Source of the DNA: a virus
Lineage: Duplodnaviria; Caudoviricetes
Virus record (IMG/VR): IMGVR_UViG_3300033412_000476
Span: 23,268-87,267 of that record
Direction: 5' to 3' (one strand)
Length of the DNA stretch: 64,000 nt
A program made the translations under genes and the position numbers. This document shows positions 1 to 64,000 of the stretch, piece after piece. A model generated the notes under the pieces. That model had not been told where the DNA came from. It ran no database searches and saw only the letters and a program-made list of their open reading frames with translations. Numbering within the stretch: position 1 is the stretch's first letter; each line of letters opens with the position of its first letter.

Positions 1-477
1 CTGCGCGCTCGCGTACATGGCTGACTGGCTCGAGTAGCCCTTGTTGACCATCAGCGTGACGTGCCACTTGCGTGCGAGCGGTTCGAGTACACCCGCGAGC
101 GCGGCCTTCTCGACCCAGAGCTCGGCGTAGCAGCGCTGCCCCTGCCAGCGCGGCAGCCGGTACGATCGCACCGCGGCATCGACCAGATCTTCGAGGTTCG
201 AAAACTCGCTCCGCCTGTCGGGCTCACGGCCGCGGTCCTCGATCGCGTTCCAGTCGAGCATCCCCGCGAGCCGCGCCTTGCTGACGACGTTGCCGAGGTT
301 CTTGTAGCTCTTCTCGGTGTTGGGGATCAGATCGCGCGAGACGAACTGGTAGTACAGCTGGCGCAGCGTGAGCGTCAGCCCCTGCGCACGGTACGCCGCG
401 ATGATCTCGTTACACTTGTCGACGACCTCGAGCGTGCTGCCCCGCGGGTTCCAAGCGACGAAAGTCTCGCGTGCCAT
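1..477 (-). CDS. TOPRIM-domain (topoisomerase VI-A/Spo11/JetD-like) phage protein, 3' end runs off the window
   Basis: Not in the ORF track; I translated it from ATG 477: MARETFVAWN...LTLRQLYYQFVSRDLIPNTEKSYKNL...LDWNAIEDRGR...ELWVEKAAL...LMVNKGYSSQS. The ELWVEK and KGYSS motifs are typical of this family. The start overlaps the stop of 477..902. Confidence 0.7.
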   Translation of the reverse strand, partial: MARETFVAWNPRGSTLEVVDKCNEIIAAYRAQGLTLTLRQLYYQFVSRDLIPNTEKSYKNLGNVVSKARLAGMLDWNAIEDRGREPDRRSEFSNLEDLVDAAVRSYRLPRWQGQRCYAELWVEKAALAGVLEPLARKWHVTLMVNKGYSSQSAMYASAQ

Positions 478-902
478 CAGCCTTCAGCTTTCCCGCCCAT
501 GCCAGCGGCGAAGTCCGCGCGTTTGCGGATCAGATACCCGAAGCGCAACACGTCGTTGACCGGCGCGTCGGTGAAGTCCTTCATCTCGAGCGGGGCACCA
601 TGGCGACGCTCGAGACACCTCACGCAGAGGATGAACGGCGCGCCTTTCTCTCTGCCGGACTTTCGCAGAAGCGCGAGATAGGAAGGCATCGCTCGCGCGA
701 GCGCGCGTGAATGGATCTCTTGCTTGATCAGGTACACGCCTGGCACGGCGGCGTGCCACACGTGGTCATGCACGTTGAAGGCCCCACAGGGCCGCAAGCA
801 GTCGAAGCAGTCAAACCAGTTGCCAAGCTCGCGCACGCTGTCGAGGAAGCGCTCGATCGAATCGATCGTCGGCTTATCGAGGTCGATCACACGTCCGGTC
901 AT
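477..902 (-). CDS. hypothetical protein with CxxC motifs
   Basis: Stop/start coupled to neighbours; CFDC and CVRC pairs. Confidence 0.6.
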   Translation of the reverse strand: MTGRVIDLDKPTIDSIERFLDSVRELGNWFDCFDCLRPCGAFNVHDHVWHAAVPGVYLIKQEIHSRALARAMPSYLALLRKSGREKGAPFILCVRCLERRHGAPLEMKDFTDAPVNDVLRFGYLIRKRADFAAGMGGKAEG

Positions 903-905
903 CGA

Positions 906-1295
906 TCACTCCTCGCGCCAGTCGGCGTCGTTCCAAGGATTTTCGCCTTTGCGGATCGCAGCCCACTCCGCATCAGTTGGCGCGCGGAAGCTGCCGCGCG
1001 GCTCACTGACGTAACCCTCGTCGGGCCCGAGCGGGTGACTAGTGTTGAAGAACACGTAGCGGCCGACCCAGACTGAGATTCCGCCGGGTGCGTCGTCGAG
1101 CCCGAGATCGCTGAGCGTGGCCATGCTGTGCTCTTCGAGCTCGAGACGTACATGCGGACCGGCAGTGAAGAGCACGCAGCCTTCCCCGCGGCCGTTGCAC
1201 GCGATGACAGCTAGCGAATCACGCTTCCACGCGCCCGGCGGGTAGCCGTCCCAGGGCTCACCTTTGTCCCGCTCTTCGAGCTTCAGGTGCGGCAT
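906..1295 (-). CDS. hypothetical protein
   Basis: Probable ATG at 1295 overlapping the stop of the upstream MTase. Confidence 0.55.
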   Translation of the reverse strand: MPHLKLEERDKGEPWDGYPPGAWKRDSLAVIACNGRGEGCVLFTAGPHVRLELEEHSMATLSDLGLDDAPGGISVWVGRYVFFNTSHPLGPDEGYVSEPRGSFRAPTDAEWAAIRKGENPWNDADWREE

Positions 1296-2101
1296 CAGCG
1301 CACCACATCGAGCAGCGGTTTTTCGTCGAGCTTGAACAGCTCTAGAATGCCGGTGCGCACGTTGGTGCCGCTCGGCTTGAAGCTGCCCTCCGGCAGTTCG
1401 ATCCACACCCCGCCGAGGTGAATCACCGCCATGCGAAACGCCTTGATGGCCGCGCCTTCGCCGTAGAGCCAGCGCGGGCTCATCACCGAGACGAGCTTGC
1501 CGCCCGGCGCGAGCAGCTCGTACATGTGCGTGACGTGCGCGATGTCCTGCCGATCGCTGAACGGTGGGTTGGCGACGATGCGATCGTAGCCGCGGCGGTC
1601 GTCGAGATCAGCAAGCCGCAGCTGCAGGAAGTCCGCGGCGACTAGGCGCGTGCCTTCGCGGAAGCGCTGGCTCAACAGCGTGCGGTTCTCCGGATGCAGC
1701 TCGCAATAGTCAACGATTGCGCCCGCTGTGCGTAGTACGCTGACGATCGCGCCTTGGCCGGCGCTCGGTTCGAGCACGCGCATGCCGCGCTCGACTACGG
1801 CGAGCTCAACGAGCTGCACCGCGACGGCCGGCGGCGTCGGGTAGAACTGATAGAGCTTGCGCAGGTCGGTGACTGCGCCCGTTGCGATCGCGTCTTCGAC
1901 GACTTCGCGCGGATCGGAGTCGAAGACGTGCGCCTGCGCCTTGCGGCTCCACTTGCCGCCGAGTGCTTCGATGACTGCAGCAACCTGCAGGTAAAGCTTG
2001 CGGTCGAGCTGACCGCTCAGCTGCAGGTGCTTGCCGGCGACCGTCGCCGAACGCAGCACTTCGACGACGTCGGCGCGCAAGGTGATCTCTGTCTGAGCCA
2101 T
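1295..2101 (-). CDS. class I SAM-dependent (N6-adenine-type) DNA methyltransferase
   Basis: Motifs QFYPTP, VLEPSAGQG (motif I) and IVANPPF (motif IV); start MAQTEI at 2101. Confidence 0.85.
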   Translation of the reverse strand: MAQTEITLRADVVEVLRSATVAGKHLQLSGQLDRKLYLQVAAVIEALGGKWSRKAQAHVFDSDPREVVEDAIATGAVTDLRKLYQFYPTPPAVAVQLVELAVVERGMRVLEPSAGQGAIVSVLRTAGAIVDYCELHPENRTLLSQRFREGTRLVAADFLQLRLADLDDRRGYDRIVANPPFSDRQDIAHVTHMYELLAPGGKLVSVMSPRWLYGEGAAIKAFRMAVIHLGGVWIELPEGSFKPSGTNVRTGILELFKLDEKPLLDVVR

Positions 2102-2114
2102 CGATTGTTGCTCC

Positions 2115-2438
2115 TCAGCCTTTCTCTCGTGCAATGCGCTCGGCGAGCGCAGCGACGTCGTTCTGTAGCGTTGCGACGAAAGCGCGCTTTGCCGCTTGGT
2201 ACTCGGCTTCCGTCGCCACGTGTAGCTGCACGCCGGGATGCATCACGATCCCGAGCCAGATCGCACGTGCTCGCAAGTCATTGTGCTCAGGTGACGGCGC
2301 TTCATGCGGGCTGCCGGTCGCGCTGCCCTGCTCTGCCTCGCACCAGCGACGATAGGCGTATGCGATCATCACCGGGTCGCACCCGCGGTAGGTGTCGCCG
2401 TGCTTCTCGAGCTCAGGTGCTTTGTCTTCGCGGGCCAC
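2115..2438 (-). CDS. hypothetical protein
   Basis: Co-oriented ORF in a tightly packed operon. Confidence 0.55.
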   Translation of the reverse strand: MAREDKAPELEKHGDTYRGCDPVMIAYAYRRWCEAEQGSATGSPHEAPSPEHNDLRARAIWLGIVMHPGVQLHVATEAEYQAAKRAFVATLQNDVAALAERIAREKG

Positions 2439-2441
2439 CCT

Positions 2442-2822
2442 TTATTCGCCCTCCGAGTGCAGCAACTTGGTCAGCATCACCTTTTGCGCTGCGATGATCG
2501 CGTCGAGCAGCGCCGGCATAAGCGCAAGTGCGTGAACGCGGGTCTTGCGCGGGGCTTTGAGTAGTGGCGTTGTCGCGCTGTTCGCGCCGCCGCGCGTCAC
2601 GACGAGACACCAGGTACTTTCTGCTTTACCGAACCCGACGCGGTACCGTTCTCCGCCTAGATCGAGCGGGACATCGGCACTGAGACCGACGCCAGCCGTG
2701 CGCAGTGCATCCTCGAACTCCTCGAGCCGTTCGTTGACATCCTCTGAGAGATCGTTGATCTCGTCCGCATTCGACTTGATCGTCGCGAGTCTCCGCGCGA
2801 TGTCGGGATCGGCAATATGCAT
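2442..2822 (-). CDS. hypothetical protein, N-terminal coiled coil
   Basis: Likely start MHIADP at 2822; helical acidic N-terminus. Confidence 0.55.
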   Translation of the reverse strand: MHIADPDIARRLATIKSNADEINDLSEDVNERLEEFEDALRTAGVGLSADVPLDLGGERYRVGFGKAESTWCLVVTRGGANSATTPLLKAPRKTRVHALALMPALLDAIIAAQKVMLTKLLHSEGE

Positions 2823-2974
2823 TTGTCTCACGCTCCCTTGCGAGGACTCGAGGCTGACGCACGGTCGGTTGACGATGGCACGGAGCAAGCGCGGACCGCG
2901 GTTCATAACTCCGCGGAGGCAAACCACACTCGCTCTCTAATAGCCGGCCTTCCGTGCGTCAGCCTCCAACCCTC

Positions 2975-3755
2975 TCACTCCGAAATCAGTTTGTAGCGCA
3001 AGGTGAACCCTCGCACCGAAGCTTCAGATCTGCGCGCGGCGACGCTGCCATCTTCGAACACACGCGCGATGATCACAACGCGCTCACGCACCTTCGAATG
3101 CTTGCGGAACGGTCGACTTTCCAGCGCGAGCACCTTCACACGTCGTCCGTTGTCGCGAGCGTCAAGCGATTCCCAAATCTGGTTGACGGCGACGGCCATC
3201 ACTCGCCCTTGCACATGCGGACGAGCCGCAACGTCGGGTGTTCACCGTCATTGCGCGTATGTGGCAGCGCGAACGCGATCCGCTCGCCGGCAGCAATCGC
3301 CGCCGCGCAGAGCAGTGCGCTGAGCTCGGGATCGACCGCGTTGTGATGCACGAGCGCGCCCCACCGCTCCGCCGCGAGCAGCGCCGTCAGCGCTGAACGC
3401 AGCGAATGCGCCTCGAGCGCGACGAGCAGCCCCTCTGCCTGGAAGTGCTCGGGCAGCGCGCCCGGCAGAAGCCGGTAGTGCATCGCTCGCGGGCTGCGCA
3501 GCTGGTGCGGTGCGATGACCGGCTGGATTGCGATCCACAGCTTCTCGGTGAGCAGCTTCATCACAGGTCTCGCGAGTCGTCACGCAAGAGCACGACGTAG
3601 CCGTCCCGGTCGACGTTGACGCCGCTGCAAGGACCCTGGCAGTCGCAGCCCTCAGTCAGCACGAACGCGTCGGGCGTCGTTTCCTGCAACTTCTGTAGCT
3701 GCGCGATCAGATCACCGAGCCGAATCGGTTTGAGCCTGGGTTTGTCGGTAGCCAT
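2975..3755 (-). CDS. three small coupled hypothetical genes (2975..3199, 3199..3564, 3561..3755)
   Basis: Overlapping stop/start codons, same strand. Confidence 0.5.
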
Positions 3756-4471
3756 CACAGAAATCCCTTCGGTGGGTACACCTTGCCAAGAGCGTCGAAG
3801 CCGTGGTGTTTCTCCGCGATCGAGTCTAGATGGCGCCCGAGGTCGCGCCCGTAGCGCTCGGCGCGCTCGCTACGAATCGAACGCGCGATCGCTGCCCCGA
3901 GGTTGGGCTCGCGCGCAGGCGCGGCAGCAGCCTCCGCGCGACCGTTGCACGCTGGGTAGCGGCTGCAGCCCTTGAAGGGGCCGCTGCGCCCGGTGCGCTC
4001 GACCTGGGGTGCGCCGCAGGCCGGGCAGCGGGGGCCGACCGTGGCGGCCTTGAACGCCTCACGGATTACGCCGGTGAGTCGCTCGAGGAAAGCGGCCTGG
4101 CGCTGCGCTTCTCCGCCCGCAGGCGCCGTCCGGAAGACGCGGACCGCCTGACAGAGCGGCTTGAATCCGAAGCCGTCCAAGCGGCGGTAGGCGCCTGCCG
4201 CGAGCGGTGCCGGCAAGGGCGCCGTATCAGCGATGACGCCCCAGAAGATGCGGATTGCGTCGGCGCCACAGTCGCGCAGCTGCGCGTCGGTTGAAATCGA
4301 CGTAAAGACGCGCACTTCGGTGCGCCTGCGCGCTGGCCGCAGCAGGGCCACAATCTCGTTTCCGCTGCTGCAGAGTAGGTAGCCCCCGCCCGACTGCTTG
4401 ACGGCCGCGCCGATATTGTCGAGCGCGCCAAGCAGCGCCGCGGGCGGCACGTTGTAGAAGCGCGGGCTCAT
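3755..4471 (-). CDS. protein with C-terminal topoisomerase-type C4 zinc ribbon
   Basis: CPACGAPQVERTGRSGPFKGCSRYPAC matches the zf-C4_Topoisom pattern; start MSPRFY at 4471. Confidence 0.7.
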   Translation of the reverse strand: MSPRFYNVPPAALLGALDNIGAAVKQSGGGYLLCSSGNEIVALLRPARRRTEVRVFTSISTDAQLRDCGADAIRIFWGVIADTAPLPAPLAAGAYRRLDGFGFKPLCQAVRVFRTAPAGGEAQRQAAFLERLTGVIREAFKAATVGPRCPACGAPQVERTGRSGPFKGCSRYPACNGRAEAAAAPAREPNLGAAIARSIRSERAERYGRDLGRHLDSIAEKHHGFDALGKVYPPKGFL

Positions 4472-4620
4472 GACCGCGAACCGCGCTTGTAGATACTTGC
4501 GCTCGCGGCGAGTCCGCACACAACGCCCAAGGCAACGGCGCCCGGCGTGCCGAGATGCCACGCCGCCGTCAGCACGAACGCCGCCGCGCAGGCGATCACG
4601 AGAGGTAGATATCGAAGCAC
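4468..4620 (-). CDS. 50-aa membrane protein
   Basis: Not in the ORF track; GTG start after GGAGAG RBS gives MLRYLPLVIACAAAFVLTAAWHLGTPGAVALGVVCGLAASASIYKRGSRS. Confidence 0.55.
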   Translation of the reverse strand: MLRYLPLVIACAAAFVLTAAWHLGTPGAVALGVVCGLAASASIYKRGSRS

Positions 4621-4636
4621 GTTGCTCTCCTACAGG

Positions 4637-4693
4637 GCTCGGGTTCCAGCCGAGCGTCGCACAACCAGACGTTGCCTCAACCGGGCATATTCT
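4637..4693 (-). promoter_or_regulatory. early cassette: AGAAT-N17-CGTCTGG plus GGAA-loop hairpin (variant copy)
   Basis: Reverse strand: gaatatgcccggttgaggcaacgtctgg...gctcggCTGGAACccgagc. Confidence 0.55.
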
Positions 4694-5183
4694 TCAAGAC
4701 CGGTCGCACGATGAAGCCGTACGCGTCGAGCGCTGCAGCTTCACTCGCGGTCACACGGAAGACTTCGCCTGCGCGCAGCTGGGCAACGATCCACATCGCG
4801 GGCTCAATGCCGAGCCCGCTGCAAACCCGCAGCAGTGTCGCGACGTAAGCTTCGTGTTGCTCGCGGTCGAGCGGCAGCGCGACGACCTCCCAAGTGCACT
4901 CGATTACCGGCGGGCGTTTCGCAAACCAGCGCCCGAGCTCCGCTGCACTCGGCTGCCTGGGATTTGTCGTGAGGGCGATGAGCCGCTCGCGGGCTTCCGC
5001 TTCTAGCGCGCGGTTCTTCTCGTCGAGCGCTTCTAGCAGCGCATCCGCGCACGCGACCGCGGTACGTTCAACGCTGTCGTCTGCTGAGCCCGTCGCGTGA
5101 CCCAAGATGTATGGTTGCCGCACCGTCGGATCCTCGAGCAGTAGCTTGAAGATCTCGAGCGCGAAGCGTTCACGTGTTTCCAT
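4677..5183 (-). CDS. hypothetical protein
   Basis: METRERF start at 5183 after GGAAGG. Confidence 0.55.
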   Translation of the reverse strand: METRERFALEIFKLLLEDPTVRQPYILGHATGSADDSVERTAVACADALLEALDEKNRALEAEARERLIALTTNPRQPSAAELGRWFAKRPPVIECTWEVVALPLDREQHEAYVATLLRVCSGLGIEPAMWIVAQLRAGEVFRVTASEAAALDAYGFIVRPVLKNMPG

Positions 5184-5190
5184 CAGAGCG

Positions 5191-5583
5191 CTACCTTCCT
5201 GGTTCCATGCGAGCATAGTAGTGGCCATCGGGGAGAATCGAGACCAGGCGAATCAGACATGCACGAGACAGGATGCGCGCGGTCCTGATCTGTTGACCTC
5301 GTACCGGCGCAGATGCTTTCGGATCAGCCGGCAACGACTGAAGTAACGCCGTCTGTGCAGGCGTGAGCCTAGGCGCTGTACCGCGCGAACGCCGCGCGCT
5401 GTACTGCGGGCTTTGACCCCGCAGCTTGTTGGCGAGCGCGCGGGCTGCGCCGAGCGTCAAGCCCCCGCGGACGTGCAGTGCGCCGATGACGTCGTCGTGG
5501 CTCAGCGACTCGAGCGCGGCGAGTATCGCGCCAACGTCCTTTCGATTCAGTGGGATCACTTCGTTGGGTGTTTGCGAGCTCAC
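5191..5583 (-). CDS. hypothetical protein, possible C-terminal winged-helix
   Basis: GTG at 5583 overlaps helicase stop; LTPAQTALLQSL...RILSRACLI pattern. Confidence 0.4.
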   Translation of the reverse strand: MSSQTPNEVIPLNRKDVGAILAALESLSHDDVIGALHVRGGLTLGAARALANKLRGQSPQYSARRSRGTAPRLTPAQTALLQSLPADPKASAPVRGQQIRTARILSRACLIRLVSILPDGHYYARMEPGR

Positions 5584-7133
5584 TTCACGTCCCCGTCGAG
5601 CCACACCAGCTCATGCTTGGCGCGCGTGATGGCGACGTAGCGGATGTTCTCTTCTTCGGTGCCTTCACGCCAGGTCGTGGTCTCGCCGCGGCTCTTGCAG
5701 AAGGTCGCCGAGAGCAGCCACACGCGGCCAGCCTCGAGCCCCTTGGCGCGGTGGACGGTCGACAGCATGATCACGCTGCTGACGTCGTCGCCGGTGAAGA
5801 GCGTGTCAAAGCGCGCGTACAGCTCCGCGAAGCTGTAGATGCCCTCGACCAAGGCCGTGATGACCGCGCGGTTGTCTCCTGCGATCTCGATGGCGGTCTC
5901 GCCGGTGCTCGGGTCGATCTCGCCGCGCTCGACGCGCTTGTTGATGACTCGGATCTCAGCGTCGAGCTGTCGGTCGAGCTCCGCGAGCAACCCATCGATG
6001 TTGCGCACGCCCGAGCGCTCCACACTCTCGACCTGCTTGCGCAAGCCTTGGCTGAGGTCACGGCCGCGGATGCGCGCGGCCTTGCCGTTCTTGAGCAGCG
6101 TGAGCGCTGCAGGCACGAGCGGGGCGTTGGTACGGCTGAGCACGAAATCGCCCGGACCAGCTTCGCGCACGAGCGTGTCGCGTACGTCGAGTGCGTGGCG
6201 CACGATGCCGACCGGCGCGGTCGCCGCTGCAACGAAGTCGAGGACCAACTTCACAGCCTCGGCCACGACTGCTTGCGGGCAGCGATAGGTGGTCTTCAGG
6301 CCCAGCTCGACAGCTTGGAGCGAGCCCTTCATGCGATCGAGTGCGCTCGCGTCCGCCCCGCGCCAGCTGTAGAGACACTGCCTGTCGTCGCCGATCACGC
6401 ACACTCGGCCCTCCGGCCGCGTCGCCTTGGTTGCCAGCTCGAGCTGTGCCGCGGACATGTCCTGCGCTTCGTCAACGCACACGAGGTCATAGCGGCCGAA
6501 CACCATCCCGTGCACGAGCGGCAGGAAGATCATGTCCGAGAAGTCGATCGTGTCGGTCCGGTCGGCGGCGATCTCGGCAGCATCGAGCGCCCACTGCGCG
6601 ACTGCGCCGTCAGTCCAGCCCCGATCTTCGTCGAAGTCCTCGCTCGGCAGCAGGTGACCGTAATCGAACGCCATCTGCGTGACGGTGTCCCATGCGCCGT
6701 CGTCAGCGTACGCGCGGCCCTTGTCGGTGTCCCAGTACACCAGGTGTGGCTTGATCTCGCGGATCTTGGTGCACAGCTCGGCAACGCAGCGCAGGACCGA
6801 CTGAGGGGCGTTCTTGGGCACTACGGCCTTGGCCAAGGACCACTTGCGGCGGTTGTCGACGTTGAGCTTGGGCCACGCGCGCCGCAGGTACGAGAACCCC
6901 AGGCCGTGCAGCGTCTTAGCCTCGGCGCGCGGGTTGGTCAGCCGCGACTGCAGCTCATCGGCGATGATCTTGTTGAACGCCGCGAGCAAGATCCGGCGCT
7001 CGGGCGCACGCGAAATCCCCTCGATGATCGTCGTCGTCTTGCCCGTGCCAGCGCGAGCGCGAATCACCAGGTTGCCCTTGCCCTCGGCAAACCAGCGGAA
7101 GATGTCGTTTTGCTCGGGGCTCCAAGTCTTCAC
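5580..7133 (-). CDS. superfamily 1 UvrD/Rep-like helicase
   Basis: Walker A ARAGTGKTT, VDEAQD, GDDRQCLYSWRGA, TYRCP, STVHRAKGLEA, YVAITRAK; likely GTG start at 7133 after GAGGGAG. Confidence 0.92.
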   Translation of the reverse strand: MKTWSPEQNDIFRWFAEGKGNLVIRARAGTGKTTTIIEGISRAPERRILLAAFNKIIADELQSRLTNPRAEAKTLHGLGFSYLRRAWPKLNVDNRRKWSLAKAVVPKNAPQSVLRCVAELCTKIREIKPHLVYWDTDKGRAYADDGAWDTVTQMAFDYGHLLPSEDFDEDRGWTDGAVAQWALDAAEIAADRTDTIDFSDMIFLPLVHGMVFGRYDLVCVDEAQDMSAAQLELATKATRPEGRVCVIGDDRQCLYSWRGADASALDRMKGSLQAVELGLKTTYRCPQAVVAEAVKLVLDFVAAATAPVGIVRHALDVRDTLVREAGPGDFVLSRTNAPLVPAALTLLKNGKAARIRGRDLSQGLRKQVESVERSGVRNIDGLLAELDRQLDAEIRVINKRVERGEIDPSTGETAIEIAGDNRAVITALVEGIYSFAELYARFDTLFTGDDVSSVIMLSTVHRAKGLEAGRVWLLSATFCKSRGETTTWREGTEEENIRYVAITRAKHELVWLDGDVK

Positions 7134-7183
7134 GGCTGCATACTCCCTCTGTTCAGGCTGCGGTGCCTGTTGCGTTGCCCTTC

Positions 7184-7212
7184 TTAGACGAATCCTCGCC
7201 ACGGCTATTCAC
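7184..7212 (-). promoter_or_regulatory. early cassette promoter GTGAAT-N16-CGTCTAA upstream of helicase
   Basis: Exact motif copy, no hairpin. Confidence 0.65.
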
Positions 7213-7218
7213 TCGCTT

Positions 7219-7751
7219 TCACGGAAGCAGACAGTAGCTTGCGCGGCCGACGGCGATCGCGAGCGTTGCACCGTAGAAGTCGCGGCCGTCATCGCCGACG
7301 CGCACGACCCACACCCATTCGAGCGCGACCCCGAGCGGTTCGAGCGCGACAGCCTTGTGCTGCTCTCGCGAGATCGAGACTGTGTGATACGCCTGCGCCA
7401 AGCGCTCGATCTCAGCCTGCACTTCGGCGGCGCGGTGCAGCGTCTTCACGGCAACGCTCGGAAGGTCGACCCGACCAGTGGCACGGCGATGTGTTCGCCG
7501 CGTGACTCGAGTGACCAGTCCGGATAGAGCGCCACGCAGCCGGGCTCGGGCTCGAACGCGACGCTACCGATTGCCGCCCCGCGCTCAGCTCGACGCTGCA
7601 GCGCGTCGATTCGAGCCTGCGCAATGTCGGCCCGCTTGCGCGGCGAAAGGTGCGCTGTGCTGTTACCGATCTCGCCGCCGCGCCCTTGGATCGGCCCGAC
7701 CAGCACACGACCATCCGCCAACTTCACGCGAAACCGCACTACGCCTTCCAT
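7219..7751 (-). CDS. two small hypothetical genes (7219..7449, 7446..7751)
   Basis: Coupled ORFs; RBS AGGAGG before ATG 7751. Confidence 0.5.
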
Positions 7752-7776
7752 TCCGATCCTCCTACAGCTCGCCCGC

Positions 7777-7804
7777 TTAGACGAAAACTGTTTTCGGCGA
7801 TTCA
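7777..7804 (-). promoter_or_regulatory. early cassette promoter TGAAT-N16-CGTCTAA
   Basis: Exact motif; TGA of the motif is the stop of 7802..7993. Confidence 0.65.
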
Positions 7805-7998
7805 ACGCTCCGCGGCGTCGACCTCCAAGATCGTGAAGACCACCGCGCGCAGCCGAGCGTATGTCAGCTCGTCGCCCGGCTTGGATGCACGCGCACCCAT
7901 TCGGAAGAGCCGACCGAGCGCCATCCGCATCAACACGGCGCGCTCGTCCTTGCTCAGCGAGGCGATCGCCTCCGCTTCTGCAGGTAGGCTCATGATCT

Positions 7999-8388
7999 TC
8001 AGGCCCCCCAGATCAAGCCGTCGTCACCCACATACAGGTGATACTCGTGGAACGCTTTGCATGCATCGGTGAGCGTTGTTGCGGCGGGCTCCGACCAATC
8101 GCCATCCCAGAACCCCGCGCCGTGGCCGTTGCGCGTCAGCCAAAAGTCGTGGCCGGCTTGCTCGTCCTCAGAGTGCTCGCTCACGCGGGCCCACTGACCG
8201 GACCACGTCGAGCGCTGCGCTTCGAAGAAGGCTTTGCAGTCCGCTTCGAGCTTCGCGCGAGTCTCGGGCGCGAGATCTTCCGGGCCGTAGTTGTCGTCGA
8301 TCGGATCGCCGCCGTCGTCGCGACTCTCGTCGTTGCTCGACCACAGGGCGCACGTGATGTACGCCCGCGTGAAGTCCGCGAGGCTCAC
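7999..8388 (-). CDS. conserved phage/plasmid hypothetical protein
   Basis: FTRAYITCALWSS and AGHDFWLTRNGHGAGFWD motifs recalled from a widespread MGE family. Confidence 0.65.
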   Translation of the reverse strand: MSLADFTRAYITCALWSSNDESRDDGGDPIDDNYGPEDLAPETRAKLEADCKAFFEAQRSTWSGQWARVSEHSEDEQAGHDFWLTRNGHGAGFWDGDWSEPAATTLTDACKAFHEYHLYVGDDGLIWGA

Positions 8389-8618
8389 AACGACACCTCG
8401 CGGTCAAAGGTGACCTGCAGGTTGAACACGCCGTGCACGTCGTGCCGCAGGGGCACGAGCGCGTAGATCCGCTGCGCACGTAGCGCGAAGCTGCACCGGT
8501 GCACGACCATGTCCGGGCTGCGTCGGCAGCTCTTCAGCAGCCCTTGCGCCGCTGCGCGATCGATCGGCTTGCCGTTCCAGGGCAAGCCCGTGCCAAAGAG
8601 AACGTATTGATAGCCCAC
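8385..8618 (-). CDS. hypothetical protein
   Basis: GTG at 8618 after cassette hairpin and AGGAG. Confidence 0.5.
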   Translation of the reverse strand: MGYQYVLFGTGLPWNGKPIDRAAAQGLLKSCRRSPDMVVHRCSFALRAQRIYALVPLRHDVHGVFNLQVTFDREVSL

Positions 8619-8633
8619 GTTGCTTGTCTCCTG

Positions 8634-8688
8634 CCCCGGGTTCCAGCCGGGGTTGCATCTTAGACGTTGTCTGCTTGCTCTGCATTCA
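8634..8688 (-). promoter_or_regulatory. early cassette TGAAT-N17-CGTCTAA plus hairpin ccccggCTGGAACccgggg
   Basis: Direct reading of reverse strand. Confidence 0.7.
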
Positions 8689-9835
8689 TCCATTCGAGCA
8701 GCGAAACATGCCGATCGACGATCTTCACAGTGAAGGTGTGACCCGTCCGCGCAAGCGACACGCACAGCGCCGAGAAGTCCGTATCGGTGTGGTGCGCATG
8801 CACGTACGGCTCACCCTTCGCGATACGCGCCGAGCCAAGGCGTGCGTTGTGACCACAGCGCAAGCGCACCACCTCGACAACTACGGCGCTCACGGTGCCT
8901 CGACTGCGCGCACGTCTGCGACGTCGTAGTTGACCTCGCAGCCCGCGAAAACGCCGGAGTCGATCTTCAGGACCGCGAGCACCCCGCGGCCATAGTCGTG
9001 ATACCGCACGAATGTGTAGCCTTTGAACCAGTCCGCGCAGCGGTAGGCCCACAGCGTGCGCACTTCGACCGGCGCACCGGGTTTCAGATCGAGTTGCGTG
9101 TTCATCGCGACACCGCGTCTGCAGGCACGTAGGCGTAGCGGTGTGCGAGGTCGTGGCGACCGAACGAGTCCGGGCCGGCGTTCCACTCAGGCAGGAACCG
9201 CTCGGGGTTCCTGACGGCATACAGCGGCTTGCCCATGCCGTCGGGGACGACGTCCAGCTCGGTCCCCGCGGGGACGTCGATCACCGTCGAGCGCGTGATC
9301 GTGAGCCGTAGTGCTCGGTTGGTGACTGGCATGTTCCTACCTCAGCCCTTTCCAGTGTTGGATCTGAAGATCTTTTGCGTACCGCTCGGTATCGGCGACA
9401 CTCACCCAATGCCAGGGTGCGCCCGCACAGAGTCGAAACTGCAGCGCGACACCTAGCTCAACGCCAACACGTGCGTCTGTGTTCAGCACGTCGCGCAGAG
9501 CTTGCATTGCGCCGAGCAACGTTCGATGTGGTCGGCTGCTAGCGGGCCAGCCTCTGGGGTTGTCAGCGTGCACGGGGCCGCCGTCGCTTACGTATCTGAT
9601 CCGCCAAGTGCCCACGGTGCTACCTCACGCCCGGCGGGAAGATCTCGGCGAACGCTTCCGCCTCGTCGTCGAAGTTGAAGTGACCCCATTCGCAGCGCGC
9701 TTTGCGGACAACCGCTGCGCGGTCAGCACCCTTGATCGTGCTGTACGGGCAGCGCGCAACCCAGGTGCCGTCAGGCGCTTGCGTCAAGCTGTAGTTGGTG
9801 CGGATGTACCGCTGCCGTTCGTTCGGCGTTGACAC
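8660..9835 (-). CDS. five small hypothetical genes (8660..8893, 8890..9105, 9102..9332, 9337..9615, 9620..9835)
   Basis: Contiguous co-oriented short ORFs with overlapping stop/start codons. Confidence 0.5.
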
Positions 9836-9849
9836 GTTGCCTCCGTTCT

Positions 9850-9903
9850 CGCGGGTTCCGCCGCGTTGTGCTGATTAGACGTTGCTCGTGCTCGAGGGAT
9901 TCA
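9850..9903 (-). promoter_or_regulatory. early cassette TGAAT-N17-CGTCTAA plus hairpin cgcggCGGAACccgcg
   Basis: Direct reading of reverse strand. Confidence 0.7.
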
Positions 9904-10500
9904 CCCGACCGGGGCAGAAATCGCCCCGCACGCACGTCTGCGTGACTGCGGAGAGCACCGATCCACAGCGTGAGCACGCGCCGATCGTCGGCGCAGTGCG
10001 GCCCGACGCTGCGCTCGCGATCTTCGCAAGCAGTGCTCGCCCGGCTTCCGTTGCGGTCGCGTACGGATAGGCGACTGTCACCAGATCCTTGCGTGCCAGC
10101 TCATAGCAGGCTCCGCCGTTGGTTGCTTCGTGGCACCCATGCGGTCGAGCGGCCGCGAGTAGCGTGTCGTACAGGCGCCAACTGAGGGCCTTGCAGCCGT
10201 TGTCCCGGGCTGCTGTCCACGTGCGTTTGGCTTGGGCGCGGTTCATGGTTCTTCACCACAGCGGCGAAGCACGTCACAGTAGTAGGCGTCAAGCGTCCCG
10301 CAGTGGAGTCGACCCGACTCCATGTTCAGCAAACCCCGCGCTGCGCGGCACAAGTCAGCCAGGTAGTCCGCGGCGTACTCGTCCGCAGCCCACTGCGCAG
10401 CGGCCGTAACGATCGCTCTGTGCAGCTGCACATGTGCTCGCTCGGGACCGCGGGGTGACGCCATCGCGGCGTCGTGCCGAGTCTTCTCGTCCGTGCTCAC
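9875..10500 (-). CDS. two hypothetical genes (9875..10246, 10243..10500)
   Basis: Coupled ORFs; first ends at the TAA of CGTCTAA. Confidence 0.5.
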
Positions 10501-10516
10501 GTTGACCTTCCGTTCT

Positions 10517-10572
10517 GCGCGGGTTTCCGCCGCGCGTGCCTGGTTAGACGAAAACTGTTTGCGAGGTATTCA
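10517..10572 (-). promoter_or_regulatory. early cassette TGAAT-N17-CGTCTAA plus hairpin gcgcggCGGAAACccgcgc
   Basis: Direct reading of reverse strand. Confidence 0.7.
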
Positions 10573-11465
10573 GTCGTTCCAAGGCCGACGATCGGCGCCG
10601 TCGGAGTCTTTGAGTGTGCACAGCGCGCACGGGTTAGGGCCTGGCCTGCCGCAGTCGCACGCGACCTCACGCCGCGACAACTCGAGCCCGTCGAACGTTG
10701 CCGCACACTGAGCCACGCGAGCGGGGTTGAGCACGCGCAGCGCGTCGCCTTCCGCCGACGACTCTGCGGCGCGCGTGCGGAGCACGAGGCTGCGAAACTC
10801 GCGGTAGTCCTCGGGTGACTGCGCAGTGACGTCCACGAGCCAGCCCTTGCGAAGCGTGATCATGTCGCCACCTCCCCGATCACTTCGCCCGAGATACCAT
10901 CGAAAAGCAGGAACGACCGCGCGGTATTGCCCAGCTTTTCAGCCGCCCACACACGCGCTTCCGCGATGCTGGCGAAGCAGCCCCGGGTCAAGGTCGCGAA
11001 CGGTCCCGTTGACTCTGTGGGGTGCCATTCGGTGCGACCCTCGATCGTGAACGGAATGCAAACCGTCCAGTAGCGGTCGAACACTAGCGAGCCGTCGACG
11101 TCGACCTTTCGGCCAACCACTGACGCCAGATCACCCATAGCCACAAGCACCCTCCGTCGGCCTGCCATCTTCAGTGCGCGTAGGCCAGATCGCGCAGACC
11201 CCAAGTCGGGGTTTCGGCTTCAGTCGATCGTCAGATCGTACAGGTGCTGGACGCCACCGTCGGAGTAGTCGACGCCCCACAGCAAGCGCGCCGCACCGGG
11301 GTCACGCTTGGGGCTGAGCCCTACCGCGATCGTCTCGCCCGACTCGCAGCTGACGTCGGAAGCCAGCTCGCGCGCTGCAGCTTCGATGGCCTGCGGGTTC
11401 GCTTCGCCATGCAGCTGCCGAGCATGGCAGTCGCCAAACCGATCCTTGATCACCACACAACCCAT
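10570..11465 (-). CDS. three hypothetical genes (10570..10863, 10860..~11138, 11220..11465)
   Basis: Co-oriented ORFs between cassettes. Confidence 0.5.
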
Positions 11466-11481
11466 GACGCATCGCTCCTTT

Positions 11482-11532
11482 GCGCGGGTTCCGCCGCGCG
11501 CTTGTTAGACGGGCTTGCGCCCGAGAGATTCA
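11482..11532 (-). promoter_or_regulatory. early cassette TGAAT-N16-CGTCTAA plus hairpin gcgcggCGGAACccgcgc
   Basis: Direct reading of reverse strand. Confidence 0.7.
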
Positions 11533-11886
11533 CTTCGCCGCGTACTTCGCCCAACGGCGAGCGCGCTTGATGCGGTACTGCGCGCGGACATCGGCGATCG
11601 CCTCGTCACGCGTAGCGCCGAGCCCGGTCGCAACGAGGTTTCCGCCGCGGTACAGCTCAGCGTGCCGGTAGCCCCCGGGCATACCCGGGGTGTAGGGGTC
11701 CTCGCGCACCTGAAAGCGCTGGCCAAAGCCGTCCAGCTCGCGAAGCTTCGCCTTGTCTTCGCTGTAGGTCGCCGCCGCGCGCAACCAGCGGACCGTCGCA
11801 GAGGTGCCGCACAGCGCGGTCACTTCGCCGATGTCGTGCTCCGCACTACCGGGCCGACCCGACGCAACCATGGACCCTACACGCAT
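11530..11886 (-). CDS. first gene of leftward arm, hypothetical
   Basis: ATG 11886 after AGGAGG. Confidence 0.6.
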   Translation of the reverse strand: MRVGSMVASGRPGSAEHDIGEVTALCGTSATVRWLRAAATYSEDKAKLRELDGFGQRFQVREDPYTPGMPGGYRHAELYRGGNLVATGLGATRDEAIADVRAQYRIKRARRWAKYAAK

Positions 11887-11903
11887 TCGCCGTACCTCCT
11901 GCC

Positions 11904-11957
11904 GGGGGTTTCCGCCCCGTTCGCCCATTTAGACGGGGGCCCCCGGGGGCGTATTCA
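11904..11957 (-). promoter_or_regulatory. leftward early cassette TGAAT-N17-CGTCTAA plus hairpin ggggCGGAAACcccc
   Basis: Direct reading of reverse strand. Confidence 0.7.
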
Positions 11958-11962
11958 AAGGC

Positions 11963-11988
11963 TGTCAAAAAATAGCTCTTTTTTGACA
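11963..11988. repeat. inverted repeat TGTCAAAAAA-N6-TTTTTTGACA (operator-like)
   Basis: Perfect 10-bp arms in the AT-rich divergent region. Confidence 0.8.
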
Positions 11989-12011
11989 AAAAGCCTGCGT
12001 ATTACTATAGT
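11983..12011 (+). promoter_or_regulatory. sigma70-type promoter TTGACA-N17-TATAGT
   Basis: TTGACA 11983-11988 and TATAGT 12006-12011; the -10 lies within the perfect 18-bp palindrome GTATTACTATAGTAATAC (11999-12016). Confidence 0.75.
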
Positions 12012-12035
12012 AATACACGCTTTTCTTTGGGCATG

Positions 12036-12089
12036 GTGAATACGGCCCGAAAACCGCCGTCTAATAGGGCGAACGCGGCGGAAACCGCG
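12036..12089 (+). promoter_or_regulatory. rightward early cassette GTGAAT-N16-CGTCTAA plus hairpin cgcggCGGAAAccgcg
   Basis: Direct reading. Confidence 0.7.
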
Positions 12090-12129
12090 GAAGAACCCCC
12101 GGGATGGATCCGGGGCTGAAGGAGGGCTT

Positions 12130-12627
12130 ATGGCACTGCATTTCAAGGGTGAACGGGGCGTCCAGTACGCCGGGCGCGTGCTGCGCGACCGCTACGTGAG
12201 TGACGTTCGGATCATGAGTGACGTTTGGGCTGGACAGTACATGCTCGATTGCGTCGAGCCCGATGGATCGATCACGTCGATCGCGTACATGACGGAAGGC
12301 TTTGGCGGGAACCCGGGGCTGGAGTCGTGGGAGATCGACGCCACCCCGGAAGCGATCGCGCAGCACGAAGCTTGGCTCGCGGCGCGCGAGGCTGAGCGCG
12401 TCGAGCTGGAAGCGCGCCGCGCTCGCGCGATCGCCGCAGCTGAGGCTAAGGCGGTTCGCAAGGGCCGGCGCTGCAAGGTTGTGCGCGGTCGCAAGGTGCC
12501 CAAGGGCACGGAAGGCGTGTGCATCTGGGTTGGCGACGGTCACTACGGCGAGCGTTGCGGCATCAAGGACGACTCCGGAACCGTCCACTGGACCGCGAGC
12601 AAGAACGTCGAAGCGATCGCCCCGTGA
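12130..12627 (+). CDS. first gene of rightward arm; hypothetical with C-terminal SH3/KOW-like region
   Basis: GRRCKVVRGRKVPKGTEGVCIWVG motif recalled from phage proteins; GGAGG RBS. Confidence 0.6.
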   Translation: MALHFKGERGVQYAGRVLRDRYVSDVRIMSDVWAGQYMLDCVEPDGSITSIAYMTEGFGGNPGLESWEIDATPEAIAQHEAWLAAREAERVELEARRARAIAAAEAKAVRKGRRCKVVRGRKVPKGTEGVCIWVGDGHYGERCGIKDDSGTVHWTASKNVEAIAP

Positions 12628-12740
12628 TCGCTAGCGCGTGAGCCCCCTGCGGGGCTCCGCATCCCTCGCAGCGCAAGCGCCCGACGTTGGCGCGGCGAGG
12701 GATGCGCCGGCCGGAACACCGGCGCTAGGAGGCTAGGAAC

Positions 12741-13955
12741 GTGGATCAACATGATCTCCCGCGGAGCTTTGGCCGACGTACGGCCGGTGTAGCTAACGCA
12801 CGTGCAGCAGCACAACGGCTGATCGCCGATGCGACCGCGCTGGACGGCGGTGCGATCGACCGCGCGAAGTATCTGCTAGAGCTTCGCCCCGCAACGCTGG
12901 CCAAAGCCTGCGGGATCACTACGGCTGATCTGCAAGCACTGCTCTGCGAAGCCCGTGAGCAGTACCACACCGCTGAGCACGCGCGACCTGTGCGCGCCAG
13001 TGTCAGCATGATCCGTCGGCGTGTCGAGTTTCGCGTAGCGCTCGCGCTCGCGAAAGAGATCGTAGTGAATACCGGCAGCTGAAGCGCCGTCTAAGACAGC
13101 AAACCCGAGAGAAGGAAGAACATGGCAAAGTCTACTGTGGACACAGTCCGCGGCGTCCCGTTCGCGGACATGGGCGAAGAAGAGCTTGCGGCGTACGCAC
13201 ACGGCGCTGCGCAGTCGAGCGATGAAGGCTATAACCAAGCCGTCGCACGCGCGGCACGCAAGGAAATCGCCAAGCGCGCCAAGCGCGCCAACGATCTGAC
13301 CGAGTACGCGGTCGACGGCTTCAACGGTGCTGAGTGCAGATTGCTCTACTCGTCGGCGGCATGGTTTGCGTTCCAGCTCGGGGTTTACCTCAAAGCGACC
13401 GGGCGCTCGACCCCGCGCGACGTTCGCATGGGTCGTGGGTACTCGGTGCGCTGCGCCGACATGCTCTTCAAGCACGTGGACGGCGCGACGTTCGAACGCG
13501 TGCAGTGAATACCGGCGGCTGAAGTTTCGTCTAACCACAAACCGCGCGGCGGAACCCGCGCATCGTTAGGAGAGGTCATGGAGCAACTCAGCTTGGGGAT
13601 GCTGACGTGCGACGCGCACGAGGCATCGGCACCTTACGAGTCGGATCGTTGGGCGAGCACCGATCGCGGCTGGCTGTACGACCCTGCGCACCCTAATGCG
13701 GACTACCACGGCGGCAACCTGCCGATCGGCAACTATCTCGATTACGGGCCGTGCGGAGAGCACTACCGCAACAACCCCGACGGCGCCGTGCACGTGTGCT
13801 TCACGCCGTGGTGGATCGACCCCGTGACGCGGTCGATCTGCCGCGGAGTGACAGAGAGCACGCACGTGCACACCCCTGCAGAGGCGCAAGCCTGGCTCGC
13901 CGAGCAGTACCGCCTGTGGACGGCGCGGCGTGCCGCAGACAAGGTGACGCCGTGA
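12741..13955 (+). CDS. three hypothetical genes (12741..13082, 13122..13508, 13578..13955)
   Basis: Each has a purine-rich RBS and follows a cassette or hairpin element. Confidence 0.6.
13065..13094 (+). promoter_or_regulatory. early cassette promoter GTGAAT-N17-CGTCTAA
   Basis: gtgaataccggcagctgaagcgccgtctaa. Confidence 0.7.
13505..13561 (+). promoter_or_regulatory. early cassette GTGAAT-N17-CGTCTAA plus hairpin gcgcggCGGAACccgcgc
   Basis: gtgaataccggcggctgaagtttcgtctaa; near-identical to the 13065 and 14419 copies. Confidence 0.7.
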
Positions 13956-14422
13956 AAAACTACTTGGACAAACTGATTGTACGGCGCGAGCGGAGCCTCG
14001 TGTGCGAGTCGGACGGGCCGCTCGGCCGCAAGATCACGCACAGCGGCGACATCGCGAAGATCGCGATCCCGCTGATTGGGCCTGAGGCTGTCGAAGTGTT
14101 CGTGATCTTCGCGCTGACCGCGCGACACAAGGTCACGGGCTACCACGAAGTGGCGCGTGGCTCGCTAAGCAGCTGCGCAGTCAGCCCCGGGGACGTCGCG
14201 CGCGTCGCGTTGATCGCGGGCACGCCGGCCTTCATCGTGGCCCACAACCACCCTAGCGGCGAGCCTGAGCCCAGCCCCGAGGACATCGCGCTCACGCGGA
14301 AGATCAAGCAGGCTTTCGACCTGCTCGGACTGACCCTGCTCGATCACGTGATCGTCACGAGCGAGCACCACAAGAGCTTGCTCGATATGGGCCTGCTCGA
14401 CGTTTCCGTGAAACCGGCGTGA
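13952..14422 (+). CDS. stand-alone RadC-like JAB/MPN+ domain protein
   Basis: EVFVIFAL...HNHPSGEPEPSPED...LLDHVIV with intact H-x-H...S-x-x-D; GTG start at 13952. Confidence 0.88.
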   Translation: MKNYLDKLIVRRERSLVCESDGPLGRKITHSGDIAKIAIPLIGPEAVEVFVIFALTARHKVTGYHEVARGSLSSCAVSPGDVARVALIAGTPAFIVAHNHPSGEPEPSPEDIALTRKIKQAFDLLGLTLLDHVIVTSEHHKSLLDMGLLDVSVKPA

Positions 14423-14482
14423 ATACCGGCAGCTGAAGTTTCGTCTAAGAGGCACAAGCAAGCGGCGCGGCTGGACCCGCGC
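14419..14482 (+). promoter_or_regulatory. early cassette GTGAAT-N17-CGTCTAA plus hairpin gcgcggCTGGACccgcgc
   Basis: gtgaataccggcagctgaagtttcgtctaa. Confidence 0.7.
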
Positions 14483-14499
14483 AAGGATGGGAGAGCAAC

Positions 14500-15072
14500 A
14501 TGGCAACGGACATCATGGCTTGGTGGAAGCTGCACTTGCCGCCGCACCTGCGCGAGACGGCGCCCGAGCGGCCCGAGGGAACCGACCTCGCGATCTGGCG
14601 CGAGGAGATCGACGGCAATCCGTTCGCGTACGGCTTCCAAGGCAAAGCGCGTCAGCCCGTGTGGGCCTATCGCTTCAAGGACGCCGCGCACCGTGAGCGG
14701 TTCATCGGTGAGAAGATCGCCGCACGTAGGGCGCACTTCGGTCGCAAGGCTGAGCGCGCAGCGGAACGCAAGCAGGCGACGCACAGCCTCACGGTGGGTG
14801 ACATCTTGTCCTCGAGCTGGGGCTACGACCAGACCAACGTCGATTTCTACGAGGTGGTCGCCGTCCCTAGCTCCAAGTCGGTAATCATCCGGAAGATCGC
14901 CAGTCAGGCGGCCGCTCGCGACCGCGTCGCGCCGCAGCCCGGGGTGTTCATCGAGGGCCCCATGCTCAAGCGCGTGACCGCCCACGGCTCCGTGAAGATC
15001 GAGGATTACGCCTGGGCCAGCAAGTGGTCCGGAGCTCCGATGTACCAGACCGACATCCACGAGGGTCACTGA
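14500..15072 (+). CDS. conserved MGE hypothetical protein
   Basis: GDILSSSWGYDQTNVDFYEV motif recalled from a widespread phage/plasmid family. Confidence 0.65.
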   Translation: MATDIMAWWKLHLPPHLRETAPERPEGTDLAIWREEIDGNPFAYGFQGKARQPVWAYRFKDAAHRERFIGEKIAARRAHFGRKAERAAERKQATHSLTVGDILSSSWGYDQTNVDFYEVVAVPSSKSVIIRKIASQAAARDRVAPQPGVFIEGPMLKRVTAHGSVKIEDYAWASKWSGAPMYQTDIHEGH

Positions 15073-15087
15073 GCTTTGCGCCTGCGT

Positions 15088-15141
15088 TGAATACCTGAAA
15101 ACTGTTTTCGTCTAAGCTGACGGCTCGGCTGGAACCCGAGC
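15088..15141 (+). promoter_or_regulatory. early cassette TGAAT-N16-CGTCTAA plus hairpin gctcggCTGGAACccgagc
   Basis: Direct reading. Confidence 0.7.
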
Positions 15142-15157
15142 AGAAGGGAGAATCAAC

Positions 15158-18100
15158 GTGCAACTCGACATCGAATACGTGCTCGCGGGCGAGCCGGAAG
15201 ACTGCGACCCAGCAGATCACTTCGACGACAGCGACGAAGGCGACGCCGACGTCACATGGGTTCATGAGCAACTCAGCGCCGGCAACCAGTGGGCCTGGTT
15301 TCGCGCGGTCGTCACCGCCCGCGTTACACTCGACGGCCAAACGTTCGAAGGCGTCGACTCGCTCGGGTGCTGCTCGTACAAGTCGGAGGACGACTTTCGA
15401 CAGTGCCAGTACTTCGACGACATGAAGACTGAGGCGCGCTACGCCTTGCTCGCGTCACTGCACACCGCCGTCCGTAGGGGCGAGCTTGCCGCGGTCGCGC
15501 TGACCCAGGTGACGCCATGATCTACGGACGATTTGGCGACGCAGTCACGATCGTGCGCATGGGCACGCTCGACGACGTCAAGACGATCGACGGCCGCAAG
15601 CCCGACAAGCAGGACCGCGAGGCTGTCGAGATCGGTAGCTACGTCGTAGTCCGCCAGGACAACGGCAAAGAGCGGCTCTACCACCTTGCGTTCCTGCGCG
15701 CCGACGGCGGCAGCAAAGAGATCAACGAGGCAATCGCCGCCTGCGACCCCTGGAGCCAGCCATGAAGGGTCTACGCCGGCTGAAGCAGCCGCAGATCGAG
15801 TACATCGGCCGCGGGCCTCGTGTGGTCGCGCTGAGCGCAGCGAGCGCGCTCTACTTCTTCGGCTTCGACAGCGAAAACTATGAAGCTGTCGACGTCGGTC
15901 CGCCGGCTGATCCGCACCGCTGGAAGCCGGAAGCTCGCGTGTACGAGTGCCGCAAGAAGCAATCGAAGATGAACTGAGCCTCGAGCTGGAACCTCGAGCA
16001 TCAACAGGGAGAAACGAACGTGAGTATGAACAGACCCAGCGTCACCGTACGTAACAACAACGTCCCCGGTGCGGCGGCTGACGGTGAGACGATCGTCGAG
16101 TTTAGCTTTCAGGACAGCACTGGCGGGCTGATCTCGTTCAGCATCGACGCGGAAGGCAACCCGCGCGTGGAGCTCTACCGCTGCGACGAAGGCATCCGCG
16201 TAGGACTCGACAATCTGACTGACCACAAAGGCGGCAAGCTGATCGCCGCGAGCGACATGTCGCTAGCCCGGATCGGAATCACCAAGTGAGCACCCACGAT
16301 CCCGAGCTGCTGTTCATCGCGCACTACCCGCCGGGCCCGGTGCGCACGTTCGCCGCGCGGCTGCTCAACGAGGTGGGCTGCGCGGTGCAGACCGAAGACT
16401 ACATCGCAGGCGTCGCCGAGTGCTGCGGCTGCAGCACCGCCGACCGCGAGCGCGTGATCACGCGCGCCATCGATTGCGGCTTTCTGCGCGCTGACGCGCT
16501 GCAGTGGGCGCCCCGAGGCAAACCCCGCTACATCCCTTGCCTGTTCGCGGTGCAGCCATGAGTTTCACCATGAAGGCGATCGCCATCGAGATGCGCAAGC
16601 GCGTCGCCACGCGGCGCAAGCCTACACTGGACGCGCTACGCGCGATGTCGCTACAGCAGATCGATCAGCTTCTCACGGAGTGCGCGGTCAAGGTTGTTCG
16701 CCTGCATACGTCGAAGTCGACGCCGCTGCGTTCGTACGCCTGCAAGCTCCGGCGGTTCGACGGCTCAACAGTCGAGCGCTTCGCAACGACAGCCGGACAG
16801 GCACTTCTCGACGCGCTCGACAGCGCAACAGACGCCGGCTGGTTCGGCGATCACTACGAGCAACGAAACCAACTACAGGAGACAGCGCAAGATGAGTGAG
16901 AGAACCGACAGAGCCCGCGTGGTTGCGGGCGCAATCAAAGCCAAGGTCGCTGCCTACGAGAACGGCGAGTGCGACAACGGCGCGCTCGACGTTGCCACCA
17001 ACGCGATCGCCATGCTCGGCCAGCTGGCCGACGCGGTGCTCACGCTCGCCGAAGAGCACGATCATCTCGAGCGCACGCTCGCCTCACGCACGGATCACCT
17101 CGCGTGACCAAACCCCTGAACGAGATACTTCAAACGAAGATCCTCGAGCAACGCTCCGGCGCGCTGCTGCGCGCGTACGAGCTGATGCAGGAGACTGCGA
17201 AGCAGATGCCTCCGGCTGCGCGCAAGCTGGCCGATCGCGCGCTCCTCGAGCTCGAGGCGTTCGGCCAGAGTCTCGAGCGTGAGTACCGCTCAAGGGGACT
17301 GTAGCGATGACGCTCGAGGAGATCATCGCAGCGATCGGCCGGCACATGTTCTCGCGAACGCAGCTGAACCGCGAAGTCTCCGCACGCGTGCACCTACACA
17401 ACGACGTGCTCATCGGCAGTCTGTACCGCGACGTGCTCACTGACGAGATCACGCTGCTAGTTCAACTCGGCCAAGCTTGGTGCTACGGCTGGCAGCCCGA
17501 GGAAGCCCGCGCAACGTACTACCTGTCGCGGTTCACCAGGAGCCTGCGGCCATGAAGAACAGAAACCGTTTCAGGACCATCCACCGGAAAGCAACGATGC
17601 CCGCGCCCAAGAACGTGATCTTCGCCCCAACGAGCGTGCACATCTATCCGGACAGTCAACGGGGGCAGGTTGCCTTCGAGCTGCGCAACAAGGCTAATAA
17701 GCCGCTGATGACGCTGCTACTCGAACCTGAGGGCGCCGCGAATCTGTTTGCGAAGCTCGGAGAGGCCCTCGTCGCGATCACCGGTACCGCGGACCACTGG
17801 CGTCGCGGCGCTGTCGAGCCGCAGAAGACGCAAGCGCGCTGCACATGCCCTTGCCCTGACGATCCCGACAAGCCGTCGACCGATCCGACCGCGCACTACA
17901 TCGGTTGTCCGTTTCGCGCAGAGCTCGAGGCGCAGACCGAGTGAAGATCAGAGTCAAGACGCCGCGACGGCTGCCGCCCAAGGCAGAAGCGATCGATTAC
18001 CCAGAGATCATTTCGCAGATCAATCGGGAGCTGGAGCACCACGGCCTGAGCGCGCTCGACTTGCTCAGCAGCTTCGCGCTGCATCTGTTGGGCGTCGCGC

Positions 18101-18255
18101 TGGACGTCACCCCGCAGCACCCCGTCAGCCAACAAAAGGTCTATAGAGACCTGCACTTAGAGATCAGCCGCATGGTCGGAGAGGCGCTCGACCGCAAGCA
18201 GCGTCTACTCGGATCTCCGCTGGGCAACCAGTCGCTACCGAAGGAGCGAGACTAG
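15158..18255 (+). CDS. run of ~11 small hypothetical genes (15158..15520, 15517..15765, 15762..15977, 16020..16289, 16286..16561, 16558..16899, 16892..17107, 17104..17304, 17307..17555, 17552..17944, 17941..18255)
   Basis: Nearly all linked by ATGA/GTGA stop-start overlaps; hairpin ctcgagCTGGAACctcgag at 15980-15998. Confidence 0.6.
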
Positions 18256-18283
18256 GAGCACGCGCGCGAAAATAGATTTCGGC

Positions 18284-18337
18284 TGAATCTTGTCGTAACG
18301 TCGGCGTCGCAGTTCAACCCTCGGCTGGAACCCGAGG
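18284..18337 (+). promoter_or_regulatory. early cassette variant TGAAT-N16-CGTCGCA plus hairpin cctcggCTGGAACccgagg
   Basis: Direct reading; precedes the RecA-like gene. Confidence 0.55.
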
Positions 18338-18358
18338 CGCACCAAGGAGAAAAACAAC

Positions 18359-19150
18359 GTGGCAGATTTCATTTCAACAGGGGTCTTGTCCCTCGATTGC
18401 GCGCTCGGTGGCGGCTACCCGAAGAACGGCATCGCCGAGATCTACGGCGAGATGGGCGCGGGGCGGCTGACGCTCGCGCTGCATGCGATCGCAGAGTGCC
18501 AGCTGCAGCCCGACGGCGTCACGTTCATGTTCGCGCACGGCGATCAGATCGCGCCCTTCGACGCAGTCTACGGCATGCGGCTAGGCGTCGACCCTCAGCG
18601 GTTTCTGCACTTCGAGCAGCGCAAGCTCGAGTTGCTTTTTCGCTGCCTGCGCAGCGCCGTCACCGGCAGTCATCCGCCCGACCTCGTGATCGTCGACCTC
18701 CGCCGCGGCATCGCGCGACTGTCGGCCGAAGAAGGCAGTGAGCTGGTCGCCCGGCTCTCGCTCTTTCTGCGCGAGCACTGCTCTCACAAGCAGCGCACGA
18801 GCTTGCTCTTTCTCAGCGACGGCAAGCTGCAGCCGCTGCAGTTTCACGCGCAGCAGCGCATCCTGCTGCAGTTCGACCGCGTCGCGCCCAACGACGACAC
18901 GCTCGTGCACGCGAACATCGTCAAAAACCGGCTCGGCGAGCCGTACAAGCAGCTGAGCCTGCAGCTGACGCCCGGCGACGGCGTCGATCTGATCGCGGAC
19001 ATCGTGCGGACGGCCGCCTACGCCGGTGTGCTGCCACACCAGAACGTCGAGGCGCTGTGCGTAGAGCTCCGCCGCGACAACCACGCCCGCGAGGCGCTCT
19101 GCCGTACCGTGCGCAGCAAGATGCTCTTTGGCGCGAGCGTTGCGCAGTGA
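18359..19150 (+). CDS. degenerate RecA-like protein, predicted ATPase-inactive
   Basis: ISTGVLSLDCALGGGYP..IAEIYG, LGVD, DLVIVD and VKNRLGEPYK follow RecA order, but Walker A reads GEMGAGRL. Confidence 0.85.
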   Translation: MADFISTGVLSLDCALGGGYPKNGIAEIYGEMGAGRLTLALHAIAECQLQPDGVTFMFAHGDQIAPFDAVYGMRLGVDPQRFLHFEQRKLELLFRCLRSAVTGSHPPDLVIVDLRRGIARLSAEEGSELVARLSLFLREHCSHKQRTSLLFLSDGKLQPLQFHAQQRILLQFDRVAPNDDTLVHANIVKNRLGEPYKQLSLQLTPGDGVDLIADIVRTAAYAGVLPHQNVEALCVELRRDNHAREALCRTVRSKMLFGASVAQ

Positions 19151-19434
19151 CAGTAACCCGCTACGCGCTCGTGCACCCAGAGATGGGGATCTACCTCGGC
19201 AGCGCGATGGGCCTTGGGTTCTGGTCCAAACTAGATCCTGTCGGCCAGCCTGCGGCGGTGACGTTCGACTCGGAGCAGCAAGCGCACGACGTCGTAAAGA
19301 CCTGGGACGCGCCCGTCACGGGCTACACGCTGCACGCCGTCGAAATCGCGTACGGCGTGTACGCCACCGTCGATGAGTGCGTTCGCGCCGGCCTACCGAA
19401 GTGGAACCCGTGGGATCAACGGAGCACACGATGA
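19147..19434 (+). CDS. hypothetical protein
   Basis: GTG overlaps the RecA-like stop. Confidence 0.55.
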   Translation: MTVTRYALVHPEMGIYLGSAMGLGFWSKLDPVGQPAAVTFDSEQQAHDVVKTWDAPVTGYTLHAVEIAYGVYATVDECVRAGLPKWNPWDQRSTR

Positions 19435-20081
19435 ACGACTTCGACGACGTCCTAGAGCGCGACAAGCAGAAGCCGCCCGACTACCCGCTGTGCTGGCCCA
19501 ACGGCTGGCCGCGCGTGCCTGCGAGCGAACGCAAGCGCGCACGCTACGAAGTCACACGCGCGGCCGCGCTCGAGGACTTGTTCGAGTCATTGCGACTGAT
19601 GCAGTGCATCGACGTCGTCGTCTCGCTCAACGTGAAGTTCAAAGCCGGCGTGTCACTCAGCAACGCGCCCGAGCCCGCTGACCCGGGCGTCGCGGTCTAC
19701 TGGACGCGCAAGGGCAAGTCGGGCTGCATGGCTTGCGACAAGTACCTGACGCTGCGCGACAACATCCGCGCGATCGGCTCGGCGCTCGAGGGCATTCGCC
19801 AGGTCGAACGCAGCGGCGCGAGCGAAGTCCTCGAGAAGGTCTTCACGGGCCTCAAAGCGCTGCCCGCGCACATCACGCCGGCACGCGGCTGGCGCGAAGT
19901 ACTGGGCTTCTCGCAGCTACACCCCGGTGAGCTGCCGACTCGCAAGCAGGTCGATGACGCCTACAGAACCCTCAGCCGCAGCCGACACCCCGACCACGGC
20001 GGCAGCCAAGAGCAGTTCGTCGAGCTTACGACCGCGCGCGAAGACGCGCTACGTGAGATCGACTGGAAGGCGCGGCTATGA
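19431..20081 (+). CDS. phage-type protein with C-terminal DnaJ J-domain
   Basis: WREVLG...AYRTLSRSRHPDHGG (HPD motif); N-terminal YPLCWPNGWPR as in prophage J proteins. Confidence 0.8.
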   Translation: MNDFDDVLERDKQKPPDYPLCWPNGWPRVPASERKRARYEVTRAAALEDLFESLRLMQCIDVVVSLNVKFKAGVSLSNAPEPADPGVAVYWTRKGKSGCMACDKYLTLRDNIRAIGSALEGIRQVERSGASEVLEKVFTGLKALPAHITPARGWREVLGFSQLHPGELPTRKQVDDAYRTLSRSRHPDHGGSQEQFVELTTAREDALREIDWKARL

Positions 20082-20599
20082 GCAGCAAGGATGATCGCAA
20101 ACTAGCCGCGGCGAAAGAAAAGCTGCGGCGGACGGTTACGCCGACGACGCTCGAAGAGCGTGCCCTCGTCCTATACGCTGAGACGCGCGAATCGTGGTGG
20201 GTCGACTCGCTGCAGCTGCTGCAGGCGCGCTGCCTCGCGATGTCGATGATCGCGCAAGCGCAGATCTTGCGAAAGCTCGGCGCGGATGATGACCTCTGAA
20301 TGAGGAGAACGCACGTGGATCCAACCGAGACCTTCCTGAAACTGGTCAACACCCTCGCTGAGCTCGAAGCCGAGCACGAAGAAGATCCGAAGAACCCAAA
20401 CACCGCGCGGCTGCGGAAAGAGGCTGTAGAGCTACTCGACTCGCTGTCGGAGTGGCTCGGGCGTCTCGGCGGCTTCCCGCCCAAGCTCTCCGAGCTCGAC
20501 CTCGGCGAAGGCGAAGACGAAAATGAAGATGGCGACGACGTCATCGATGCCGACTTCGGGGAAGAAGACGACGATCTTGGCGTCGACGACGGCGACTGA
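20078..20599 (+). CDS. two small genes (20078..20299; 20300..20599 with very acidic C-terminus)
   Basis: Coupled ORFs; D/E-rich tail. Confidence 0.55.
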
Positions 20600-21462
20600 T
20601 GAAGCCTCTCATCAAGTGGATCGGCGGGAAGGGAAAGCTGCTGCCGCAGCTACTGCCGCTGCTGCCGCCGCTCGAGAGTATCCACACGTACGTCGAGCCG
20701 TTTCTCGGCAGCGGCGCGCTGTTCTTCGCGCTCGAGTTCGATGACGACGACGCCGTCGTGCTCGGTGACAGTAACCCTGCGCTGATCAACGTCTACCGCA
20801 GCGTGCGTGACTCGATTTCAACCGTGACGATTCGGCTCGAAGCGCTGGCGGAAGGGCACTACGCCGCAGAGAAGCGCGGCGACGAAGTAGTACGCAGCTA
20901 CTACAACAAGATCCGCGACGCCTTCAACTCAGACGATTCCGGCGACATTCCTGCTGCGGCGCGGTTCCTCTATCTCAACCGCACGTGCTTCAACGGCGTC
21001 TGGCGTGTCAACCGCGACGGCGAGTTCAACGTCCCACTCGGCGACTACAAGCACCCTGCGATCTATGACGAAGCGCTGCTGCTCGCAGCGAACAAACGCT
21101 TACGCCAGCGCTGCGTGCAGCTGGTGCTCGGCGACTTCAGTGACGTCATCTTCTACGCGCGCGAGCTGCGCGACGCGTTCGTCTACCTCGATCCGCCGTA
21201 CGTGCCGGTCTCGGAGACCGCGGACTTCACGAGCTACACCGTGGAGAAGTTCGGGCAGGCGGATCTCGAGCGGCTACGCGCGCTGTGTGATGAGCTCGAC
21301 AGTGCAGGCGCACGGTTTATGCTGAGCAACAGCACTGCACCGACTGTCCGCGAGCTTTTTGGCAAGTACGACATTCAAGAGATCAGCCGGCGCGGCAGCA
21401 TCAACAGCGACAAGAACAAGCGCGGCGACGTCACCGAGCTCGTAGTCAGGAACTACCGATGA
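20599..21462 (+). CDS. dam: Dam-family (D12 class) DNA adenine methyltransferase
   Basis: KWIGGK, YVEPFLGSGA, FLYLNRTCFNG, VYLDPPY, FMLSNS. Confidence 0.92.
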   Translation: MKPLIKWIGGKGKLLPQLLPLLPPLESIHTYVEPFLGSGALFFALEFDDDDAVVLGDSNPALINVYRSVRDSISTVTIRLEALAEGHYAAEKRGDEVVRSYYNKIRDAFNSDDSGDIPAAARFLYLNRTCFNGVWRVNRDGEFNVPLGDYKHPAIYDEALLLAANKRLRQRCVQLVLGDFSDVIFYARELRDAFVYLDPPYVPVSETADFTSYTVEKFGQADLERLRALCDELDSAGARFMLSNSTAPTVRELFGKYDIQEISRRGSINSDKNKRGDVTELVVRNYR

Positions 21463-22100
21463 CCCGCATGACCGTCGGACCCAAGCGCTCGCGCAGCAAG
21501 GAACGCAAAAAGCCCGCGGTCTCGTTCGCACGCGAGGACTGGCTCAAGCTCCGTACGGCGCTGCGCGACGATCCCGAGCTCGAGGGCGCGGTGCTGCGCG
21601 TGATGATGGCAACGAGCGTTCGAATCCAGGACATTCTACTCGTGCGCCTCGACGCCATCCGCGCGGCTTTGCGACACGACGACGGACTCATCGAAGTGAT
21701 CCAGAAGGGCGGCAGCCGGCGAATGCTGCCCGTCGCAGGCGCGCACCACGAATGGTCCGCGCTACTGGCGCACTGCAAACAAGCCAACGCCGCAGCGACG
21801 ATCGTAGCCGAGGCCGTGTGCCCTGCCTCGAGCTGGGGCGCCAAGGGCGGTGGCGGCGCCTACCAGCGCGTGCGCCGACACCTGCAGGCAGTAAGCGACC
21901 GCATCGGCATCGACGGGCGCGTGCACCTGCACCGCATCCGCCGAACGGTGGCCACGACCGCGTTGCGGCACACCAAGGACATCAAGCTCGTCGCGGAGAT
22001 GCTCGGGCACAAACACGTTTCGACGACCGAGATCTACGTCGACGAGGCCCGCAGCGACGACGTGGCCGCGCTGCAGCGCCAGCTGATGGAGGACCCTTGA
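21459..22100 (+). CDS. minimal tyrosine recombinase (catalytic domain only)
   Basis: R in TSVRIQDIL, K in QKGG, H-x-x-R in HRIR, LGH and terminal Y in STTEIY; 213 aa. Confidence 0.85.
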   Translation: MTRMTVGPKRSRSKERKKPAVSFAREDWLKLRTALRDDPELEGAVLRVMMATSVRIQDILLVRLDAIRAALRHDDGLIEVIQKGGSRRMLPVAGAHHEWSALLAHCKQANAAATIVAEAVCPASSWGAKGGGGAYQRVRRHLQAVSDRIGIDGRVHLHRIRRTVATTALRHTKDIKLVAEMLGHKHVSTTEIYVDEARSDDVAALQRQLMEDP

Positions 22101-22366
22101 AGACGAACGCGATCATGCTCTCGGTTGCCGTGCTGCTTGGCGGCACTGCTGCAGCGTTCGCGCTCGTGTCCTCGATCATCGTCGGCTTCGTGTACACCAA
22201 AAGCTTCTACACGAAGCTCTTCCACGTGCTCGGGCTGAATCCAGCGCTCGACGACGGCGCCGATCTCATGTGCTTCTTCGCGACGACGATCACGATGGCG
22301 CTCGTGTACTTCTGCTTGTGCATGGTCGGCCGTGCATGGTTTGTCGCGCTGCAGAAGCGCGGCTAG
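22097..22366 (+). CDS. small membrane protein
   Basis: Two hydrophobic segments; TTG overlaps recombinase stop. Confidence 0.5.
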   Translation: MKTNAIMLSVAVLLGGTAAAFALVSSIIVGFVYTKSFYTKLFHVLGLNPALDDGADLMCFFATTITMALVYFCLCMVGRAWFVALQKRG

Positions 22367-22370
22367 CGAA

Positions 22371-22399
22371 TAGACACTAGCTTGCGCGCGTCATAGACT
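22371..22399 (+). promoter_or_regulatory. sigma70-like promoter TAGACA-N17-TAGACT
   Basis: Located in the convergent intergenic gap with no downstream plus-strand gene. Confidence 0.5.
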
Positions 22400-22404
22400 G
22401 CAGA

Positions 22405-22534
22405 CGCCGGCACGCGAAGCTTTTCGCCTTTCTCACGTTGGGCTCTCCGGGCGACGCGTGCGTATCCACGGTGGGCTCCCCGAGAGCTCCGCTCCCGTAC
22501 CGAGGCCAAAGCGGGAGCCCCGCGAGGGCTTTTC
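22405..22534 (+). ncRNA. candidate ~130-nt structured small RNA
   Basis: Bracketed by the promoter above and a hairpin followed by TTT; internal stem gggctctccggg/ccccgagagctc. Confidence 0.3.
22516..22534 (+). terminator. GC hairpin agccc-cgcga-gggct followed by short T run
   Basis: At the junction of convergent blocks. Confidence 0.45.
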
Positions 22535-23252
22535 AGTCCCAGCCGGGCGGTAGCTGATCGACGGTCTCGTTCAGTCGCGCGGCCGCGTCGATGATGACCG
22601 CGATCGTCACGAAGTCGAGGCCCATCGCGCGCAGGTGCGCGACAGCGGCCTCCGGCGTGTCGACGCGCAGAATACCGGCTGCGGTCCACACGAGCACGGA
22701 GATGGCTTGGGGCTGTCCGCCCATCGGCGGAGTGTGCAGGCCGCGCAGACCGCGCAGGTGCGTTGCCCAGCGCGTGATCTCCGGTGAAACGAGCACGAGC
22801 TTCTGCTCTGCGAAGCTGCCGCGTGCGTTCGCAACGGCGGCTTGCAAGAGGATCTCGCTCATGTAGATCGGCGAGAGCGCGTTGCACTGCGCGGCGCTCG
22901 ACCGGAACGCTGCGGCCTCGCCCTCGATGCTGAAGTCGCAGACCTTCTGCAGGTGGTCCCAGTCGTGGACGGCGCGCGCCTTCCAGTTGGTCTGCGGATC
23001 CCAGAGCGGTGTGTCGCTGCCGCCCTTGTAGACGTACATCGTGCCGGTCGACGCGATCTGATCGCGCATGTGCTCGAAGCTCTTGTACGGGTCGTGGTCG
23101 ACGAACTGCACGCGGATCGGCAGCCGCTCGAAAGCCGCGTCGATGCGCGCCCGTTCAGCGCGAACCATCGCCTGCACTCGCGGGTCATGCGTGCTGTCGG
23201 GCGCGTTCTCGTACGCAAGCGCGAGCCGTTCGATGTCAGCCGGACTAAGCAT
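22533..23252 (-). CDS. hypothetical protein with RAVHDWDH motif and hydrophobic C-terminus
   Basis: H-rich motif recalled from phage hypotheticals; end of the virion operon. Confidence 0.6.
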   Translation of the reverse strand: MLSPADIERLALAYENAPDSTHDPRVQAMVRAERARIDAAFERLPIRVQFVDHDPYKSFEHMRDQIASTGTMYVYKGGSDTPLWDPQTNWKARAVHDWDHLQKVCDFSIEGEAAAFRSSAAQCNALSPIYMSEILLQAAVANARGSFAEQKLVLVSPEITRWATHLRGLRGLHTPPMGGQPQAISVLVWTAAGILRVDTPEAAVAHLRAMGLDFVTIAVIIDAAARLNETVDQLPPGWD

Positions 23253-23726
23253 CGCTCGCCTTCTCATCACCAAAGTACGTGATCACGTAGCGCCCGTCGG
23301 ATGTGAGCTTCGGAACGCCGCGCTTGCCGCGCGCCTGAGCTGCAGCGGAGAGCCGCGCGTCGATACAGCGCGTGCAGAATGGGTTCTCTTGGTAGCCGGC
23401 GTCGGTCGCCAAAAACACCCGCAGGCAGTACTTGCAGGTGCGCTCACTCATCGCGCGATCGCCCTGACACCAAGCAAACCCGCCATCCCATAATCGCTGG
23501 CCTTGACCGCACTTGCCCCACCCGACCCCGACCCACTCGCAACGCTCGGCGCCGCGTCAGCGGCCCCGAGCACTCTCGCAGCGGCGAAGGTCGTCGACAG
23601 CAGGCCGCTGGTCAGCGCCAGCGCGAGCGCTTCTTCGCGACGGCCCTTGGCAAAGAGGCCCATTGCCGTCAGCCCGGTCAGCCCCGAGCCGACGACAGCG
23701 AGCGCGAGCCAGTGCTGCCGAGTCAT
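23245..23726 (-). CDS. small Zn-finger protein (23245..23451) and small membrane protein (23448..23726)
   Basis: CKYC/CTRC pairs; two TM-like segments. Confidence 0.55.
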
Positions 23727-23739
23727 AGTCACCAGCGTA

Positions 23740-24264
23740 TCAGAGCCCCTGGGCCTTGCGGTAGGCCGCCACCATGGCCTCGAAGCGCTCGACCATGTAC
23801 TCCACGGTCTGCCCGTACTCGAGCGCAAAGCGCGTCAGCTTGCCGAGGTCGAGCAAGTCTTCGTCGGTGAGCTCTGCGGGCTCACTGGCAGCCTTGGCGG
23901 GCCGGCCGCGCTTGGGCGCAGCAGCTCGAGCTGCAGCGGCACCCGCGACCGCGTCCGCGCGCTCCGCGACAGCCCCCGCAACCGGCGCCGTAGCAACGCC
24001 GTTGCCGCGGTAGGCGGCCACTGCAGCGTCGTCGGCAGCTTCCTGTTCGACGGCCGCGGCGGCTGTCAGGGGCGCGCTGGCGCCGTCCTGCGGCTCGTCC
24101 TCGGCGTCTTCCGCGCCGGTGTCGACTTCGGCCGCGGCTTCGGGTCGCGCGGGCTCTGCAGGGCGCTGCGCCGCGTTGCCGTTGGTCGTGCGCCGGCCGC
24201 GGCGCTGGGTCGCCGACTGGGCGGCCGAAGCTGTTTTGAGCGTATCAGCAGACATACGAGCCAT
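23740..24264 (-). CDS. Ala-rich low-complexity protein with AT-hook-like KRGRP motif
   Basis: APKRGRPAKA; start MARMSA at 24264. Confidence 0.55.
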   Translation of the reverse strand: MARMSADTLKTASAAQSATQRRGRRTTNGNAAQRPAEPARPEAAAEVDTGAEDAEDEPQDGASAPLTAAAAVEQEAADDAAVAAYRGNGVATAPVAGAVAERADAVAGAAAARAAAPKRGRPAKAASEPAELTDEDLLDLGKLTRFALEYGQTVEYMVERFEAMVAAYRKAQGL

Positions 24265-24340
24265 GGGTTGGGTTCTCCTCCGACTTGGAAGAACGCAAGC
24301 TCGCACGGCCGTATTCAGGGGTCAACAATGCGCTTACCGC

Positions 24341-25750
24341 TCAGCTCCCGCTTTCGAAGCTGAGCATGTCGCCGGTCGGAGCTGCACCGATTCCCGTTGC
24401 GGCCCAACCTGCCTGATCGGGTGCCGTAGTGAAGACGGTAGTTGTGACGCGTGAGTCGAGCTGAATCCAGGTGTTGCCGTCGCGCGAGACTTCCGCGACG
24501 ACGTTCGCGCCGGACCGCCGTACGCGCAACGCGATCGGCGCGGTGCCATCGAGCGAAGCATAGCCCTTGGCGGTGAACACACTTCGTGCGGTCGAGCTGG
24601 TCCACACGGCGATCGCGAGAGACGTGAGGTTGTTGGCGCCGTCCTGCACCAGCTGCGCGAGATACACCTTGCCGGTGCCGCTCTCGCGCAGCAGCACCGA
24701 CAGCACGCCCACACCCGCAGTCAGAGGCGTGGTGAATCGGAACGTCGCACGCGCGAACGCAGATGCAGCTGAGTTCGCGACAGTCATCCCGCGCAGCTGC
24801 CCGGGCGAAGCGCCATCGTTCGGGCCGGTGATGCGCGTCGCACCATTTTGATCGGCCGAGGTGGCGCCGCCTTGGTTGAACCACGTGAAGGTCGCGATCA
24901 GACCAGGCTCTTTACCGAGTAGCCCATTGATCACAGGTCGCCACGCTGCGCCGTCATCGACCCACTCACCGACGGGCGCGTCAGTCAGGTAGGCGATCTT
25001 GCCGGCGTGCCCCGCGGCAGGCCGCGCGCCGTACGTGCCGTAATAGGGCACAGTGCCATTGAGCGCGTCGAGCGCCGCTTTCACGGTGGCGCCCGTCACA
25101 CCCGAATCGTTGGTCACTTGGCTCGCGGCGTAGTCACCGGCGGCAGCAACCACAGCGCCGGTACGCGTGAACACGCTGGTGACCGCAGCGCCAGGCGTGA
25201 TCCCGTCGAGCTTGGCTTTGTCCGCGCCGCTCAGAAAGCCTGCAGCGCCCGAGGCTACGGCTACGGCATGTTGAGTGCCGCCTCCGCGCACGCCGTGCTG
25301 CACATCGGTCGCGAGCACACCGACTTGTACATCGTTAGCGTTGACGGTGATCGACCCGTCCGCGTTCGCGCCCACGTCGAACGTGCGATCAATGCTCAGA
25401 TCTCCGCCACCCGTCAGACCCGCGCCGGCTGTGAGCGTGCGCCCGAGCGGCGGATAGAACGCCGCGTAGTCACCGGCCGCCGCGACCACCGCGCCGACGC
25501 GACCGAAGACCGAGACCACCGGTGCGGCAGGAATCGAAGCGATCTCGGTTTGAAGAGTGTTGAGCGCGTCTTTGACGGTTGCGCCGACTACGGCTGAGTC
25601 GTTGGTGACGAGGCTTGCGGAGTAGTCACCGAGGACTGCAACGACGTTGCCGACGCGGCCAAAGACGCTGAGTACTGGCACCGCAGGAATGTCCGGCGCA
25701 GTCCAGATGGGGACTACCGAGCCGATCGCTGTGGGGTTTGCGCCCGACAC
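24341..25750 (-). CDS. putative spike/receptor-binding protein A
   Basis: Three (V/L)SVFxRxGxVVAxxGDY repeats typical of viral fibre shafts; beta-rich C-terminal head. Confidence 0.65.
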   Translation of the reverse strand: MSGANPTAIGSVVPIWTAPDIPAVPVLSVFGRVGNVVAVLGDYSASLVTNDSAVVGATVKDALNTLQTEIASIPAAPVVSVFGRVGAVVAAAGDYAAFYPPLGRTLTAGAGLTGGGDLSIDRTFDVGANADGSITVNANDVQVGVLATDVQHGVRGGGTQHAVAVASGAAGFLSGADKAKLDGITPGAAVTSVFTRTGAVVAAAGDYAASQVTNDSGVTGATVKAALDALNGTVPYYGTYGARPAAGHAGKIAYLTDAPVGEWVDDGAAWRPVINGLLGKEPGLIATFTWFNQGGATSADQNGATRITGPNDGASPGQLRGMTVANSAASAFARATFRFTTPLTAGVGVLSVLLRESGTGKVYLAQLVQDGANNLTSLAIAVWTSSTARSVFTAKGYASLDGTAPIALRVRRSGANVVAEVSRDGNTWIQLDSRVTTTVFTTAPDQAGWAATGIGAAPTGDMLSFESGS

Positions 25751-26773
25751 TTACGCGCGACCGACGCCAAAGCGCGCACGGCAGCGAGCCTGCATGTACG
25801 CGTCGTTTGCAGCGAAGTTGCCTACCGTCGTGTCGACGATCGCGATCATCAACATGTCGGTGCCGCTTGAGCCAGAAAAGCCGAAAGCCTGCAGCGTGCA
25901 CGTGACCACTGTGTCATTGCCTGTGAAGTTGGGCGCGACGTCGACGCCGTCGATCTGGTACTTCGCGCCGGTCGACAGGGGCAGCATGCTGTGCACGTGA
26001 TAGCCAAAATCGTTGGCGGGGGTCACGATGTTGATCCCCTGTGTGCCCCCGGTGAAGTCGACTTGTGTGACGTAGTTGTCTGCGTTGTTCGCGCGACCGG
26101 CGACGAACACGTGTCCCGTGAGTCCCACGCCAGCCACGCACCCGATGCGAGCGTTTGCCACCGCAGCGAACGAGCGCGCACGCGCGACGACGTACCACGC
26201 GTAGCGATTGGCTGCGGGCACTGCGACAGCAGCGTTCATCACAGCCGCTGTCGTGGCCGGCGTGGCGAAGGGGTTGTCACCTGGACCGCCGAACGCGGTG
26301 TAAGTCGTGTTGCCCGCAGCCACCCCGAGATTTGCCCCTGCGACTCGGTCCCTGATCGCGGTGAAGTTGCCACCGGCCACGGTCACGTTCGGATTTCCCG
26401 TCAACGCAAGCTCGACCTCCCACCAGTACTTCAGCGCTGACCCCAGAAACGAGGTCATCGGGATCATGGGGTCGACTTTGTGAACGTGGTCGGCGCGCGC
26501 TGCGCTGGCTGACACGCCATCGGCCGCGATGTTGCCGACCGTAAGGAGAGCAGGCGAACCGAACGTCACCTGCCCGGCAAGCAGAGTGTTCAGCGCGTCT
26601 GCGACGGTTGCGCCAGCAACAGTGGAGTCGTTGGTGACGAGGCTTGCGGAGTAGTCACCGAGTACTGCGACAACCGCGCCCACGCGTCCGAAGACTGAGG
26701 TCACCGGCGCAGGCGGTATCGTCGGCGCAGTCCAGATGGGGACTACCGAGCCGATCGCTGTGGGGTTTGCGCC
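25596..26773. repeat. two exact direct-repeat pairs shared by the spike genes: 51 bp (25694-25744 and 26723-26773), 38 bp (25596-25633 and 26625-26662)
   Basis: Base-by-base comparison. Confidence 0.85.
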
Positions 26774-26779
26774 GGCCAT
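25751..26779 (-). CDS. putative spike/receptor-binding protein B, possible lectin/LamG-like head
   Basis: N-terminus paralogous to 24341..25750; beta-rich C-terminal region. Confidence 0.6.
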   Translation of the reverse strand: MAGANPTAIGSVVPIWTAPTIPPAPVTSVFGRVGAVVAVLGDYSASLVTNDSTVAGATVADALNTLLAGQVTFGSPALLTVGNIAADGVSASAARADHVHKVDPMIPMTSFLGSALKYWWEVELALTGNPNVTVAGGNFTAIRDRVAGANLGVAAGNTTYTAFGGPGDNPFATPATTAAVMNAAVAVPAANRYAWYVVARARSFAAVANARIGCVAGVGLTGHVFVAGRANNADNYVTQVDFTGGTQGINIVTPANDFGYHVHSMLPLSTGAKYQIDGVDVAPNFTGNDTVVTCTLQAFGFSGSSGTDMLMIAIVDTTVGNFAANDAYMQARCRARFGVGRA

Positions 26780-26782
26780 GAG

Positions 26783-27385
26783 TTACATCGATAGGGCGTA
26801 GTAGACCGACAGCGTGTTGCCTGCGTGTGCCGTCAGATCGAGCACGTTGAGTCGGAACGCTAGGGCGCCTGCGACGTCATAGGTCTGCGCGAAGCGCGCA
26901 GTACCAGCGGCGAGCACATCGGTGCGGAGCTCGGTCCCCTCGAGCGGCCGCGAACCAAAGCCGCCGGCAGCGAAGCGCGAGCCCACCGGCGCCAACGGCG
27001 TGACCGTGCCGCCGATGAGCGTCATGGCGTGCCAGACGCCGTCGCTACGCCGCACCTCGGGAATGACCGACAGCCGCCCGCCGACCGCCATCACATACTC
27101 GAGATAGATCTCGCAGAGCCGGTACTCCTGACACTGCAGCTCGGGCAGCGCTTGGTACTCCGCGCCCTGCGCGCTCGAGATGATGACCTCGAGCTCGGAG
27201 ACGAGCGGCACAGTCTGCGTCGTGAACGCCGGCTCTTTGACCCAGGGGGCGTCATCGTCACCGGGGGCGCCTTCGTTGCCGCCCGACTGCTGATTGGTGT
27301 AGCCGGCCGGATCAGCAGGCTTGCGATCGCGAAACATCACGTCGAGGTCGTGGCGCGTGCTGTCGGTGTTCTTGCGGTTGTCCAT
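26783..27385 (-). CDS. putative vertex/spike-base beta-sandwich protein
   Basis: Alternating hydrophobic strands ending LSVYYALS; located in virion operon. Confidence 0.4.
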   Translation of the reverse strand: MDNRKNTDSTRHDLDVMFRDRKPADPAGYTNQQSGGNEGAPGDDDAPWVKEPAFTTQTVPLVSELEVIISSAQGAEYQALPELQCQEYRLCEIYLEYVMAVGGRLSVIPEVRRSDGVWHAMTLIGGTVTPLAPVGSRFAAGGFGSRPLEGTELRTDVLAAGTARFAQTYDVAGALAFRLNVLDLTAHAGNTLSVYYALSM

Positions 27386-28255
27386 CTAGCGAAATCTCGT
27401 TTCCGGCACGCTCTGCTCGCGAGCCATGTTCGCCGCGCGGACCATCTTCGTGATGCCGCGAAACGCAAGTGCAACGCGCGGCGCCCGGGCTTCGAGGATC
27501 TTCCCGCCGGCAAGCAGCGCGAGCTTGCCGAAGACCGCTACGCCGCTCTGCGCGACCTGCGCGCAAGTGGGGTGCGCGACGCCAAGCTGTTTTCGACCGG
27601 CGGTGAGCATGGTGCCCGCACCGATCGGGACGTCCCCGCGGCAGAGCACGCACTGCACGATCAGAACTTCCCGGTCTTGACAGCCTGACGCGCCGCGTTC
27701 GACGCCGCGAAGGCTGCGCAGGGCGTACAGCCCTGCTTTTTGACGCGGCGCTGCCCCGGCTGCGGCTGCTGCGAGAGGTGAGCGCCCATGCCCACGAACG
27801 CCGCCTTACCGAGCGTCTTGAGGATTGCCAACTTTACGCTCATGACCGGACTCCTTTCAGCGGGTGCGGCGCTTGATGCGATCGCGCACGGCCCACAGCA
27901 TACCGCCAAGGCCGCCGACGACGAGCACCGCGCCTAGGCCCTTTTGGGTGTACCACGTCGCCATACCCGTGCTGACACTCGTCAGGCCGGCAGCGAACGC
28001 GGCACCCTTGATGGCGCCCTCACGGTGATCGCTGGCCACCCAGCCCAGCAGCGCGCCACCCAGGCCCGCGCCTGCGAGCGTCGCAGCCGCGTAGAGCGGA
28101 GAATCGACCGCCGTAGCCGCGCCAAGCCGGCTGCCGCCACGCACGCCGTGGAAGGGGATGCCGGTCGCGTCGGCGGGCATCAGCAGCGTCTGCATGGTGC
28201 CAAGGCCGCCAAGACCCGCACCGGGTGCACCATCGAAGTTTCCGGCGGGCAGCAT
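27386..28255 (-). CDS. small virion/membrane proteins (27386..27658, 27661..27843, 27857..28255)
   Basis: Hydrophobic segments with basic C-terminal tails. Confidence 0.55.
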
Positions 28256-28257
28256 CT

Positions 28258-28593
28258 TCAGCTCTCCTCGTCGAAGTACTCGATCACTACGCCGAGCTCG
28301 ACCATGCCGCCGGTGCCGGGCACCGTCAGCGCGTTGATCGTCTGGTGCGCCTGCAGATAGATCGGCATGACGATGTCAGTCGGCAGGTTCACGAACAAGA
28401 ACGCGCGACCGGGCCCGGCTTCGTCGGGCGTGGGCCGATCGATCGAGAACGCGCAGCGCGGTCCGGGCGGCACGAGCAGCCGCACGCGGCGGATCGCACC
28501 GGGCGGCGCCTGTAGCTCAGCCGAGACGATCTCCCGCGCCTGCAGGTCGACTGTGGCGCGGTAGCTCTCGGTCGGTTTTCGCAGATGCCGCAT
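28258..28593 (-). CDS. small beta-rich protein, penton-like candidate
   Basis: ~111 aa of strand-like segments ending ELGVVIEY. Confidence 0.35.
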   Translation of the reverse strand: MRHLRKPTESYRATVDLQAREIVSAELQAPPGAIRRVRLLVPPGPRCAFSIDRPTPDEAGPGRAFLFVNLPTDIVMPIYLQAHQTINALTVPGTGGMVELGVVIEYFDEES

Positions 28594-28601
28594 GAAGCTC
28601 C

Positions 28602-37402: not shown

Positions 37403-39331
37403 CTACCGTAGCGGATTGCTCGACCGAATAAAACCCTGCTTGAAGAGCGTGAACAGACTCGGTCGCGGGTTCTTGCCGTACTTGTTCTCGAGATAGCCCT
37501 TCCATGCGTTGCTCGCTTGGATGAGCGACCAGCTACCGCTGGCGAGCTGACTGCAGATCTGCGTGTGCATCTGCTTGTCCGCGGCCGTCACGACGTAGCG
37601 ATACGGTGAGTTGGTGACGAACTTCTGCCAGTCTTCCTCGCACGGCAGCGAGCCGTGCTGCGTGACGGCCGGTGTTGGGGGCGGCAGATCAGGAACATCC
37701 GCGGCACACGCTGGCCGCGGTTGACCCTCACAGATCTCACAGGCATTGCCGGCGCGCGTCCACCAGACCGCGCAAGCCGCACGCGCCGTGCGGACAACAC
37801 TCGTAACCGTCGCCGTGAAAAGGCCAGGGAGGAGATCTCGATAGCGCGTGATGGCGACGCCGAGACGATAATAAAGGTCAGCCGTTGCCCCGTCGGCGAG
37901 CAGCCGGTAGCCGGCGCCGGTGAAAGTTCGGCTGAAGGGGTCACGTACGACGAAGAACGGTTCGTAGCCTCCACCGACCGCGCCTCCGATGAGCGAAACG
38001 AGTTTGTCCGCAATCCGCTGCATCGAGTTTTGGAATGGAGCGAGCGGTGAGCTCGCCACGGCCTGCTGCACTTTGGCGCCGAACTCGACGCTCTTCAGAC
38101 ACTGCGCGTCACTCGGATCGCACGTGAGCGCCGGATTGGCGAGCGCGATACGTGTGCGGGCGGTGACGTTGGTCAATAGGCCCTTGAAGTAGTCCGCGTA
38201 GTCCGTGCGCGTAACCGGCTGGCGTGCGATCGCGCCGTCGCTTCGCTTGGCGAAGCTGCCGTCTGCAGCAAGGCGCGGCGAGCTCTGCGCCAGCCACATG
38301 TTCAGATGCGTCTGCAGAACCACGTCGTAGCTCGCACCAAGAATCGTCCGCACGTGGTCTGCAACCGCATCGAGGCCGAACGCGAGGTTCGGATACGCCT
38401 GAGTGCCGTAGAAGGTGATCTTCGGCGCCGTCGCTTCGCCACGCGCGTGCGCTAGGTACGTCGAGAGCGAAACGACGCTGTTGGCCTTACCCATGCCGAG
38501 TGGCCAGTAGCTCGGGTCGCTGCCGCTGTAGCCCCAGTCTTGCACTGACCACAGCCGCCACTGCATGCACGCACGCAGCAGCGCCGGATCGCTAGCGTAG
38601 CGCTTGAGATCGGCGCGGTCCTTGTCGCCGTGGCTGGCAATCCAGTGCGCGGCCCACGTCGACGACCACGGCTGCATTGCCGCAAGCAAGAGCGGCCAGA
38701 TGGGGCTCGGATGCTGATACAGTGGCGAACGCGCGCCAGGCGCCGCAGCCCACTGCACCACGAGCTCAGAGAATGGCGAGGGGCAGAGGCGTGAGTTGAC
38801 TGCAGCATCGCGAATCGCGGTCGTGGCTGCGGTCTTTGCGAAATCTGCTTTCGCGACCGCCCACGCGGCGACCTCACTTGCGGCCGCTCCGATCGACTTG
38901 GGCCCGGTGCCGAAGATCACCGGCAGAAGCGCAAGCTCGGGCACGCCTGCGATGCCGCCCGAGTAGATGTCACTCCACGGAAATGGGAAGGCAAAGAGCG
39001 CGTAGTTGACGTGTGCCCAGCAGTCGAGCGCCCAGACGACCTTGAACTCCGACGATGACGTCGAGCTCGGGCGCATCGCGAGCGCGGCACGCAGGTAGTT
39101 TTGCACCCACGTGAAGTAGTCACGCGGGAAGACGAGCTGCGCACTCTGCGCATTCGGATCACCGCCAAACTCGAGCCACGCGGCAGGACAGCGGTAAGTG
39201 TAGATCGCGTCGCCGCTCATGTTGCCGGCGTTGCACTGCCGCACGGCATAGCTCGGTCCGCTCACGACAGGCTGCGAAGCTCGCAGCGCCTCGAGCTTGT
39301 TGAAATACGTCAGTGTGTCGGCTTGCGCCAC
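37403..39331 (-). CDS. large virion protein (642 aa), function unknown
   Basis: In virion operon; C-terminal domain paralogous to a domain in 36707..37393. Confidence 0.65.
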   Translation of the reverse strand: MAQADTLTYFNKLEALRASQPVVSGPSYAVRQCNAGNMSGDAIYTYRCPAAWLEFGGDPNAQSAQLVFPRDYFTWVQNYLRAALAMRPSSTSSSEFKVVWALDCWAHVNYALFAFPFPWSDIYSGGIAGVPELALLPVIFGTGPKSIGAAASEVAAWAVAKADFAKTAATTAIRDAAVNSRLCPSPFSELVVQWAAAPGARSPLYQHPSPIWPLLLAAMQPWSSTWAAHWIASHGDKDRADLKRYASDPALLRACMQWRLWSVQDWGYSGSDPSYWPLGMGKANSVVSLSTYLAHARGEATAPKITFYGTQAYPNLAFGLDAVADHVRTILGASYDVVLQTHLNMWLAQSSPRLAADGSFAKRSDGAIARQPVTRTDYADYFKGLLTNVTARTRIALANPALTCDPSDAQCLKSVEFGAKVQQAVASSPLAPFQNSMQRIADKLVSLIGGAVGGGYEPFFVVRDPFSRTFTGAGYRLLADGATADLYYRLGVAITRYRDLLPGLFTATVTSVVRTARAACAVWWTRAGNACEICEGQPRPACAADVPDLPPPTPAVTQHGSLPCEEDWQKFVTNSPYRYVVTAADKQMHTQICSQLASGSWSLIQASNAWKGYLENKYGKNPRPSLFTLFKQGFIRSSNPLR

Positions 39332-39340
39332 AGCGGCGCC

Positions 39341-40292
39341 TTACCGGCGACGCGGCTTGGCGTAGCCCTGCACGGCCGCGACGCCGAGCGTGATGAGCGG
39401 CATGAAGATGCCGGCGAGGCCATAGCCGACGGTCGCCAGCGTCTTGCCGCCCGAGCGCTTGTAGCCGTGGTAGCCGCCGACGAAGGCGCCGAGGATGTGC
39501 GCGGTCGTCATCGCGATCGAGCTCTGCACGCTCGGAACCGCGAGCGGCATGCCGAACGTTTCTTGGCTCCACTGGTTGGCGCGAGACATACGCGCCGCGA
39601 CCTGATCGACCGGCCCGCCGTTGTCGACCGAACCGTTGCTGCCGTTGACCGCCGCCGTCGTCATGATCTGCGCAGGCGGCTGAGGCACCGAGTTGTTCGG
39701 CAAGGGGTCGAACGCCGGCACCGAGGGGTCCTGCAGCGCAGCGATCGTCGTGGAATCTGCCATGGGGTCGTCCTTCTCCTCAGCGCCGACCGCGCGGCCG
39801 CGCGTAACCTTGTGCGATCGAAACGATGGGCGTGACCACCGGGAAGATCGCGCCCATGAAGCCCCAGCCGACGCCGGCCATCACCGATCGGTCTCGCCGG
39901 TAGCCGTGGTAGGCCGAGATGCCGGCACTCACGAGCGAGAGCGCAGCCGTCGCGATGACTGCGCCAAGCTGCACCGTCGGGCTCGACTTCTGCCAAGGAA
40001 ACGTCGGCAGACCGGGCAGGTTCATCGCGACCGGATCGCCGGAGCTCTGCGTGACGTCGACCATCGGATCGCTCGCCGAGGTCGCGAGTACCTGATCACC
40101 GACAGCGCCGAGGCCGTGAAGCAGCCGAGCGGTGCCGAACAAGCCGCCGAGCGTCGTCTGTCGAAGCAGGTTTTGCGGCTGCTGCGGTGTGACGCGGCGA
40201 GGCTGCCCCATCCAGTTGGTGCGCACCATGGGCTCGAACGCCGCGCCCAGGCGACCCAGCGTCATAATCTCGGTTGGCGCCATGTACGGCAT
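39341..40292 (-). CDS. paralogous membrane protein pair (39341..39763, 39780..~40292)
   Basis: Shared YHGY(K/R)R...G..FP...QGYA(K/R)P(R) C-terminal domain. Confidence 0.7.
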
Positions 40293-40296
40293 CGAT

Positions 40297-40989
40297 TCAA
40301 CCCTTCGAGTACCAAGGCCGCGGTTTGCTGCCGATGCGCGCGAAGATCGACTGCTTGACTGCAGCAACCTCGTTGTGCGCAGCGCTCGCGCGAATCGCGG
40401 CATTCTGCGCGGCGATCTCGCGGCTCGCTTTGTCCTGCGCCACGAAGTTCGCGAGGTCGGTCGCCGTGAGATACTCGTCGGGCGGCAGATAGCCCTTGGT
40501 CAGCGGCCTGCGGTGAATGTTGGGATTGACCGTCTGCACGGTCAGAGCCGTTGCGCCGTTGCTCGTGCCAAACGAGGCCGGCGACATCTGCACCGGCGGA
40601 ACACCAGCAGCCGCAACGAGCACGCCCGAGTGCTGCTCACCGTAGTCACGCGCCGAGACGTAGCCCTGCGCGTTCTGCGTGAACTGGATCGCAGCAGAAC
40701 CACTCTTCCAGCGCGTGAACATCATCCGCTGCGGCATGCCGATCGGCAGCGGGTTACCCTGCTGGTCGTACACCTGCTGCGGCGCGTCCGGATACACCGG
40801 GTACAGCTGCGAGCGCAGAGCATCGAGCGGCGCGTCTGCGATCTCCGGCGGAGTCGCCGACGGCGTCGACCCCAACCCGGAGTGATAGAAGCGCGGCACA
40901 GCGGGATTCTTCCACAACGGCGTGACGACTTGCAACCGGGCTCCGCCCGGGTATAGGGTGTATTCGCCAACACGGACCCACGAACACAC
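40297..40989 (-). CDS. hypothetical, probable first gene of virion operon (start uncertain)
   Basis: Co-oriented ORF leading the module. Confidence 0.5.
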   Translation of the reverse strand: MCSWVRVGEYTLYPGGARLQVVTPLWKNPAVPRFYHSGLGSTPSATPPEIADAPLDALRSQLYPVYPDAPQQVYDQQGNPLPIGMPQRMMFTRWKSGSAAIQFTQNAQGYVSARDYGEQHSGVLVAAAGVPPVQMSPASFGTSNGATALTVQTVNPNIHRRPLTKGYLPPDEYLTATDLANFVAQDKASREIAAQNAAIRASAAHNEVAAVKQSIFARIGSKPRPWYSKG

Positions 40990-41056
40990 GTGGACTCAGT
41001 GGCCGGGGCGGGCAGCCGAGCGATCGGCCCCGCCTTTGGTTTGTAAGGAGCGCCCG

Positions 41057-41694
41057 ATGACCGGCCGGCAGCCTAAGCGCGTGGCAGCTCTTCGATTCAC
41101 CTCTCGGCCGATCGAGCGCGAGAGGCTCGATCCACACCCGTCAGCGCCCCCTGCGACGCTCAAGCAGTGGAAAGAGCTCGGGCTGATGAGCATGACCGCG
41201 CTGCGTGAGATGGGCCTGCGGGCCTTCGACGAGCCCGACGTCAACGGGATGGTCCTCATGCTGTTCCCGGGGGAGTGGTTCGACTCCATCCCCGAGGGCT
41301 TCATCGTCGAGAACATCCTCGACGAAGCGCATACGTTTCGCCGCGCGACCTTTCCACGTGACCTGTGCGTCGGGTGCCTGAGCTACGGCGTCCGCGTACG
41401 AGCGCGATGATGGGGCCGCAAACAGATTTCAAGCAGTTCGTCTATGCCGCGGTAGTTGGCTACTTCATTGCGGGCGCCATCACGTGGTTCTTTCGTGCCG
41501 TCTTCCGCAACACGCTGCACTGGCTGCACCAGCGCAAGCTCGCCAAAGAACGCCACCACGTGATCTGCACCGCGGACGGTTGCAGCTGGCGAGCGGAGAT
41601 CAACGGGCTCGATCGCTACACCAAGAACTACTTCTCGTTACCACACTGTCCGCACCATCCGGACGCAGACAACGATTTCATCAAGTTGGGGTGA
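41057..41694 (+). CDS. two hypothetical genes (41057..41410; 41407..41694 with TM and Cys motifs)
   Basis: AAGGAG RBS; coupled stop/start. Confidence 0.55.
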
Positions 41695-41695
41695 C

Positions 41696-42190
41696 ATGCG
41701 CATTTGGTTGGACACAGAGTTTTACGAAGACGGCCACCTGATTCAGCTCATCAGTCTGGGCGCGATCCGCGAAGACGGCGCCATGTTCTACGAAGAGACA
41801 CCCGAAGCTGCCCAGCTGGCGCGAGCGACGCCGTGGCTAGAGCAGAACGTGCTCCCCCATCTCAAGTTCACGCCGGGCGCGACCAAGACGCGACAGATGA
41901 TCGCGCGCGAGTTCGACGAGTTCGCGGGTGCGCAGCCACAGTTCTGGGCCTATTACGCGAGCTACGACTGGGTCAGCGTCTGCCAGCTCTTTGGCCGCAT
42001 GCTCGACTTGCCGGCGCGCTGGCCCAAGTACTGCCGCGACTTCAAGCAGCACATCGCTACGATCGCGCCCGACTACGTCTTGCCACCGCAGCAGACGACG
42101 GCGCACAACGCGCTCAACGACGCGATCTGGCTGAGCGCGTGTCACCTCGCGTTCGATCAGAAGTTCGCGTTGACCGTCACGCCGAAGTAG
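41696..42190 (+). CDS. DEDDh 3'-5' exonuclease (RNase AS/Rv2179c-like)
   Basis: IWLDTEF, FWAYYASYDWV and HNALNDA motifs. Confidence 0.85.
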   Translation: MRIWLDTEFYEDGHLIQLISLGAIREDGAMFYEETPEAAQLARATPWLEQNVLPHLKFTPGATKTRQMIAREFDEFAGAQPQFWAYYASYDWVSVCQLFGRMLDLPARWPKYCRDFKQHIATIAPDYVLPPQQTTAHNALNDAIWLSACHLAFDQKFALTVTPK

Positions 42191-42437
42191 CGCGCTTGGG
42201 TTTACGGACGCGCCGCAAGTGCGCGGCAGCGAGCTCGCGTTGCAAGCAGCCGCAGGACTTCGTGTTGCCCGAGAGCAGATTGGGCCGGAGCACAATCTTG
42301 TGCTCGCCACAGTCGCACACGCACTCGAGCAGCTGCGCGCGATTCTCAGCCCGCTCGGGATAGACGCCGGTCACGAGCAGGCGACCGAACTTTCGACCTA
42401 CGAGCGACCCGTTAGTCCTTGTCGGCCTCGAGCGCAT
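42177..42437 (-). CDS. stand-alone N-terminal Cys domain of phage HNH/AP2 endonucleases
   Basis: GRKFGRLLV...ECVCDCG...NLLSGNTKSCGC; no nuclease domain follows. Confidence 0.7.
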   Translation of the reverse strand: MRSRPTRTNGSLVGRKFGRLLVTGVYPERAENRAQLLECVCDCGEHKIVLRPNLLSGNTKSCGCLQRELAAAHLRRVRKPKRATSA

Positions 42438-43085
42438 CCGCGAACCCTAGCTCACGCTCAAGGTAGGCATCGCGCTTCTCCGGACGAGGATCAACCAGAA
42501 ACGCGACGTGCGAGATCGCCTTGGCCTGCGCCCGCCACCAGGGCGCCCACGTATGGTCGACTACGCGGCCACGGAGCTTGACCGTGCGGTAGACCTCGAG
42601 CTGCAGGTCGCGCGGCACCTTGGCCCAGCACGGGCCGCACATCAGGTGCGCCGGTGGACAGGCCCGCTTGCAGCCGAGCGCGTGGCAGGTGTGCGCCATT
42701 GTCGCTACTTGTTCAGCCGGACGAGCTTTGCTGCACGGCGATCGTGCTCGCGCTTGTACGCGGCGAAAAACTTCTCGGTGAGGTGGCCGCGCGCGTCCAC
42801 GTCCGCGTTCCAGCCGGCGATGAAGCCCAGCCGTAGCAACTGCATCCAGTCCGGCCGGAAGAACGGATTCTGCGCCCACACTTCGATGACGGGATCCGTG
42901 ATGGACTGCGCGATCTCGCGGCGGCTCACGCTCACCCAGACGTCGGGCGAATGAACGTGGTGCCAGCGAATGACCATCGCGGCGGCGAACTCGAGCTCGG
43001 CGCGCCCCAGGGTGTTGATCAGGTCTTGGGCGAACGGGTCGTAGTCGAGGTGAATGTCCGCCGGTTTGATCCCGAAGTCGTTCAT
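42412..43085 (-). CDS. two hypothetical genes (42412..42699 Cys/His-rich; 42705..43085)
   Basis: HTCHALGC..LMCGPCW motif. Confidence 0.55.
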
Positions 43086-43687
43086 TGCGTATTCTCACAG
43101 ACGTGAAGCAGCCCGGTGACATTCAGTACAACGTCCGCGACGAAGTCTACGACCCGCGGATCGTCCTTCATGTTCCACCGTTTGACATCGACCTTCGAGC
43201 AGAGCCCGCTATGCTGCTTGCGCCGCTGAGGCAAGCGCAGCGCACCTGCGGTCCGGCGAGCCGAAAACTGATTTCGTTGCTGCTCGACACCGTTCCGCGA
43301 GATGAGCTGTCGCACCTTCGGATCACGGTCCGAGCTGAGACGTTGCAGCCGGGGCAGTTCCCCCGCGAGACGCCGGCCAGCTGGCACACCGACTACGGCC
43401 GTAGCACGACGGTCTTGTCGCGGCTGAAGAGCGTCCACACCTACGCGATCAGCACCGCGGAACCGCGCACGCTGTTTTTCCGACAGTCGGAGATATGGCT
43501 GCCGTCTGCGAAGGCGAACAACTTCAATCTCCGCATGGTAGAAGCCGCGCATCCGACGTTCTCTGCGGAACCGTGGAGCATCGTACGCTTCAACGCGACC
43601 GAGCTCCACACGGCAGTCACTTGGACCGGACCCGGCGCGACTTCCCGGCTTTTCGTGCGCGCGACGTACGACCCTTTTCGCGGGTAG
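43085..43687 (+). CDS. phage-type 2OG-Fe(II) oxygenase
   Basis: LQPGQFP..PASWHTD (HxD), ELHTA (distal H), RLFVR (2OG-binding R). Confidence 0.7.
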   Translation: MRILTDVKQPGDIQYNVRDEVYDPRIVLHVPPFDIDLRAEPAMLLAPLRQAQRTCGPASRKLISLLLDTVPRDELSHLRITVRAETLQPGQFPRETPASWHTDYGRSTTVLSRLKSVHTYAISTAEPRTLFFRQSEIWLPSAKANNFNLRMVEAAHPTFSAEPWSIVRFNATELHTAVTWTGPGATSRLFVRATYDPFRG

Positions 43688-44246
43688 GCTTTCGCTTCCG
43701 GGTCGCCTTCGGCACAGGCAGCTCTTCGACGACGGTGTCGTTCTCCCAGTCTTCGCTGACGAGCTTGACTGAATCCTTCGGCTGGTCGGCGAACCCATCG
43801 AGCGACTGAAGGTCGCGGACGCCGTTGCGGATGAAGTTGTACGCGACGTGATCCACAACCTCGTGCTCGTCGTCGAGCGTGTAGAACATCTTGCGGAAGT
43901 CGGTGCTCAGCCCCGCAGCGATAACCGCGTCGTCGATATCGATGACACCTTCGACCAAGTACGTAACCTTGAACCGGCGCTTCGCCATGCAGCCTCCAAG
44001 CTATCGGTGCACGAGCAGCAGGACGATGACGGCGAGCACGGCATTCAGCAGGAAGCCCGTAGCGAAGCCGCGGAAGAACGCCCGTCGTACGCCACGCGTT
44101 TGCTGCAGCTTACGAGTGCTGTTGCACTGCGCTACGTCCAGGCACGCGTACAAGCCGCGTGACGCGTCGTACACGAAGCTGCGGTCGTTAGCCCGCGAGT
44201 AGACCTTGAGCGCAGACTTCCGACCGCAGAGCGCGCACGTGATCAC
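43617..44246 (-). CDS. two hypothetical genes (43617..43988, 44001..44246)
   Basis: Co-oriented with ParB; second has CxxC pairs and a TM. Confidence 0.5.
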
Positions 44247-45175
44247 CCACCCTCGATCGAGGCGACGATGGCCGTCAGCCCGCCGATCTTGGATGTGGGA
44301 ATGTCGCCGTTGGCCCAGCGGATGCCGAGCAGGAAGCCGTCGGGAAGATTCGCCGCGTCTTCGTGCTCGACGATCTTGCGACGCAGCCGCTTACCCGGCA
44401 CTGGGTAGGCGTTGGTCTCTACCTTGGCCGCCTTGCCGCCGGCCTTCTTGCGCTTGGCCTTGCGAGCGACGCGAGCTGCAACGGCGGAGGTGGCGCCCTC
44501 TTTCTTGAGGGTCTCGAGCGCGCTCAGCTGATCTTCCTTGGACAGTCCGGCGAGCTTGACCGCGGAAGTGACGTTGATCTCACCCTTGACGATCGCCTGC
44601 TGCACGACCTTGCACGTGTTGAGCAGCGCGAGTCGGTTTTTGACGGTCTGCGACGTGGTGCCGAAGGTCGTTGCAGCTTCTTCGAGCGTGACGCCGAACT
44701 GCTCGATCAGGCGCTTGACCGAAGCGGCCTTCTCGAGCAGCGAGTGGTCCTTGCGGTTGGCGTTCTCGCTGGCGACCGCACGTGCGAGCGCCTTGGCGTC
44801 GCCATCGTGCAGAATGGCCGTGACCACCATGGGTTCGCTCGGGCCCTGGCTGCCGTCGCTGGGGCGGTCCTTGCGCCACATGTTGACGAGGCGAATGCCC
44901 TTGACGCGGCGTCGACCTGCAACGACGTCCGCCTCACCCTCACCGGCGCGAGCGAAGAGCACGGGCTCGAGCTGGCCGTTCTCGTCGAGCTCGCGTGCGA
45001 AGGCTTCGCTGACGGGCTCTGAAGCCGTCGGATCCCAGAGCGGATGCTCTTCGCCGTCATCGGTGTCGAGCCCGATGATTCGTAGGTCGCTCGGGTCGAA
45101 CTTGAACGTGGTTGCGCCACGCGGCGCGTCTACCGCTTGCTTCGTCACGTTTTTCTCCTTGGCCTCTGTATCCAC
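44243..45175 (-). CDS. ParB/Srx-family protein with HTH
   Basis: GQLEPV...VVAGRRRVKG (CTP-binding GxxR motif), SENANRKD, following HTH. Confidence 0.85.
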   Translation of the reverse strand: MDTEAKEKNVTKQAVDAPRGATTFKFDPSDLRIIGLDTDDGEEHPLWDPTASEPVSEAFARELDENGQLEPVLFARAGEGEADVVAGRRRVKGIRLVNMWRKDRPSDGSQGPSEPMVVTAILHDGDAKALARAVASENANRKDHSLLEKAASVKRLIEQFGVTLEEAATTFGTTSQTVKNRLALLNTCKVVQQAIVKGEINVTSAVKLAGLSKEDQLSALETLKKEGATSAVAARVARKAKRKKAGGKAAKVETNAYPVPGKRLRRKIVEHEDAANLPDGFLLGIRWANGDIPTSKIGGLTAIVASIEGG

Positions 45176-45226
45176 GCAGAGACGTGAACCAGTCGAAGTT
45201 GCTTCTAGGCGAAATCAGTTTTCGCG

Positions 45227-46157
45227 TCAATCGAAGAAGAAGTCTTCCACGATCGATCGGCAGAGGTTGCGCCACCGCGCACGCTCCGCTGCTGTCGGCG
45301 GTGGCGCGGGAGGCACCTTCAACTTGCGGCAAGTACAACCCGTCACGGTACACGCTTCACGGATGCGGCCTTCTGGGTTGTCCGGCGAAGCGAGCGATTT
45401 GCCGAAGATCGTGGTTGGGCCGGTAGGCGCGTGATCGCCGCCGCTGTGGCTGCAGGTCACGCAGTAGAGCGGTTCTCCTTCGTTGTGCTCAGTCATACAG
45501 CTCTTCATGCAAAATCGTGCGGAGCACGACGAGCCCTTCGGTGTGCGGCATCTCAACACCGCGCATGTGCTTGTAGCTGTCGCCGCGCTTGATCAGCGTA
45601 AGATGGTGATCGACGCTCATGCCCGCGCGCAACACGAGCTCTTTGGGCACCAAATCGAAGTGCGCGAGCCGCTCGAGGAACCAGAATAGCCAGTCGACGC
45701 GTGGGCAGTGCGCGATGAGCGCCTCGATCGTGCGGATCGGCGGATGACTGAAGGTCCGCAGCCAGAACGTGAAGTCGCTGTTGAGCGGGATCCCGTCCTG
45801 ATGCAGACGGAGCACCACATCGAAGGGATTCACCTTGAGGATCCGATGCGGCATTCGGTCGCACTATAGCGGAAGGTTCGCCTTGCGGACCACCGCGAAG
45901 TCCTTGCCGACCTCGATCGGCGAAGGCACGCCGCGAAACAGCCCGCGAAAGATCCGCAACATCTCGCTCTCGGTGAGATCGAGCTCGGCGCAGATGGTCG
46001 CCGCCTTGGTGACGACGTCCTTGGGGAGCAGGTGCCAGGCGACGTTCGCGCCCGCTGCGATCATCGCGGCGATAGCGGGATGCTCTCGCTCGATGGCATG
46101 CGACAGCGCGACGCGCAGCGCCGTCAGTGCATCGACGTTCGGTACCCTCGCAGCCAT
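45227..46157 (-). CDS. three hypothetical genes (45227..45496, 45489..45854, 45864..46157)
   Basis: Co-oriented ORFs. Confidence 0.5.
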
Positions 46158-46196
46158 GGTGTCGCCGTCCGCAGACGTCGTAGCGCCGAAGCTATT

Positions 46197-46787
46197 CTAG
46201 ACGCGGTAGAGCCGACGGGGCTGCTTGGAGTAGGCCAAGGCCGCCCCGACACCGAGCAAGGTCAGCGTAAGCGCCACGCCGATGTAAAGGCCCACGTTGC
46301 CGCCCCTAGTCGAGCCGTCAGGGTTCAGGCCCGAGCGGACCATGTAGTCCTCCACGTCGACGTGCCGAGCCTCCAGACCCGAGCGTACGAGCGGATCGGC
46401 GGCGATGACGGCGCTCATCAGATCGGTGAAGCGCTTGAGCCAGACGTCGTTGAGCTCAGTCTCGAAATCAGCTTTCGCGCCCCACAGGCCGAAGGGATCC
46501 GCAGCTCGACGAAAGATCGCGTCGTCGTAGCGTTGCTTGAAGTCGACCCAGCCAGCCATGGCGTTGTCGAGCTTGCGGCCGAGGTCACTGGTCGGGTTGA
46601 TCCGGCTGCCGCCCGCACGCCACAAGTTCTGCCAGTAGTTGTTGAGCGTCTCTACGCGCTGGTCGAGCTCGTAGTTGCTCCAAATGCCTTTGGTGAACAG
46701 ATCCGGATCATACCAGGCGTACGCGCCTTCGACGCCTGCGCCAGCTGTGAGCGCGATGACCGCGGGAGCGACGACGGGGAGCGGCAT
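46197..46787 (-). CDS. membrane protein with N- and C-terminal hydrophobic segments (virion-like)
   Basis: MPLPVVAPAVIAL...; C-terminal TM plus KQPRR. Confidence 0.6.
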   Translation of the reverse strand: MPLPVVAPAVIALTAGAGVEGAYAWYDPDLFTKGIWSNYELDQRVETLNNYWQNLWRAGGSRINPTSDLGRKLDNAMAGWVDFKQRYDDAIFRRAADPFGLWGAKADFETELNDVWLKRFTDLMSAVIAADPLVRSGLEARHVDVEDYMVRSGLNPDGSTRGGNVGLYIGVALTLTLLGVGAALAYSKQPRRLYRV

Positions 46788-46794
46788 GGCGAAA

Positions 46795-46824
46795 AGTATC
46801 CTTTGCGCAAACGTGTTTGGTCAA
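46795..46824 (-). promoter_or_regulatory. sigma70-like promoter TTGACC-N18-GATACT, leaderless
   Basis: -10 ends 7 nt before ATG 46787; 25/30 identical to 47180-47209. Confidence 0.6.
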
Positions 46825-46830
46825 AGACAG

Positions 46831-47172
46831 CTACAGACCCGCAGCCAGCAGCTTGTCGTAGTATTTCGGATCTTCGGTGAGGTGATCCTTGGCGATCTCT
46901 TCGGCGATCGCCGGATCGGTTGTGTGCTCGAGCTCGACCGCGATGCCGCGCTTGAGCTGTTCGGAGTCGAAGGCGGTCGAGCCTGTAATGTCCGCGCGAC
47001 CACCAGGCAGTACGTTACCCGTCACCGCAGCGAAGCCGAGCGCTGCAAAGGCTGCGCTGCTCACAGCGAGCACGATGTTGGTCGTCAGCGGCTGCTTACG
47101 ATTGATGGCTAGCGCTACGATTGCGCTACCGGCGAGGAAGACCATCCCGCGCATCGAAACCATGCGGCCCAC
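46831..47172 (-). CDS. DUF5661-like protein with N-terminal TM segments
   Basis: QLKRGIAVELEHT...IAKDHLTEDPKYYDKL. Confidence 0.75.
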   Translation of the reverse strand: MGRMVSMRGMVFLAGSAIVALAINRKQPLTTNIVLAVSSAAFAALGFAAVTGNVLPGGRADITGSTAFDSEQLKRGIAVELEHTTDPAIAEEIAKDHLTEDPKYYDKLLAAGL

Positions 47173-47179
47173 CGGCGCG

Positions 47180-47209
47180 AGTATCCTTTAGACGAACGCG
47201 TTTGGTCAA
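47180..47209 (-). promoter_or_regulatory. sigma70-like promoter TTGACC-N18-GATACT, leaderless
   Basis: -10 ends 7 nt before GTG 47172. Confidence 0.6.
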
Positions 47210-47448
47210 GCCGCCCCCTTTTCACCTGCGCCGCCGATGTACTACGTCAGTGCGTCCGCGCCGACGCCGCTTACGATGCTCTCGCAAGCACTGCTTGCAC
47301 GTCGCAGAGCGAGCAGCCTTCCAGCTAACGACCTGCATCGTGTACGTGATGAAGCGCCCGCAGTGCGTACGCTCCGAGCGCTGACGCCGAACTTGCACTC
47401 CGTCCCACACGGAGCAGTCGATCGGACGAATGTGCTTCACGCGGCCCA

Positions 47449-47706
47449 TCAATGCGCCTCGAGCTTGCGTAGGTAGCTCCGGCCGTCGCGTGTCACAGCC
47501 CACACGGACGCTCCGCTACCGTAGATGGTACCTACGAAGTTGCGTTTGCGCAGGCGGCCAAGCAGCATCTGTGCAGCGTAGTCGCCACCGCCGTTCGACG
47601 AGACACCGCGCGATCTTCGCCCAGGCCAAAGCCGTGCGCCGAGCTCACCCGCGGTCATGTTGCCGTAGTGCGCAAGCAGCGCGAGCGCGCGATCAACCGT
47701 CTTCAT
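47449..47706 (-). CDS. winged-helix DNA-binding protein
   Basis: MTAGELGARLW...LLGRLRKRNFV...WAVTRDG. Confidence 0.6.
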   Translation of the reverse strand: MKTVDRALALLAHYGNMTAGELGARLWPGRRSRGVSSNGGGDYAAQMLLGRLRKRNFVGTIYGSGASVWAVTRDGRSYLRKLEAH

Positions 47707-48143
47707 AGCAAACTCTCCTGCACGCGGTCGTCGATGCGTCGGATCGGGATCTTGCGATAGTACGCCTCGCGCACGCAGTTGCGCGTGCCCCAGTTGTCGT
47801 CGGAATCGAAGAACGCGACGACCAGATCTGGACAGAACGTGTCGAGCATTTCTTTGTTACGCAGAGGACCCGCGCCGCCCCTACCCATAGACCACGCTGC
47901 AGGGAACGTAGCGATGATGACGCCATTCTGCATCGCCCATTCGTGCGCCCAACGGTCAGCACCACGAAGGTTGATGACAAGCTGAAGCTCGGGCTTGTCC
48001 TTGTCCCAGCCGCATGCACCGTGCGCGAGCGCTCGAATCGGCGTCGACTTGTGAATCGAATCGAGCGTGTCGAAAACGCGTTTTCGATTCTTGAACGTAC
48101 GCGAGCCGGTAACGACGACGTCGATCACTCGAACTTCAGCCAA
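47703..48143 (-). CDS. SLOG-family protein (DUF2493/YspA-like)
   Basis: VVVTGSRTF, HGAC, GADRWA, AGPLRNKEML. Confidence 0.8.
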   Translation of the reverse strand: MAEVRVIDVVVTGSRTFKNRKRVFDTLDSIHKSTPIRALAHGACGWDKDKPELQLVINLRGADRWAHEWAMQNGVIIATFPAAWSMGRGGAGPLRNKEMLDTFCPDLVVAFFDSDDNWGTRNCVREAYYRKIPIRRIDDRVQESLL

Positions 48144-48584
48144 TCGGACCGGTTCGGGCCATCACATACAGCGACGATGCCGTCACCGCCCTGTTCTTCG
48201 TGCCACTCGAGGATCGTGTAGCCGACGCGTAGAGCCGTCCGCTGCTCCTGCGCCGCAGTCTCGGCCGCAGCGTACGTGTCGAATGCCATCGGGTCGATGC
48301 TGTCCGCGTCAGGCCCGAGAATGAACGCGGGGTAGCGGAGGTGGATCACAACGTAGAACTTGGTTTGCATGCGCGCCTCAGCGATCGTTGTAGGTCAGGT
48401 GCATGTACGTCTCGACGATCACCTTGTGGCCGGTGCGTCGTGCGTGTTGGACGGCAACACCGTGCGCGTTGTTCCCCTGCCACTTCGGATAGTCGGTGCC
48501 GCTGCAGTCCACGCAGTAGGCTTTGACGTCTCGCGAGTATTTGTACCCGGAGCTCAAAATCAGTTTTCGCTCGGTCTTGGGCAT
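48125..48584 (-). CDS. two small hypothetical genes (48125..48370; 48378..48584 C2H2-like)
   Basis: CVDC...HARRTGH. Confidence 0.5.
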
Positions 48585-48928
48585 CAAGGCAACCTCAGTT
48601 CGAACGCGGCAAGGCCGTGGTTGCAGTACGCAGCGATGATGTCGCCGTGGCACGGTCCTGGTTTGCAAAAGCAGACGAGACGCTTGCCTCGCAGTGCACG
48701 CACCTGTTTCTTGAAGACCTCGTCGGTCTTCAGCCGCGACAGAAAGTACTCGCGAAAGCATGGCAGCGTGCTCTCGGCGTCGCTATGACGCTCGCCACAA
48801 CGGCTACAGCGCGCGCCTACGCGGTACGGATTGCCGAAGTAGCCGTCCTCGCCACTACCCGACCGCCCGATGTACACGTCACCGGGCTTGCGGTTACGAA
48901 TGTGAATGACGGTCGTTGCCAGCATCAC
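48584..48928 (-). CDS. DUF4326-family protein
   Basis: VYIGR...FGNPY...LRGKRLVCFCKPGPCHGD. Confidence 0.85.
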   Translation of the reverse strand: MMLATTVIHIRNRKPGDVYIGRSGSGEDGYFGNPYRVGARCSRCGERHSDAESTLPCFREYFLSRLKTDEVFKKQVRALRGKRLVCFCKPGPCHGDIIAAYCNHGLAAFELRLP

Positions 48929-49233
48929 TTTCTCGTCGACAGGCGCCAGTAGCGTTGTTCATCACGGCTGACGTAGCCGCTCTCTTTGGGCAAGTCGTAG
49001 ACGACGTACGTGAGCATGTGCGTCTCGCGCAGCTCACGCAGAGCCGCGGCGACGTTCTTGCGCGAGCACTGCAGCGTCGCATCGCGGTGGGGCAGCACAC
49101 GGCGCATGTCGTAGGCCGTGATCTCGACGAAGCACAGCGGGCCGCTGAACAGTCCGAAGATCGCGCGCATCAGTCGCTTGTGGTGCGATTCGGTCTGCCG
49201 ATGTTTTCGAATGGCATCTGCGAGCGATGACAC
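48925..49233 (-). CDS. hypothetical, possible winged helix
   Basis: SRKNVAAALREL pattern. Confidence 0.4.
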   Translation of the reverse strand: MSSLADAIRKHRQTESHHKRLMRAIFGLFSGPLCFVEITAYDMRRVLPHRDATLQCSRKNVAAALRELRETHMLTYVVYDLPKESGYVSRDEQRYWRLSTRK

Positions 49234-49236
49234 GGG

Positions 49237-49851
49237 TCAGTCTCCGAAGACGTATACGTGCTCTTCTGGATCGACGATGTTGTCGCGCGGAACGACGCCG
49301 TACGTCGTCAGGTCAGGGCGCACGCGAAACCACTGTCCGCAGCCGTCTGCGTTCTCTGCGTCGGGCATAGTGTGCGTACAGACGTGCGTGCGATGCGGGA
49401 GCGTTGCGTAGACACCCCGATCGAAGTGGCTGACGCCGCAGCTCGGACAGTGAATAGTTACACGCGGGCATGCGCGAGCGATGATCTCGCGGACCGGGGG
49501 CGCGGTCCAACCGGCGGGCTTGAGGATCTTGCTGGTGAACGGATCCTTGCGAACGCCGTCCTTTACCTTCGCCATGTTGGAGTCAGCGACCGCGCGCCAA
49601 ATCGGCTCGAACGGGATGCCGTAGCTGATCGCGGCGTGGATCAGCACATAGATAGAATCCATGATTCCGTCCGCGATGCGGACGATGTCGTCGTCTTCGA
49701 GCGCCAGCAGCAGCTCTTTGTTGACTTCTTCCTCGATGAGTCCGCGGCAGAGACTACGCAAGTTCTTCTCGGGGATGCGCACCTGCTGTGCAAGCCGCTC
49801 TGGCGCGCCGAGCTCGAGGAACTGTCGAACGTCGAGATCCATGTACGTCAT
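49237..49851 (-). CDS. MazG/PRA-PH-like nucleoside triphosphate pyrophosphohydrolase with C-terminal Cys/His domain
   Basis: IEEEVNKEL, ADGIMDSIYV, SNMAK, KILKPAGW; tail CPSCG...HRTHVC. Confidence 0.8.
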   Translation of the reverse strand: MTYMDLDVRQFLELGAPERLAQQVRIPEKNLRSLCRGLIEEEVNKELLLALEDDDIVRIADGIMDSIYVLIHAAISYGIPFEPIWRAVADSNMAKVKDGVRKDPFTSKILKPAGWTAPPVREIIARACPRVTIHCPSCGVSHFDRGVYATLPHRTHVCTHTMPDAENADGCGQWFRVRPDLTTYGVVPRDNIVDPEEHVYVFGD

Positions 49852-49856
49852 GGGGC

Positions 49857-50297
49857 TCACCAATGCTTTCGGCCGGGGTTGTAACGAATGAGCGCGTCCA
49901 TCGCTTCGCCGAGGTCGAGCTCGAGTTGGTTTGCGAGCTGCACAGTGTTCCAGATCACGTCGCACAGCTCTTTACGTAGATGCGCGCGAGCGTGCATCGT
50001 CTCGTCCATACCGTAGTAGCCCTGATACTTGAGCAGCTCTTTGAGCGCTTCGCCGATCTCGGTCACGAGAAACAGCGCGCGACCGTCGACGTCAGTCTGC
50101 TTCTGCTGCTCGTTGAGCGAAGACGCGATCGCCTTCTGCAGCGCCTTGAGCGCCTCACCTGCGACGACCGCAGGATGCGGCACGTTCAACGCTGCGGGCG
50201 TTAGGCCGATGCAGCTGCAGCCTGCGTGGAAGCAAGGCAGATCGATCGCGTGTTCGTGCCCGCAGGCACACGGAAAGCTGGCAGCACCGATCGACAT
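49857..50297 (-). CDS. MazG-like pyrophosphohydrolase with N-terminal Cys/His motif
   Basis: LVTEIGEA...KELCDVIWN ExxE/ExxD pattern. Confidence 0.75.
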   Translation of the reverse strand: MSIGAASFPCACGHEHAIDLPCFHAGCSCIGLTPAALNVPHPAVVAGEALKALQKAIASSLNEQQKQTDVDGRALFLVTEIGEALKELLKYQGYYGMDETMHARAHLRKELCDVIWNTVQLANQLELDLGEAMDALIRYNPGRKHW

Positions 50298-50557
50298 CAG
50301 CCGCCCCCTTCGATTGGAGGGCCGACGTACTTGAAGCGCGGCACTTCGTCACCGGCATCGTTGACGGTGATGTCAGTCCAGCCGTCTTCATCGCGGTCCC
50401 AACCTTCGAGCGGCCGCACGTTGGTCGTGCCGTACTTGCAGCTGACGTAGACGACCATCGGCTTGCGCGTGTGATGGTGCGTCACCAAGCCGAGCGCGAC
50501 GTACAGCCCACCTTTGTAGTGTTCGTACAGACCCGGCTTGAAGCTGGCGTCGCTCAC
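50297..50557 (-). CDS. DUF1653-family protein
   Basis: YEHYKGGLY...MVVY...VRPL. Confidence 0.8.
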   Translation of the reverse strand: MSDASFKPGLYEHYKGGLYVALGLVTHHHTRKPMVVYVSCKYGTTNVRPLEGWDRDEDGWTDITVNDAGDEVPRFKYVGPPIEGGG

Positions 50558-51171
50558 TTCGCCACCAGCTTCTGCGCGGCGAGCTCGATCTCGAGCTGCT
50601 TGATTCGCCGGTCGAGGTACCACTTCGCCTTCTTCAGGTCTTGAAGCTCACTGCCCTTGTGCTTGGCTCTCGCGATGTACTTGATGACGTTGAACTCGTG
50701 GGGCCCCACCTTCCAGTCCTCGAGTACGTCGATGACCTCGAACTTGCCTGCGTTGTAGTGCGCGGGGTGAACGACCGGTCCGCCGACGCGATCGTCAGAG
50801 GACACCGGCGCGGCGAACGGCTGAGGCGTTGGCTTGCCGTTGCTCGGCGGGATGGGCGCTGCTGGCAGGTGCAACGTGGCGTGCGCTTCGCACCAAGCGA
50901 CCGCAGCCTCCATCGTGTCAAAGTGGTTGCCCTGCTCAATGAGCGCGTTGTGGTCTCCGTAGTTGCAGAGAACATCGCAGTACGGCCGCATGGTGGTCGG
51001 CGTCTGGCGCGGATGGATCGTGTATAGCAAGTGCTGTTGGCCCCCGTGCGCGGGCGTGTCGATCTCGAGATACAGCTCTTTGAGGATGCGGTTATCCCGC
51101 AAAGGGCGATCGATCCAAATCAGTTTTTGGCCGAGATGGTTCTCGCTCGATGTGGTGCTGTTGCCTGTCAC
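50554..51171 (-). CDS. protein with C-terminal DUF3310 (SaV-like) domain
   Basis: VVHPAHYN...EVIDV...FNVIKYIARAKHKG..DLKKAKWYL. Confidence 0.85.
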   Translation of the reverse strand: MTGNSTTSSENHLGQKLIWIDRPLRDNRILKELYLEIDTPAHGGQQHLLYTIHPRQTPTTMRPYCDVLCNYGDHNALIEQGNHFDTMEAAVAWCEAHATLHLPAAPIPPSNGKPTPQPFAAPVSSDDRVGGPVVHPAHYNAGKFEVIDVLEDWKVGPHEFNVIKYIARAKHKGSELQDLKKAKWYLDRRIKQLEIELAAQKLVAK

Positions 51172-51185
51172 AGGGTCTCTCCGGG

Positions 51186-51536
51186 TTAGAGCCGATATCC
51201 GTTCAACTTCGCGAGCTGGCGGCCGAGACGGCGGTCGACGGGCTTACGAAGCTGTTTCTTCACTCGCTCGTGCGTTTCTTCGTCGAGCGGACGCGCTTGC
51301 TTGCGGCTGTTGCAACGAGCACACGCAGTCACGAGATTACGTGCGGTGCTCTTGCCGCCGTGCTTACGCGGCTTGACGTGGTCGAGCTGCAGACCGCGGC
51401 CGTCGAGCCTGCGAGGGAAGACGCCGACGCAGTAGACACAGTCGAAGTTGTCTCGCGCGTAGATCGCCATACGCAGCGATCGCCGGATCTTGCTCGACGA
51501 TCGCCCGGGCCTTCGCGCCCATTCCTCGCGTGTCAC
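51186..51536 (-). CDS. HNH endonuclease
   Basis: RDNFDCVYC...LDHVKPRKHGG...NLVTACARCN. Confidence 0.9.
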   Translation of the reverse strand: MTREEWARRPGRSSSKIRRSLRMAIYARDNFDCVYCVGVFPRRLDGRGLQLDHVKPRKHGGKSTARNLVTACARCNSRKQARPLDEETHERVKKQLRKPVDRRLGRQLAKLNGYRL

Positions 51537-51737
51537 AGTCGCACCTGTACCTCTCGCGGCTCCGCTCCGAGAGCTACGAGGTAAAGCCCGAACAAAACTC
51601 CGAGCACGCTACACGACTGGATGCAGCTGAAGCAAGCTGTTAGCTTGCGAATGCAGCGCAAACGCTGATCGGCATGGTACGCGGGGAGATCCCGCGGCTT
51701 GATCGCAAGGAAACACCGCTCAGCGCGCTGCGCTCTT

Positions 51738-52034
51738 TCAGAGCAAGCCGGCGAGCTCACTGACGAAAGCGCGTGTAGTGCTGCTTGCGATGCTCGTACC
51801 TGACGCTTGCGCGCTGTCGTGCTCGCTGCTGTGCTCGCTGACGTGCATGTCGTTCAACCGACGGACGACGAGTCGGTAGAGTCGGAGCTCGATATCGTCC
51901 GCGTAGTGGCGTTGGCGATTGTTGCGCAACCTGAGCACTTCTTCGCGCAACTCGGCGATACCGGTCACTGTTACGCCCGCGGGATGCTCGCGCTCGAGAA
52001 ACTCGAGCAACGTGACGGCGCGTGAGGGCGGCAT
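51738..52034 (-). CDS. hypothetical protein
   Basis: ATG overlaps protease stop. Confidence 0.45.
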   Translation of the reverse strand: MPPSRAVTLLEFLEREHPAGVTVTGIAELREEVLRLRNNRQRHYADDIELRLYRLVVRRLNDMHVSEHSSEHDSAQASGTSIASSTTRAFVSELAGLL

Positions 52035-52639
52035 TATCCCCGCGTGAGCTGGTAGTCCATGATCATCGCGGGCTTGGAGTACTCCCAGCCGGGCGTTGCG
52101 CCTTTGACGCTTGCATCGAGCGGCAGCCACTTATCGGGGTTGTCCTTGGGGAGCCCCACCATCGGATAAATGTGGGCCCACGCTTTGGGATCGTCGGGCA
52201 GCGAGATGACGCGCGCGACGACGTGAAAGCCGATCGAGCCAAGCAACGTCGCGAACGCGATGGTCATGTCGTCGCAGTCTGCTCCACCGGTGACGAGTGA
52301 TTCCCTGAGCGTCGAGAAGACGTCGATCGAGACCGTGTCGTAGACGTAGCGTAGGTTTAGGACGATGAAATCCCAGATCTTTTCGATCTCACACGCGTCG
52401 TCTTGCGTCGCGCAGACCTTGCCATCGGGGGCGATGAACTTCTTGCCCCACGCGGTCACGATGCGGCGACGCTTGCCATCGGGCAGCGTCATCGTATCGA
52501 AGCGACCACTGACGAGCTTCACGGCGAGCTGACGTGACTCACCGTCGTGCAGTCCCTTATCTACCATCCGTTGTATGTGACCAACGTGAACGTTCAGGTC
52601 ACTACGGTTGGTATAGTAGAACGTCGGCGGCCCTGACAT
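52034..52639 (-). CDS. transglutaminase-like cysteine protease
   Basis: Catalytic triad pattern GADCDD (Cys), WAHIYP (His), WLPLDAS (Asp). Confidence 0.85.
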   Translation of the reverse strand: MSGPPTFYYTNRSDLNVHVGHIQRMVDKGLHDGESRQLAVKLVSGRFDTMTLPDGKRRRIVTAWGKKFIAPDGKVCATQDDACEIEKIWDFIVLNLRYVYDTVSIDVFSTLRESLVTGGADCDDMTIAFATLLGSIGFHVVARVISLPDDPKAWAHIYPMVGLPKDNPDKWLPLDASVKGATPGWEYSKPAMIMDYQLTRG

Positions 52640-52646
52640 TTCGGTA

Positions 52647-52700
52647 ACTCTATCACGTCACGGATCTGACTTGCCAGAGCGCACGGGGCGGGCGTACAAC
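52647..52700. promoter_or_regulatory. overlapping divergent sigma70-like promoters sharing 52671-52676
   Basis: Plus: TTGCCA-N18-TACAAC; minus: TGGCAA-N18-TAGAGT ending 7 nt before the protease ATG. Confidence 0.45.
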
Positions 52701-52760
52701 CGTTTCTCTCGAGCGTTAGGAGCACGGCGCTCGGGGCATAGCGCGGAGCGAGCGTGAGCA

Positions 52761-53000
52761 ATGGCATTGGCTGCAAAGCCGACGCCCGGGGATGTCTTTG
52801 TGCATCCTGACGAGGGGCGATGGCGCGTCGTAATGATCTCCGAAGAGCAGATCGGGCTCTCGGGGCCTGGACCGATGCGTAGCTACCGCACGCTTCCGCG
52901 GACGCTGCTGACCGAAGAGCACGGTTGGCGTCGTGACAATGATCGGCAGTCACGTTCGACGTTGCGTGACGCGCTGGAGCGCCCTGTTCGTAGACGCTGA
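52761..53000 (+). CDS. hypothetical protein
   Basis: Leads the DUF3987 gene. Confidence 0.45.
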   Translation: MALAAKPTPGDVFVHPDEGRWRVVMISEEQIGLSGPGPMRSYRTLPRTLLTEEHGWRRDNDRQSRSTLRDALERPVRRR

Positions 53001-53063
53001 CAACACTGCGCCCCCGCAGAGGGCTTTTCTGCGAGGGCGCGTTGACTCGATGGTGCGAGCACC

Positions 53064-54476
53064 GTGTCGACCAAAACCGTAGACGAAACAAGGCAACATC
53101 GTCAAGCGATCCTCGATCTCCTTCCGAGCAGCAGTCCGCTGCACCGCTACGTGCAGTGGGCGTGCAGCGCGCACGGATCGCCGCCGGTCTATCACGTCGC
53201 TTGCGCGCTCGTGCAGCTGTTCTACGAGCTGACGCGTCGCGGGTTTCGCCTGCCGAAGGTCGTCGACGACGGCGAGTATCCACTGACGGTGCAGTTTCTG
53301 CTGCTCGGCGGCAGCCACACAGGCAAGGGTACCGCGCTCGACGCAATCCAGGACTTCGCCGCGACGGTCTGGAAGCGCACGCAAGTGCCGGAAGTCGACC
53401 CTTGGATCGAGCTTGAAGGCTCGATCGAGGGCATCACGCAAGCGATTCAGGACCGCTACATCGAGAAACACGACAGCACGCCGGCTGTTCTCTACGACAA
53501 AGAGATCTCGAAAGTGTTCGCGCGACGTGAGCCGCTGACTGAGTTGCTCTGCAAGCTCGCTGACGGCCGCACGATTCAGAGCAACTACCGCGGAAAGCAG
53601 CGCAAGAGTCAGAGCGCCAAGGCCAATATGCTGGTCAATCCGCGTGTCAGCGCGCTCTACTGCACGACCGAGCCGCAGCTCGCGCCGCACTTCAAGGACT
53701 CTCACCGCATGGGTGGCCTCTTTCCGCGCCTGATCTGGCTGAAACCTGTTTTCGGCAAGGGCGATATCTGGCTTTCGCAGGATCATGTGGGCGCAACACC
53801 GCTCGGATCGGTGCGAACGCAGGCTGCGACTGAGTGGGCGAGCTGGCTCGTGCAGCTCGAGATGGTCAGCCGTGAGCTTGGCAAGCGCTTCTCGTGCTCT
53901 GCCGAGGCACACGCGGTGCTGCACAACGAGCTTTTCGTGCCGTTCGCGGCCGAGTACCACGCGACCGAGACCGACGACAACATGCACGCGGTCAAGATGC
54001 GCCTGCTCGAGAAGGCGCGCGTCTTTGCAGCACTACACGCGGCGATGCACTACCGCGTGCACCTAGAGCCCGAGGACATGTTCTTTGCTGTTCGGCTCGC
54101 GAAGTACTTCCTGACCATGATCACGTCGGAAGACAGCGTGCGCGATCTAGGTGCGAACGACAGCTTCCGTATCAGTAAGCGCATCGAGCTTGCGATCAAG
54201 CAGACCGGCAATGAAGGAATGCTCCGCCGAGAGCTGTACTCGACGCTGCGCCTGGACAAGCGCACGCTCGACGACGCGCTCGCGCAGCTCATCGATAGCG
54301 AGTCTGTGTTCGTCGACAACACCGATCCGCTACGCAGCGGTCGCTACATCCACATCAGCTCACCGCTCGGACAAGAGATCGTCACGATCGCACGTGCGCA
54401 GGCTCGTGAAGAAGCTGAGCTCAAGAACACGCTCGGTGCTCGCCGGCCGTCGTGGCGCACGCGGCTACCCAGCTGA
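53064..54476 (+). CDS. DUF3987-family AAA+ helicase-like replication protein with C-terminal winged helix
   Basis: Walker A GGSHTGKG, SIEG, GGLFPR, C-terminal GMLRRELYSTLRLDKRTLDDAL. Confidence 0.75.
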   Translation: MSTKTVDETRQHRQAILDLLPSSSPLHRYVQWACSAHGSPPVYHVACALVQLFYELTRRGFRLPKVVDDGEYPLTVQFLLLGGSHTGKGTALDAIQDFAATVWKRTQVPEVDPWIELEGSIEGITQAIQDRYIEKHDSTPAVLYDKEISKVFARREPLTELLCKLADGRTIQSNYRGKQRKSQSAKANMLVNPRVSALYCTTEPQLAPHFKDSHRMGGLFPRLIWLKPVFGKGDIWLSQDHVGATPLGSVRTQAATEWASWLVQLEMVSRELGKRFSCSAEAHAVLHNELFVPFAAEYHATETDDNMHAVKMRLLEKARVFAALHAAMHYRVHLEPEDMFFAVRLAKYFLTMITSEDSVRDLGANDSFRISKRIELAIKQTGNEGMLRRELYSTLRLDKRTLDDALAQLIDSESVFVDNTDPLRSGRYIHISSPLGQEIVTIARAQAREEAELKNTLGARRPSWRTRLPS

Positions 54477-55669
54477 CGTCGCTGCGACCGCAAAGCCCTT
54501 GCAGTAACACTCCTGCACGCGGCACCACTGAATGTTACGCACCTTCGCGTGGCTGTGTTCGTGGTGACCGCACGTGCAAAGCTCGAGTGCGAGTGTGCCT
54601 CTGACGCGAGCTTCGCGTTTCAACACGGCGTCGACTTCTTCCCAGTCGACGTCAACCATCGACCGCGTCGCTCTCGAAGTCTTCCTGACAGTCAACGCAA
54701 CCAAAGCAGCGTCGTTCGCAGCCGCAATCGTTTGCGCACTTCAGGAAGTACGAACCGAAGCACTCGACATCGAAGTCACAGCCGTCTGCACATGGCTTCG
54801 GCTCTTCTGGATCAGGCGCGGCCTGCCAGTCTTCGTTGTCGTCGCACCAACGCATTGCGATCGACAGGGTCTTGAAGCAGCCACCGTTGGGCGCTTTGAT
54901 CAGCTTCGGACTGATCGTGCCGAGCGCGCGAACGTCGAACGTGTCGGTCCGTGCGTTCTTGATGATTGATCCGAGCGGCTTACCGGTCTTGTCGAGAATG
55001 AACCATTCCTCGGCGATACGTTCGCGGCCGGGTGTGGTGTCGATGAGCGAGCCGTACGTAACGCCGTTGTGGACGTACGGTGCTTTGAACCAGCGCCGGC
55101 TCATTTCTCACCCCCTTGTGTCGTCCGTCTCGACAGCGTGTCAGCCAGTAGCTTCGTACAGCGGCGACACGTCACGCTCGGCGCGTACCCAGTCTTTGCG
55201 CCGACAGCTCCACAGATCGCGAACGTCAGACCATAGTGCACTGGCGTGCCGCGGATCACTGCGTGAGCGGCACGAACACGTGACTTGTGAGAGCGTGCGC
55301 GGACCATCAGTTCACGTTTCGCGCTGAGGACCACTTGCTTGTGTCGCTGGTCTGCAGCGTCTTGCCGAACATCACGATCTCGCGACGCTTGCCGCACTTG
55401 CTGCACGCGTGAAGGACTGTCGTTGTGCCGCGCATCGCACGCTCGCGAGCTTCGCCTTGTTCGAGCCAATGTACATTCGATGGGTGGATAGGCGCGGCGT
55501 ACGTCACGTGCTCGGTCTGCCAGTCATGCGTGCAGGGGCCGAGATCTTCGAAGATCGGTTTGACGCGTTTGTACTGCTTGTACGCCTCGGCTGCTGCCGT
55601 TAGAACGAGATACGCAACGAGTGCTACAAGCGGCAGCAGGAAGAGCATCACAGCGATCGCACTCATCAC
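54465..55669 (-). CDS. small hypothetical genes (54465..54704, 54652..55104, 55307..55669 and others)
   Basis: Cys-motif and TM-containing ORFs. Confidence 0.45.
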
Positions 55670-55992
55670 GCCCTCCCAAGTAGTCGCAGCAGCATCAGAT
55701 GTTCATTTCGCGCACGTTCGACGCCAGCAGCCGTCAGTGAGTAGTACTTCTGCGGCGCCAGCTGCGGCTCGGGCCGTAGCAGCACAGCGCTGACGACCTT
55801 CGCACGTTCGAGCGCGTCGAGACAGTGCAAGACCGAGCTCATGTGCAGCGAGAGTCTGCTCTCGGTCCTAGACCAGATGCGATCGCGGAGCTCTCGCGCG
55901 AAGTCGCCGCGATAGTTGCTGAGAAACAGCTCTTGCAGCAGCGCGAGCGAGACGAGCGTCTGCGGGCGGAGCTTCGGAGTCTTGGCGGACAT
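55666..55992 (-). CDS. PadR-like winged-helix regulator
   Basis: ARELRDRI...SVLHCLDALERAKVV...KYYSLTAAG. Confidence 0.7.
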   Translation of the reverse strand: MSAKTPKLRPQTLVSLALLQELFLSNYRGDFARELRDRIWSRTESRLSLHMSSVLHCLDALERAKVVSAVLLRPEPQLAPQKYYSLTAAGVERARNEHLMLLRLLGRA

Positions 55993-56209
55993 CTGTGGGG
56001 CGCTACGACGAGTGCTGAGCGGCTGCATTCAGCACGGACGACTCGAGGAGCCCCGAGCGCGCGCCTGTCTGTGTGAGCGGGGACAAGGCGCGCGCTCGGG
56101 GTGTTCTGCCCAATCCAGGTTCCCTGCCGTCAGCGAGCCCGAAAGGCTCGTCGGACACCGCTATCTAGTCGCAGCACGCAGCGGAGCGCAAGGATGGGGC
56201 CGTTTGAAC

Positions 56210-56830
56210 CACACTGGGCAAACGTAAAGCCTTTTCCAGGTAGTTCCGTTTCATTTGCAGCATCAGTCTAATGTCCCACGTTGGTGTGTGGGCGACTGTA
56301 GCAAACATCGCACTTTCATCCGTTACAGACGGAAACAGTAACATTTTGGCCTACATATGAAAACTTTTCCACATTTCCAGTGGTGCTAGCCGTGTGAACG
56401 TAGTGTCAAAATAAGTGTCGCTATTTGTTGTTGTAGTCTCAGGGGTTTTCTGATGCTTGAATGCTCTGCTCTAAAACATAAGATCAAACAATTTTTTTTG
56501 ACACGTTTTCCATAACAGGTGGAATGTATACAGGTCGGCATCGTGGGGGTCTGCATAGGGCAGGTGATCGCGTAGGGCGTACAGTAGTTATGGAAACTAG
56601 TGTCAAAAAATATCGTTGATCTTACTTTTTCTTAGAGTACGTGAGGGCCTGATCCACCTGCTGTCCTTTCGCACACTTACAGATCCAGACCGTACGGACC
56701 GGTTATTTGTGGATGGAAAAAACCGTTCATCTTTGTTTCAGCGTCCGTATTTGCAAATACCTGCGTTCCACGTACGCGGAAATCTGAGCGCGGAACGCGA
56801 GGGGGGTCGAAACCATTACGGATTTTCGTG
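56210..56830. other. AT-rich non-coding control region or putative origin between divergent blocks
   Basis: Marked drop in GC, no convincing ORF, several TGTCAAAA motifs, one TTTTCCACA DnaA-box match at 56365-56373. Confidence 0.6.
56480..56623. repeat. imperfect 37-bp inverted repeat (56480-56516 and 56587-56623)
   Basis: aagatcaaacaattttttttgacacgttttccataac versus reverse complement aagatcaacgatattttttgacactagtttccataac. Confidence 0.8.
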
Positions 56831-58905
56831 AGCTTGACGAAACACCCACGAATACGAGATTGTGCGGTCGATTCGATGTCGACTGCGCGCAATCGACTGA
56901 AAACCGCCGCACGCGGGCTCGCCGGTGACCTACTGACCGTTTTTGCAGCTGTCGCGCTACTGCTCGGCCTGCTTCGAGCCTTCGACTGCCACGGCCGCAG
57001 CGACCTCTACGGACCCCCTTTGCCCGCTGCGCAGCACCCTGCGACGCGGTTGTTCGAGAGCCGAGCATGGTTAGGCTGGACCCGCGCGCGGACCGTAGCC
57101 CCAAAGTCGTGTCAGCGAACGCCTCGCCGCCAGAGTCGGCTCTAGCATCAGCTTTCGGAAAGGACCCTACGTATGCAGCTAACCTCTGATGTGAGTCTGC
57201 TCGCAGCAGGCGTCTTCGTGCTCGTGCTGATCTTGCTGGTACGCTGGTCCACAGCTCGAGCGATTACGCGCGACCTCACCACAATCGATCGCGTGGTGCA
57301 GCGTCAGCCCGAGCTCGAGGTGACGCGTAACGACGACGTCGAGCAGCAGATGATCGCCGACGCGTTGTGCTTCAACTGCATGTACTTCGAGCTCGAACGT
57401 GCGCAGGACGCGCTGCGGCGCAACGCCGGCTTCATGAAGATGACGACGATCCTCAGTCCGCACGAGCAGGGCAAGACTGCGAAGTATCGTGAGGACCCGT
57501 GCCCTGACTGCGCGCCTGATTCTAACGAACCCTGCGTGACGTGCTGCGGACAGCGCAGGATCGCGGTGCACATCGGCTACGAGTACAAAAACAGTTTTCC
57601 GATCGAAGCGAAGTGGGAAGACATGGGCTGGTGCACCAACGAGCGCCTGGACCAGGGCCGGCCGTACAACGAGAACATCATCTACGGCGGCAACGCGAAC
57701 TGTAACGGCAAGCTCTTCGAGCTCCGGCGCAAGAAGCCCAAACTGCGAGTCGCGTGATGAACGACACGCGCAAACGCAAGAGCACGCGCAAGGTCGCCAT
57801 CGACGCGGCGATCACGTCGCAAAAACTGTTTTCACTGACCGACGTCGATAAAGCCAAGGCCGTCGCGATCATGATGGCCGTCGAGTGCGCGCACGGGTGG
57901 ACGGCCAACGTCCGCGAGGATGAGCAGACTAAGAGCTACGCGCCGTTCATTCGCTCGTCCGCGGGCGATGCGCTCATTTTCATCCTCGAAGACGGCACCT
58001 ACTATGGCGTGTCGATCTTCGCGCAGGACAAGCCCAAGCTGCACGCGTTTCTCAACGTCGTTGCAACGAACATTGGCGTGCTCAGTTTCGGCGCGGCGCA
58101 GACCGAGCTCGCGGTGTTGACCAAGTCGCTCGCCGAGAAGTCTAAGAAAGCCGCAGAGTGAACTTCGAGATCGTCAGCTGGGACGGCCCGTTCATCCGAC
58201 TAGAATCGGGTCGGTCGTTTCACGCGAACAGGCTGTGGCTCTTTGCATTCGCTCGCTGGCCGTGGGCGAAACACGAGGTGCTGTGGTGAGTGACCCGAAG
58301 AACGAAACCGATATTCTTGCGCATCAGCAGAAGCCGATCGAGCAGCTCGACGCCGAGCACGCCAACGATGCGCCGGGCGGGTCGATCCCAGTCGTATGGA
58401 AAGACGGCTACACCGGGCAGAAGACGTCGGGCCGACCGCTCATCGCGCCGCCGAACGCAGAAGAGATCGGTGAGCTCGCTAGTGGGCGGGTCAACACTTG
58501 CGGACTGTGCAGGTTCTACAATCTCGCGGAGGGCCGAAAACAGATTGCAAAGCAGCGCATCGGCGAACGGCTCGTGCGAGAGGAGCAGTGGAAGCTGCAT
58601 CACCTGGGCGACATCGAGTCGCTGGCGATCTGCGATCAGCGCCCGAACATGATGGTCTCGTACGTCAGCAAGGCGTGTGAGCTGATTCAGCTGCGGAAGA
58701 AGCGATGATCTCACAAGAGGCGTGGGCGATTGGGTTCGGGCTGATGTCCGCCGACATCGTGATCCTGAGCTGCCAGCTCTACATGCTCAAGGCGAGCGGC
58801 TGGTACATCGTGACAGCAGTCGGCGGCGTGCTGGGCGCAGCGGCCGTCAGCAGCCTGTTCCTGCTAAAGGCTGTGCAGCTACACAAAAGGCGGCGACAAC
58901 CGTAG
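56828..58905 (+). CDS. hypothetical genes 56828..57145, 57173..57757 (TM, Cys-rich), 57754..58161, 58286..58708 (Cys-rich), 58705..58905 (TM)
   Basis: Coupled co-oriented ORFs; CxxCx(Y/F) motifs in two. Confidence 0.55.
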
Positions 58906-59010
58906 CTGCCCCGCCCCTGGCGTACCCCTAGAGAAGGATTTCTCGTTGGTGGATTTGTTGGTGGCAGACCCACAGTAGCCCGGGGCGGAGCCCCGGCTCA
59001 AGAGGCATCG

Positions 59011-59388
59011 TTGGAAAATACCTGTGCGGAAATCGTGTGGTTCATGCTCATCGCTGCGGGTGTGCTGTACGTTCTCACGCGATCGTTCGTGTTCTCACCG
59101 GTGAGAATGCTGATCTCGGGTGTGGGCGGGCGAGTCGTTCGTGCGTTGCTCTACTGCCCGGCTTGCACAGGATTTTGGGTGGGGCTGGCGTTTTGGTACT
59201 TGGGCTTGTGGCCTTGCTACATGGGCATCGGGCCGGTTGAGATTGCGGGGCCACTGCAGACGGCTCTTGCGACGTGTGGCCTTGGATCGGTATTGGGATC
59301 GATCTGGGGCTCGGAAGTGATCGCGCACGAAATCGAAGCGCTCGATCAGATCTATCAAGCAAAACAGCGCAACACTGCGCAAGGATGA
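59011..59388 (+). CDS. DUF1360-like membrane protein
   Basis: LTRSFVFSPVR...LLYCPACTGFWVG. Confidence 0.65.
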   Translation: MENTCAEIVWFMLIAAGVLYVLTRSFVFSPVRMLISGVGGRVVRALLYCPACTGFWVGLAFWYLGLWPCYMGIGPVEIAGPLQTALATCGLGSVLGSIWGSEVIAHEIEALDQIYQAKQRNTAQG

Positions 59389-59391
59389 GCC

Positions 59392-61086
59392 ATGGCTCGT
59401 CGAAAGGCACGTATGCATACACCCCCACAACCGACGCTCGCAGAACCACCGCTCGAGGAGCTTCGTAAGCTCGTGGACACCCATCCATGGGTGATCTGCT
59501 ACTTCAAGCGGCGCAACAATAAGGGTGGCATTGGCCAGCTGCAGTCGCAGTCGTTCCAGATCACGGATCTGCTCGACGACACGCTACTGAACTGGGTCAT
59601 CGAGGTTTACGGCGGTGGCGCGTACATCATCGAAGTTCGAGATCCGAACAATCCCACGCAGCACCTGTGTCCGCGGTTCTCGCTCAACATCGACAACGTG
59701 CCGCCCAAGGGCATGACCGCGGACGGTCGCAACATGGGTGCGCTTGCACCGGGTGCTCCGCCGATGTCATTCCAAGTGCACGCAGGCATGCGCGAAGGCT
59801 TGCCTGTTGGGCACTACCCGCTCGGGCAAGGACCCACCGCTGCAGCAACTGCGCCCAACCCGCGCGACTACGCAACGTTCACCTCGGACGTGCTTGCGGT
59901 GCAGCAGACGCAAGAGCTGCGAGAGGAGCTCAAGCGCACTCAGGCGGAGAACGCGCGCAGACAGCGTGCGCTCGAGCTGCAGCTCGAGAACGAGCGTAAG
60001 CAGCGTGAGGCCGATCGCGTGGCGCATGAGCGTGCGTTGCAAGAGCAACGCGATCGCGAGCTGCGTGAGCAGATTGCAGCCCTGCGTTCAGCTCCACCGC
60101 CCAAACCGGCGATCGACATGACTGCGATTATCACCATGGTCACGGCGGGCCTTGGTGCGCTGGTGCCGCTCTTCGTGGCGATGGTCAACGCCGGCAAGGA
60201 CCGGCAGCAGCTCGCGCTCGACGCGCAGAAGAGCGACTCTGAACGTCAGATGAATCTGTTTCTGCAGATGATAAAGCGCGACGACGGTGCGCAGCAAAAG
60301 CAGTTCATGGAGATGATGTTCAAGCTCATCGACGCGCAGAAGCAATCACCCGACAAGCTCGCCGAGGTGATCGCCACGATGAGCGAGAGCCAGATGCAGA
60401 CTCTGCACATGACTGCGCAGGTGATGCAGCAGCTAGCTCCGCCGGAGGACACACCCGGCATGCAGATCGTCAAGACGCTGCTCGAGGGCGCGCAGGACAT
60501 CTCCCGCGCCGTCATCACCGCGCAGCAGCCCCAGCGCGTGCAGGTTCGCGCGGTGCCGCCACAGCCGAGGACACAGGTCATCGACGCTGAGGCAACACCT
60601 GCGCAAGCAGCAGAGGCCGCTGGGCCAGAGCGCAAGCGACGTGTTGTTGAAGCGCCGCCCGGTCAGGCGAACGGCGTCAACGGGGAGACGCCGCCCCCGA
60701 TGACGCAACCGACGACGCCGGAGCAGCTCGCCAAGGTAGTCGTGGCTGATCCAACGTGGCCGGACGATATGAAGAACGGCGCTTGGCAGCGCATGATCGC
60801 CGCGCTGCACACCTCGCGTGACCCGCAAGAGGTCGGCGAGGAGATCGCGCGCACGCTGCAGGGGCTCAAGGACATTGGCGAGCTGACGCCGCTGCTGCAT
60901 CCGATGTTCGAGGACAATGGACCAGCTCCGAGCGCGCTCTTGCGGCCGATCTTCGATCGGCTGCCAATCGCTTCGCCGGAGTACACGGAGCACTACAACG
61001 CGGTTCTCGCAGTCATCGACGCGCAATACGTCGAAGACGAGCCACAGCAAGAGGACGTAGCGGGCGAAGAGCCTGCACTGCAGTGA
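59392..61086 (+). CDS. 564-aa Q/M-rich coiled-coil protein with central hydrophobic segment
   Basis: QELREELKRTQAENARRQRALE... coiled coil; AIITMVTAGLGALVPLFV segment; Pro-rich linkers. Confidence 0.65.
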   Translation: MARRKARMHTPPQPTLAEPPLEELRKLVDTHPWVICYFKRRNNKGGIGQLQSQSFQITDLLDDTLLNWVIEVYGGGAYIIEVRDPNNPTQHLCPRFSLNIDNVPPKGMTADGRNMGALAPGAPPMSFQVHAGMREGLPVGHYPLGQGPTAAATAPNPRDYATFTSDVLAVQQTQELREELKRTQAENARRQRALELQLENERKQREADRVAHERALQEQRDRELREQIAALRSAPPPKPAIDMTAIITMVTAGLGALVPLFVAMVNAGKDRQQLALDAQKSDSERQMNLFLQMIKRDDGAQQKQFMEMMFKLIDAQKQSPDKLAEVIATMSESQMQTLHMTAQVMQQLAPPEDTPGMQIVKTLLEGAQDISRAVITAQQPQRVQVRAVPPQPRTQVIDAEATPAQAAEAAGPERKRRVVEAPPGQANGVNGETPPPMTQPTTPEQLAKVVVADPTWPDDMKNGAWQRMIAALHTSRDPQEVGEEIARTLQGLKDIGELTPLLHPMFEDNGPAPSALLRPIFDRLPIASPEYTEHYNAVLAVIDAQYVEDEPQQEDVAGEEPALQ

Positions 61087-61147
61087 ATGGAGTTGCACCG
61101 CAGCACGTTCACAGCTGAACACGCTCGAAGATAGAAAGTGAGGGGTA

Positions 61148-61843
61148 ATGAAGTTTACGACACTATCACTAGCGTTCGTTCTACGCATGTGCTGCGGTGC
61201 ACCGCCAGCTGAACCGTACAAACCGTGTCCCACCGATGGTAGCGCGTGCAAGATTCTGTCACTCGGAGACTCGATCACAGCCGCCGGTGGGAACGGCAGC
61301 TACCGCGTGGGTCTCTTTCAGCACGCGCTCGACAACGGCTACGCGATCACCTTCGTGGGCTCTTGGTCAGCCGGGCCCGCGACGGTCGGAGGCGTACCGT
61401 TCCCGCCGCAGCACGAGGGCACCAACGGTGCTGAGATCGCAGACCTGATCGCGCGCGTGCCGGAGCCCGCGTTCGAGGACGGCGTCCCGGACGTCGTGAT
61501 GCTGCTAGCCGGCACGAACGACGTCGGGCGCAAAGACGACTTGGCCAACGCGCCCGCCCGCATGGGTCTGCTGATCGACAAGCTCGCAGCGAACGCACCT
61601 GACGCGCTGATCCTCGTCGCGCAGCTAATCCCGCTCCCGCAGAACGAGCCGGGCGTGTCCGACTACAATGCAGCGCTGCCTGCGGTTGTGGAAGATCGCG
61701 CGGCGGCAGGCGTCCACGTCGAGCTGGTCGACCTACACACGGGCTTCCCCGTGGATGGGCTCAGCGACGGTGTACACCCAAACGATCTCGGTTACGCCTT
61801 CATGGCCGACGTCTGGTACGCGGCGCTCGCTCCACACCTTTGA
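61148..61843 (+). CDS. SGNH/GDSL hydrolase with signal-like N-terminus
   Basis: LGDSIT (block I), GTND (block III), DGVHP (block V). Confidence 0.9.
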   Translation: MKFTTLSLAFVLRMCCGAPPAEPYKPCPTDGSACKILSLGDSITAAGGNGSYRVGLFQHALDNGYAITFVGSWSAGPATVGGVPFPPQHEGTNGAEIADLIARVPEPAFEDGVPDVVMLLAGTNDVGRKDDLANAPARMGLLIDKLAANAPDALILVAQLIPLPQNEPGVSDYNAALPAVVEDRAAAGVHVELVDLHTGFPVDGLSDGVHPNDLGYAFMADVWYAALAPHL

Positions 61844-61849
61844 GGTCAC

Positions 61850-62236
61850 ATGCCCGCGCGTAAGCCACCGGAAGAGATTCATTGTGCTAGCTGTCACGCG
61901 CCCAAGCGGGGGCACAAGGGCGATCTCTGCCCGGACGGCAGCGGCCGCAGCTACCGCAGCGATCGTCGGCAGAATCGTGCAAGCCTCAGTCTGTCGCGTA
62001 AGCAGATTGAGGTCTGGGAGACCCTACTAGGGATGGTACGTTGTGGGGCAGACATACGCGTTCTGGCGCGTACACAGCGTGTGACGTTGGGTGAGATTGC
62101 TGTGCTCGTCTACAACGCGAAGAGCGGTATGGAGGCACGCGCTGCAGATGGCGATGTGACGTCGAACGCATCAGACGAAGAGAAATCGTCCGATGCGTAT
62201 TCGACCGGTCTTGACGGCGAACACGCACGCGCATAG
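61850..62236 (+). CDS. hypothetical protein with N-terminal Cys/His motif
   Basis: CASC..GHKGDLC. Confidence 0.5.
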   Translation: MPARKPPEEIHCASCHAPKRGHKGDLCPDGSGRSYRSDRRQNRASLSLSRKQIEVWETLLGMVRCGADIRVLARTQRVTLGEIAVLVYNAKSGMEARAADGDVTSNASDEEKSSDAYSTGLDGEHARA

Positions 62237-62295
62237 CGTCGGTCTCCGGTTGGTACGGCGGGCTCAATAGAGGCTCACGTGACCAGTCTTCACCG

Positions 62296-63987
62296 ATGCT
62301 CAACTGTCGAGCGATTAGCCCATCGAGGGGCTGGTTGCGCGTGTTCTTTCCAAAGGATGCCGCGCGCGACTTCTACACACACTGCGTTCGCGCAGATGTC
62401 GCTGCGATCGCAGGCGTTCGGCTTTGCGACGACTGGATCGACGTCCCCTACACCGCGTGGATGCTCGACGACGTCGTTGCGCTGCTCGACGAGTTTGAGG
62501 TCAAGCTACCTTCGCCGCTCGATTCGCGACTGCTCACTGTGGAGTTGCCGCAGGTCGAGCGTGAGCTCTACGCCTATCAAGTCGAAGGCATCAACTTCCT
62601 ACTCGACTATCCCGGCGCGCTGCTGACGGACGAGATGGGATTAGGCAAGACCGCGCAGGCGGCCGTTGCAGCCGAGGCCACGCGGCGCTGCTACGAGCGA
62701 CCAGCGGTGATCGTCGGCACGCTCGTCGTACAGCAGACCTGGCGCCGTGAGCTGCAGGCGCTCGGCTTTGTCGCAAGCCCTGACGACTACTGCGCGCTCG
62801 CGAGCACGAACATCGATCACGCGAGCTTTCGTAAGGATGCGAAGTGGTACTTCGTCCACTACGAGATCGTGAAGGCGTGGTGGTCGATGCTTCACAGCGT
62901 GCGGCCGTGTGTGGCGATCATCGACGAGGCCCACTACGTCAAGAACAGCAAGACGAGGCGCAGCAACGGCGCTGCGCTTGCGATGACCGGTACGGCGAAG
63001 CGGATTTTGCTCACAGGCACGCCGCTCGAGAATCGTCCAAGCGACTTGTGGTACCTCCTGACGCTCGCGTGCGGACCTAAGACGTGGGGCACGTTCACGG
63101 AGTTTCGACTGCGCTACTGCGGCGCGGTGCACAACGGATACACGCACGTCGACATGGGTCCGACAAATGTCGCCGAGCTTCGCGAGCGGCTGAAGTGCTG
63201 CTTTCTTCGGCGCACGACAGCCGATGCAGGTATTGAACTGCCGGAGTTCACGCGCAGCACCCAGTACTGCGACATGGGCGAGTACAAAGAAGCGTACGAC
63301 GAGCTGGTTACGGATCTCGAGCTCTACGCGCTGGGTTCGCTCGATCAGCTGGTGCGCGCGATTTCTGAAGGTTTAGTAGAAAAGGTTCTTCCGGAGCTGA
63401 CGCGGCTGCGACAACTGACCTCGCGTGCGAAGGTGCCAGCGACACGCGAGTACGTCGCAAACGCGCTCGAACAGGGCGAGGCCGTCGTCGTCTTCACTTG
63501 GGAGCGCGAGACCGCTGCGCAGATCTTCAATCACAAGCCGCTCGGTCGCTACCACAAGTTCTTGGCACACGGCGGCGTGCCGCAAAAGACGCGTGACGAG
63601 TACATCGACGAGTTTCAGGCGACCAAGGAACCCGCGGTGATGGTCACGACCTACGGCGCCATGCGCGAGGGCGTGACGCTGCACAGAGCGCGAATCTGCG
63701 TGATGCATGATCTCGAATGGTTTCTCACGGCGATGCTGCAAGCCGAGAAGCGTGTGCATCGGCTTGGTCAACAGCGAAACTGTCAGTCGGTGTGGATGCT
63801 CGCGAGGCAATCCATGGACACGCTCATCGCGCCGATCCTGCTGCGTAAGGCGGAGCTGATGCACGAGATCCTTGGCATTCGCCACGACATCTCGAGCGAC
63901 ATTGGTCTGACCGAGCTCGCCGGCCGCAAGGGTGCAGACGCTTTGGTCGCGCAAGCTTTCGCAGCCTGGGACGGAAACATCACATGA
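62296..63987 (+). CDS. SNF2-family (SF2) helicase
   Basis: LLTDEMGLGKT, IIDEAH, LLTGTPLEN, FLRRT, REGVTL, QAEKRVHRLGQ. Confidence 0.93.
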   Translation: MLNCRAISPSRGWLRVFFPKDAARDFYTHCVRADVAAIAGVRLCDDWIDVPYTAWMLDDVVALLDEFEVKLPSPLDSRLLTVELPQVERELYAYQVEGINFLLDYPGALLTDEMGLGKTAQAAVAAEATRRCYERPAVIVGTLVVQQTWRRELQALGFVASPDDYCALASTNIDHASFRKDAKWYFVHYEIVKAWWSMLHSVRPCVAIIDEAHYVKNSKTRRSNGAALAMTGTAKRILLTGTPLENRPSDLWYLLTLACGPKTWGTFTEFRLRYCGAVHNGYTHVDMGPTNVAELRERLKCCFLRRTTADAGIELPEFTRSTQYCDMGEYKEAYDELVTDLELYALGSLDQLVRAISEGLVEKVLPELTRLRQLTSRAKVPATREYVANALEQGEAVVVFTWERETAAQIFNHKPLGRYHKFLAHGGVPQKTRDEYIDEFQATKEPAVMVTTYGAMREGVTLHRARICVMHDLEWFLTAMLQAEKRVHRLGQQRNCQSVWMLARQSMDTLIAPILLRKAELMHEILGIRHDISSDIGLTELAGRKGADALVAQAFAAWDGNIT

Positions 63988-64000
63988 CCATCGACGGCCT

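Follow-up and report, generated by a model that had tools for sequence, protein, structure and literature searches.

The window, by which we mean the whole 64,000-nucleotide stretch analysed here and to whose first letter positions refer unless genome positions are stated, belongs to the 87,267-bp genome of an uncultured bacterial virus and carries two diverging arms of genes punctuated by a repeated bipartite motif, TGAAT-N16/17-CGTCTAA. The motif is real, as originally predicted, with 12 exact matches in the window and none in 100 dinucleotide shuffles. Seven copies lie on the minus strand (7184, 7777, 8660, 9875, 10544, 11505 and 11929) and five on the plus strand (12037, 13066, 13506, 14420 and 15088), together spanning 7184-15115; all 12 had been listed in the original prediction, four of the plus-strand starts (12037, 13066, 13506 and 14420) having been placed one base low. 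Every copy points away from a 79-bp centre at 11958-12036, also as predicted. A search of the whole 87,267-bp genome yields no 13th exact copy, the heptamer CGTCTAA occurs there 13 times, of which 12 fall inside the motif, and the most enriched 7-mers 5' of all genes are fragments of the same cassette. With a weight matrix built from the 12 exact sites, the cassettes score 24-37 and the next best site in the genome 14.8. Two degenerate copies, AGAAT-N17-CGTCTGG at 4665-4693 (minus strand) and TGAAT-N16-CGTCGCA at 18284-18311 (plus strand), are unremarkable on sequence alone, some 1.8 two-mismatch matches being expected by chance; we count them as real members, in line with their original inclusion, because they share the leader hairpin, ribosome-binding site and CAACGTG start of the exact copies.

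On the leftward, minus-strand arm, the innermost cassette (11884-11957) comprises an exact promoter motif at 11929-11957, a hairpin at 11903-11919 and an ATG at 11886, and is followed outward by cassettes at 11463-11532 (promoter 11505-11532, hairpin 11482-11499, ATG 11465), 10498-10572 (promoter 10544-10572, hairpin 10517-10535 with loop CGGAAAC, GTG 10500), 9833-9903 (promoter 9875-9903, hairpin 9850-9865 with loop CGGAAC, GTG 9835) and 8616-8688 (promoter 8660-8688, hairpin 8634-8652 with loop CTGGAAC, GTG 8618). The cassette at 7749-7804 (promoter 7777-7804, ATG 7751) has a 25-nt leader without a hairpin, and that at 7131-7211 (promoter 7184-7211), whose GTG at 7133 opens a UvrD-type helicase gene, is without a canonical one. 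Farther out lies the degenerate cassette at 4618-4693, in which the promoter is accompanied by a hairpin at 4637-4655 (loop CTGGAAC), a ribosome-binding site and a GTG at 4620. On the rightward, plus-strand arm, the innermost cassette (12037-12132) carries its promoter at 12037-12064, a hairpin at 12074-12089 (loop CGGAAA), a second hairpin and an ATG at 12130, and is followed by cassettes at 13066-13124 (promoter 13066-13094, 27-nt leader without a hairpin, ATG 13122), 13506-13580 (promoter 13506-13534, hairpin 13544-13561, ATG 13578), 14420-14502 (promoter 14420-14448, hairpin 14465-14482 with loop CTGGAC, ATG 14500) and 15088-15160 (promoter 15088-15115, hairpin 15123-15141, GTG 15158). A promoterless leader module at 15980-16022 abuts the preceding gene's stop and consists of a hairpin (15980-15998, loop CTGGAAC), a ribosome-binding site and a GTG at 16020, and the degenerate cassette at 18284-18361, with its hairpin at 18319-18337, leads into a RecA-like gene at GTG 18359. 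The genes downstream of these units, in about 14 groups of small genes, are ORFans together with UvrD-like, RadC-like, RecA-like and Dam-like genes.

Neighbouring cassettes place their promoters 0.4-1.2 kb apart, all 14 sites share the orientation of the next gene, and in all 14 units the end of the motif lies 25-65 nt from the next start preceded by a ribosome-binding site. A well-supported upstream ORF terminates at the TGA of TGAAT itself in five units (7777, 10544, 11505, 13506 and 14420, the last being where the RadC-like gene ends), and in the 4665 unit the upstream stop falls inside the spacer; of nine such overlaps originally proposed these six stand, and the remaining three (8660, 9875 and 13066) depend on ORFs whose codon-position GC signature is poor. 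Some cassettes share extra sequence that includes the spacer (families D5 and D11), which suggests duplication or exchange between units, and small palindromes are mildly enriched in the spacers (mean arm 3.7 vs 2.9, P ~0.009). ECF-type promoters combine an AAC-like -35 box and a CGT/GTC-containing -10 box, asymmetric to each other and separated by about 16-17 bp, and these features are found in 12 of 12 exact sites, though the -35 box ends in T and not C; together with co-orientation and distance to the start codon, they bear out the ECF-type anatomy first proposed for these sites. No cassette has a sigma-70-like score.

The hairpin, present in 11 of the 14 units and at the one promoterless site, provides 12 natural variants in a single genome and lies downstream of the -10 box, in the predicted transcribed leader. 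Its loop is conserved as C(T)GGAA(A)C, and its stem shows 91.7% paired cells (shuffles 70%; none of 500 attains the observed value), with compensatory changes in five of six pairs and loss of the signal when one arm is slid. Its stability is no higher than that of shuffled sequence (z ~0), and in most leaders the predicted folds leave the ribosome-binding site and start largely unpaired. A terminator scan lists one of the hairpins, on the opposite strand only, in a count not above that of shuffles, and a function as a terminator of the PeSL (promoter-stem-loop) type is ruled out by the position in the transcribed leader, the lack of a U tract and the conserved loop. Searches of Rfam 15 return no family for the hairpins (positions 4000-19000, E up to 1) and, over the whole genome, nothing above a gathering score. 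Leaders bound by CsrA/RsmA carry GGA both in a hairpin loop and in the Shine-Dalgarno sequence, embedded in A(N)GGA; here GGA occurs in every hairpin loop and every Shine-Dalgarno sequence, 12-20 nt apart, in the context C(T)GGAA rather than the CsrA/RsmA-type ANGGA, and no viral CsrA gene is found. Conserved loop, covarying stem and fixed position at the predicted transcript start make the hairpin a candidate new cis-regulatory RNA.

Between the arms, the rightward-facing segment at 11963-12016 has the makings of a switch. It contains an inverted pair of TTTTTTGACA boxes (11963-11988) and a rightward TTGACA-17-TATAGT promoter (11983-12011), which is unique in the genome as a near-consensus sigma-70 promoter, being the single site in 87 kb that matches the consensus at 10 or more of 12 positions. 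Such a promoter is thus present for the rightward arm only, the leftward arm having none. The -10 box lies within a unique 18-bp AT-rich perfect palindrome (11999-12016), which is likely an operator. A weaker sigma-70-like promoter, TTGACG-18-TAGTAT, matching at 9 of 12 positions, is found at genome positions 10307-10336, immediately 5' of an RHH-like gene and a sigma factor gene.

It had been noted that the window holds no sigma gene, and none is found there; one is encoded elsewhere in the genome, 12 kb upstream of the window (G000:C1:10651-11163). Its 170-residue product, P0001, is the only sigma-70-family protein encoded in the whole genome and comprises sigma2 and sigma4 domains only, without sigma1.1 or sigma3. 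The AlphaFold model (pLDDT 88.8) features two helical domains with a disordered linker (residues 85-91) between them, and its top Foldseek matches are ECF sigmas (M. tuberculosis SigE, SigL and SigH, E. coli sigma-E, AlgU and SigW), with full-length structural alignments. Of the 60 PDB matches listed for the P0001 profile, 59 are sigma factors; the profile is also similar to group-3 sigmas such as WhiG and FliA. TIGR02937 spans the full length of the protein (E 1e-8) at 34 bits, below the curated cut-off of 42.9; PF08281 gives 25.3-27.2 bits around its cut-off of 25.7, and PF07638, also below its cut-off, an E of 0.02. Among 21 aligned family members, TIGR02937 matches all 21, Sigma70_r4 18 and Sigma70_r2 six; relatives reach E 2e-20 on TIGR02937, and many also match SigB/F/G and FliA/WhiG models. 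None of the models tested supports membership of the RpoE subfamily. On the modelled fold, P0001 is best described as an ECF-like two-domain sigma that scores under the curated ECF model cut-offs.

The sigma family is small, as only 62 of 1.8 billion proteins represent it and cultured phages lack it, and tblastn against 50,697 phage records finds no homologue at E 0.01. The only retrievable relatives of the sigma are on 1.5-31-kb fragments that lack the promoter-rich arms, and no relative bearing the arms described here is found in phage records, IMG/VR or a metagenome scan. The sigma gene belongs to a lipoprotein/RHH/sigma operon in which the RHH-like gene upstream has weak matches only; downstream lies a doubtful ORF (~70 aa) that lacks a clear start and would encode two membrane helices, and no anti-sigma domain is found beside the gene. 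The best-scoring non-cassette site of the weight matrix, TGAATAGG...CGTCAAG at genome positions 9593-9621, is a degenerate motif copy located 15 nt ahead of the operon's first gene, and the operon may be autoregulated. The genome holds no second over-represented promoter-like motif for P0001 to read.

These data lead us to regard the 14 sites as probably one viral delayed-early/middle regulon, most likely read by P0001 with host core polymerase and primed by the two sigma-70-type promoters; the pairing of P0001 with the promoters is based on their co-occurrence in one genome. Host sigma-70 polymerase would fire the central rightward promoter at 11983-12011 as well as TTGACG-18-TAGTAT before the RHH-like and sigma genes, whereupon newly made P0001 would activate some 14 short transcription units across the two arms and boost its own operon through the degenerate motif copy, and a repressor bound to the palindrome over the central -10 box could shut off the sigma-70 promoter. 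Of the ECF-driven early programme originally envisaged, the ECF-like promoters are retained, and the timing shifts from strictly early to delayed-early or middle, provided that P0001 has to be synthesised before these promoters can fire. If start sites follow the sigma-E pattern, RNAs would begin 5-6 nt after CGTCTAA, which would place the hairpin in the first few nucleotides of the RNA and leave the ribosome-binding site free. As a 5'-end module, the hairpin may then protect the mRNA and present a common loop to a putative RNA-binding factor; antitermination seems unnecessary with promoters every 0.4-1.2 kb, and a plain stabiliser would have no need of a conserved loop.

The main rival to a virus-run regulon holds that an RpoE/AlgU-type ECF sigma of the host, switched on by envelope stress at infection, is the sole reader of the sites, and that P0001 serves other promoters or none of these. 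We consider this unlikely. The motif does fit the sigma-E consensus in its boxes, 16/17 spacing and GTC core (PMC1312014), closely enough for a host sigma to read it, an unrelated phage contig (136 kb, 40% GC) carries four GAATAA-N-CGTCTAA sites without a clear P0001 homologue, and the genes of both arms resemble early host-takeover ORFans, which normally need a polymerase form already in the cell. However, the virus encodes exactly one sigma, which matches the two-domain class; no further over-represented motif resembling a promoter is available to that sigma; the sigma operon is preceded by a degenerate motif copy, as would be typical of ECF autoregulation; and no RpoE-type sigma of a host can be pointed to. 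The presence of the P0001 gene in the genome therefore makes a virus-run programme more parsimonious than a host stress-coupled one. A more elaborate proposal, to which we assign a rather small probability, views each cassette as a fused DNA and RNA control module, in which an RpoE-mimic promoter would be fired by the host stress sigma and then by its viral look-alike, and the hairpin with its invariant loop, at the 5' end of each transcript, would be a new cis-regulatory RNA through which one RNA-binding protein sets the stability or translation of the regulon. The same order of events, a host RpoE-like sigma released by infection firing first and a viral look-alike then evading the host anti-sigma to lock the programme on, could draw on the evidence for host reading, on P0001 and the motif copy before its operon, and on the leftward arm being devoid of any sigma-70 promoter; it is purely inferential, however, its anti-sigma partner is not identified, and the recognition helix of P0001 sigma4 is, by our reading of the alignment, unlike that of E. 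coli sigma-E, so that we hold it to be improbable. That the sites instead bind a regulator in a set orientation, as cluster A mycobacteriophage stoperators do, or serve recombination would accommodate their asymmetry, orientation with transcription and location at gene boundaries, the spacer sequence shared within families D5 and D11 and the spacer palindromes, but is very improbable given the promoter geometry of two unlike boxes kept 16/17 bp apart by variable spacers, a virus-encoded sigma of the fitting class, and the promoter-like distance of each site from a ribosome-binding site and start.

Virus-encoded sigmas that read their own promoters are already known, so that what is gained here is breadth and detail rather than a new kind of system; the 87-kb virus, of an undescribed lineage, most likely uses a known viral strategy. 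For an uncultured virus, the result is a testable gene programme with one sigma gene, about 15 predicted target promoters, an entry point in the form of a sigma-70 promoter and its operator-like palindrome, and a common RNA leader. The compact sigma-promoter pair could serve as an orthogonal expression switch in synthetic biology, and the leader hairpin offers a candidate regulatory RNA whose variation can be read within one genome.

Promoter-proximal RNA hairpins include lambda N boxB, which recruits factors, and the 5'-terminal stabiliser stem-loop of the E. coli ompA leader. The viral hairpin resembles both in its short GC-rich stem, purine-rich 6-7-nt loop, strand specificity and location near the predicted 5' end, and differs from boxB in that neither a boxA-like partner sequence nor an N-like gene is identified here. 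PeSL cassettes of T4-type phages combine sigma-70-like promoters with stem-loops acting as terminators (PMC2839356, PMC4122927). The parallel with them that had been drawn earlier holds for the compact layout, as the viral units likewise occupy ~75-95 bp between genes, link a promoter to a stem-loop and a Shine-Dalgarno sequence, precede small ORFans in a plastic part of the genome and carry extra sequence common to subsets, but it fails for the parts, the promoter here being ECF-like and the hairpin residing in the leader with a conserved loop and no U tract. The sigma-E consensus of E. coli consists of GGAACTT and TCAAA at a preferred 16 nt with a 5/6-nt discriminator (PMC1312014); measured against it, the viral boxes read GAAT vs GAAC and CGTCTAA vs GGTCAAA with the same preferred spacing, a short discriminator is expected, and the sigma operon may be autoregulated as well. 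The systems differ in the last base of the -35 core (T, not C) and in the sigma itself, which is viral, outside the RpoE subfamily by the models tested and without an adjoining RseA-like anti-sigma. A further precedent is phiEco32, whose two-domain gp36 (sigma2-like and sigma4-like) directs host core polymerase to private middle/late promoters centred on AATGTA at about -11.5, the early genes being read by sigma-70 (PMC12276001). P0001 has no detectable homology to gp36, its predicted promoters have a full -35/-10 pair of RpoE type, and no gp79-like co-factor is identified. Both viruses nevertheless share a genome size class (77 kb vs 87 kb here), a two-domain viral sigma, a private promoter set and sigma-70 early promoters, the promoter use and timing in the 87-kb virus being those predicted here.

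The sequence TGAAT-N16/17-CGTCTAA recurs in 12 exact copies, seven on the minus strand (7184-11957) and five on the plus strand (12037-15115), every one of them directed away from a 79-bp interval at 11958-12036. Since each of 100 shuffles gave no copy at all, the repeated divergent motif of the original prediction is real, and no further exact copies were found elsewhere in the 87-kb genome. Twelve of the 13 CGTCTAA heptamers in these 87 kb lie within the motif, and under a two-block weight matrix the 12 sites reach 24-37 bits, with everything else at 15 bits or less. The 7-mers most enriched upstream of all genes are cassette fragments, and a de novo search of the same regions for a second promoter class returned cassette pieces only. 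Two degenerate copies had also been proposed, at 4665-4693 (minus) and 18284-18311 (plus); unremarkable as plain two-mismatch matches, they are counted as members because each carries the downstream module of the exact copies.

In every unit a Shine-Dalgarno sequence and a start codon lie on the same strand as the motif, 25-65 nt past it. Seven units have a GTG start preceded by CAAC, which also stands ahead of the ATG in the unit at 14420. The expectation that upstream stop codons fall inside the motif or its spacer holds in part: the TGA of TGAAT ends a well-supported upstream ORF in five units, and one more unit has the stop in the spacer, whereas three cases fall on weakly coding ORFs. The spacers show a mild enrichment of small palindromes, and subsets of units have spacer sequence in common, three carrying CCGGCAGCTGAAG and three an AAAAC-N-GTTTT palindrome, which points to duplication or exchange between units. 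Pfam and PHROG searches with the small genes of both arms gave almost no matches.

Eleven of the 14 units contain a leader hairpin with a 5-6-bp GC-rich stem and the loop C(T)GGAA(A)C, or a loop one base different (CTGGAC, CGGAAA), the stem starting 5-16 nt (median about 8-9) after CGTCTAA. A further copy at 15980-15998 has no promoter and has GAAC ahead of GTG. Across an alignment of 12 copies, 91.7% of cells pair versus 70% in column shuffles (none of 500 shuffles as high), both partners have changed in five of six stem pairs, and sliding the 3' arm by one to three columns abolishes the covariation signal. In predicted folds the hairpin persists, and for most leaders there is little pairing of the Shine-Dalgarno sequence or the start. 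The leaders do not exceed shuffled sequence in thermodynamic stability, so support for the hairpin comes from covariation and is evolutionary rather than energetic. Because the loop sequence is always the same on the coding strand in both arms, the element is predicted to act on one strand, most simply as RNA. The possibility that the loop GGAAC represents a second -35 box was ruled out by its variable distance to a conserved CGTG (18 to 21 nt or more). The leader hairpin matches no Rfam family, and a search for a viral CsrA gene found none.

Stem-loops at the 5' terminus can protect transcripts from 5'-end-dependent decay. Transcription starts 5-6 nt past the -10 box would place the beginning of the hairpin in the first few nucleotides of each transcript, where it may shield the mRNA from such decay. 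It may also bind a common partner or serve in processing, as the conservation of its loop and the existence of a promoterless copy suggest. Two more hairpins, with 8-bp stems and the loop CTGGAAC or CGGGAAC, lie inside coding sequence at 8566-8588 (minus) and 12298-12320 (plus), one of them 30 nt past the start of the gene at 8618. Separately, a candidate type II hammerhead ribozyme (11156-11219, minus) occupies precisely the interval separating two leftward-arm genes. It matches the full model length with the CGAAAC, GUC and CUGAAGA core elements intact, reaching 31.4 bits where the gathering score is 37 (E 5.6e-5 for the local stretch), and could cut polycistronic early RNA.

No sigma gene is visible in the window, as the original prediction had noted, yet searching the whole genome revealed one outside it. 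A six-frame search with Sigma70_r4_2 gave a single match above cut-off (genome 10984-11091), within an ORF that public data give as 170 aa long (P0001; G000:C1:10651-11163 on the whole genome record), the sole such sigma gene in the genome. Over its entire length P0001 aligns with the TIGR02937 sigma-70/ECF model (E about 1e-8), at a score under the curated cut-off. A full HMMER search of 1.8 billion representatives returned 62 relatives, almost all of 160-190 aa; among 21 aligned family members, TIGR02937 matches all 21, Sigma70_r4 18 and Sigma70_r2 six, and about half also match SigB/F/G or FliA/WhiG models. In a profile search against the PDB, sigma factors account for all but one of the 60 matches listed, with WhiG the best and with full-length alignments to M. 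tuberculosis SigE and R. sphaeroides RpoE. The AlphaFold model of P0001 (pLDDT 88.8) features two helical domains and a disordered linker, and Foldseek places it closest to ECF sigmas from holoenzyme or anti-sigma complexes. On the strength of these profile and structure comparisons, P0001 is predicted to be an ECF-like two-domain factor of the sigma-70 family, placed in no named ECF group. No homologue was found in cultured phages, and a search for a T7-type RNA polymerase gave no match, but its control was equally silent, so this negative carries no information.

The sigma gene follows, after a 5-nt gap, an RHH-like gene, itself preceded by a lipoprotein-like gene. A predicted sigma-70-type promoter, TTGACG-18-TAGTAT (9/12), ends 9 nt before the RHH start, which implies that the RHH-sigma mRNA would be nearly leaderless. 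The best weight-matrix match outside the cassettes, TGAATAGG...CGTCAAG, stands 15 nt before the lipoprotein gene and is plausible as a weak autoregulatory site. At the centre, a rightward TTGACA-17-TATAGT is the sole near-consensus sigma-70 promoter in the genome; its -10 box lies at the middle of a unique 18-bp perfect palindrome (78% AT), and one member of an inverted pair of TTTTTTGACA boxes forms its -35 box. A sigma-70-like TTGACC-18-GATACT occurs in two copies, about 80% alike, before neighbouring genes (46795-46824 and 47180-47209, minus), the 13th genomic CGTCTAA lying in the spacer of one copy. An ATG 7 nt after the -10 box of one copy, together with the similarly leaderless RHH-sigma promoter, hints at a host that uses leaderless mRNAs. 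Between divergent gene blocks, an AT-rich non-coding region of about 600 bp (56190-56800; GC about 45-50% versus 64% for the genome) contains three TTTTGACAC boxes, and a shared TTTCCATAAC comes after two of these. The TTTTGACAC box is also found as an inverted pair in the central switch (11963-11988), and the region at 56190-56800 may constitute a regulator-binding set or a replication origin.

The window spans bases 23268-87267 of an 87,267-bp contig. The first and last 200 bases of the contig (G000:C1:1-200 and 87068-87267, the latter being window 63801-64000) are identical but for one mismatch, and an ORF for a 590-aa SNF2-type helicase spans the terminal-repeat junction. The contig (64% GC over its whole 87 kb), classed in its IMG/VR record as linear and 66% complete, is therefore probably a complete genome of about 87,067 bp, circular or terminally redundant. 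No cultured phage is close to this virus: megablast of the region against phage records gave no close DNA relative, and a cassette-adjoining helicase matches phage proteins at about 31-33% identity, 33% at most. The same helicase has four full-length IMG/VR loci at 38-42% identity, and the promoter motif is absent from these four loci. Searched for relatives of the sigma, IMG/VR, a metagenome collection and a genome collection yielded only short replication-module fragments without cassettes; one relative, P0004, is 42% identical to the viral sigma and is encoded on an 89-kb contig, and a 54.6-kb contig encodes P0001. Diverged direct repeats (72-196 nt, 61-82% identity) within or between minus-strand genes of the presumed virion block, at 25124-26778, suggest internally repeated or paralogous genes. 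Before the window, four tandem plus-strand genes of similar size (304-328 aa; G000:C1:17896-21788) may form a paralogous family, the two that were tested having no PHROG match.

A scan of IMG/VR for the promoter plus hairpin loop gave 63 single matches, consistent with chance. One site on the 40-kb contig IMGVR_UViG_3300037310_000059 (locus L091, bases 384-460) is much cassette-like, with TGAATAAA...TTCGTCTAA followed by a 7-bp hairpin and a CGGAAC-containing loop; tblastn found no protein common to this contig and the virus, and the match is for this reason taken as chance or convergence. On an unrelated phage contig, IMGVR_UViG_3300030329_006380 (136 kb, 40% GC), four co-oriented GAATAA-N15/16-CGTCTAA sites occupy bases 1-3100 at the contig end. 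Downstream of at least three come an approximately 40-nt leader, a ribosome-binding site and ATG, and the fourth abuts the end; the sole sigma-like ORF (236 aa) is unrelated to the P0001 family.

In geometry and box content the cassette motif matches ECF promoters, upholding that part of the original interpretation. Especially close is the E. coli sigma-E consensus, with GGAACTT, a preferred 16-nt spacer, TCAAA and a 5/6-nt discriminator (PMC1312014). The most economical reading, and one we consider probable, is a regulon run by the virus itself, because the genome combines one fitting sigma with a single dominant promoter-like motif, of which a weak copy precedes the sigma operon. Priming of the sigma operon and the rightward arm would fall to host sigma-70 polymerase; the viral sigma would then fire the roughly 14 units of both arms. 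Both the closeness to the sigma-E consensus and the GAATAA-N-CGTCTAA sites on the low-GC 136-kb contig, which has no clear P0001 homologue, favor a part for the host; weighed against the virus-run regulon, it is unlikely that a host RpoE-type sigma alone reads the sites, and a relay in which such a sigma acts first and the viral sigma follows is more doubtful still. That the sites serve regulator binding or recombination instead of transcription initiation is very improbable given their promoter geometry.

The principle of a virus-encoded sigma with its own promoters, which the virus-run regulon would share, is already known from phiEco32 gp36, where sigma-70 priming followed by phage-sigma transcription has been shown experimentally (PMC12276001); the proposed logic is the same, although gp36 and P0001 are without detectable homology. 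The PeSLs of T4-type phages are promoter/stem-loop units of about 100 bp before ORFans, each with a sigma-70-like early promoter, a terminator stem-loop and a Shine-Dalgarno sequence (PMC2839356). The viral cassettes belong to a different promoter class and their hairpin is not a terminator, in which respect the analogy drawn in the original prediction does not hold, whereas the cassette layout itself is PeSL-like and some of the viral units share extra sequence.

Follow-up and report, generated by a model that had tools for sequence, protein, structure and literature searches.

The window analysed here, 64,000 nt of an 87-kb phage record, contains a family of short hairpins that lie on both sides of a divergence point near 11960-12040 (Table 1). 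An earlier note had named 13 of these sites, 11 in promoter cassettes and two stand-alone (12704, 15980), and all 13 were confirmed at their coordinates, six on the minus strand and seven on the plus strand. These core copies had G+C stems of 5-7 perfect Watson-Crick pairs, with stabilities of -6 to -14 kcal/mol, and loops of 6-8 nt with the consensus C(U/C)GGA(A/C)(A)(C). The loop read CTGGAAC in five copies, CGGAAC in three, CGGAAAC in two and CGGAAA, CTGGAC or CCGGAACA in one each. Beyond the named sites there were three further members, two variants (12097-12115 and 45164-45181) and a copy within a coding sequence (8566-8588). The variant at 45164 was preceded by a TTGACG-17-TAGAAG motif and shared the SD context CCAAGGAGAAAAAC with the cassette at 18319.

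Table 1. Hairpins of the family and promoter-like motifs, with strand and downstream context.
Feature	Position	Strand	Sequence	Context
Hairpin	4637..4655	-	GCTCGG CTGGAAC CCGAGC	16 nt to GTG at 4620
Extra hairpin	8566..8588	-	GGCTTGCC CTGGAAC GGCAAGCC	within CDS 8385-8618, 30 nt past its start codon
Hairpin	8634..8652	-	CCCCGG CTGGAAC CCGGGG	15 nt to GTG at 8618
Hairpin	9850..9865	-	CGCGG CGGAAC CCGCG	14 nt to GTG at 9835
Hairpin	10517..10535	-	GCGCGG CGGAAAC CCGCGC	16 nt to GTG at 10500
Hairpin	11482..11499	-	GCGCGG CGGAAC CCGCGC	16 nt to ATG at 11465
Hairpin	11903..11919	-	CGGGG CGGAAAC CCCCG	16 nt to ATG at 11886
Hairpin	12074..12089	+	CGCGG CGGAAA CCGCG	first of two in leader of gene 12130-12627
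Variant hairpin	12097..12115	+	CCCCGG GATGGAT CCGGGG	canonical distance, 16 nt to ATG at 12130
Stand-alone hairpin	12704..12725	+	GCGCCGG CCGGAACA CCGGCGC	no promoter motif; 15 nt to GTG at 12741
Hairpin	13544..13561	+	GCGCGG CGGAAC CCGCGC	16 nt to ATG at 13578
Hairpin	14465..14482	+	GCGCGG CTGGAC CCGCGC	17 nt to ATG at 14500
Hairpin	15123..15141	+	GCTCGG CTGGAAC CCGAGC	16 nt to GTG at 15158
Stand-alone hairpin	15980..15998	+	CTCGAG CTGGAAC CTCGAG	no promoter motif; 21 nt to GTG at 16020
Hairpin	18319..18337	+	CCTCGG CTGGAAC CCGAGG	21 nt to GTG at 18359 (RecA-like gene)
Variant hairpin	45164..45181	-	CTCTG CGTGGATA CAGAG	15 nt to GTG at 45148 (ParB-like gene)
Degenerate promoter-like	4666..4693	-	AGAAT-N17-CGTCTGG	then hairpin 4637
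Promoter-like	7184..7211	-	TGAAT-N16-CGTCTAA	precedes helicase gene; leader hairpin differs (CAGGC ACCGCA GCCTG)
Promoter-like	7777..7804	-	TGAAT-N16-CGTCTAA	no hairpin; gene 7446-7751
Promoter-like	8660..8688	-	TGAAT-N17-CGTCTAA	then hairpin 8634
Promoter-like	9875..9903	-	TGAAT-N17-CGTCTAA	then hairpin 9850
Promoter-like	10544..10572	-	TGAAT-N17-CGTCTAA	then hairpin 10517
Promoter-like	11505..11532	-	TGAAT-N16-CGTCTAA	then hairpin 11482
Promoter-like	11929..11957	-	TGAAT-N17-CGTCTAA	then hairpin 11903
Promoter-like	12037..12064	+	TGAAT-N16-CGTCTAA	then hairpin 12074
Promoter-like	13066..13094	+	TGAAT-N17-CGTCTAA	no family hairpin; gene 13122-13508
Promoter-like	13506..13534	+	TGAAT-N17-CGTCTAA	then hairpin 13544
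Promoter-like	14420..14448	+	TGAAT-N17-CGTCTAA	then hairpin 14465
Promoter-like	15088..15115	+	TGAAT-N16-CGTCTAA	then hairpin 15123
Degenerate promoter-like	18284..18311	+	TGAAT-N16-CGTCGCA	then hairpin 18319

The cassette promoters and a phage sigma factor

Eleven of the 13 core hairpins were located behind a motif of the type TGAAT-N16-17-CGTCTAA, which was present in 12 exact and two degenerate copies; the 87-kb record thus held 12 exact motifs, compared to 0.02 in 100 first-order Markov genomes. Three promoters of this class (13066, 7777 and 7184) had no family hairpin. Judged by their sequence, the promoters are ECF-sigma-like. One phage ORF gave a full-length match to TIGR02937 (sigma70-ECF; E 2e-8), as well as matches to Sigma70_r4_2 at 27 bits and the Rhodobacter RpoE entry 2q1z, and is predicted to encode a divergent ECF-type sigma factor. 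Since these promoters are ECF-like and the sigma gene is itself preceded by a sigma-70-like promoter, the hairpin-bearing genes are probably middle genes rather than the early genes for which they had been taken. Spacers in adjacent cassettes were near-identical, which suggests gene conversion. Phage phiEco32 (gp36) and phage 7-11 reportedly also combine a phage sigma factor with fixed-spacing two-block promoters before non-early genes; the likeness concerns the promoter context only, and those phages are not known to have a leader hairpin with a conserved loop.

Non-random occurrence and covariation of the hairpins

Four lines of evidence excluded a chance origin of the family. The record contained 14 such hairpins, compared to a mean of 1.95 (sd 1.31, maximum 5) in 100 first-order Markov genomes. 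Of 15 CTGGAAC words genome-wide, six were flanked by 6-8 pairs and nine by 0-1, and the remaining loop words were likewise two-peaked, with either 5-8 perfect pairs or almost none. A covariance model built from seven copies recovered the other six, and a scan of the 87 kb with the model gave no further clear member.

In the model alignment 96.7% of cells were paired, and double-sided changes were present in all six pairs (23 cells). The covariation score was 0.738, compared to 0.181 in shuffles (0/500 reached it), and fell to 0.117 or less once the pairing partners were slid; these values apply to copies chosen partly for pairing and to an alignment fitted to the structure. The element was not seen in relatives, so the covariation was drawn wholly from paralogous copies in one genome; these trace back to two or three lines of descent, and independent events were therefore fewer than cells. 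The twin divergent cassettes at 12037 and 11929 were near-identical, and their hairpins (12074 and 11903) differed by one clean compensatory pair. Of 13 leader contexts folded thermodynamically, nine had the family hairpin as their minimum-free-energy structure and four preferred competing structures. These results supported the proposal that the stems covary, and with it the view that the hairpin has been selected for its structure and is more than a repeat. The earlier description of variable complementary stems around a near-invariant loop also held: GGA was present in all 16 loops of core and additional members, and the 5' C in all 13 core loops. As both were fixed while the stems varied, the loop is selected separately from the stem.

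Position of the hairpin relative to gene and promoter

On either side of the divergence point, every loop GGA was in the sense strand relative to the gene that follows. From the end of the stem to the start codon there were 14-17 nt in 10 of 13 core copies and 15-16 nt in the variants at 12097 and 45164. The two copies without a promoter were still followed by an SD sequence and a start codon, at 15 and 21 nt, respectively. The start-codon distance was less variable than the promoter distance and was held with or without a promoter, so the hairpin tracks the ribosome site and not the promoter. The stem ended 3-7 nt before the SD sequence, and 13-20 nt separated the loop GGA from the GGA of the SD in 12 of 13 copies. 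In 10 of the 11 promoter-linked copies the -10 element was only 5-10 nt upstream of the hairpin, which would place the stem near the predicted 5' end of the transcript.

Discussion

Since the stems covary, the loop is fixed and the sense orientation is constant, the best reading of these data is a transcribed leader RNA with a sequence-specific reader. We tentatively prefer a leader operator that would have two roles, presenting its GGA to an RNA-binding protein and capping the 5' end. The three promoters of the class that lack the hairpin and the competing folds in four leader contexts count against it. Shared leader control of this kind had been proposed before, in a form that also included antitermination; because the hairpin follows the ribosome-binding site, control of translation or stability is the part that is favoured and antitermination the part that is not.

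It is possible, though doubtful, that the hairpin acts only in cis as a 5' stabiliser and insulator, a cap that blocks 5'-end-dependent RNase E or RNase J and prevents base pairing between the C-rich leader and the SD, with no protein reading the loop. Stem-loops at the 5' terminus are known to stabilise bacterial mRNAs. The stems in this phage are strong, and only about 0-4 unpaired 5' nt would remain in 10 of the 11 promoter-linked copies if transcription started 6 +/- 1 nt downstream of the -10 element; a hammerhead candidate at 11156-11219 would, after processing, likewise give a 5' end that carries a hairpin ahead of an SD. However, such a role leaves the invariance of GGA and of the loop 5' C amid changing stems unexplained. 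The stand-alone copies and the copy in the coding sequence (8566) are internal to transcripts, and the more constant distance to the start codon than to the promoter also argues against it.

A host CsrA/RsmA target set, which had been suggested in the earlier note, appears unlikely. A dimer on the loop GGA and the SD GGA would repress or time translation, and the leaders may titrate CsrA, although a CsrA sponge array is only speculation. Part of the suggestion stands: as in repressed leaders of the glgC or hcnA type and in CsrB/RsmZ repeats, GGA is displayed in a short hairpin loop (6-7 nt there), in every copy found here, and another GGA follows in the SD, within the 10-63 nt that a CsrA dimer bridges (PMC7652899). 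The CsrB repeat CAGGA(U/A/C)G is close to C(U)GGAAC (PMC7652899), and two of the variants, with loops GAUGGAU and CGUGGAUA, come closer to CsrA sites. However, a second GGA would be present in any case, since the SD is itself GGAG. The preferred A (ACA or A(N)GGA) is missing from all 13 core loops, and the G+C stems are longer and more stable than typical CsrA sites, most SELEX hairpins having four pairs or fewer (PMC7652899). At least 13 such leaders within one phage are a further difference from the known targets, and no CsrA is known for this phage or its host. A csrA gene was not found in the 87 kb, a record that is only about 66% complete. To our knowledge, many high-G+C soil phyla are without CsrA.

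We consider it very unlikely that the element functions as DNA, either as an extruded cruciform or hairpin promoter of the N4 type or as a module for recombination and termination by which ORFans are shuffled, as PeSLs (promoter-early stem-loops; Arbiol et al. 2010, PMC2839356; Comeau et al. 2014, PMC4122927) might suggest. N4 early promoters are hairpins in which the loop, including a GGA, and the closing bases are conserved while the outer stem is free (PMC4496689), a pattern that resembles the one described here. N4 has, however, only three copies, with 3-nt loops whose purines are on the template strand, a start downstream and a giant vRNAP (PMC4496689). The phage hairpins are oppositely oriented: relative to the downstream gene their GGA belongs to the non-template strand, so that transcription by an N4-like polymerase would run the wrong way. 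No ORF exceeded 989 aa, and a T7-type RNA polymerase was not found in the incomplete record, in a search whose PF00940 control gave no match. The stand-alone copies moreover retain the link to the SD.

The cassettes resemble the PeSLs of T4-type phages in being a many-copy combination of promoter and stem-loop in a non-structural region, mostly before small, unrelated ORFans (PMC2839356, PMC4122927), and the near-identical spacers would also fit a recombining module. PeSL promoters follow the sigma-70 consensus, whereas those of the cassettes are ECF-like. The PeSL stem-loop takes a varying place around the promoter and acts as a terminator; the phage hairpin, in contrast, always follows the -10 element in cassettes at its set distance from the start, has a conserved loop and covarying stems, and occurs also without a promoter. 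Terminator function is not expected, as the T tract is absent. No shuffling of the cassettes was seen in a 90%-cluster relative (87,028 bp), which keeps an identical gene order. The SAS/ESAS elements of Cluster K mycobacteriophages are likewise a phage-private motif in one orientation, with 11-19 copies directly upstream of the starts of some non-structural genes, where they are suspected to act in translation (Pope et al. 2011, PMC3203893). SAS differs from the hairpin in being 13 bp long and containing the SD, and ESAS has conserved inverted repeats with a variable spacer, the reverse of the variable stems and conserved loop found here (PMC3203893).

The earlier comparison with lambda boxB was not supported, and nut-like antitermination, in which a boxB-type hairpin recruits an N-like or LoaP-like phage factor to RNA polymerase shortly after transcription has begun, is the least probable reading of all. 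The likeness to a lambda-type nut (boxA-boxB) is partial, namely a short promoter-proximal hairpin with a purine-rich loop on nascent RNA, two hairpins in the first leader (12074 and 12097), and CGTCTAA 5-10 nt upstream, which is faintly similar to boxA (CGCTCTTA). However, the spacing of CGTCTAA from TGAAT is constant at 16-17 nt, as expected of a -10 element; the loops of 6-8 nt are not the GNRA-like pentaloop of boxB; and copies with an SD-set position precede nearly every cassette gene instead of occurring once per operon. Intrinsic terminators were not in excess (11, compared to 10.0 +/- 3.6 in shuffles), and no NusG, N or Q-like families were present among the Pfam hits. The hairpin is not itself an intrinsic terminator, since a purine-rich SD sequence follows it and there is no T run.

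With a leader operator as the preferred reading, host RNA polymerase carrying the phage ECF-type sigma factor would, from the motif geometry, start a few bases before the hairpin. The nascent leader would then fold, as the covariation suggests, into a G+C stem of 5-7 bp with a single-stranded C(U)GGAA(C) loop. Because the stem ends so close to the SD, a protein docked on the loop would sit inside the 30S footprint, and a dimer could bridge to the GGA of the SD. Candidate readers are the product of an unannotated phage ORFan and a host CsrA/Rsm-type protein; no RNA-binding domain was found in the 36 ORFs scanned across the cassette region. With about 0-4 nt between them and the predicted 5' end, promoter-linked hairpins would probably also shield the mRNA from 5'-end-dependent decay. 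The element is thus probably a 5' leader stem-loop of at least 13, and probably 15-16, mRNAs of this uncultured soil phage. Its most likely role is as a common switch acting on translation or on the stability of the mRNA, by which one factor could set the translation of the whole gene set together.

Structure and position of the GGA-loop hairpins

Thirteen core hairpins were found within positions 4637-18337, and every site listed in the earlier note was recovered at the position reported there. Left of a divergence point at approximately 11960-12040, six of the hairpins lay on the minus strand, and the seven to its right lay on the plus strand; in all 13 the GGA-bearing strand was the sense strand of the next gene. 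The core stems consisted of 5-7 perfect, G+C-rich pairs, and the loops that they enclosed read CTGGAAC (five copies), CGGAAC (three), CGGAAAC (two), CGGAAA, CTGGAC and CCGGAACA. Eleven hairpins were located behind the promoter-like motif TGAAT-N16-17-CGTCTAA, with which, together with a ribosome-binding site, they form a cassette; copies 12704 and 15980 had no promoter motif. When two variants and a copy within a coding sequence were included (Table), GGA was present in all 16 loops and was the only element invariant across them. Computed folding gave mean unpaired probabilities for the loop of 0.40-0.99, and the local hairpin was the minimum-free-energy fold in nine of the 13 contexts consisting of the leader plus 33 nt.

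The distance from the end of the stem to the start codon was 14-17 nt in ten of the 13 copies, with or without a promoter, and 21, 21 and 40 nt in the others. The Shine-Dalgarno (SD) sequence started 3-7 nt past the stem, and the -10 block preceded the stem by 5-10 nt in ten of 11 copies and by 16 nt in one. Sequence 3' of the stem was purine-rich, with no T run in any copy. The conserved module reaches as far as the start codon, which was immediately preceded by CAAC in 7 of 14 hairpin leaders. Genes with a hairpin showed only a weak excess of GTG starts (Fisher p 0.08, based on crude gene calls). The genes behind the cassettes were almost all ORFans without a Pfam family, and no paralogues were found among them.

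In the first rightward leader the canonical distance to the ATG belonged to hairpin 12097, not to hairpin 12074. The hairpin of the ParB-like gene was located behind a promoter-like motif different from TGAAT-N16-17-CGTCTAA, and the leader of this gene had the SD context CCAAGGAGAAAAAC in common with the 18319 cassette. Hairpins with a GGA triloop (CCGGGC GGA GCCCGG) and G+C stems of 6-7 bp were observed at three other places, at one of which the hairpin directly adjoined a TTG start codon.

Selected features of the hairpin-bearing leaders and their surroundings. Positions are those of the window (bases 23268-87267 of the record) unless marked; L001 and genome coordinates are those of the whole record.
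Feature	Position	Strand	Remark
Variant hairpin CCCCGG GATGGAT CCGGGG	12097-12115		second hairpin of first rightward leader; 16 nt to ATG
Hairpin of ParB-like gene, CTCTG CGTGGATA CAGAG	45164		15 nt before its GTG; far outside the range of the earlier note
CTGGAAC hairpin with 8-bp stem	8566		inside CDS 8385-8618
Cassette-class promoter without family hairpin	13066		
Cassette-class promoter without family hairpin	7777		
Cassette-class promoter without family hairpin	7184		before helicase gene
GGA-triloop hairpin	40936-40950	-	
GGA-triloop hairpin	58980-58996	+	
GGA-triloop hairpin	genome 17743-17759	-	
Candidate hammerhead ribozyme	11156-11219	-	between genes 11220-11465 and 10860-11138
Sigma-70 promoter TTGACA-17-TATAGT	11983-12011	+	divergence region
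AT-rich control region	11960-12020		
Sigma-70-like promoter TTGACG-18-TAGTAT	L001:10307-10336		upstream of P0019
Ribbon-helix-helix-like gene	genome 10346-10645		upstream of P0019
P0019, putative sigma factor ORF	L001:10582-11160 (genome 10582-11163)	+	left of window
Promoters with near-identical spacers	13066-13094, 13506-13534, 14420-14448		
Palindrome CGAAAAC(A/T)G(A/T)TTTCG	7784, 10551, 15098, 45212, 57822		examples
TTGACC-N17-GGATACT motifs	46787-46830, 47172-47215	-	
Motif CAGCTGAA	genome ~18810-20840; 61112	+	strand of the genes that follow

Rfam searches of the window gave no gathering-level match, and none related to the hairpin even at E values up to 5. The sole sub-threshold match, unrelated to the GGA hairpin, was to the type II hammerhead ribozyme (RF02276); the full model was matched at 31.4 bits, compared to a gathering score of 37. 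The core elements GAAAC, GUC and CUGAAGA of this candidate were present and its minimum-free-energy fold was a three-way junction; stem II was only 3 bp long and the fold energy was not unusual. The candidate is situated in an 81-nt gap between genes, where cleavage would put a hairpin at the new 5' end, approximately 25 nt before the next SD sequence.

Chance expectation and covariation

A chance origin of the hairpin family is excluded by four tests. In 100 Markov-simulated genomes the number of family hairpins was 1.95 ± 1.31 (maximum 5), compared to the 14 that were observed, and exact promoter motifs numbered 0.02, compared to 12. A search for CTGGAAC that did not require pairing returned 15 words, six of which had 6-8 flanking pairs and nine 0-1; loop words generally fell into two classes by flanking pairing. 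Seven copies were used to build a covariance model, which, searched against the 87 kb, recovered the other six and returned no convincing member elsewhere in that sequence.

In the model alignment, which was fitted to the structure, 96.7% of cells paired, and both partners had changed in all six pairs (23 cells). Covariation scored 0.738, compared to 0.181 ± 0.046 in shuffles (0/500) and at most 0.117 when the partners were slid. Since the copies are paralogues in two or three descent groups, there are fewer independent events than cells. The innermost divergent cassettes, 12037 and 11929, gave a clean example: the flanks were near-identical and the stems read CGCGG..CCGCG and CGGGG..CCCCG, respectively. 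No variant letters were found inside any hairpin in three soil DNA runs. The proposal in the earlier note that covariation supports an RNA structure appears sound on these comparative grounds, with compensatory stem changes at six of six pairs around a fixed loop.

The cassette promoters and a putative phage sigma factor

There were 14 promoter-like motifs of the cassette class, all of them upstream of starts and with spacers of 16-17 nt; 11 were followed by the hairpin. The leader behind promoter 7184 contained a hairpin unrelated to the family. TAnnnT, as in the -10 element of sigma-70 promoters, was absent from the TGAAT-N16-17-CGTCTAA motif. In sequence, the cassette promoters resemble those of the ECF type, whose -35 element is of the AAC/AAT type and whose -10 element is of the CGTC type. 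As in a phage ECF-sigma regulon, these promoters are made up of two blocks at a fixed spacing and are oriented with the genes (12 exact motifs against 0.02).

P0019, an ORF to the left of the window (170 aa in public gene calls), matched TIGR02937 (sigma70-ECF) over positions 3-164 of 165 with an E value of 2e-8 and 34 bits, below the 42.9-bit cut-off, and in a six-frame search it matched Sigma70_r4_2 at 27.2 bits (cut-off 25.7 bits). The best PDB match was Rhodobacter RpoE (2q1z, E 0.003), and a single-sequence AlphaFold model was all-helical but, at a pLDDT of 55, of too low quality for a fold search. Pattern and word searches revealed no relatives of this protein. Its product is a putative, divergent ECF-type sigma factor. 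A ribbon-helix-helix-like gene and a sigma-70-like promoter were located upstream of it. In the simplest scheme, the host sigma-70 RNA polymerase would make the phage sigma factor, which would then read the 14 cassette promoters. The record, which is approximately 66% complete, yielded no RNA polymerase of the T7 or N4 type; PF00940 gave no match, but neither did its control. The earlier note had called the downstream genes early; given promoters that are ECF-like and without TAnnnT, in a phage that has its own putative ECF-type sigma factor, the cassette promoters are probably not early.

Positions 4000-19000 contained a single sigma-70 consensus match (11 of 12 positions), located in the divergence region. 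Its -10 element is inside the 18-bp palindrome GTATTACTATAGTAATAC, which is adjoined by the inverted repeat TGTCAAAAAA-N6-TTTTTTGACA in an AT-rich control region; both elements look like operators. Three neighbouring cassette promoters had almost identical spacers (CCGGCRGCTGAAG...), which suggests that cassettes were recently duplicated or underwent gene conversion. The palindrome CGAAAAC(A/T)G(A/T)TTTCG occurred at approximately 20 sites genome-wide, in the spacers of some cassette promoters and of the promoter-like motif of parB and also in many coding regions; a DNA-binding protein may recognise it. Two promoter-like motifs, TTGACC-N17-GGATACT, both with the palindromic spacer AAACRCGTT, ended 7-8 nt before a start codon, and the genes behind them look leaderless. 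The motif CAGCTGAA, found 25-45 nt upstream of several plus strand genes and also in the spacers of three cassette promoters, may be the signature of a further promoter class.

The phage and its relatives

The virus record is linear, 87,267 bp in length and derived from soil metagenomes, with a completeness of approximately 66% (CheckV) and a G+C content of approximately 64%. It encodes the replication proteins family A DNA polymerase, RecD-like and UvrD-like helicases, an SNF2 helicase and a RecA/UvsX-like protein, and also ThyX, UDG, RadC, a D12 methylase, an integrase-family protein and ParB. No tRNA was found. The DNA polymerase was at most 25% identical to GenBank phage proteins. There was no DNA relative of the record among the GenBank phages searched and no PHROG match to structural proteins; therefore, this uncultured phage is very divergent.

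A scan of IMG/VR with the cassette pattern gave only chance single matches. Relatives of the helicase in IMG/VR and metagenomes were at most 44% identical, did not have the cassette and carried other repeats. The 90% cluster of the RecA-like protein had members on an 87,028-bp JGI contig and on SRA contigs.

Possible functions of the hairpin

The covarying stem and fixed loop, the strand-specificity, the constant distance to the start codon and the lack of a T tract together point to a transcribed leader structure that is read sequence-specifically. The anatomy is best explained, at slightly less than even confidence, by a shared leader operator at the translation-initiation region that doubles as a 5' cap. 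A factor bound to the loop, which ends approximately 10 nt before the SD sequence, would sit within the 30S footprint, and a dimeric reader could bridge the loop GGA to the GGA of the SD sequence. Promoter-linked stems lie within a few nt of the predicted 5' end and would also cap the mRNA. Such a spacing is the geometry of 5' stabilisers, and the main rival, which we consider rather unlikely, is that the hairpin is purely a stabiliser of this kind.

A more far-reaching form of the operator reading, possible but doubtful, is a phage-wide post-transcriptional regulon in which one RNA-binding protein would read approximately 15 GGA loops and switch translation of the sigma-dependent class. The reader would be either an unrecognised phage ORFan product of new fold or host CsrA. 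No RNA-binding domain was detected by Pfam among the 36 ORFs of the cassette region.

That the hairpin is specifically a CsrA target, as the earlier note had suggested, is improbable. As in CsrA leader sites, GGA is in the loop of a short hairpin in 16 of 16 cases, in a loop of 6-7 nt, and the motif is similar to the CsrB repeat CAGGA(U/A/C)G (PMC7652899). A second GGA at the SD sequence, 10-63 nt away in CsrA leaders, was found here within bridging range at 13-20 nt in 12 of 13 copies, a weak likeness since the SD sequence itself is GGAG. However, the CsrA SELEX consensus is RUACARGGAUGU, in which ACA is 100% conserved and GGA has the context A(N)GGA (PMC7652899), whereas GGA is preceded by C, CU or CC in each of the 13 core loops, which lack the conserved A, a defining feature; only variant 12097 (GAUGGAU) fits. 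Furthermore, the stems are more stable than those of most SELEX ligands (PMC7652899), and no csrA gene (PF02599) was found in the 87-kb record, itself approximately 66% complete.

Readings at the DNA level, taken jointly, are very improbable. An N4-type hairpin promoter likewise combines a conserved loop, even with GGA, with free stems (PMC4496689), but its loop has 3 nt with purines on the template strand, whereas the loops here have 6-8 nt with GGA on the non-template strand, an orientation that would drive transcription away from the gene. N4 also has a giant virion RNA polymerase; the longest ORF here, in a record that is approximately 66% complete, encodes the 989-aa DNA polymerase. The PeSL-type terminator or recombination module resembles the cassettes in its layout of repeated promoters and stem-loops before ORFans (PMC2839356), found here as 14 promoter motifs, 11 with a hairpin. 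PeSL promoters, however, are of the sigma-70 consensus early type, in contrast to the cassette promoters, and the PeSL stem-loop is a terminator or attenuator, whereas the hairpins here have no terminator tail and are followed by a purine-rich SD sequence. PeSL recombination leads to gain and loss of genes between relatives; the only relative with gene calls (87,028 bp, same 90% protein cluster) showed the same gene order.

Least probable is the nut-like antitermination site that the earlier note had also offered: lambda boxB has a 5-bp stem and a GNRA-like purine pentaloop, compared to loops of 6-8 nt here, and there is one nut site per operon, set by the promoter and with terminators downstream, whereas here 13-16 copies, one per gene, are positioned by SD sequences and start codons, terminator-like sites are not enriched, and CGTCTAA keeps a fixed spacing to TGAAT, as for a -10 element.

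Several other identities were tried and rejected: a terminator (no T tract after the hairpins), a sigma-54 -24/-12 element in CTGGAAC (by eye, wrong GG-GC spacing) and tRNA anticodon-loop or T-loop mimicry, in which CUGGAAC fits Y-U-NNN-R-N (6-nt loops without U).

SAS and ESAS are start-associated repeats of Cluster K mycobacteriophages (PMC3203893). SAS is the 13-bp sequence GGGATAGGAGCCC at the SD sequence, and the sequence here differs; ESAS are 17-bp repeats of conserved sequence, the opposite of the variable stems and fixed loop described here. By analogy, the layout is closest to PeSLs and SAS/ESAS repeats, and the recognition logic would be closest to that of CsrA leaders or boxB-type operators. 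The GGA hairpin belongs to none of the known families that were compared (CsrA sites, PeSL, nut, N4 and SAS/ESAS), and it is set apart by the combination of a conserved loop and covarying stem with a position tied to the start codon. From the interpretation in the earlier note, the RNA structure was retained, as was its probable reading by a sequence-specific factor; early expression, CsrA binding and a boxB role were not borne out, and a CsrA sponge array is speculative.

Significance for phage gene regulation

Accounts of when phage genes are expressed usually rest on promoters and sigma factors. In this phage, almost all genes behind one class of promoter carry a second signal in their leader, a conserved-loop hairpin placed by the ribosome site. 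A hairpin that serves purely as a 5' stabiliser would be nothing unusual. Should it instead be an operator bound by a protein, its 19 nt and the constant distance of 14-17 nt to the start codon would make up a small, portable translation switch, which would provide either a handle for a new RNA-binding protein among the phage ORFans or a case of phage genes wired to host CsrA. In the event that CsrA is the reader, the approximately 15 leaders together would drain the host CsrA pool. If one protein does read the loops as a regulon, the sigma cascade of the phage would gain a second level of control, acting on RNA.

Follow-up and report, generated by a model that had tools for sequence, protein, structure and literature searches.

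The window analyzed here is a 64,000-nt stretch (positions 23,268 to 87,267) of an 87,267-bp IMG/VR virus record (IMGVR_UViG_3300033412_000476). A megablast search with the window gave no match to known phages. Three runs of soil-metagenome DNA contain most of the stretch and may be its source samples; no RNA run is listed. On the plus strand lies an ORF that opens with GTG and is preceded by a ribosome-binding site, a hairpin and a promoter-like element, as follows.

18284–18308, plus strand: promoter-like cassette TGAAT-N16-CGTC(GCA), with CGTCGCA running to 18311, 51–75 nt before the start codon in a 103-nt gap
18319–18337, plus strand: hairpin CCTCGG / loop CTGGAAC / CCGAGG with a 6-bp stem, read from the sequence, in what is presumed to be the 5′ leader
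18344–18349, plus strand: Shine-Dalgarno sequence AAGGAG, separated from the GTG by 9 nt
18359–19150, plus strand: coding sequence of a predicted RecA-derived pseudoenzyme, 263 aa plus stop, assigned by Pfam, phmmer and the AlphaFold model

An in-frame stop at 18296–18298 lies 20 codons upstream of the GTG with no start codon in between, which leaves no room in the ORF for an N-terminal helix. The opening residues DFISTGVLSLD align with both known relatives and with RecA, and the true start is therefore the GTG and not a TTG further downstream. The TTG start is the one chosen by some gene callers and gives a 254-aa product.

The protein is a true RecA homolog, with a similarity far beyond chance. 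The Pfam RecA profile (PF00154) matches residues 3–113 of the ORF product with an E-value of 3.1e-16 and a score of 60 bits (cut-off 27), which places the protein in the bacterial branch of the RecA superfamily, while phmmer against E. coli RecA chains gives an E-value of about 1e-14 and the PHROG 97 “UvsX-like recombinase” profile one of 2e-13. Identity is 25–29% over 85–96% of the length in tblastn comparisons with phage RecA genes, and 24–26% over the whole length to bacterial RecA. The protein falls outside the RecA equivalog model TIGR02012, at 68.8 bits versus a cut-off of 325.3. At E ≤ 1, Pfam listed no non-RecA family, SulA included, and Rad51, with 20.3 bits, fell short of its 22-bit cut-off; the PADLOC defence models gave nothing better than an E-value of 0.018. 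Matches in the ESM Atlas are generic RecA/KaiC clusters.

Close relatives are few. A phmmer search of 1.84 billion representative proteins returned only two full-length relatives, P0016 (260 aa, 45% identity to the query) and P0017 (266 aa, 42% identity), and one fragment, the remainder being ordinary RecAs. A profile search of 5.8 billion clusters found four family clusters in all, one of them a fragment, and thus added nothing, and pattern scans of IMG/VR, JGI metagenome contigs and GTDB genomes found no further members. Past the family members, scores fall from 431 bits (149 for the fragment) to 114 bits, the level at which ordinary RecAs set in. The family thus comprises three lineages only, all of them related soil viruses of about 87 kb; near-identical copies of the gene, with at most two residue differences, occur on contigs of 87,028 and 54,615 bp.

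Structure prediction gave a confident RecA fold. The AlphaFold2 model of the 263-aa protein has a pLDDT of 93.4 and a pTM of 0.90, although its input alignment consisted of the family plus 54 RecAs and the model leans on this RecA-dominated alignment. It superposes on residues 36–328 of E. coli RecA with a VIA-align Z of 27.5 and an rmsd of 2.5 Å over 245 residues at 24% identity, and the best structural matches in Foldseek are bacterial RecAs (TM 0.83–0.84). Rad51, the Rad51 paralogs, RadB and UvsX are the next structural neighbors with Z of 19–21, so that bacterial RecA outscores Rad51, RadB and UvsX by about 3–6 Z units. The C-terminal lobe is well covered by bacterial RecA alone, whereas Rad51, its paralogs and RadB align with the core only (model residues 1–215); models of viral RecA/UvsX proteins are farther off, with TM of 0.78 or less and 12–18% identity. 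SulA is absent among the structural matches listed for the model. As the best matches in both fold and sequence are bacterial RecAs, descent from a bacterial-type RecA is indicated.

We compared 54 RecA homologs with the three full-length members, given below in the order query/P0016/P0017, using motif-anchored E. coli numbering. For the 263-aa protein, we presume this numbering as well as the roles of Y264 and K72R. The RecA loops are defined as residues 157–164 (L1) and 195–209 (L2). The altered elements of the protein are the following.

18446–18469, plus strand: degenerate Walker A motif GEMGAGRL, residues 30–37, by alignment to GPESSGKT
18533–18562, plus strand: residues 59–68, AHGDQIAPFD, which by alignment substitute for the RecA DAEH segment with the catalytic Glu96
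18605–18622, plus strand: residues 83–88, LHFEQR, by alignment the equivalent of the acceptor strand (RecA L-C-S-Q-P-D, 115–120), on which the N-terminal motif of an adjacent RecA subunit docks
18746–18754, plus strand: site of a 12-residue L1 deletion around V130-A131-R132, the same gap in all three full-length members
18815–18829, plus strand: site of a 15-residue L2 deletion, by alignment, now a short turn S153-D-G-K-L157 (the model has a strand at 148–153 and a helix at 158–163)
18989–19144, plus strand: reduced C-terminal lobe, residues 211–262, of three helices, from the secondary structure of the model and the alignment to RecA residue 328

The original prediction, made from an alignment by eye, held that Walker A had lost both its Lys and its Thr, that the catalytic Glu region was gone, that both ssDNA-binding loops were largely deleted and the N-terminal polymerization helix absent, and that the core and a C-terminal KNRL/PYK region were kept. 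The larger comparison bears out each of these points. The RecA motif GPESSGKT reads GEMGAGRL in the query (K72 to R36 and T73 to L37), GCDGVGKT in P0016 and GLRGSGRS in P0017, so that a position occupied by Lys in 53 of 54 RecAs is R/K/R across the family and the following Thr is L/T/S. The DAEH segment is replaced, with the E96 position (Glu in 47 of 54 RecAs) becoming I/R/N and no acidic residue conserved across the family in the equivalent segment. HMMER alone aligns D62 of the query with E96; the relatives lack that Asp. The 12 residues of the L1 gap and the 15 of the L2 gap are missing in every full-length member, as are some 36 N-terminal RecA residues that include the α-β oligomerization motif (residues 1–30), the viral protein starting at the equivalent of E. 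coli residue 37 or 38. The sequence VKNRLGEPYKQ corresponds to the RecA motif K248-N-K250...P254-F-K.

We also observe losses that the original prediction had not listed. The Q194 position, Gln in 48 of 54 RecAs, is D/G/S or a gap depending on the alignment and Gln in no member; S145 (Ser in 47 of 54) is Leu in all three; and the Y264 position, aromatic in 47 of 54, is Pro in all family members. In RecA, Y264 stacks on adenine. The acceptor strand has changed as well: 46 of the 54 RecAs have Q118 and 49 have P119, both of which are lost in all three members, and the C117-S118-Q119 strand is H-F-E in the query and V-T-A or a gap in the relatives. Finally, the β-hairpin of the RecA C-terminal domain is deleted and the acidic tail is also absent. 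What is retained comprises G66, G71, D100, Y103, the LGVD motif, G265-x-G267 and P254, together with the Walker B acid (D/D/E), F217 (F162 in the query; F/Y/Y), R222 (R167 in the query; R/R/R) and, in part, K248-N-K250.

The conservation analysis, which rests on three lineages, places the strongest constraint elsewhere, in a family-specific stretch where the core meets the C-terminal lobe (residues 199–255, LQxTPGDGVD..D.VRxAAYxG...C..L...ARE...R.K), which includes the best-conserved block.

18953–19027, plus strand: residues 199–223, LSLQ-x-TPGDGVD...D-x-VR-x-AAY-x-G, defined by invariant columns in four sequences

C141 and C234 are likewise invariant in the family. The full-length members span 260–266 codons, share their deletions and are 41–45% identical to each other, with no stops or frameshifts. 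Ortholog identity (43–45%) lies within the 35–79% span of the other shared genes, toward the divergent end. The apparent Nei–Gojobori dN/dS of the gene is 0.55; the adjacent Dam methylase gene has 0.52 and the phrog_9210 gene 0.63. These values are comparative only, as the pair is distant, synonymous sites are saturated and GC3 is biased. From these sequence patterns, the gene appears to be maintained by a small virus clade and not to be drifting. The very small size of the family limits the general reach of the finding.

The cassette upstream of the gene is a variant of a TGAAT-N16/17-CGTCTAA repeat found in both early arms of the virus, as its alignment to five more cassettes shows. The window has 16 copies of TGAAT-N16/17-CGTC where 1.08 would be expected (none of 100 shuffles reached 16), and they mark gene starts in the two divergent arms that flank a consensus sigma-70 promoter (11983–12011). 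A hairpin with the same CTGGAAC loop also follows the cassettes at 15109, 14459 and 13538, with stems that differ in sequence and are still complementary. In a related virus (L002), TGAAT-N16-CGTCGCA lies at 7915–7942, before its own RecA-like ortholog, and the cassette is found nine times in 16.8 kb, with 0.27 copies expected. Among the genes of the query virus is one for a sigma factor (record coordinates 10582–11160), which may be the reader of the TGAAT-CGTC elements. Having its own cassette, the RecA-like gene would head its own transcription unit, from a promoter that is predicted. The gene had been described as driven by its own early cassette; the cassette is real and recurs as the same variant in the related virus, while “early” stays presumptive.

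Neighboring genes are less informative. P0016 lies on an 87.8-kb virus contig with the gene order of the query virus: small genes, the RecA-like gene, small genes, a J-domain-like gene (phrog_9210), a gene for an acidic protein, a D12 methylase gene and a short tyrosine recombinase gene. The small ORFs downstream are unrelated in the three viruses, so that none of them is a conserved partner, and the sole other viral contig with phrog_9210 has no RecA-family gene. Most neighbors are functionally unassigned and offer no specific pointer to SOS control. Elsewhere, the same virus carries an intact Sak4-like annealase gene (record coordinates 2695–3612; Walker A GATGTGKT; phrog_124 at 2e-30; Pfam AAA_24) as well as genes for a RecD2-like helicase, a UvrD-like helicase and a PolA-UDG fusion; the Sak4/polymerase module is about 39 kb from the RecA-like gene, in a different transcription arm. 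Neither PF00817 (IMS/Y-family) nor PF07733 (DnaE2) has a match in the 87-kb record, which is perhaps incomplete (CheckV 66%). A RecA-NT-like donor motif was found in no frame of the virus (best E 2.4, which is noise), and any donor partner would thus be host-derived.

What can a RecA of this anatomy still do? Judged by its sequence, the 263-aa protein is a RecA-derived pseudoenzyme. Without L1 and L2, it is predicted not to bind ssDNA in the manner of RecA, and the absence of E96 and Q194, combined with a Walker A that reads GKT, GRS or GRL, speaks against ATP hydrolysis. These three Walker A states also imply that nucleotide binding is under no common constraint; it is probably decaying and not needed. 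A protein that lacks the residues for ATP hydrolysis, the ssDNA loops and the N-terminal motif, L2 included, should be unable to serve as a recombinase or co-protease or to form filaments; its most likely mode of action is as a monomer, by protein–protein contacts.

The same anatomy narrows the original proposal of a filament-capping, dominant-negative mimic that blocks host RecA, SOS or prophage induction. LexA, UmuD, lambda CI and DinI bind to L2 (F203) of RecA and to a groove across five to six protomers (PMC9926225). A LexA/CI decoy or co-protease can be ruled out for a protein that lacks L2 and does not polymerize, and direct action on LexA or phage repressors in SOS or prophage induction is unlikely, since the docking loop is deleted. 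In a RecA filament, only the 3′ end has an exposed acceptor surface (PMC6511836), and capping of this growing end requires the N-terminal α-β donor motif that the viral protein is missing, which rules out this form of capping too. Removal of residues 1–30 blocks RecA oligomerization at one end, and the C117M/S118V/Q119R changes block it at the other (bioRxiv 10.1101/2022.09.30.510415). At most, the viral protein might dock on a RecA N-terminus that is free, either in unassembled monomers or in the 5′-terminal protomer, and given the altered acceptor strand (H-F-E, V-T-A or a gap, with Q118/P119 lost) even docking on the RecA N-terminus is doubtful. The reading as a dominant-negative RecA inhibitor thus survives in part: a dead, loop-less, non-polymerizing RecA is what the comparison finds, whereas the growing-end cap and the action on LexA or repressors fall away.

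We tentatively favor the view that the pseudoenzyme forms non-productive associations with the host RecA system, with a probability of roughly 35%. A protein derived from a bacterial-type RecA would have been captured by the virus and expressed from a promoter-like element of its own, as the first gene of a sub-operon with host-directed and DNA-transaction genes. It would then bind RecA monomers, or a protein that normally docks on RecA, in a non-productive 1:1 complex; the formation of RecA filaments on viral ssDNA would be dampened as a result, and so would SOS induction and recombination in the host. The binding surface is probably the junction of core and C-terminal lobe (about residues 199–255) with the F217/R222 element, and not the canonical acceptor strand. 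Consistent with this view, the family descends from bacterial RecA and keeps elements of the RecA interface (F217, R222, P254, G265, G267 and, partly, K248/K250); the functional sites are lost in all members, yet reading frames, deletions and gene order are kept, and the promoter-like cassette is conserved in both viruses. The virus has no RecA-NT donor of its own. There is also precedent in ImuA: M. xanthus ImuA is reported to bind RecA1 and to prevent it from binding DNA and exchanging strands (bioRxiv 10.1101/2020.12.14.422803), and ImuA′ accepts a RecA-NT motif (PMC11791113). However, the unconserved acceptor strand weakens the simplest docking model, and the missing donor motif precludes capping of the growing end. 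The intact Sak4-like annealase makes a role in viral recombination equally natural, the neighboring genes carry no SOS-specific signal, and the family consists of three lineages only. In a bolder version, the dead product of a captured bacterial recA, bound non-productively to host RecA or to proteins with the RecA N-terminal motif, would serve as a monomeric anti-RecA that keeps the host blind to viral ssDNA, and SOS, RecA-dependent recombination and any RecA-triggered defences would not be switched on; this is possible, and we hold it with some reserve.

Short of probable, and still to be reckoned with, is a role as a non-catalytic recombination mediator, comparable to Rad55-57, BCDX2 or RadB, that would aid the viral Sak4-like annealase, or host RecA on viral DNA, in recombination-dependent replication or repair. 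The virus is equipped for such processes, with its annealase, two helicases and PolA-UDG fusion, and Rad51, its paralogs and RadB are the structural neighbors that come next after bacterial RecA (Z 20–21). Known mediators, however, usually retain a nucleotide site or a DNA surface, whereas here L1 and L2 are gone and the ATP site is decaying; moreover, the module that would be served lies some 39 kb away in the other arm, and no adjoining partner gene is conserved, the small downstream genes differing in the three viruses.

It is unlikely that the RecA fold has been re-used against a target outside the RecA pathway, such as a host division, replication or defence protein. SulA, which has a RecA-like fold and binds FtsZ, would be the comparison. 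The most conserved surface is indeed family-specific (199–255, TPGDGVD...VRxAAYxG, with C141 and C234) and coincides with no known RecA interface, both canonical oligomerization surfaces are altered, and the gene sits in an operon of small virus-specific genes. Yet neither the Pfam search (E ≤ 1) for SulA or other non-RecA families nor PADLOC produced a match, and the protein remains similar to bacterial RecA along its whole length (24–26% identity), with F217 and R222 kept.

The original prediction had named an ImuA-like accessory as a second option, and we consider this distinctly unlikely. Such an adaptor would accept the RecA-NT-like motif of host Y-family polymerases (UmuC, ImuB) and so recruit or sequester them, much as ImuA′, a RecA homolog that does not self-associate, binds the RecA-NT motif of ImuB (PMC11791113, PMC6511836). 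The NCBIfam ImuA profile (NF033429) does give a weak partial match (E 8.8e-5), but this reaches only 22.5 of the 150 bits required and is confined to residues 3–56, and ImuA membership was rejected on this score and on the lack of an imuB/dnaE2 partner; IMS/Y-family and DnaE2 genes are absent from the virus record. The acceptor strand that would receive the motif is not conserved in the family, and the RecA-type C-terminal lobe is kept, unlike in ImuA.

That the gene is a functionless, decaying relic of a once-active viral recA is very improbable: the progressive loss of catalytic motifs, the three states of Walker A, a place among the more divergent shared genes (43–45%) and a fairly high apparent dN/dS of 0.55 would fit, but intact frames of 260–266 aa with identical deletions persist, free of stops and frameshifts, in three lineages that are more than 50% divergent at the amino-acid level, the C-terminal block is strongly conserved, as are the promoter cassette and Shine-Dalgarno sequence, the fold is confidently predicted, and the dN/dS equals that of the neighboring methylase.

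We found no described virus-encoded example in the literature in which the ATP site is lost together with the two DNA loops and the two oligomerization surfaces. The protein is unusual in its viral origin, in this combination of losses, in keeping a trimmed C-terminal lobe and in its restriction to a single small clade. Should host RecA be its target, it would represent a new way in which a virus mutes the SOS response, and would also be of interest to work on SOS inhibitors as a naturally occurring, minimal scaffold that binds RecA. If it assists the Sak4-like annealase of the virus instead, that class of recombinase would have its first described mediator. Either way, it offers a compact test case for what the RecA core can do without catalysis.

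Compared with bacterial RecA (PDB 3CMV/3CMU, 2REB), the viral protein has the same core fold and order of elements from about residue 37 to about residue 328, and differs in having no N-terminal motif, K72/T73, E96, S145, Q194, Y264, L1, L2 or acidic tail. ImuA is similar in being derived from RecA, in lacking the RecA N-terminal motif, in not self-assembling and in acting via protein binding, the last of which is presumed for the viral protein. ImuA, however, lacks the RecA C-terminal subdomain (PMC6511836), of which the viral protein has a trimmed version, and is chromosomal and LexA-regulated, whereas the pseudoenzyme is viral. Note here that M. xanthus ImuA is reported to be a DNA-stimulated ATPase that binds DNA (PMC11002988). 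Sak4 annealases resemble the viral protein in being phage-borne, shortened RecA cores, but they keep Walker A and anneal ssDNA. Sak4 membership was also considered and rejected: the query matches neither PF13479 (AAA_24) nor phrog_124, and the virus has its separate Sak4-like gene.

The engineered end-capped RecA units, in which residues 1–30 are deleted or C117M/S118V/Q119R introduced and which served to solve structures of RecA filaments, come close in design, and the viral protein looks like a natural version of both changes, although the engineered units retain ATPase activity, L1 and L2 and the viral protein has none of the three. PsiB and RecX are functional analogs only, with folds unrelated to that of the viral protein. 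PsiB blocks RecA filaments and is carried by mobile DNA, which can thereby enter a cell without triggering SOS. If the anti-RecA reading is true, the viral protein would play for the virus the part that PsiB plays for plasmids, and would be made from RecA itself. RecX blocks the formation or extension of RecA filaments by protein binding (PMC5766188).

The Rad51 paralogs and RadB, in turn, share the RecA fold, have weak or no catalysis and partner a real recombinase; they are cellular and usually have Walker A, and only their core aligns with the viral model. In cells, dead RecA/Rad51 paralogs (ImuA, RadB and the Rad51 paralogs) are partners or regulators of a real recombinase. By its sequence features, the viral protein would be classed as a member of the RecA superfamily, yet not as a RecA recombinase, an ImuA or a Sak4, and it is most akin to these non-catalytic RecA/Rad51 paralogs.

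Two cysteines, C141 and C234 (codons at window 18779-18781 and 19058-19060), are invariant across all members of the family of the RecA-like protein, the RecA-derived pseudoenzyme; one is placed where the long core helix ends, the other in the C-terminal lobe, and they may mark a core-lobe contact, or a redox or metal site. The RecA-like gene is followed directly by a small gene whose GTG start overlaps its stop codon (GTGA), and related viruses carry a small, tightly coupled gene at the same place. The three small downstream proteins, one per virus, show no sequence relationship to one another. Genes downstream include:

19147-19434, +, the adjoining gene, about 94 aa
20300-20599, +, protein of 99 aa whose C-terminal tail is extremely acidic (GEGEDENEDGDDVIDADFGEEDDDLGVDDGD)
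20599-21462, +, D12-class Dam-type adenine methylase
21459-22100, +, short tyrosine recombinase (213 aa), matched in its catalytic domain only

The acidic protein may act as a mimic of DNA or as an element resembling an SSB tail; it is kept in the related virus, where the aligned part, the N-terminal two-thirds, is 42% identical. The methylase and recombinase genes overlap by 4 nt, and the pair also occurs in the related virus, there separated by a CxxCxxCC protein.

A promoter-like cassette, TGAAT-N16/17-CGTC(TAA), is repeated at 13 sites within window 7187-18308 and again at 43100, 44022 and 56007. A consensus sigma-70 promoter lies at 11983-12011, and the cassettes point outward from it. 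On the + arm, hairpins come after many of the cassettes; their loop is constant (CTGGAAC or CGGAAC) and their stems vary in sequence while complementarity is kept. The same cassette system is present in the related virus, with nine sites at 238-7939 of its sequence (L002). Upstream, outside the window, the virus record also carries a module for replication and recombination (L005, record coordinates):

184-1863, RecD2-like helicase
2695-3612, Sak4-like annealase whose P-loop is intact and whose true start is probably the Met at ORF residue 57
5140-8106, fusion of DNA polymerase A with a uracil-DNA-glycosylase-superfamily domain
10582-11160, sigma-factor-like gene, whose product could read the TGAAT-N16/17-CGTC cassettes

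Further genes within the window include:

1295-2134, -, DNA methyltransferase domain protein
5580-7202, -, UvrD-like helicase
13751-14422, +, RadC-like JAB-domain protein (Pfam E 5e-31), on the same arm as the RecA-like gene
44243-45175, -, ParB-like protein
62296-63987, +, SNF2/DEAD-type helicase

Mobile elements commonly encode a RadC-like JAB domain in their entry regions. UvrD-type helicases remove RecA from DNA, an activity that may be relevant to the RecA theme.

Follow-up and report, generated by a model that had tools for sequence, protein, structure and literature searches.

A jelly-roll, membrane-protein and protamine-like gene module of a probably non-tailed 87-kb DNA virus

The window, by which we mean the whole 64,000-nucleotide stretch analysed (the last 64 kb of a record of 87,267 bp), carries a block of genes at positions 24341-40989 that is probably the module for virion morphogenesis of a non-tailed virus of a GC-rich soil bacterium, a virus with a complete dsDNA genome of ~87 kb that is circular (or terminally redundant). 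All viruses described so far with a tailless build that combines jelly-roll, membrane and protamine-like proteins are several times smaller. The particle, the host (possibly a member of Gemmatimonadota) and motor-less packaging are what we infer from this module and its surroundings, an internal membrane and the tailless form of the particle being suggested by gene content.

Results

Genome ends and gene content

The two ends of the record carry a 200-bp terminal direct repeat (contig positions 1-200 versus 87068-87267, 99.5% match), the second copy of which occupies 63801-64000 of the window, without strand, and closes the genome. Because the record ends repeat over these 200 bp, the genome, at ~87.07 kb, is very probably complete and circular, in keeping with the unusually large virus proposed in the preliminary description. 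Genes on the two sides of the junction (564-aa protein and SNF2 on one, RecD-like helicase, Sak4 and PolA on the other) follow each other as they do internally in relatives, and a separately assembled contig of 54.6 kb, the run of which is possibly that of the source sample, extends 46.6 kb beyond the window end. CheckV assigns the 87,267-bp record a completeness of only 66%; relatives of 80.6 and 77.0 kb, in which terminal repeats are present, are rated 100% complete, and further relatives measure 85-89 kb.

The genome encodes UvrD, SNF2, ParB, MazG and two methyltransferases, the gene load reported earlier from the window, together with UDG-PolA, Sak4, ThyX, a tyrosine recombinase, an HNH endonuclease and, in the replication module, DUF669. 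Four tandem paralogs lie upstream and, like the 564-aa and 470-aa proteins, are without an assigned role.

Layout and conservation of the block

Every gene between 24341 and 40989 lies on the minus strand, as do all genes located below, with high third-position GC, and the real extent of the co-oriented block is ~22533 to 52639. The ~17 kb co-oriented module of capsid-like, fibre, transmembrane and basic proteins that was first proposed is real: its paralogs, repeats and anchors were found. Since the module genes recur in many other contigs (among them G001, G002, G003, L006 and L029), its ORFs are genes and not chance ORFs. Five jelly-roll genes and the gene of a 204-aa membrane protein have the highest third-position GC in the genome, and they form the only non-replication block common, by BLASTP, to all three complete relatives. 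Comparison with a close relative mended gene boundaries (29571-30704 instead of an end at 30782) and added the small genes at 34169-34441, 34441-34866 and 35715-35867. The module genes found no match in Pfam, PHROGs, PDB sequences or any cultured phage.

Jelly-roll proteins

Three adjacent paralogs, A (31269-31988, 239 aa), B (32014-32712, 232 aa) and C (32743-33489, 248 aa, pI 4.5), are 24-33% identical and have the C-terminal motif 'YLDG..RRP' in common. The structure of paralog A was modelled as a single jelly roll; B is assigned to the fold by paralogy, and C, by paralogy and family, probably has the fold of the paralog A model. Both B and C are candidate major capsid proteins.

Two larger proteins, of 320 aa (28602-29564) and of 377 aa from its conserved start (29571-30704), are weak paralogs of each other (BLASTP E 4e-5) and candidate capsid or vertex proteins. 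The AF2 model of the 320-aa protein (pLDDT 94.2, pTM 0.91) shows a helix at the N-terminus and, besides the jelly roll, a second beta domain that takes up approximately residues 122-267. With this model, Foldseek returned birnavirus VP2 at E 4e-7, but with a TM of about 0.2, and VIA returned PBCV-1 (8.7), HHIV-2 (7.8), faustovirus (7.6-7.9) and PRD1 P3 (7.5). The 377-aa protein, the product of a core gene and assigned to the jelly-roll family as a paralog of the 320-aa protein, is 72% identical to that of L029 when counted from the corrected start.

The jelly-roll fold is one of the two points on which the preliminary description had staked its reading beforehand. The capsid candidates do model as jelly rolls, their best structural matches include P23-77- and SH1-type proteins, and the closest matches of the jelly-roll models are mostly virus coat proteins; at the level of sequence, no link of the jelly-roll proteins to any known capsid protein was detected.

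Membrane-anchored and basic proteins

At least six proteins of the block are tail-anchored, ending in a hydrophobic segment followed by a run of Arg and Lys. They include a protein with a C-terminal transmembrane segment and the basic end '...YARPRGRR' (39780-40403; homologs in G001 and G002), its 140-aa paralog (39341-39763), which ends in '...YAKPRRR', a Pro/Thr-rich protein of 228 aa (36707-37393, 'KRRRHR'), a protein of 267 aa (34872-35675, 'NRGKRRRR') and a probably coiled-coil protein of 141 aa (34441-34866, 'HRRKGRRRR'; 54% identity to its L029 ortholog). The core membrane protein of 204 aa (33518-34132), with a pI of 12, an Arg-rich N-terminus and several transmembrane segments, has homologs in G001-G003 and in a Gemmatimonadota chromosomal island, and its gene is always immediately upstream of the three jelly-roll paralogs. 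A small protein of 111 aa with an N-terminal transmembrane anchor (30841-31176) lies between the two jelly-roll groups, and a Gly/Ala-rich membrane protein of 132 aa (27857-28255) ends in 'RIKRRTR'.

Three protamine-like proteins, with up to 48% Lys+Arg, are encoded in the block. The smallest (35715-35867, 50 aa, 48% Lys+Arg, 4 Cys, pI 12) is 90% identical to its L029 ortholog; another (34169-34441, 90 aa, 36% Lys+Arg, 5 Cys, pI 12) is recognized by composition, and G002 and G003 have small, very basic proteins at the equivalent position. A basic protein of 217 aa (36035-36688, pI 10.8), which has 25 Lys/Arg and 6 Cys in its last 70 residues, is a candidate DNA-condensing core protein. Two further small basic proteins are a 60-aa product with a conserved 'GCTPCAA' motif (27661-27843) and a Cys-containing product of 90 aa and pI 11.2 (27386-27658), the positional counterpart of which in L006 has the same Cys pattern. 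Relatives keep the membrane and basic proteins in kind and position.

Fibres and other conserved proteins

Two fibre or spike proteins, of 342 aa (25751-26779) and 469 aa (24341-25750), have the same N-terminal anchor (86% identical over the first 66 residues) and different distal domains. The repeat 'SVFGR.GAVVA..GDY' occurs once in the former and three times in the latter, and the N-terminal 18 residues of the former are kept in L029. Directly upstream of the fibres is the gene of an acidic protein of 200 aa and pI 4.8 (26783-27385; 58% identity to L029), for which close homologs only were found; read as beta-rich in the preliminary description, it is possibly a vertex or fibre-adaptor protein. 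No penton protein was identified in this genome.

A small protein of about 111 aa (28258-28593), with homologs in G001, G003, L006 and L029, always comes directly after the 320-aa gene. The first conserved gene of the block, a 230-aa ORF (40297-40989), has an L029 ortholog of 186 aa (60% identity), and its product has no match in Pfam or PHROGs. The large conserved protein of 642 aa (37403-39331), 57% identical to its L029 ortholog and without a Pfam, PHROG, PDB or Atlas match, has positional equivalents of 648-910 aa in relatives, with a C-terminal transmembrane anchor. Adjoining the block, a transglutaminase-like protein of 201 aa (52034-52639; 51% identity to G001) reaches Pfam Transglut_core at E 1.9e-4, just under the cut-off, and matches the SSIP-1 virion protein gp34 by BLASTP (E 6e-10).

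Tailed-phage hallmarks and packaging ATPase

The families Terminase_6N, TerL_ATPase, Phage_capsid and Phage_portal were searched for in six frames, with working positive controls, and gave no match in this genome, closed by its terminal repeat, or in three complete relatives (69-81 kb, all rated 100% complete). Head, portal, terminase and tail families of PHROGs and Pfam matched no gene of the block, and no structural family was found among the ORFs of at least 280 aa, all scanned with Pfam or PHROGs. The terminase, portal and HK97 negatives are those of HMM searches, which extreme divergence could escape, and the HK97 P22 and T4 types were covered through PHROGs only. The absence of HK97, portal and terminase genes noted earlier for the window extends to the 23 kb adjacent to it, which hold replication genes instead. 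Judged by sequence, the features by which Caudoviricetes are recognized (HK97-fold major capsid protein, terminase large subunit and portal protein) appear to be absent.

The genome could still be that of a tailed phage (Caudoviricetes) in which divergence has made the capsid, portal, terminase and tail genes unrecognizable and the jelly rolls are decoration, cement, baseplate or fibre parts, which we consider unlikely. The fibre repeat is of a type common in tailed-phage fibres, tailed phages typically have such a replication module (Sak4, DUF669, UDG-PolA) and an HNH endonuclease, and in the Atlas the 564-aa protein has neighbours labelled Uroviricota; however, beyond the six-frame result in four of four genomes, the PHROG structural families match no gene, the few unexplained large ORFs lie in the replication block or are without Walker motifs, and the jelly-roll block is the only conserved structural block. 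The many tail-anchored and protamine-like proteins are likewise foreign to tailed-phage modules.

The preliminary description had also expected an FtsK/HerA (A32-like) packaging ATPase, and this was not detectable. FtsK_SpoIIIE and FtsK-type ATPases gave no match in this genome or in the three complete relatives, with controls that worked. The Walker-A proteins of the genome are the RecD-like helicase, Sak4 and UvrD only; no P-loop protein is encoded in the block, and none is conserved outside the replication genes.

Distribution of the module

The family comprises 314 clusters at 50% identity, mostly metagenomic, and a single chromosomal island of 13 kb, in a member of Gemmatimonadota, that has host genes on its flanks and is without replication genes. 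Because it stands alone in this chromosome, the module can exist apart from the 87-kb replicon. An 87-kb plasmid or other non-viral replicon with an integrated tailless jelly-roll provirus of 13-17 kb, the virus itself being of small, ordinary size, would fit such an island, the encoded ParB and tyrosine recombinase, and the 11-kb stretch between the module and the replication genes here. We regard this as quite improbable, because the module neighbours (transglutaminase-like, primase-like, 564-aa, SNF2, Sak4 and PolA) are kept at 30-58% protein identity, structural and replication genes are similarly diverged, and module-bearing contigs cluster at 70-89 kb. In addition, both the island and the module are without replication, integrase and ATPase genes of their own, and so the module hardly resembles a self-sufficient small virus.

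That the jelly-roll block builds a cell-surface layer, a compartment or a gene-transfer-agent-like structure of a mobile element, and not a virus particle, would accord with the undetected packaging ATPase, the stand-alone island and the abundance of jelly-roll folds in cellular lectins and enzymes, but is very improbable given the dominance of virus coat proteins among the closest structural matches, the fibres, in which the distal domain is exchangeable, the protamine-like proteins and the SSIP-1 virion protein homolog, all of which suit a virion, the full phage-like replication and nucleotide-metabolism set, and the presence of the module in one of 185,579 species genomes versus many metagenome contigs.

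Discussion

With the block taken as a virion morphogenesis module, the gene products suggest how the particle may be built. An icosahedral shell would be made of acidic jelly-roll proteins. Its pseudo-hexameric capsomers would probably consist of the three small paralogs, by analogy with P23-77 and SH1, in which two single-jelly-roll coat proteins form them, and the two larger paralogs would add a tower domain or take special positions such as vertices. The shell would surround a lipid vesicle bearing tail-anchored and multi-pass membrane proteins, and the protamine-like proteins would condense the DNA, the enclosure of which may need no packaging motor of its own, a mode already proposed for SPV1, a virus of archaea. 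Host binding would fall to two alternative fibres that are attached via one common N-terminal anchor.

More tentatively, this genome may represent a deep-branching bacterial virus lineage that is so far undescribed. Its members would have genomes of 70-89 kb, a large icosahedral shell that is lined by a membrane and made of five jelly-roll proteins from two unrelated families, protamine-condensed DNA and no packaging motor. If true, large soil bacteriophages would share the SPV1-type build, which is known from a single small family of archaeal viruses, and the lineage would form a new taxon of family rank or higher outside Caudoviricetes.

SPV1 (Portogloboviridae; coat protein PDB 6OJ0) has a hyperthermophilic archaeal host and a genome of about 20 kb, versus about 87 kb here, and within its shell lie a membrane and a DNA core condensed by protein, an arrangement that the membrane and protamine-like proteins predicted here from genes would fit. 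Its DNA, as here, is circular and double-stranded, and it is reported to be without a packaging ATPase (PMC8812541), which was not detected here either. SPV1 predates the duplication of its SJR coat gene and therefore has one coat type (PMC8812541), in contrast to the five jelly-roll proteins in two families here; it is without sequence similarity to the 87-kb virus, which, unlike SPV1, has its own PolA-based replication module.

Halopanivirales (Singelaviria / Helvetiavirae: P23-77, IN93, SH1, HHIV-2, HCIV-1 and SNJ1), the particle of which is tailless with vertex spikes (PMC12643093, PMC12642351), have neighbouring genes that encode coat proteins of the vertical single jelly-roll type, a small one plus a larger one with an extra upper beta domain, an arrangement that the models suggest may also be present here, and, like the genome here, encode many small membrane proteins. 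However, they have 1 + 1 jelly-roll genes versus 3 + 2 here, a conserved FtsK/HerA-type ATPase beside the coat genes that was not found here, and genomes of 16-31 kb (PMC12642351, PMC12643093) versus about 87 kb, without sequence similarity.

SSIP-1, an icosahedral phage of bacteria, contains a membrane, circular dsDNA and two types of coat protein (PMC6356626). It resembles the present virus in having a genome large for its class, in gp34, the homolog of the transglutaminase-like protein, and in gp43, with which a methyltransferase domain is common (E 2e-28). Profiles of both jelly-roll families (A2-A6) found no match among the 57 proteins of SSIP-1 (best E 0.045); its Walker-A virion protein, gp40, has no counterpart found here, and the genome here is twice as large.

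The prokaryotic double jelly-roll (DJR) viruses have genomes of <20 kb (PMC8812541). Bamfordvirae (Tectiviridae PRD1, Corticoviridae PM2) share with the 87-kb virus the concept of an internal membrane, predicted here from genes, and differ in their A32-like ATPase, not found here. In the comparison with these viruses only one jelly roll aligns, over about 115-125 residues, and the second beta domain here appears inserted in the first and not placed after it.

A closed genome of about 87 kb

The minus-strand block at 24341–40989 is probably the virion module of a tailless jelly-roll virus with a closed genome of 87 kb. The source IMG/VR record is 87,267 bp long, is labelled linear and is assigned a completeness of 66%. 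Its ends carry a 200-bp terminal direct repeat with one mismatch (contig 1–200 and 87068–87267; window copy 63801–64000), and this single mismatch is probably the reason why the repeat went unregistered in the record. The 23 kb before the window encode a RecD-like helicase, Sak4, a DUF669 single-strand-binding protein, a UDG-PolA fusion and ThyX; the primase-like protein, 564-aa protein and SNF2 at the window end, once joined to the record start, complete a replication block that is contiguous in three relatives. A 54.6-kb contig, assembled independently from a soil run that may be the source sample itself, overlaps the last 8 kb of the window and extends 46.6 kb further. Two relatives, at 80,634 and 76,963 bp, are each bounded by 127-bp terminal repeats and carry a completeness rating of 100%, and further family-bearing contigs are 85–89 kb. 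On these four lines of evidence (the terminal repeat, the joined replication block, the 54.6-kb contig and the sizes of the relatives) the genome is taken as closed at about 87.07 kb, which supplies the total size that the preliminary description had proposed to determine. Since the record closes and is nevertheless tagged linear and 66% complete, completeness tools misjudge this type of virus.

Gene content of the block

The window is GC-rich (about 64%), and genes were therefore called by third-position GC; comparison with L029, an 87,822-bp MAG-assembly contig from a close relative, corrected boundaries and exposed small genes beneath longer spurious ORFs. The minus strand carries every supported gene between about 22533 and 52639, a run that includes the block. 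In the order of transcription, the block starts with a 230-aa protein, two paralogous tail-anchored proteins (207 and 140 aa), a 642-aa protein and a Pro/Thr-rich tail-anchored protein (228 aa). These are followed by a basic protein (36035–36688) with 25 Lys/Arg and 6 Cys in its last 70 residues, a protamine-like protein of 50 aa (Lys+Arg 48%), two further tail-anchored proteins (267 and 141 aa), a protamine-like protein of 90 aa (Lys+Arg 36%) and a multi-pass membrane protein of 204 aa with an Arg-rich N-terminus. The next genes encode three acidic paralogs of 248, 232 and 239 aa (the small paralogs), an N-terminally anchored protein of 111 aa, two larger acidic paralogs of 377 and 320 aa, and a conserved 111-aa protein. 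The block ends with a Gly/Ala-rich membrane protein carrying a basic run at its end, two small basic Cys-containing proteins, a 200-aa acidic protein and two fibre proteins of 342 and 469 aa.

Against PHROG and Pfam, the block proteins gave no family match beyond insignificant short ones; for the 642-aa protein there was no usable Protein Atlas match, and a PDB sequence search returned nothing meaningful. The first 66 residues of the two fibre proteins are 86% identical and the proteins, which carry 'SVFGR.GAVVA..GDY' repeats, are divergent beyond. With one anchor and differing distal parts, they look from their sequences like alternative receptor-binding proteins. The L029 fibre is conserved over the first 18 residues only, which is the usual pattern of host-range module exchange. 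A partial second copy of the Lys/Cys-rich C-terminal motif of the 36035–36688 protein is present at 35883–35975 (minus strand), 64% identical to the L029 motif over 31 residues, and could represent an additional small basic gene or what is left of a duplication.

No detectable tailed-phage genes or packaging motor

Six-frame searches for Terminase_6N, TerL_ATPase, Phage_capsid, Phage_portal and FtsK_SpoIIIE were empty in the genome and in the three complete relatives, and all ORFs of at least 280 aa were scanned by Pfam, PHROGs or both. The lack of HK97, portal and terminase genes noted in the preliminary description holds by HMM search for the previously unseen 23 kb as well, and the FtsK/HerA (A32-like) packaging ATPase that it had suggested looking for did not appear in the FtsK_SpoIIIE search of these four genomes. 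An unrecognizably divergent tailed phage would leave the same searches empty, and is unlikely; control genomes were positive in all five.

Canonical Walker A motifs are confined to the RecD-like helicase, Sak4 and UvrD, and SNF2 and Sak4 are the only P-loop proteins common to all four genomes. Sak4 (AAA_24) was rejected as the packaging ATPase, being a member of the standard Sak4-DUF669-PolA replication trio. Likewise rejected was the RecA-like protein at 18359–19150 (plus strand; Pfam RecA, E 3e-16 over the N-terminal half), which lies in the early block, is not conserved in the relatives and has a degenerate Walker A, 'GAGRLT' and not GK[ST]. A very divergent packaging ATPase may be present.

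Relatives, host and distribution

A profile of the three small paralogs matched 314 clusters (50% identity) among 1.84 billion representatives; among the 150 clusters listed, nearly all are 210–270 aa besides shorter fragments, and none is longer. A word-based search found at least 337 proteins, with no annotation for any of the 120 listed. Outside the replication genes, the only block that BLASTP finds in all three complete relatives consists of the five jelly-roll genes and the gene for the 204-aa membrane protein. Tail-anchored and small very basic proteins occupy the same positions in relatives. The order of the block and its neighbours (transglutaminase-like protein, primase-like protein, 564-aa protein, SNF2, Sak4 and PolA) is retained at 30–58% identity, a pattern that speaks against the recent arrival of a small provirus in an unrelated replicon. 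A small provirus within a plasmid-like replicon is distinctly unlikely.

A single carrier of the module was found among 185,579 species genomes, a Gemmatimonadota MAG chromosome (CP070815.1, about 1.18 Mb), where it occupies a 13-kb island (L006:5069–17741) of about 22 co-oriented genes with host genes on both sides. The island has no Pfam match and no replication, integrase or ATPase gene; the module can evidently persist alone, perhaps as a remnant or as a domesticated particle-forming locus. About 1 Mb away on the same chromosome, a 1503-aa open frame contains UDG and PolA pieces resembling the viral UDG-PolA. The island is a weak pointer to Gemmatimonadota as the host phylum. The runs holding the sequence are soil metagenomes, with no RNA run among those listed, and megablast and tblastn gave no match to cultured phages.

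Folds of the candidate coat proteins

The 239-aa paralog, modelled by AlphaFold2 from a 64-sequence alignment, is predicted to be a beta sandwich (pLDDT 74.7, pTM 0.71). Foldseek returned nothing at E <= 0.001 for this model, and its sub-threshold list consists almost wholly of jelly-roll capsids and TNF-like proteins. The top five matches of a structural aligner are coat proteins with vertical single jelly rolls from membrane-containing prokaryotic viruses; the scores below the top match (HHIV-2, 7.4; P23-77 VP16-VP17 complex, 7.3; SH1, 7.1; P23-77 VP17, 6.9) are middling by the calibration of the tool, and so indicate a shared fold and a suggestive ranking, not proof of homology. That the jelly-roll block builds a non-virion structure is very improbable.

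The model of the 320-aa protein (pLDDT 94.2, pTM 0.91) has an N-terminal helix followed by beta domains. Its best Foldseek match is birnavirus VP2 (E 4e-7, probability up to 0.98, low global TM), and the aligner scores against single jelly rolls are 8.7 for the PBCV-1 and EhV capsid proteins and 7.8 for HHIV-2, with faustovirus at 7.6–7.9, PRD1 P3 at 7.5 and the STIV turret protein at 7.3. Most aligner rows span residues 28–320 with about 120 aligned, and in several rows residues of about 122–267 align separately, with a lectin domain and with the VP2 projection domain. We infer from the model a jelly roll with an inserted second beta domain, and not a canonical tandem double jelly roll; such an insertion would resemble VP2 and the tower-bearing large coat proteins of sphaerolipoviruses. 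As candidate coat proteins of both sizes model as jelly rolls, the jelly-roll-type virion module of the preliminary description is supported.

Paralogy between the 377-aa and 320-aa proteins is weak. Comparison of the small with the large family by hhalign gave no relation (probability 0.2), so that homology between the two jelly-roll families is not demonstrable. A complex prediction for the three small paralogs (score 0.02) counts neither for nor against their assembly, and searching the PDB by sequence with the coat-candidate profiles A2 and A3 returned nothing meaningful.

Proposed virion architecture and comparison with known viruses

The acidic jelly-roll proteins would form an icosahedral shell. 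The capsomers of helvetiaviruses are hetero-hexameric and pseudo-hexagonal (PMC8812541), and with three small paralogs capsomers of this kind are the natural model; the larger paralogs would form towers or occupy special positions, and no penton protein was recognized. The membrane proteins imply a lipid layer beneath the shell, where DNA and the acidic inner shell face are possible alternative binding partners for their C-terminal Arg runs; condensation of the DNA would fall to the protamine-like proteins. As no motor was detectable, the model that currently fits best is the one proposed for SPV1, in which a nucleoprotein condensed beforehand is enclosed.

SPV1, which is without a packaging ATPase (PMC8812541), is the closest functional likeness, in predicted shell fold and in the lack of a detectable ATPase. 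Next closest is the P23-77/SH1 group, in which several single jelly-roll coat genes lie side by side and which has membrane proteins and a large coat protein bearing a tower. Unlike both, the virus has five coat-type genes instead of one or two, a putative bacterial soil host and a genome 3–5 times larger, and shares no sequence similarity with them; by such tests as could be made it belongs to neither. From the helvetiaviruses it differs in the ATPase, a defining feature of theirs, for which the searches here were empty. SSIP-1 has a genome of 44 kb, compared with about 87 kb here; HMM searches of it with the five coat-candidate profiles gave no coat-protein match, and no counterpart of its Walker-A virion protein gp40 was found here. 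Two genes outside the block do connect with SSIP-1: the transglutaminase-like protein at 52034–52639 is homologous to virion protein gp34 (E 6e-10), and the methyltransferase at 1295–2134 (minus strand) matches one domain of gp43, a virion protein of 2319 aa (37% identity across 194 residues, E 2e-28). The literature searched held no account of such viruses, and there is a fair chance that this tailless jelly-roll virus with a putative internal membrane represents a high-rank taxon.

Among the prokaryotic viruses described so far, those with jelly-roll capsids are small: genomes are under 20 kb in double jelly-roll phages (PMC8812541) and 16–31 kb in helvetiaviruses (PMC12642351, PMC12643093). 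If the present reading is correct, the architecture scales to the size of large tailed phages and can carry a full replication and nucleotide-metabolism apparatus, and genomes of such size may do without the packaging ATPase thought to be needed. The 3+2 paralogs would be a natural gene-duplication experiment bearing on the debate over single and double jelly-roll origins, and a sizeable class of soil viruses would be misjudged by standard marker-based tools.

Other genes and flanking sequence

Besides the replication set, we recognized UvrD, a degenerate RecA-like protein, Dam, a second methyltransferase, RadC, a ParB-type protein, two MazG-like proteins, an HNH endonuclease, a DUF3310 protein, topoisomerase-like and sigma-like proteins, a GDSL lipase, a tyrosine recombinase and a transglutaminase-like protein. 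The gene load first described from the sequence (UvrD, SNF2, ParB, MazG and two methyltransferases) was recovered in full by Pfam/PHROGs. No tRNA gene was found in the 64-kb window.

The GDSL-family lipase/acylhydrolase (61148–61843, plus strand; Pfam E 3e-19), an unusual phage gene, is located in the replication-side block; its target could be lipids of the host envelope, during entry or exit. In contrast with L029, which has an Amidase_2 gene, the genome showed no classical endolysin. The 564-aa protein beside SNF2 (59392–61086, plus strand) is kept in G001 and G003 by BLASTP, and G002, the third complete relative, has a 643-aa gene there. It has no Pfam, PHROG or PDB match, its Atlas neighbours are viral and all unannotated, and its Atlas model is poor (pLDDT 0.50); it is probably a replication protein, of unassigned type.

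Before the window, on the plus strand, contig 17803–21788 (L005:5803–9788 in the upstream stretch) encodes four tandem paralogs of 306–335 aa, 30–38% identical, their third-position GC being very high. Neither Pfam nor PHROGs matched them, and their motif pattern, judged by eye, suggests a lectin-like beta fold. As capsid candidates they were rejected, since all three complete relatives lack a counterpart.

The conserved tyrosine recombinase and one provirus-labelled relative suggest that some members integrate or resolve dimers. A 30-bp direct repeat (13505–13534 and 14419–14448, 96.7% identical) flanks the RadC-like gene at 13751–14422, and could be a regulatory or recombination site.
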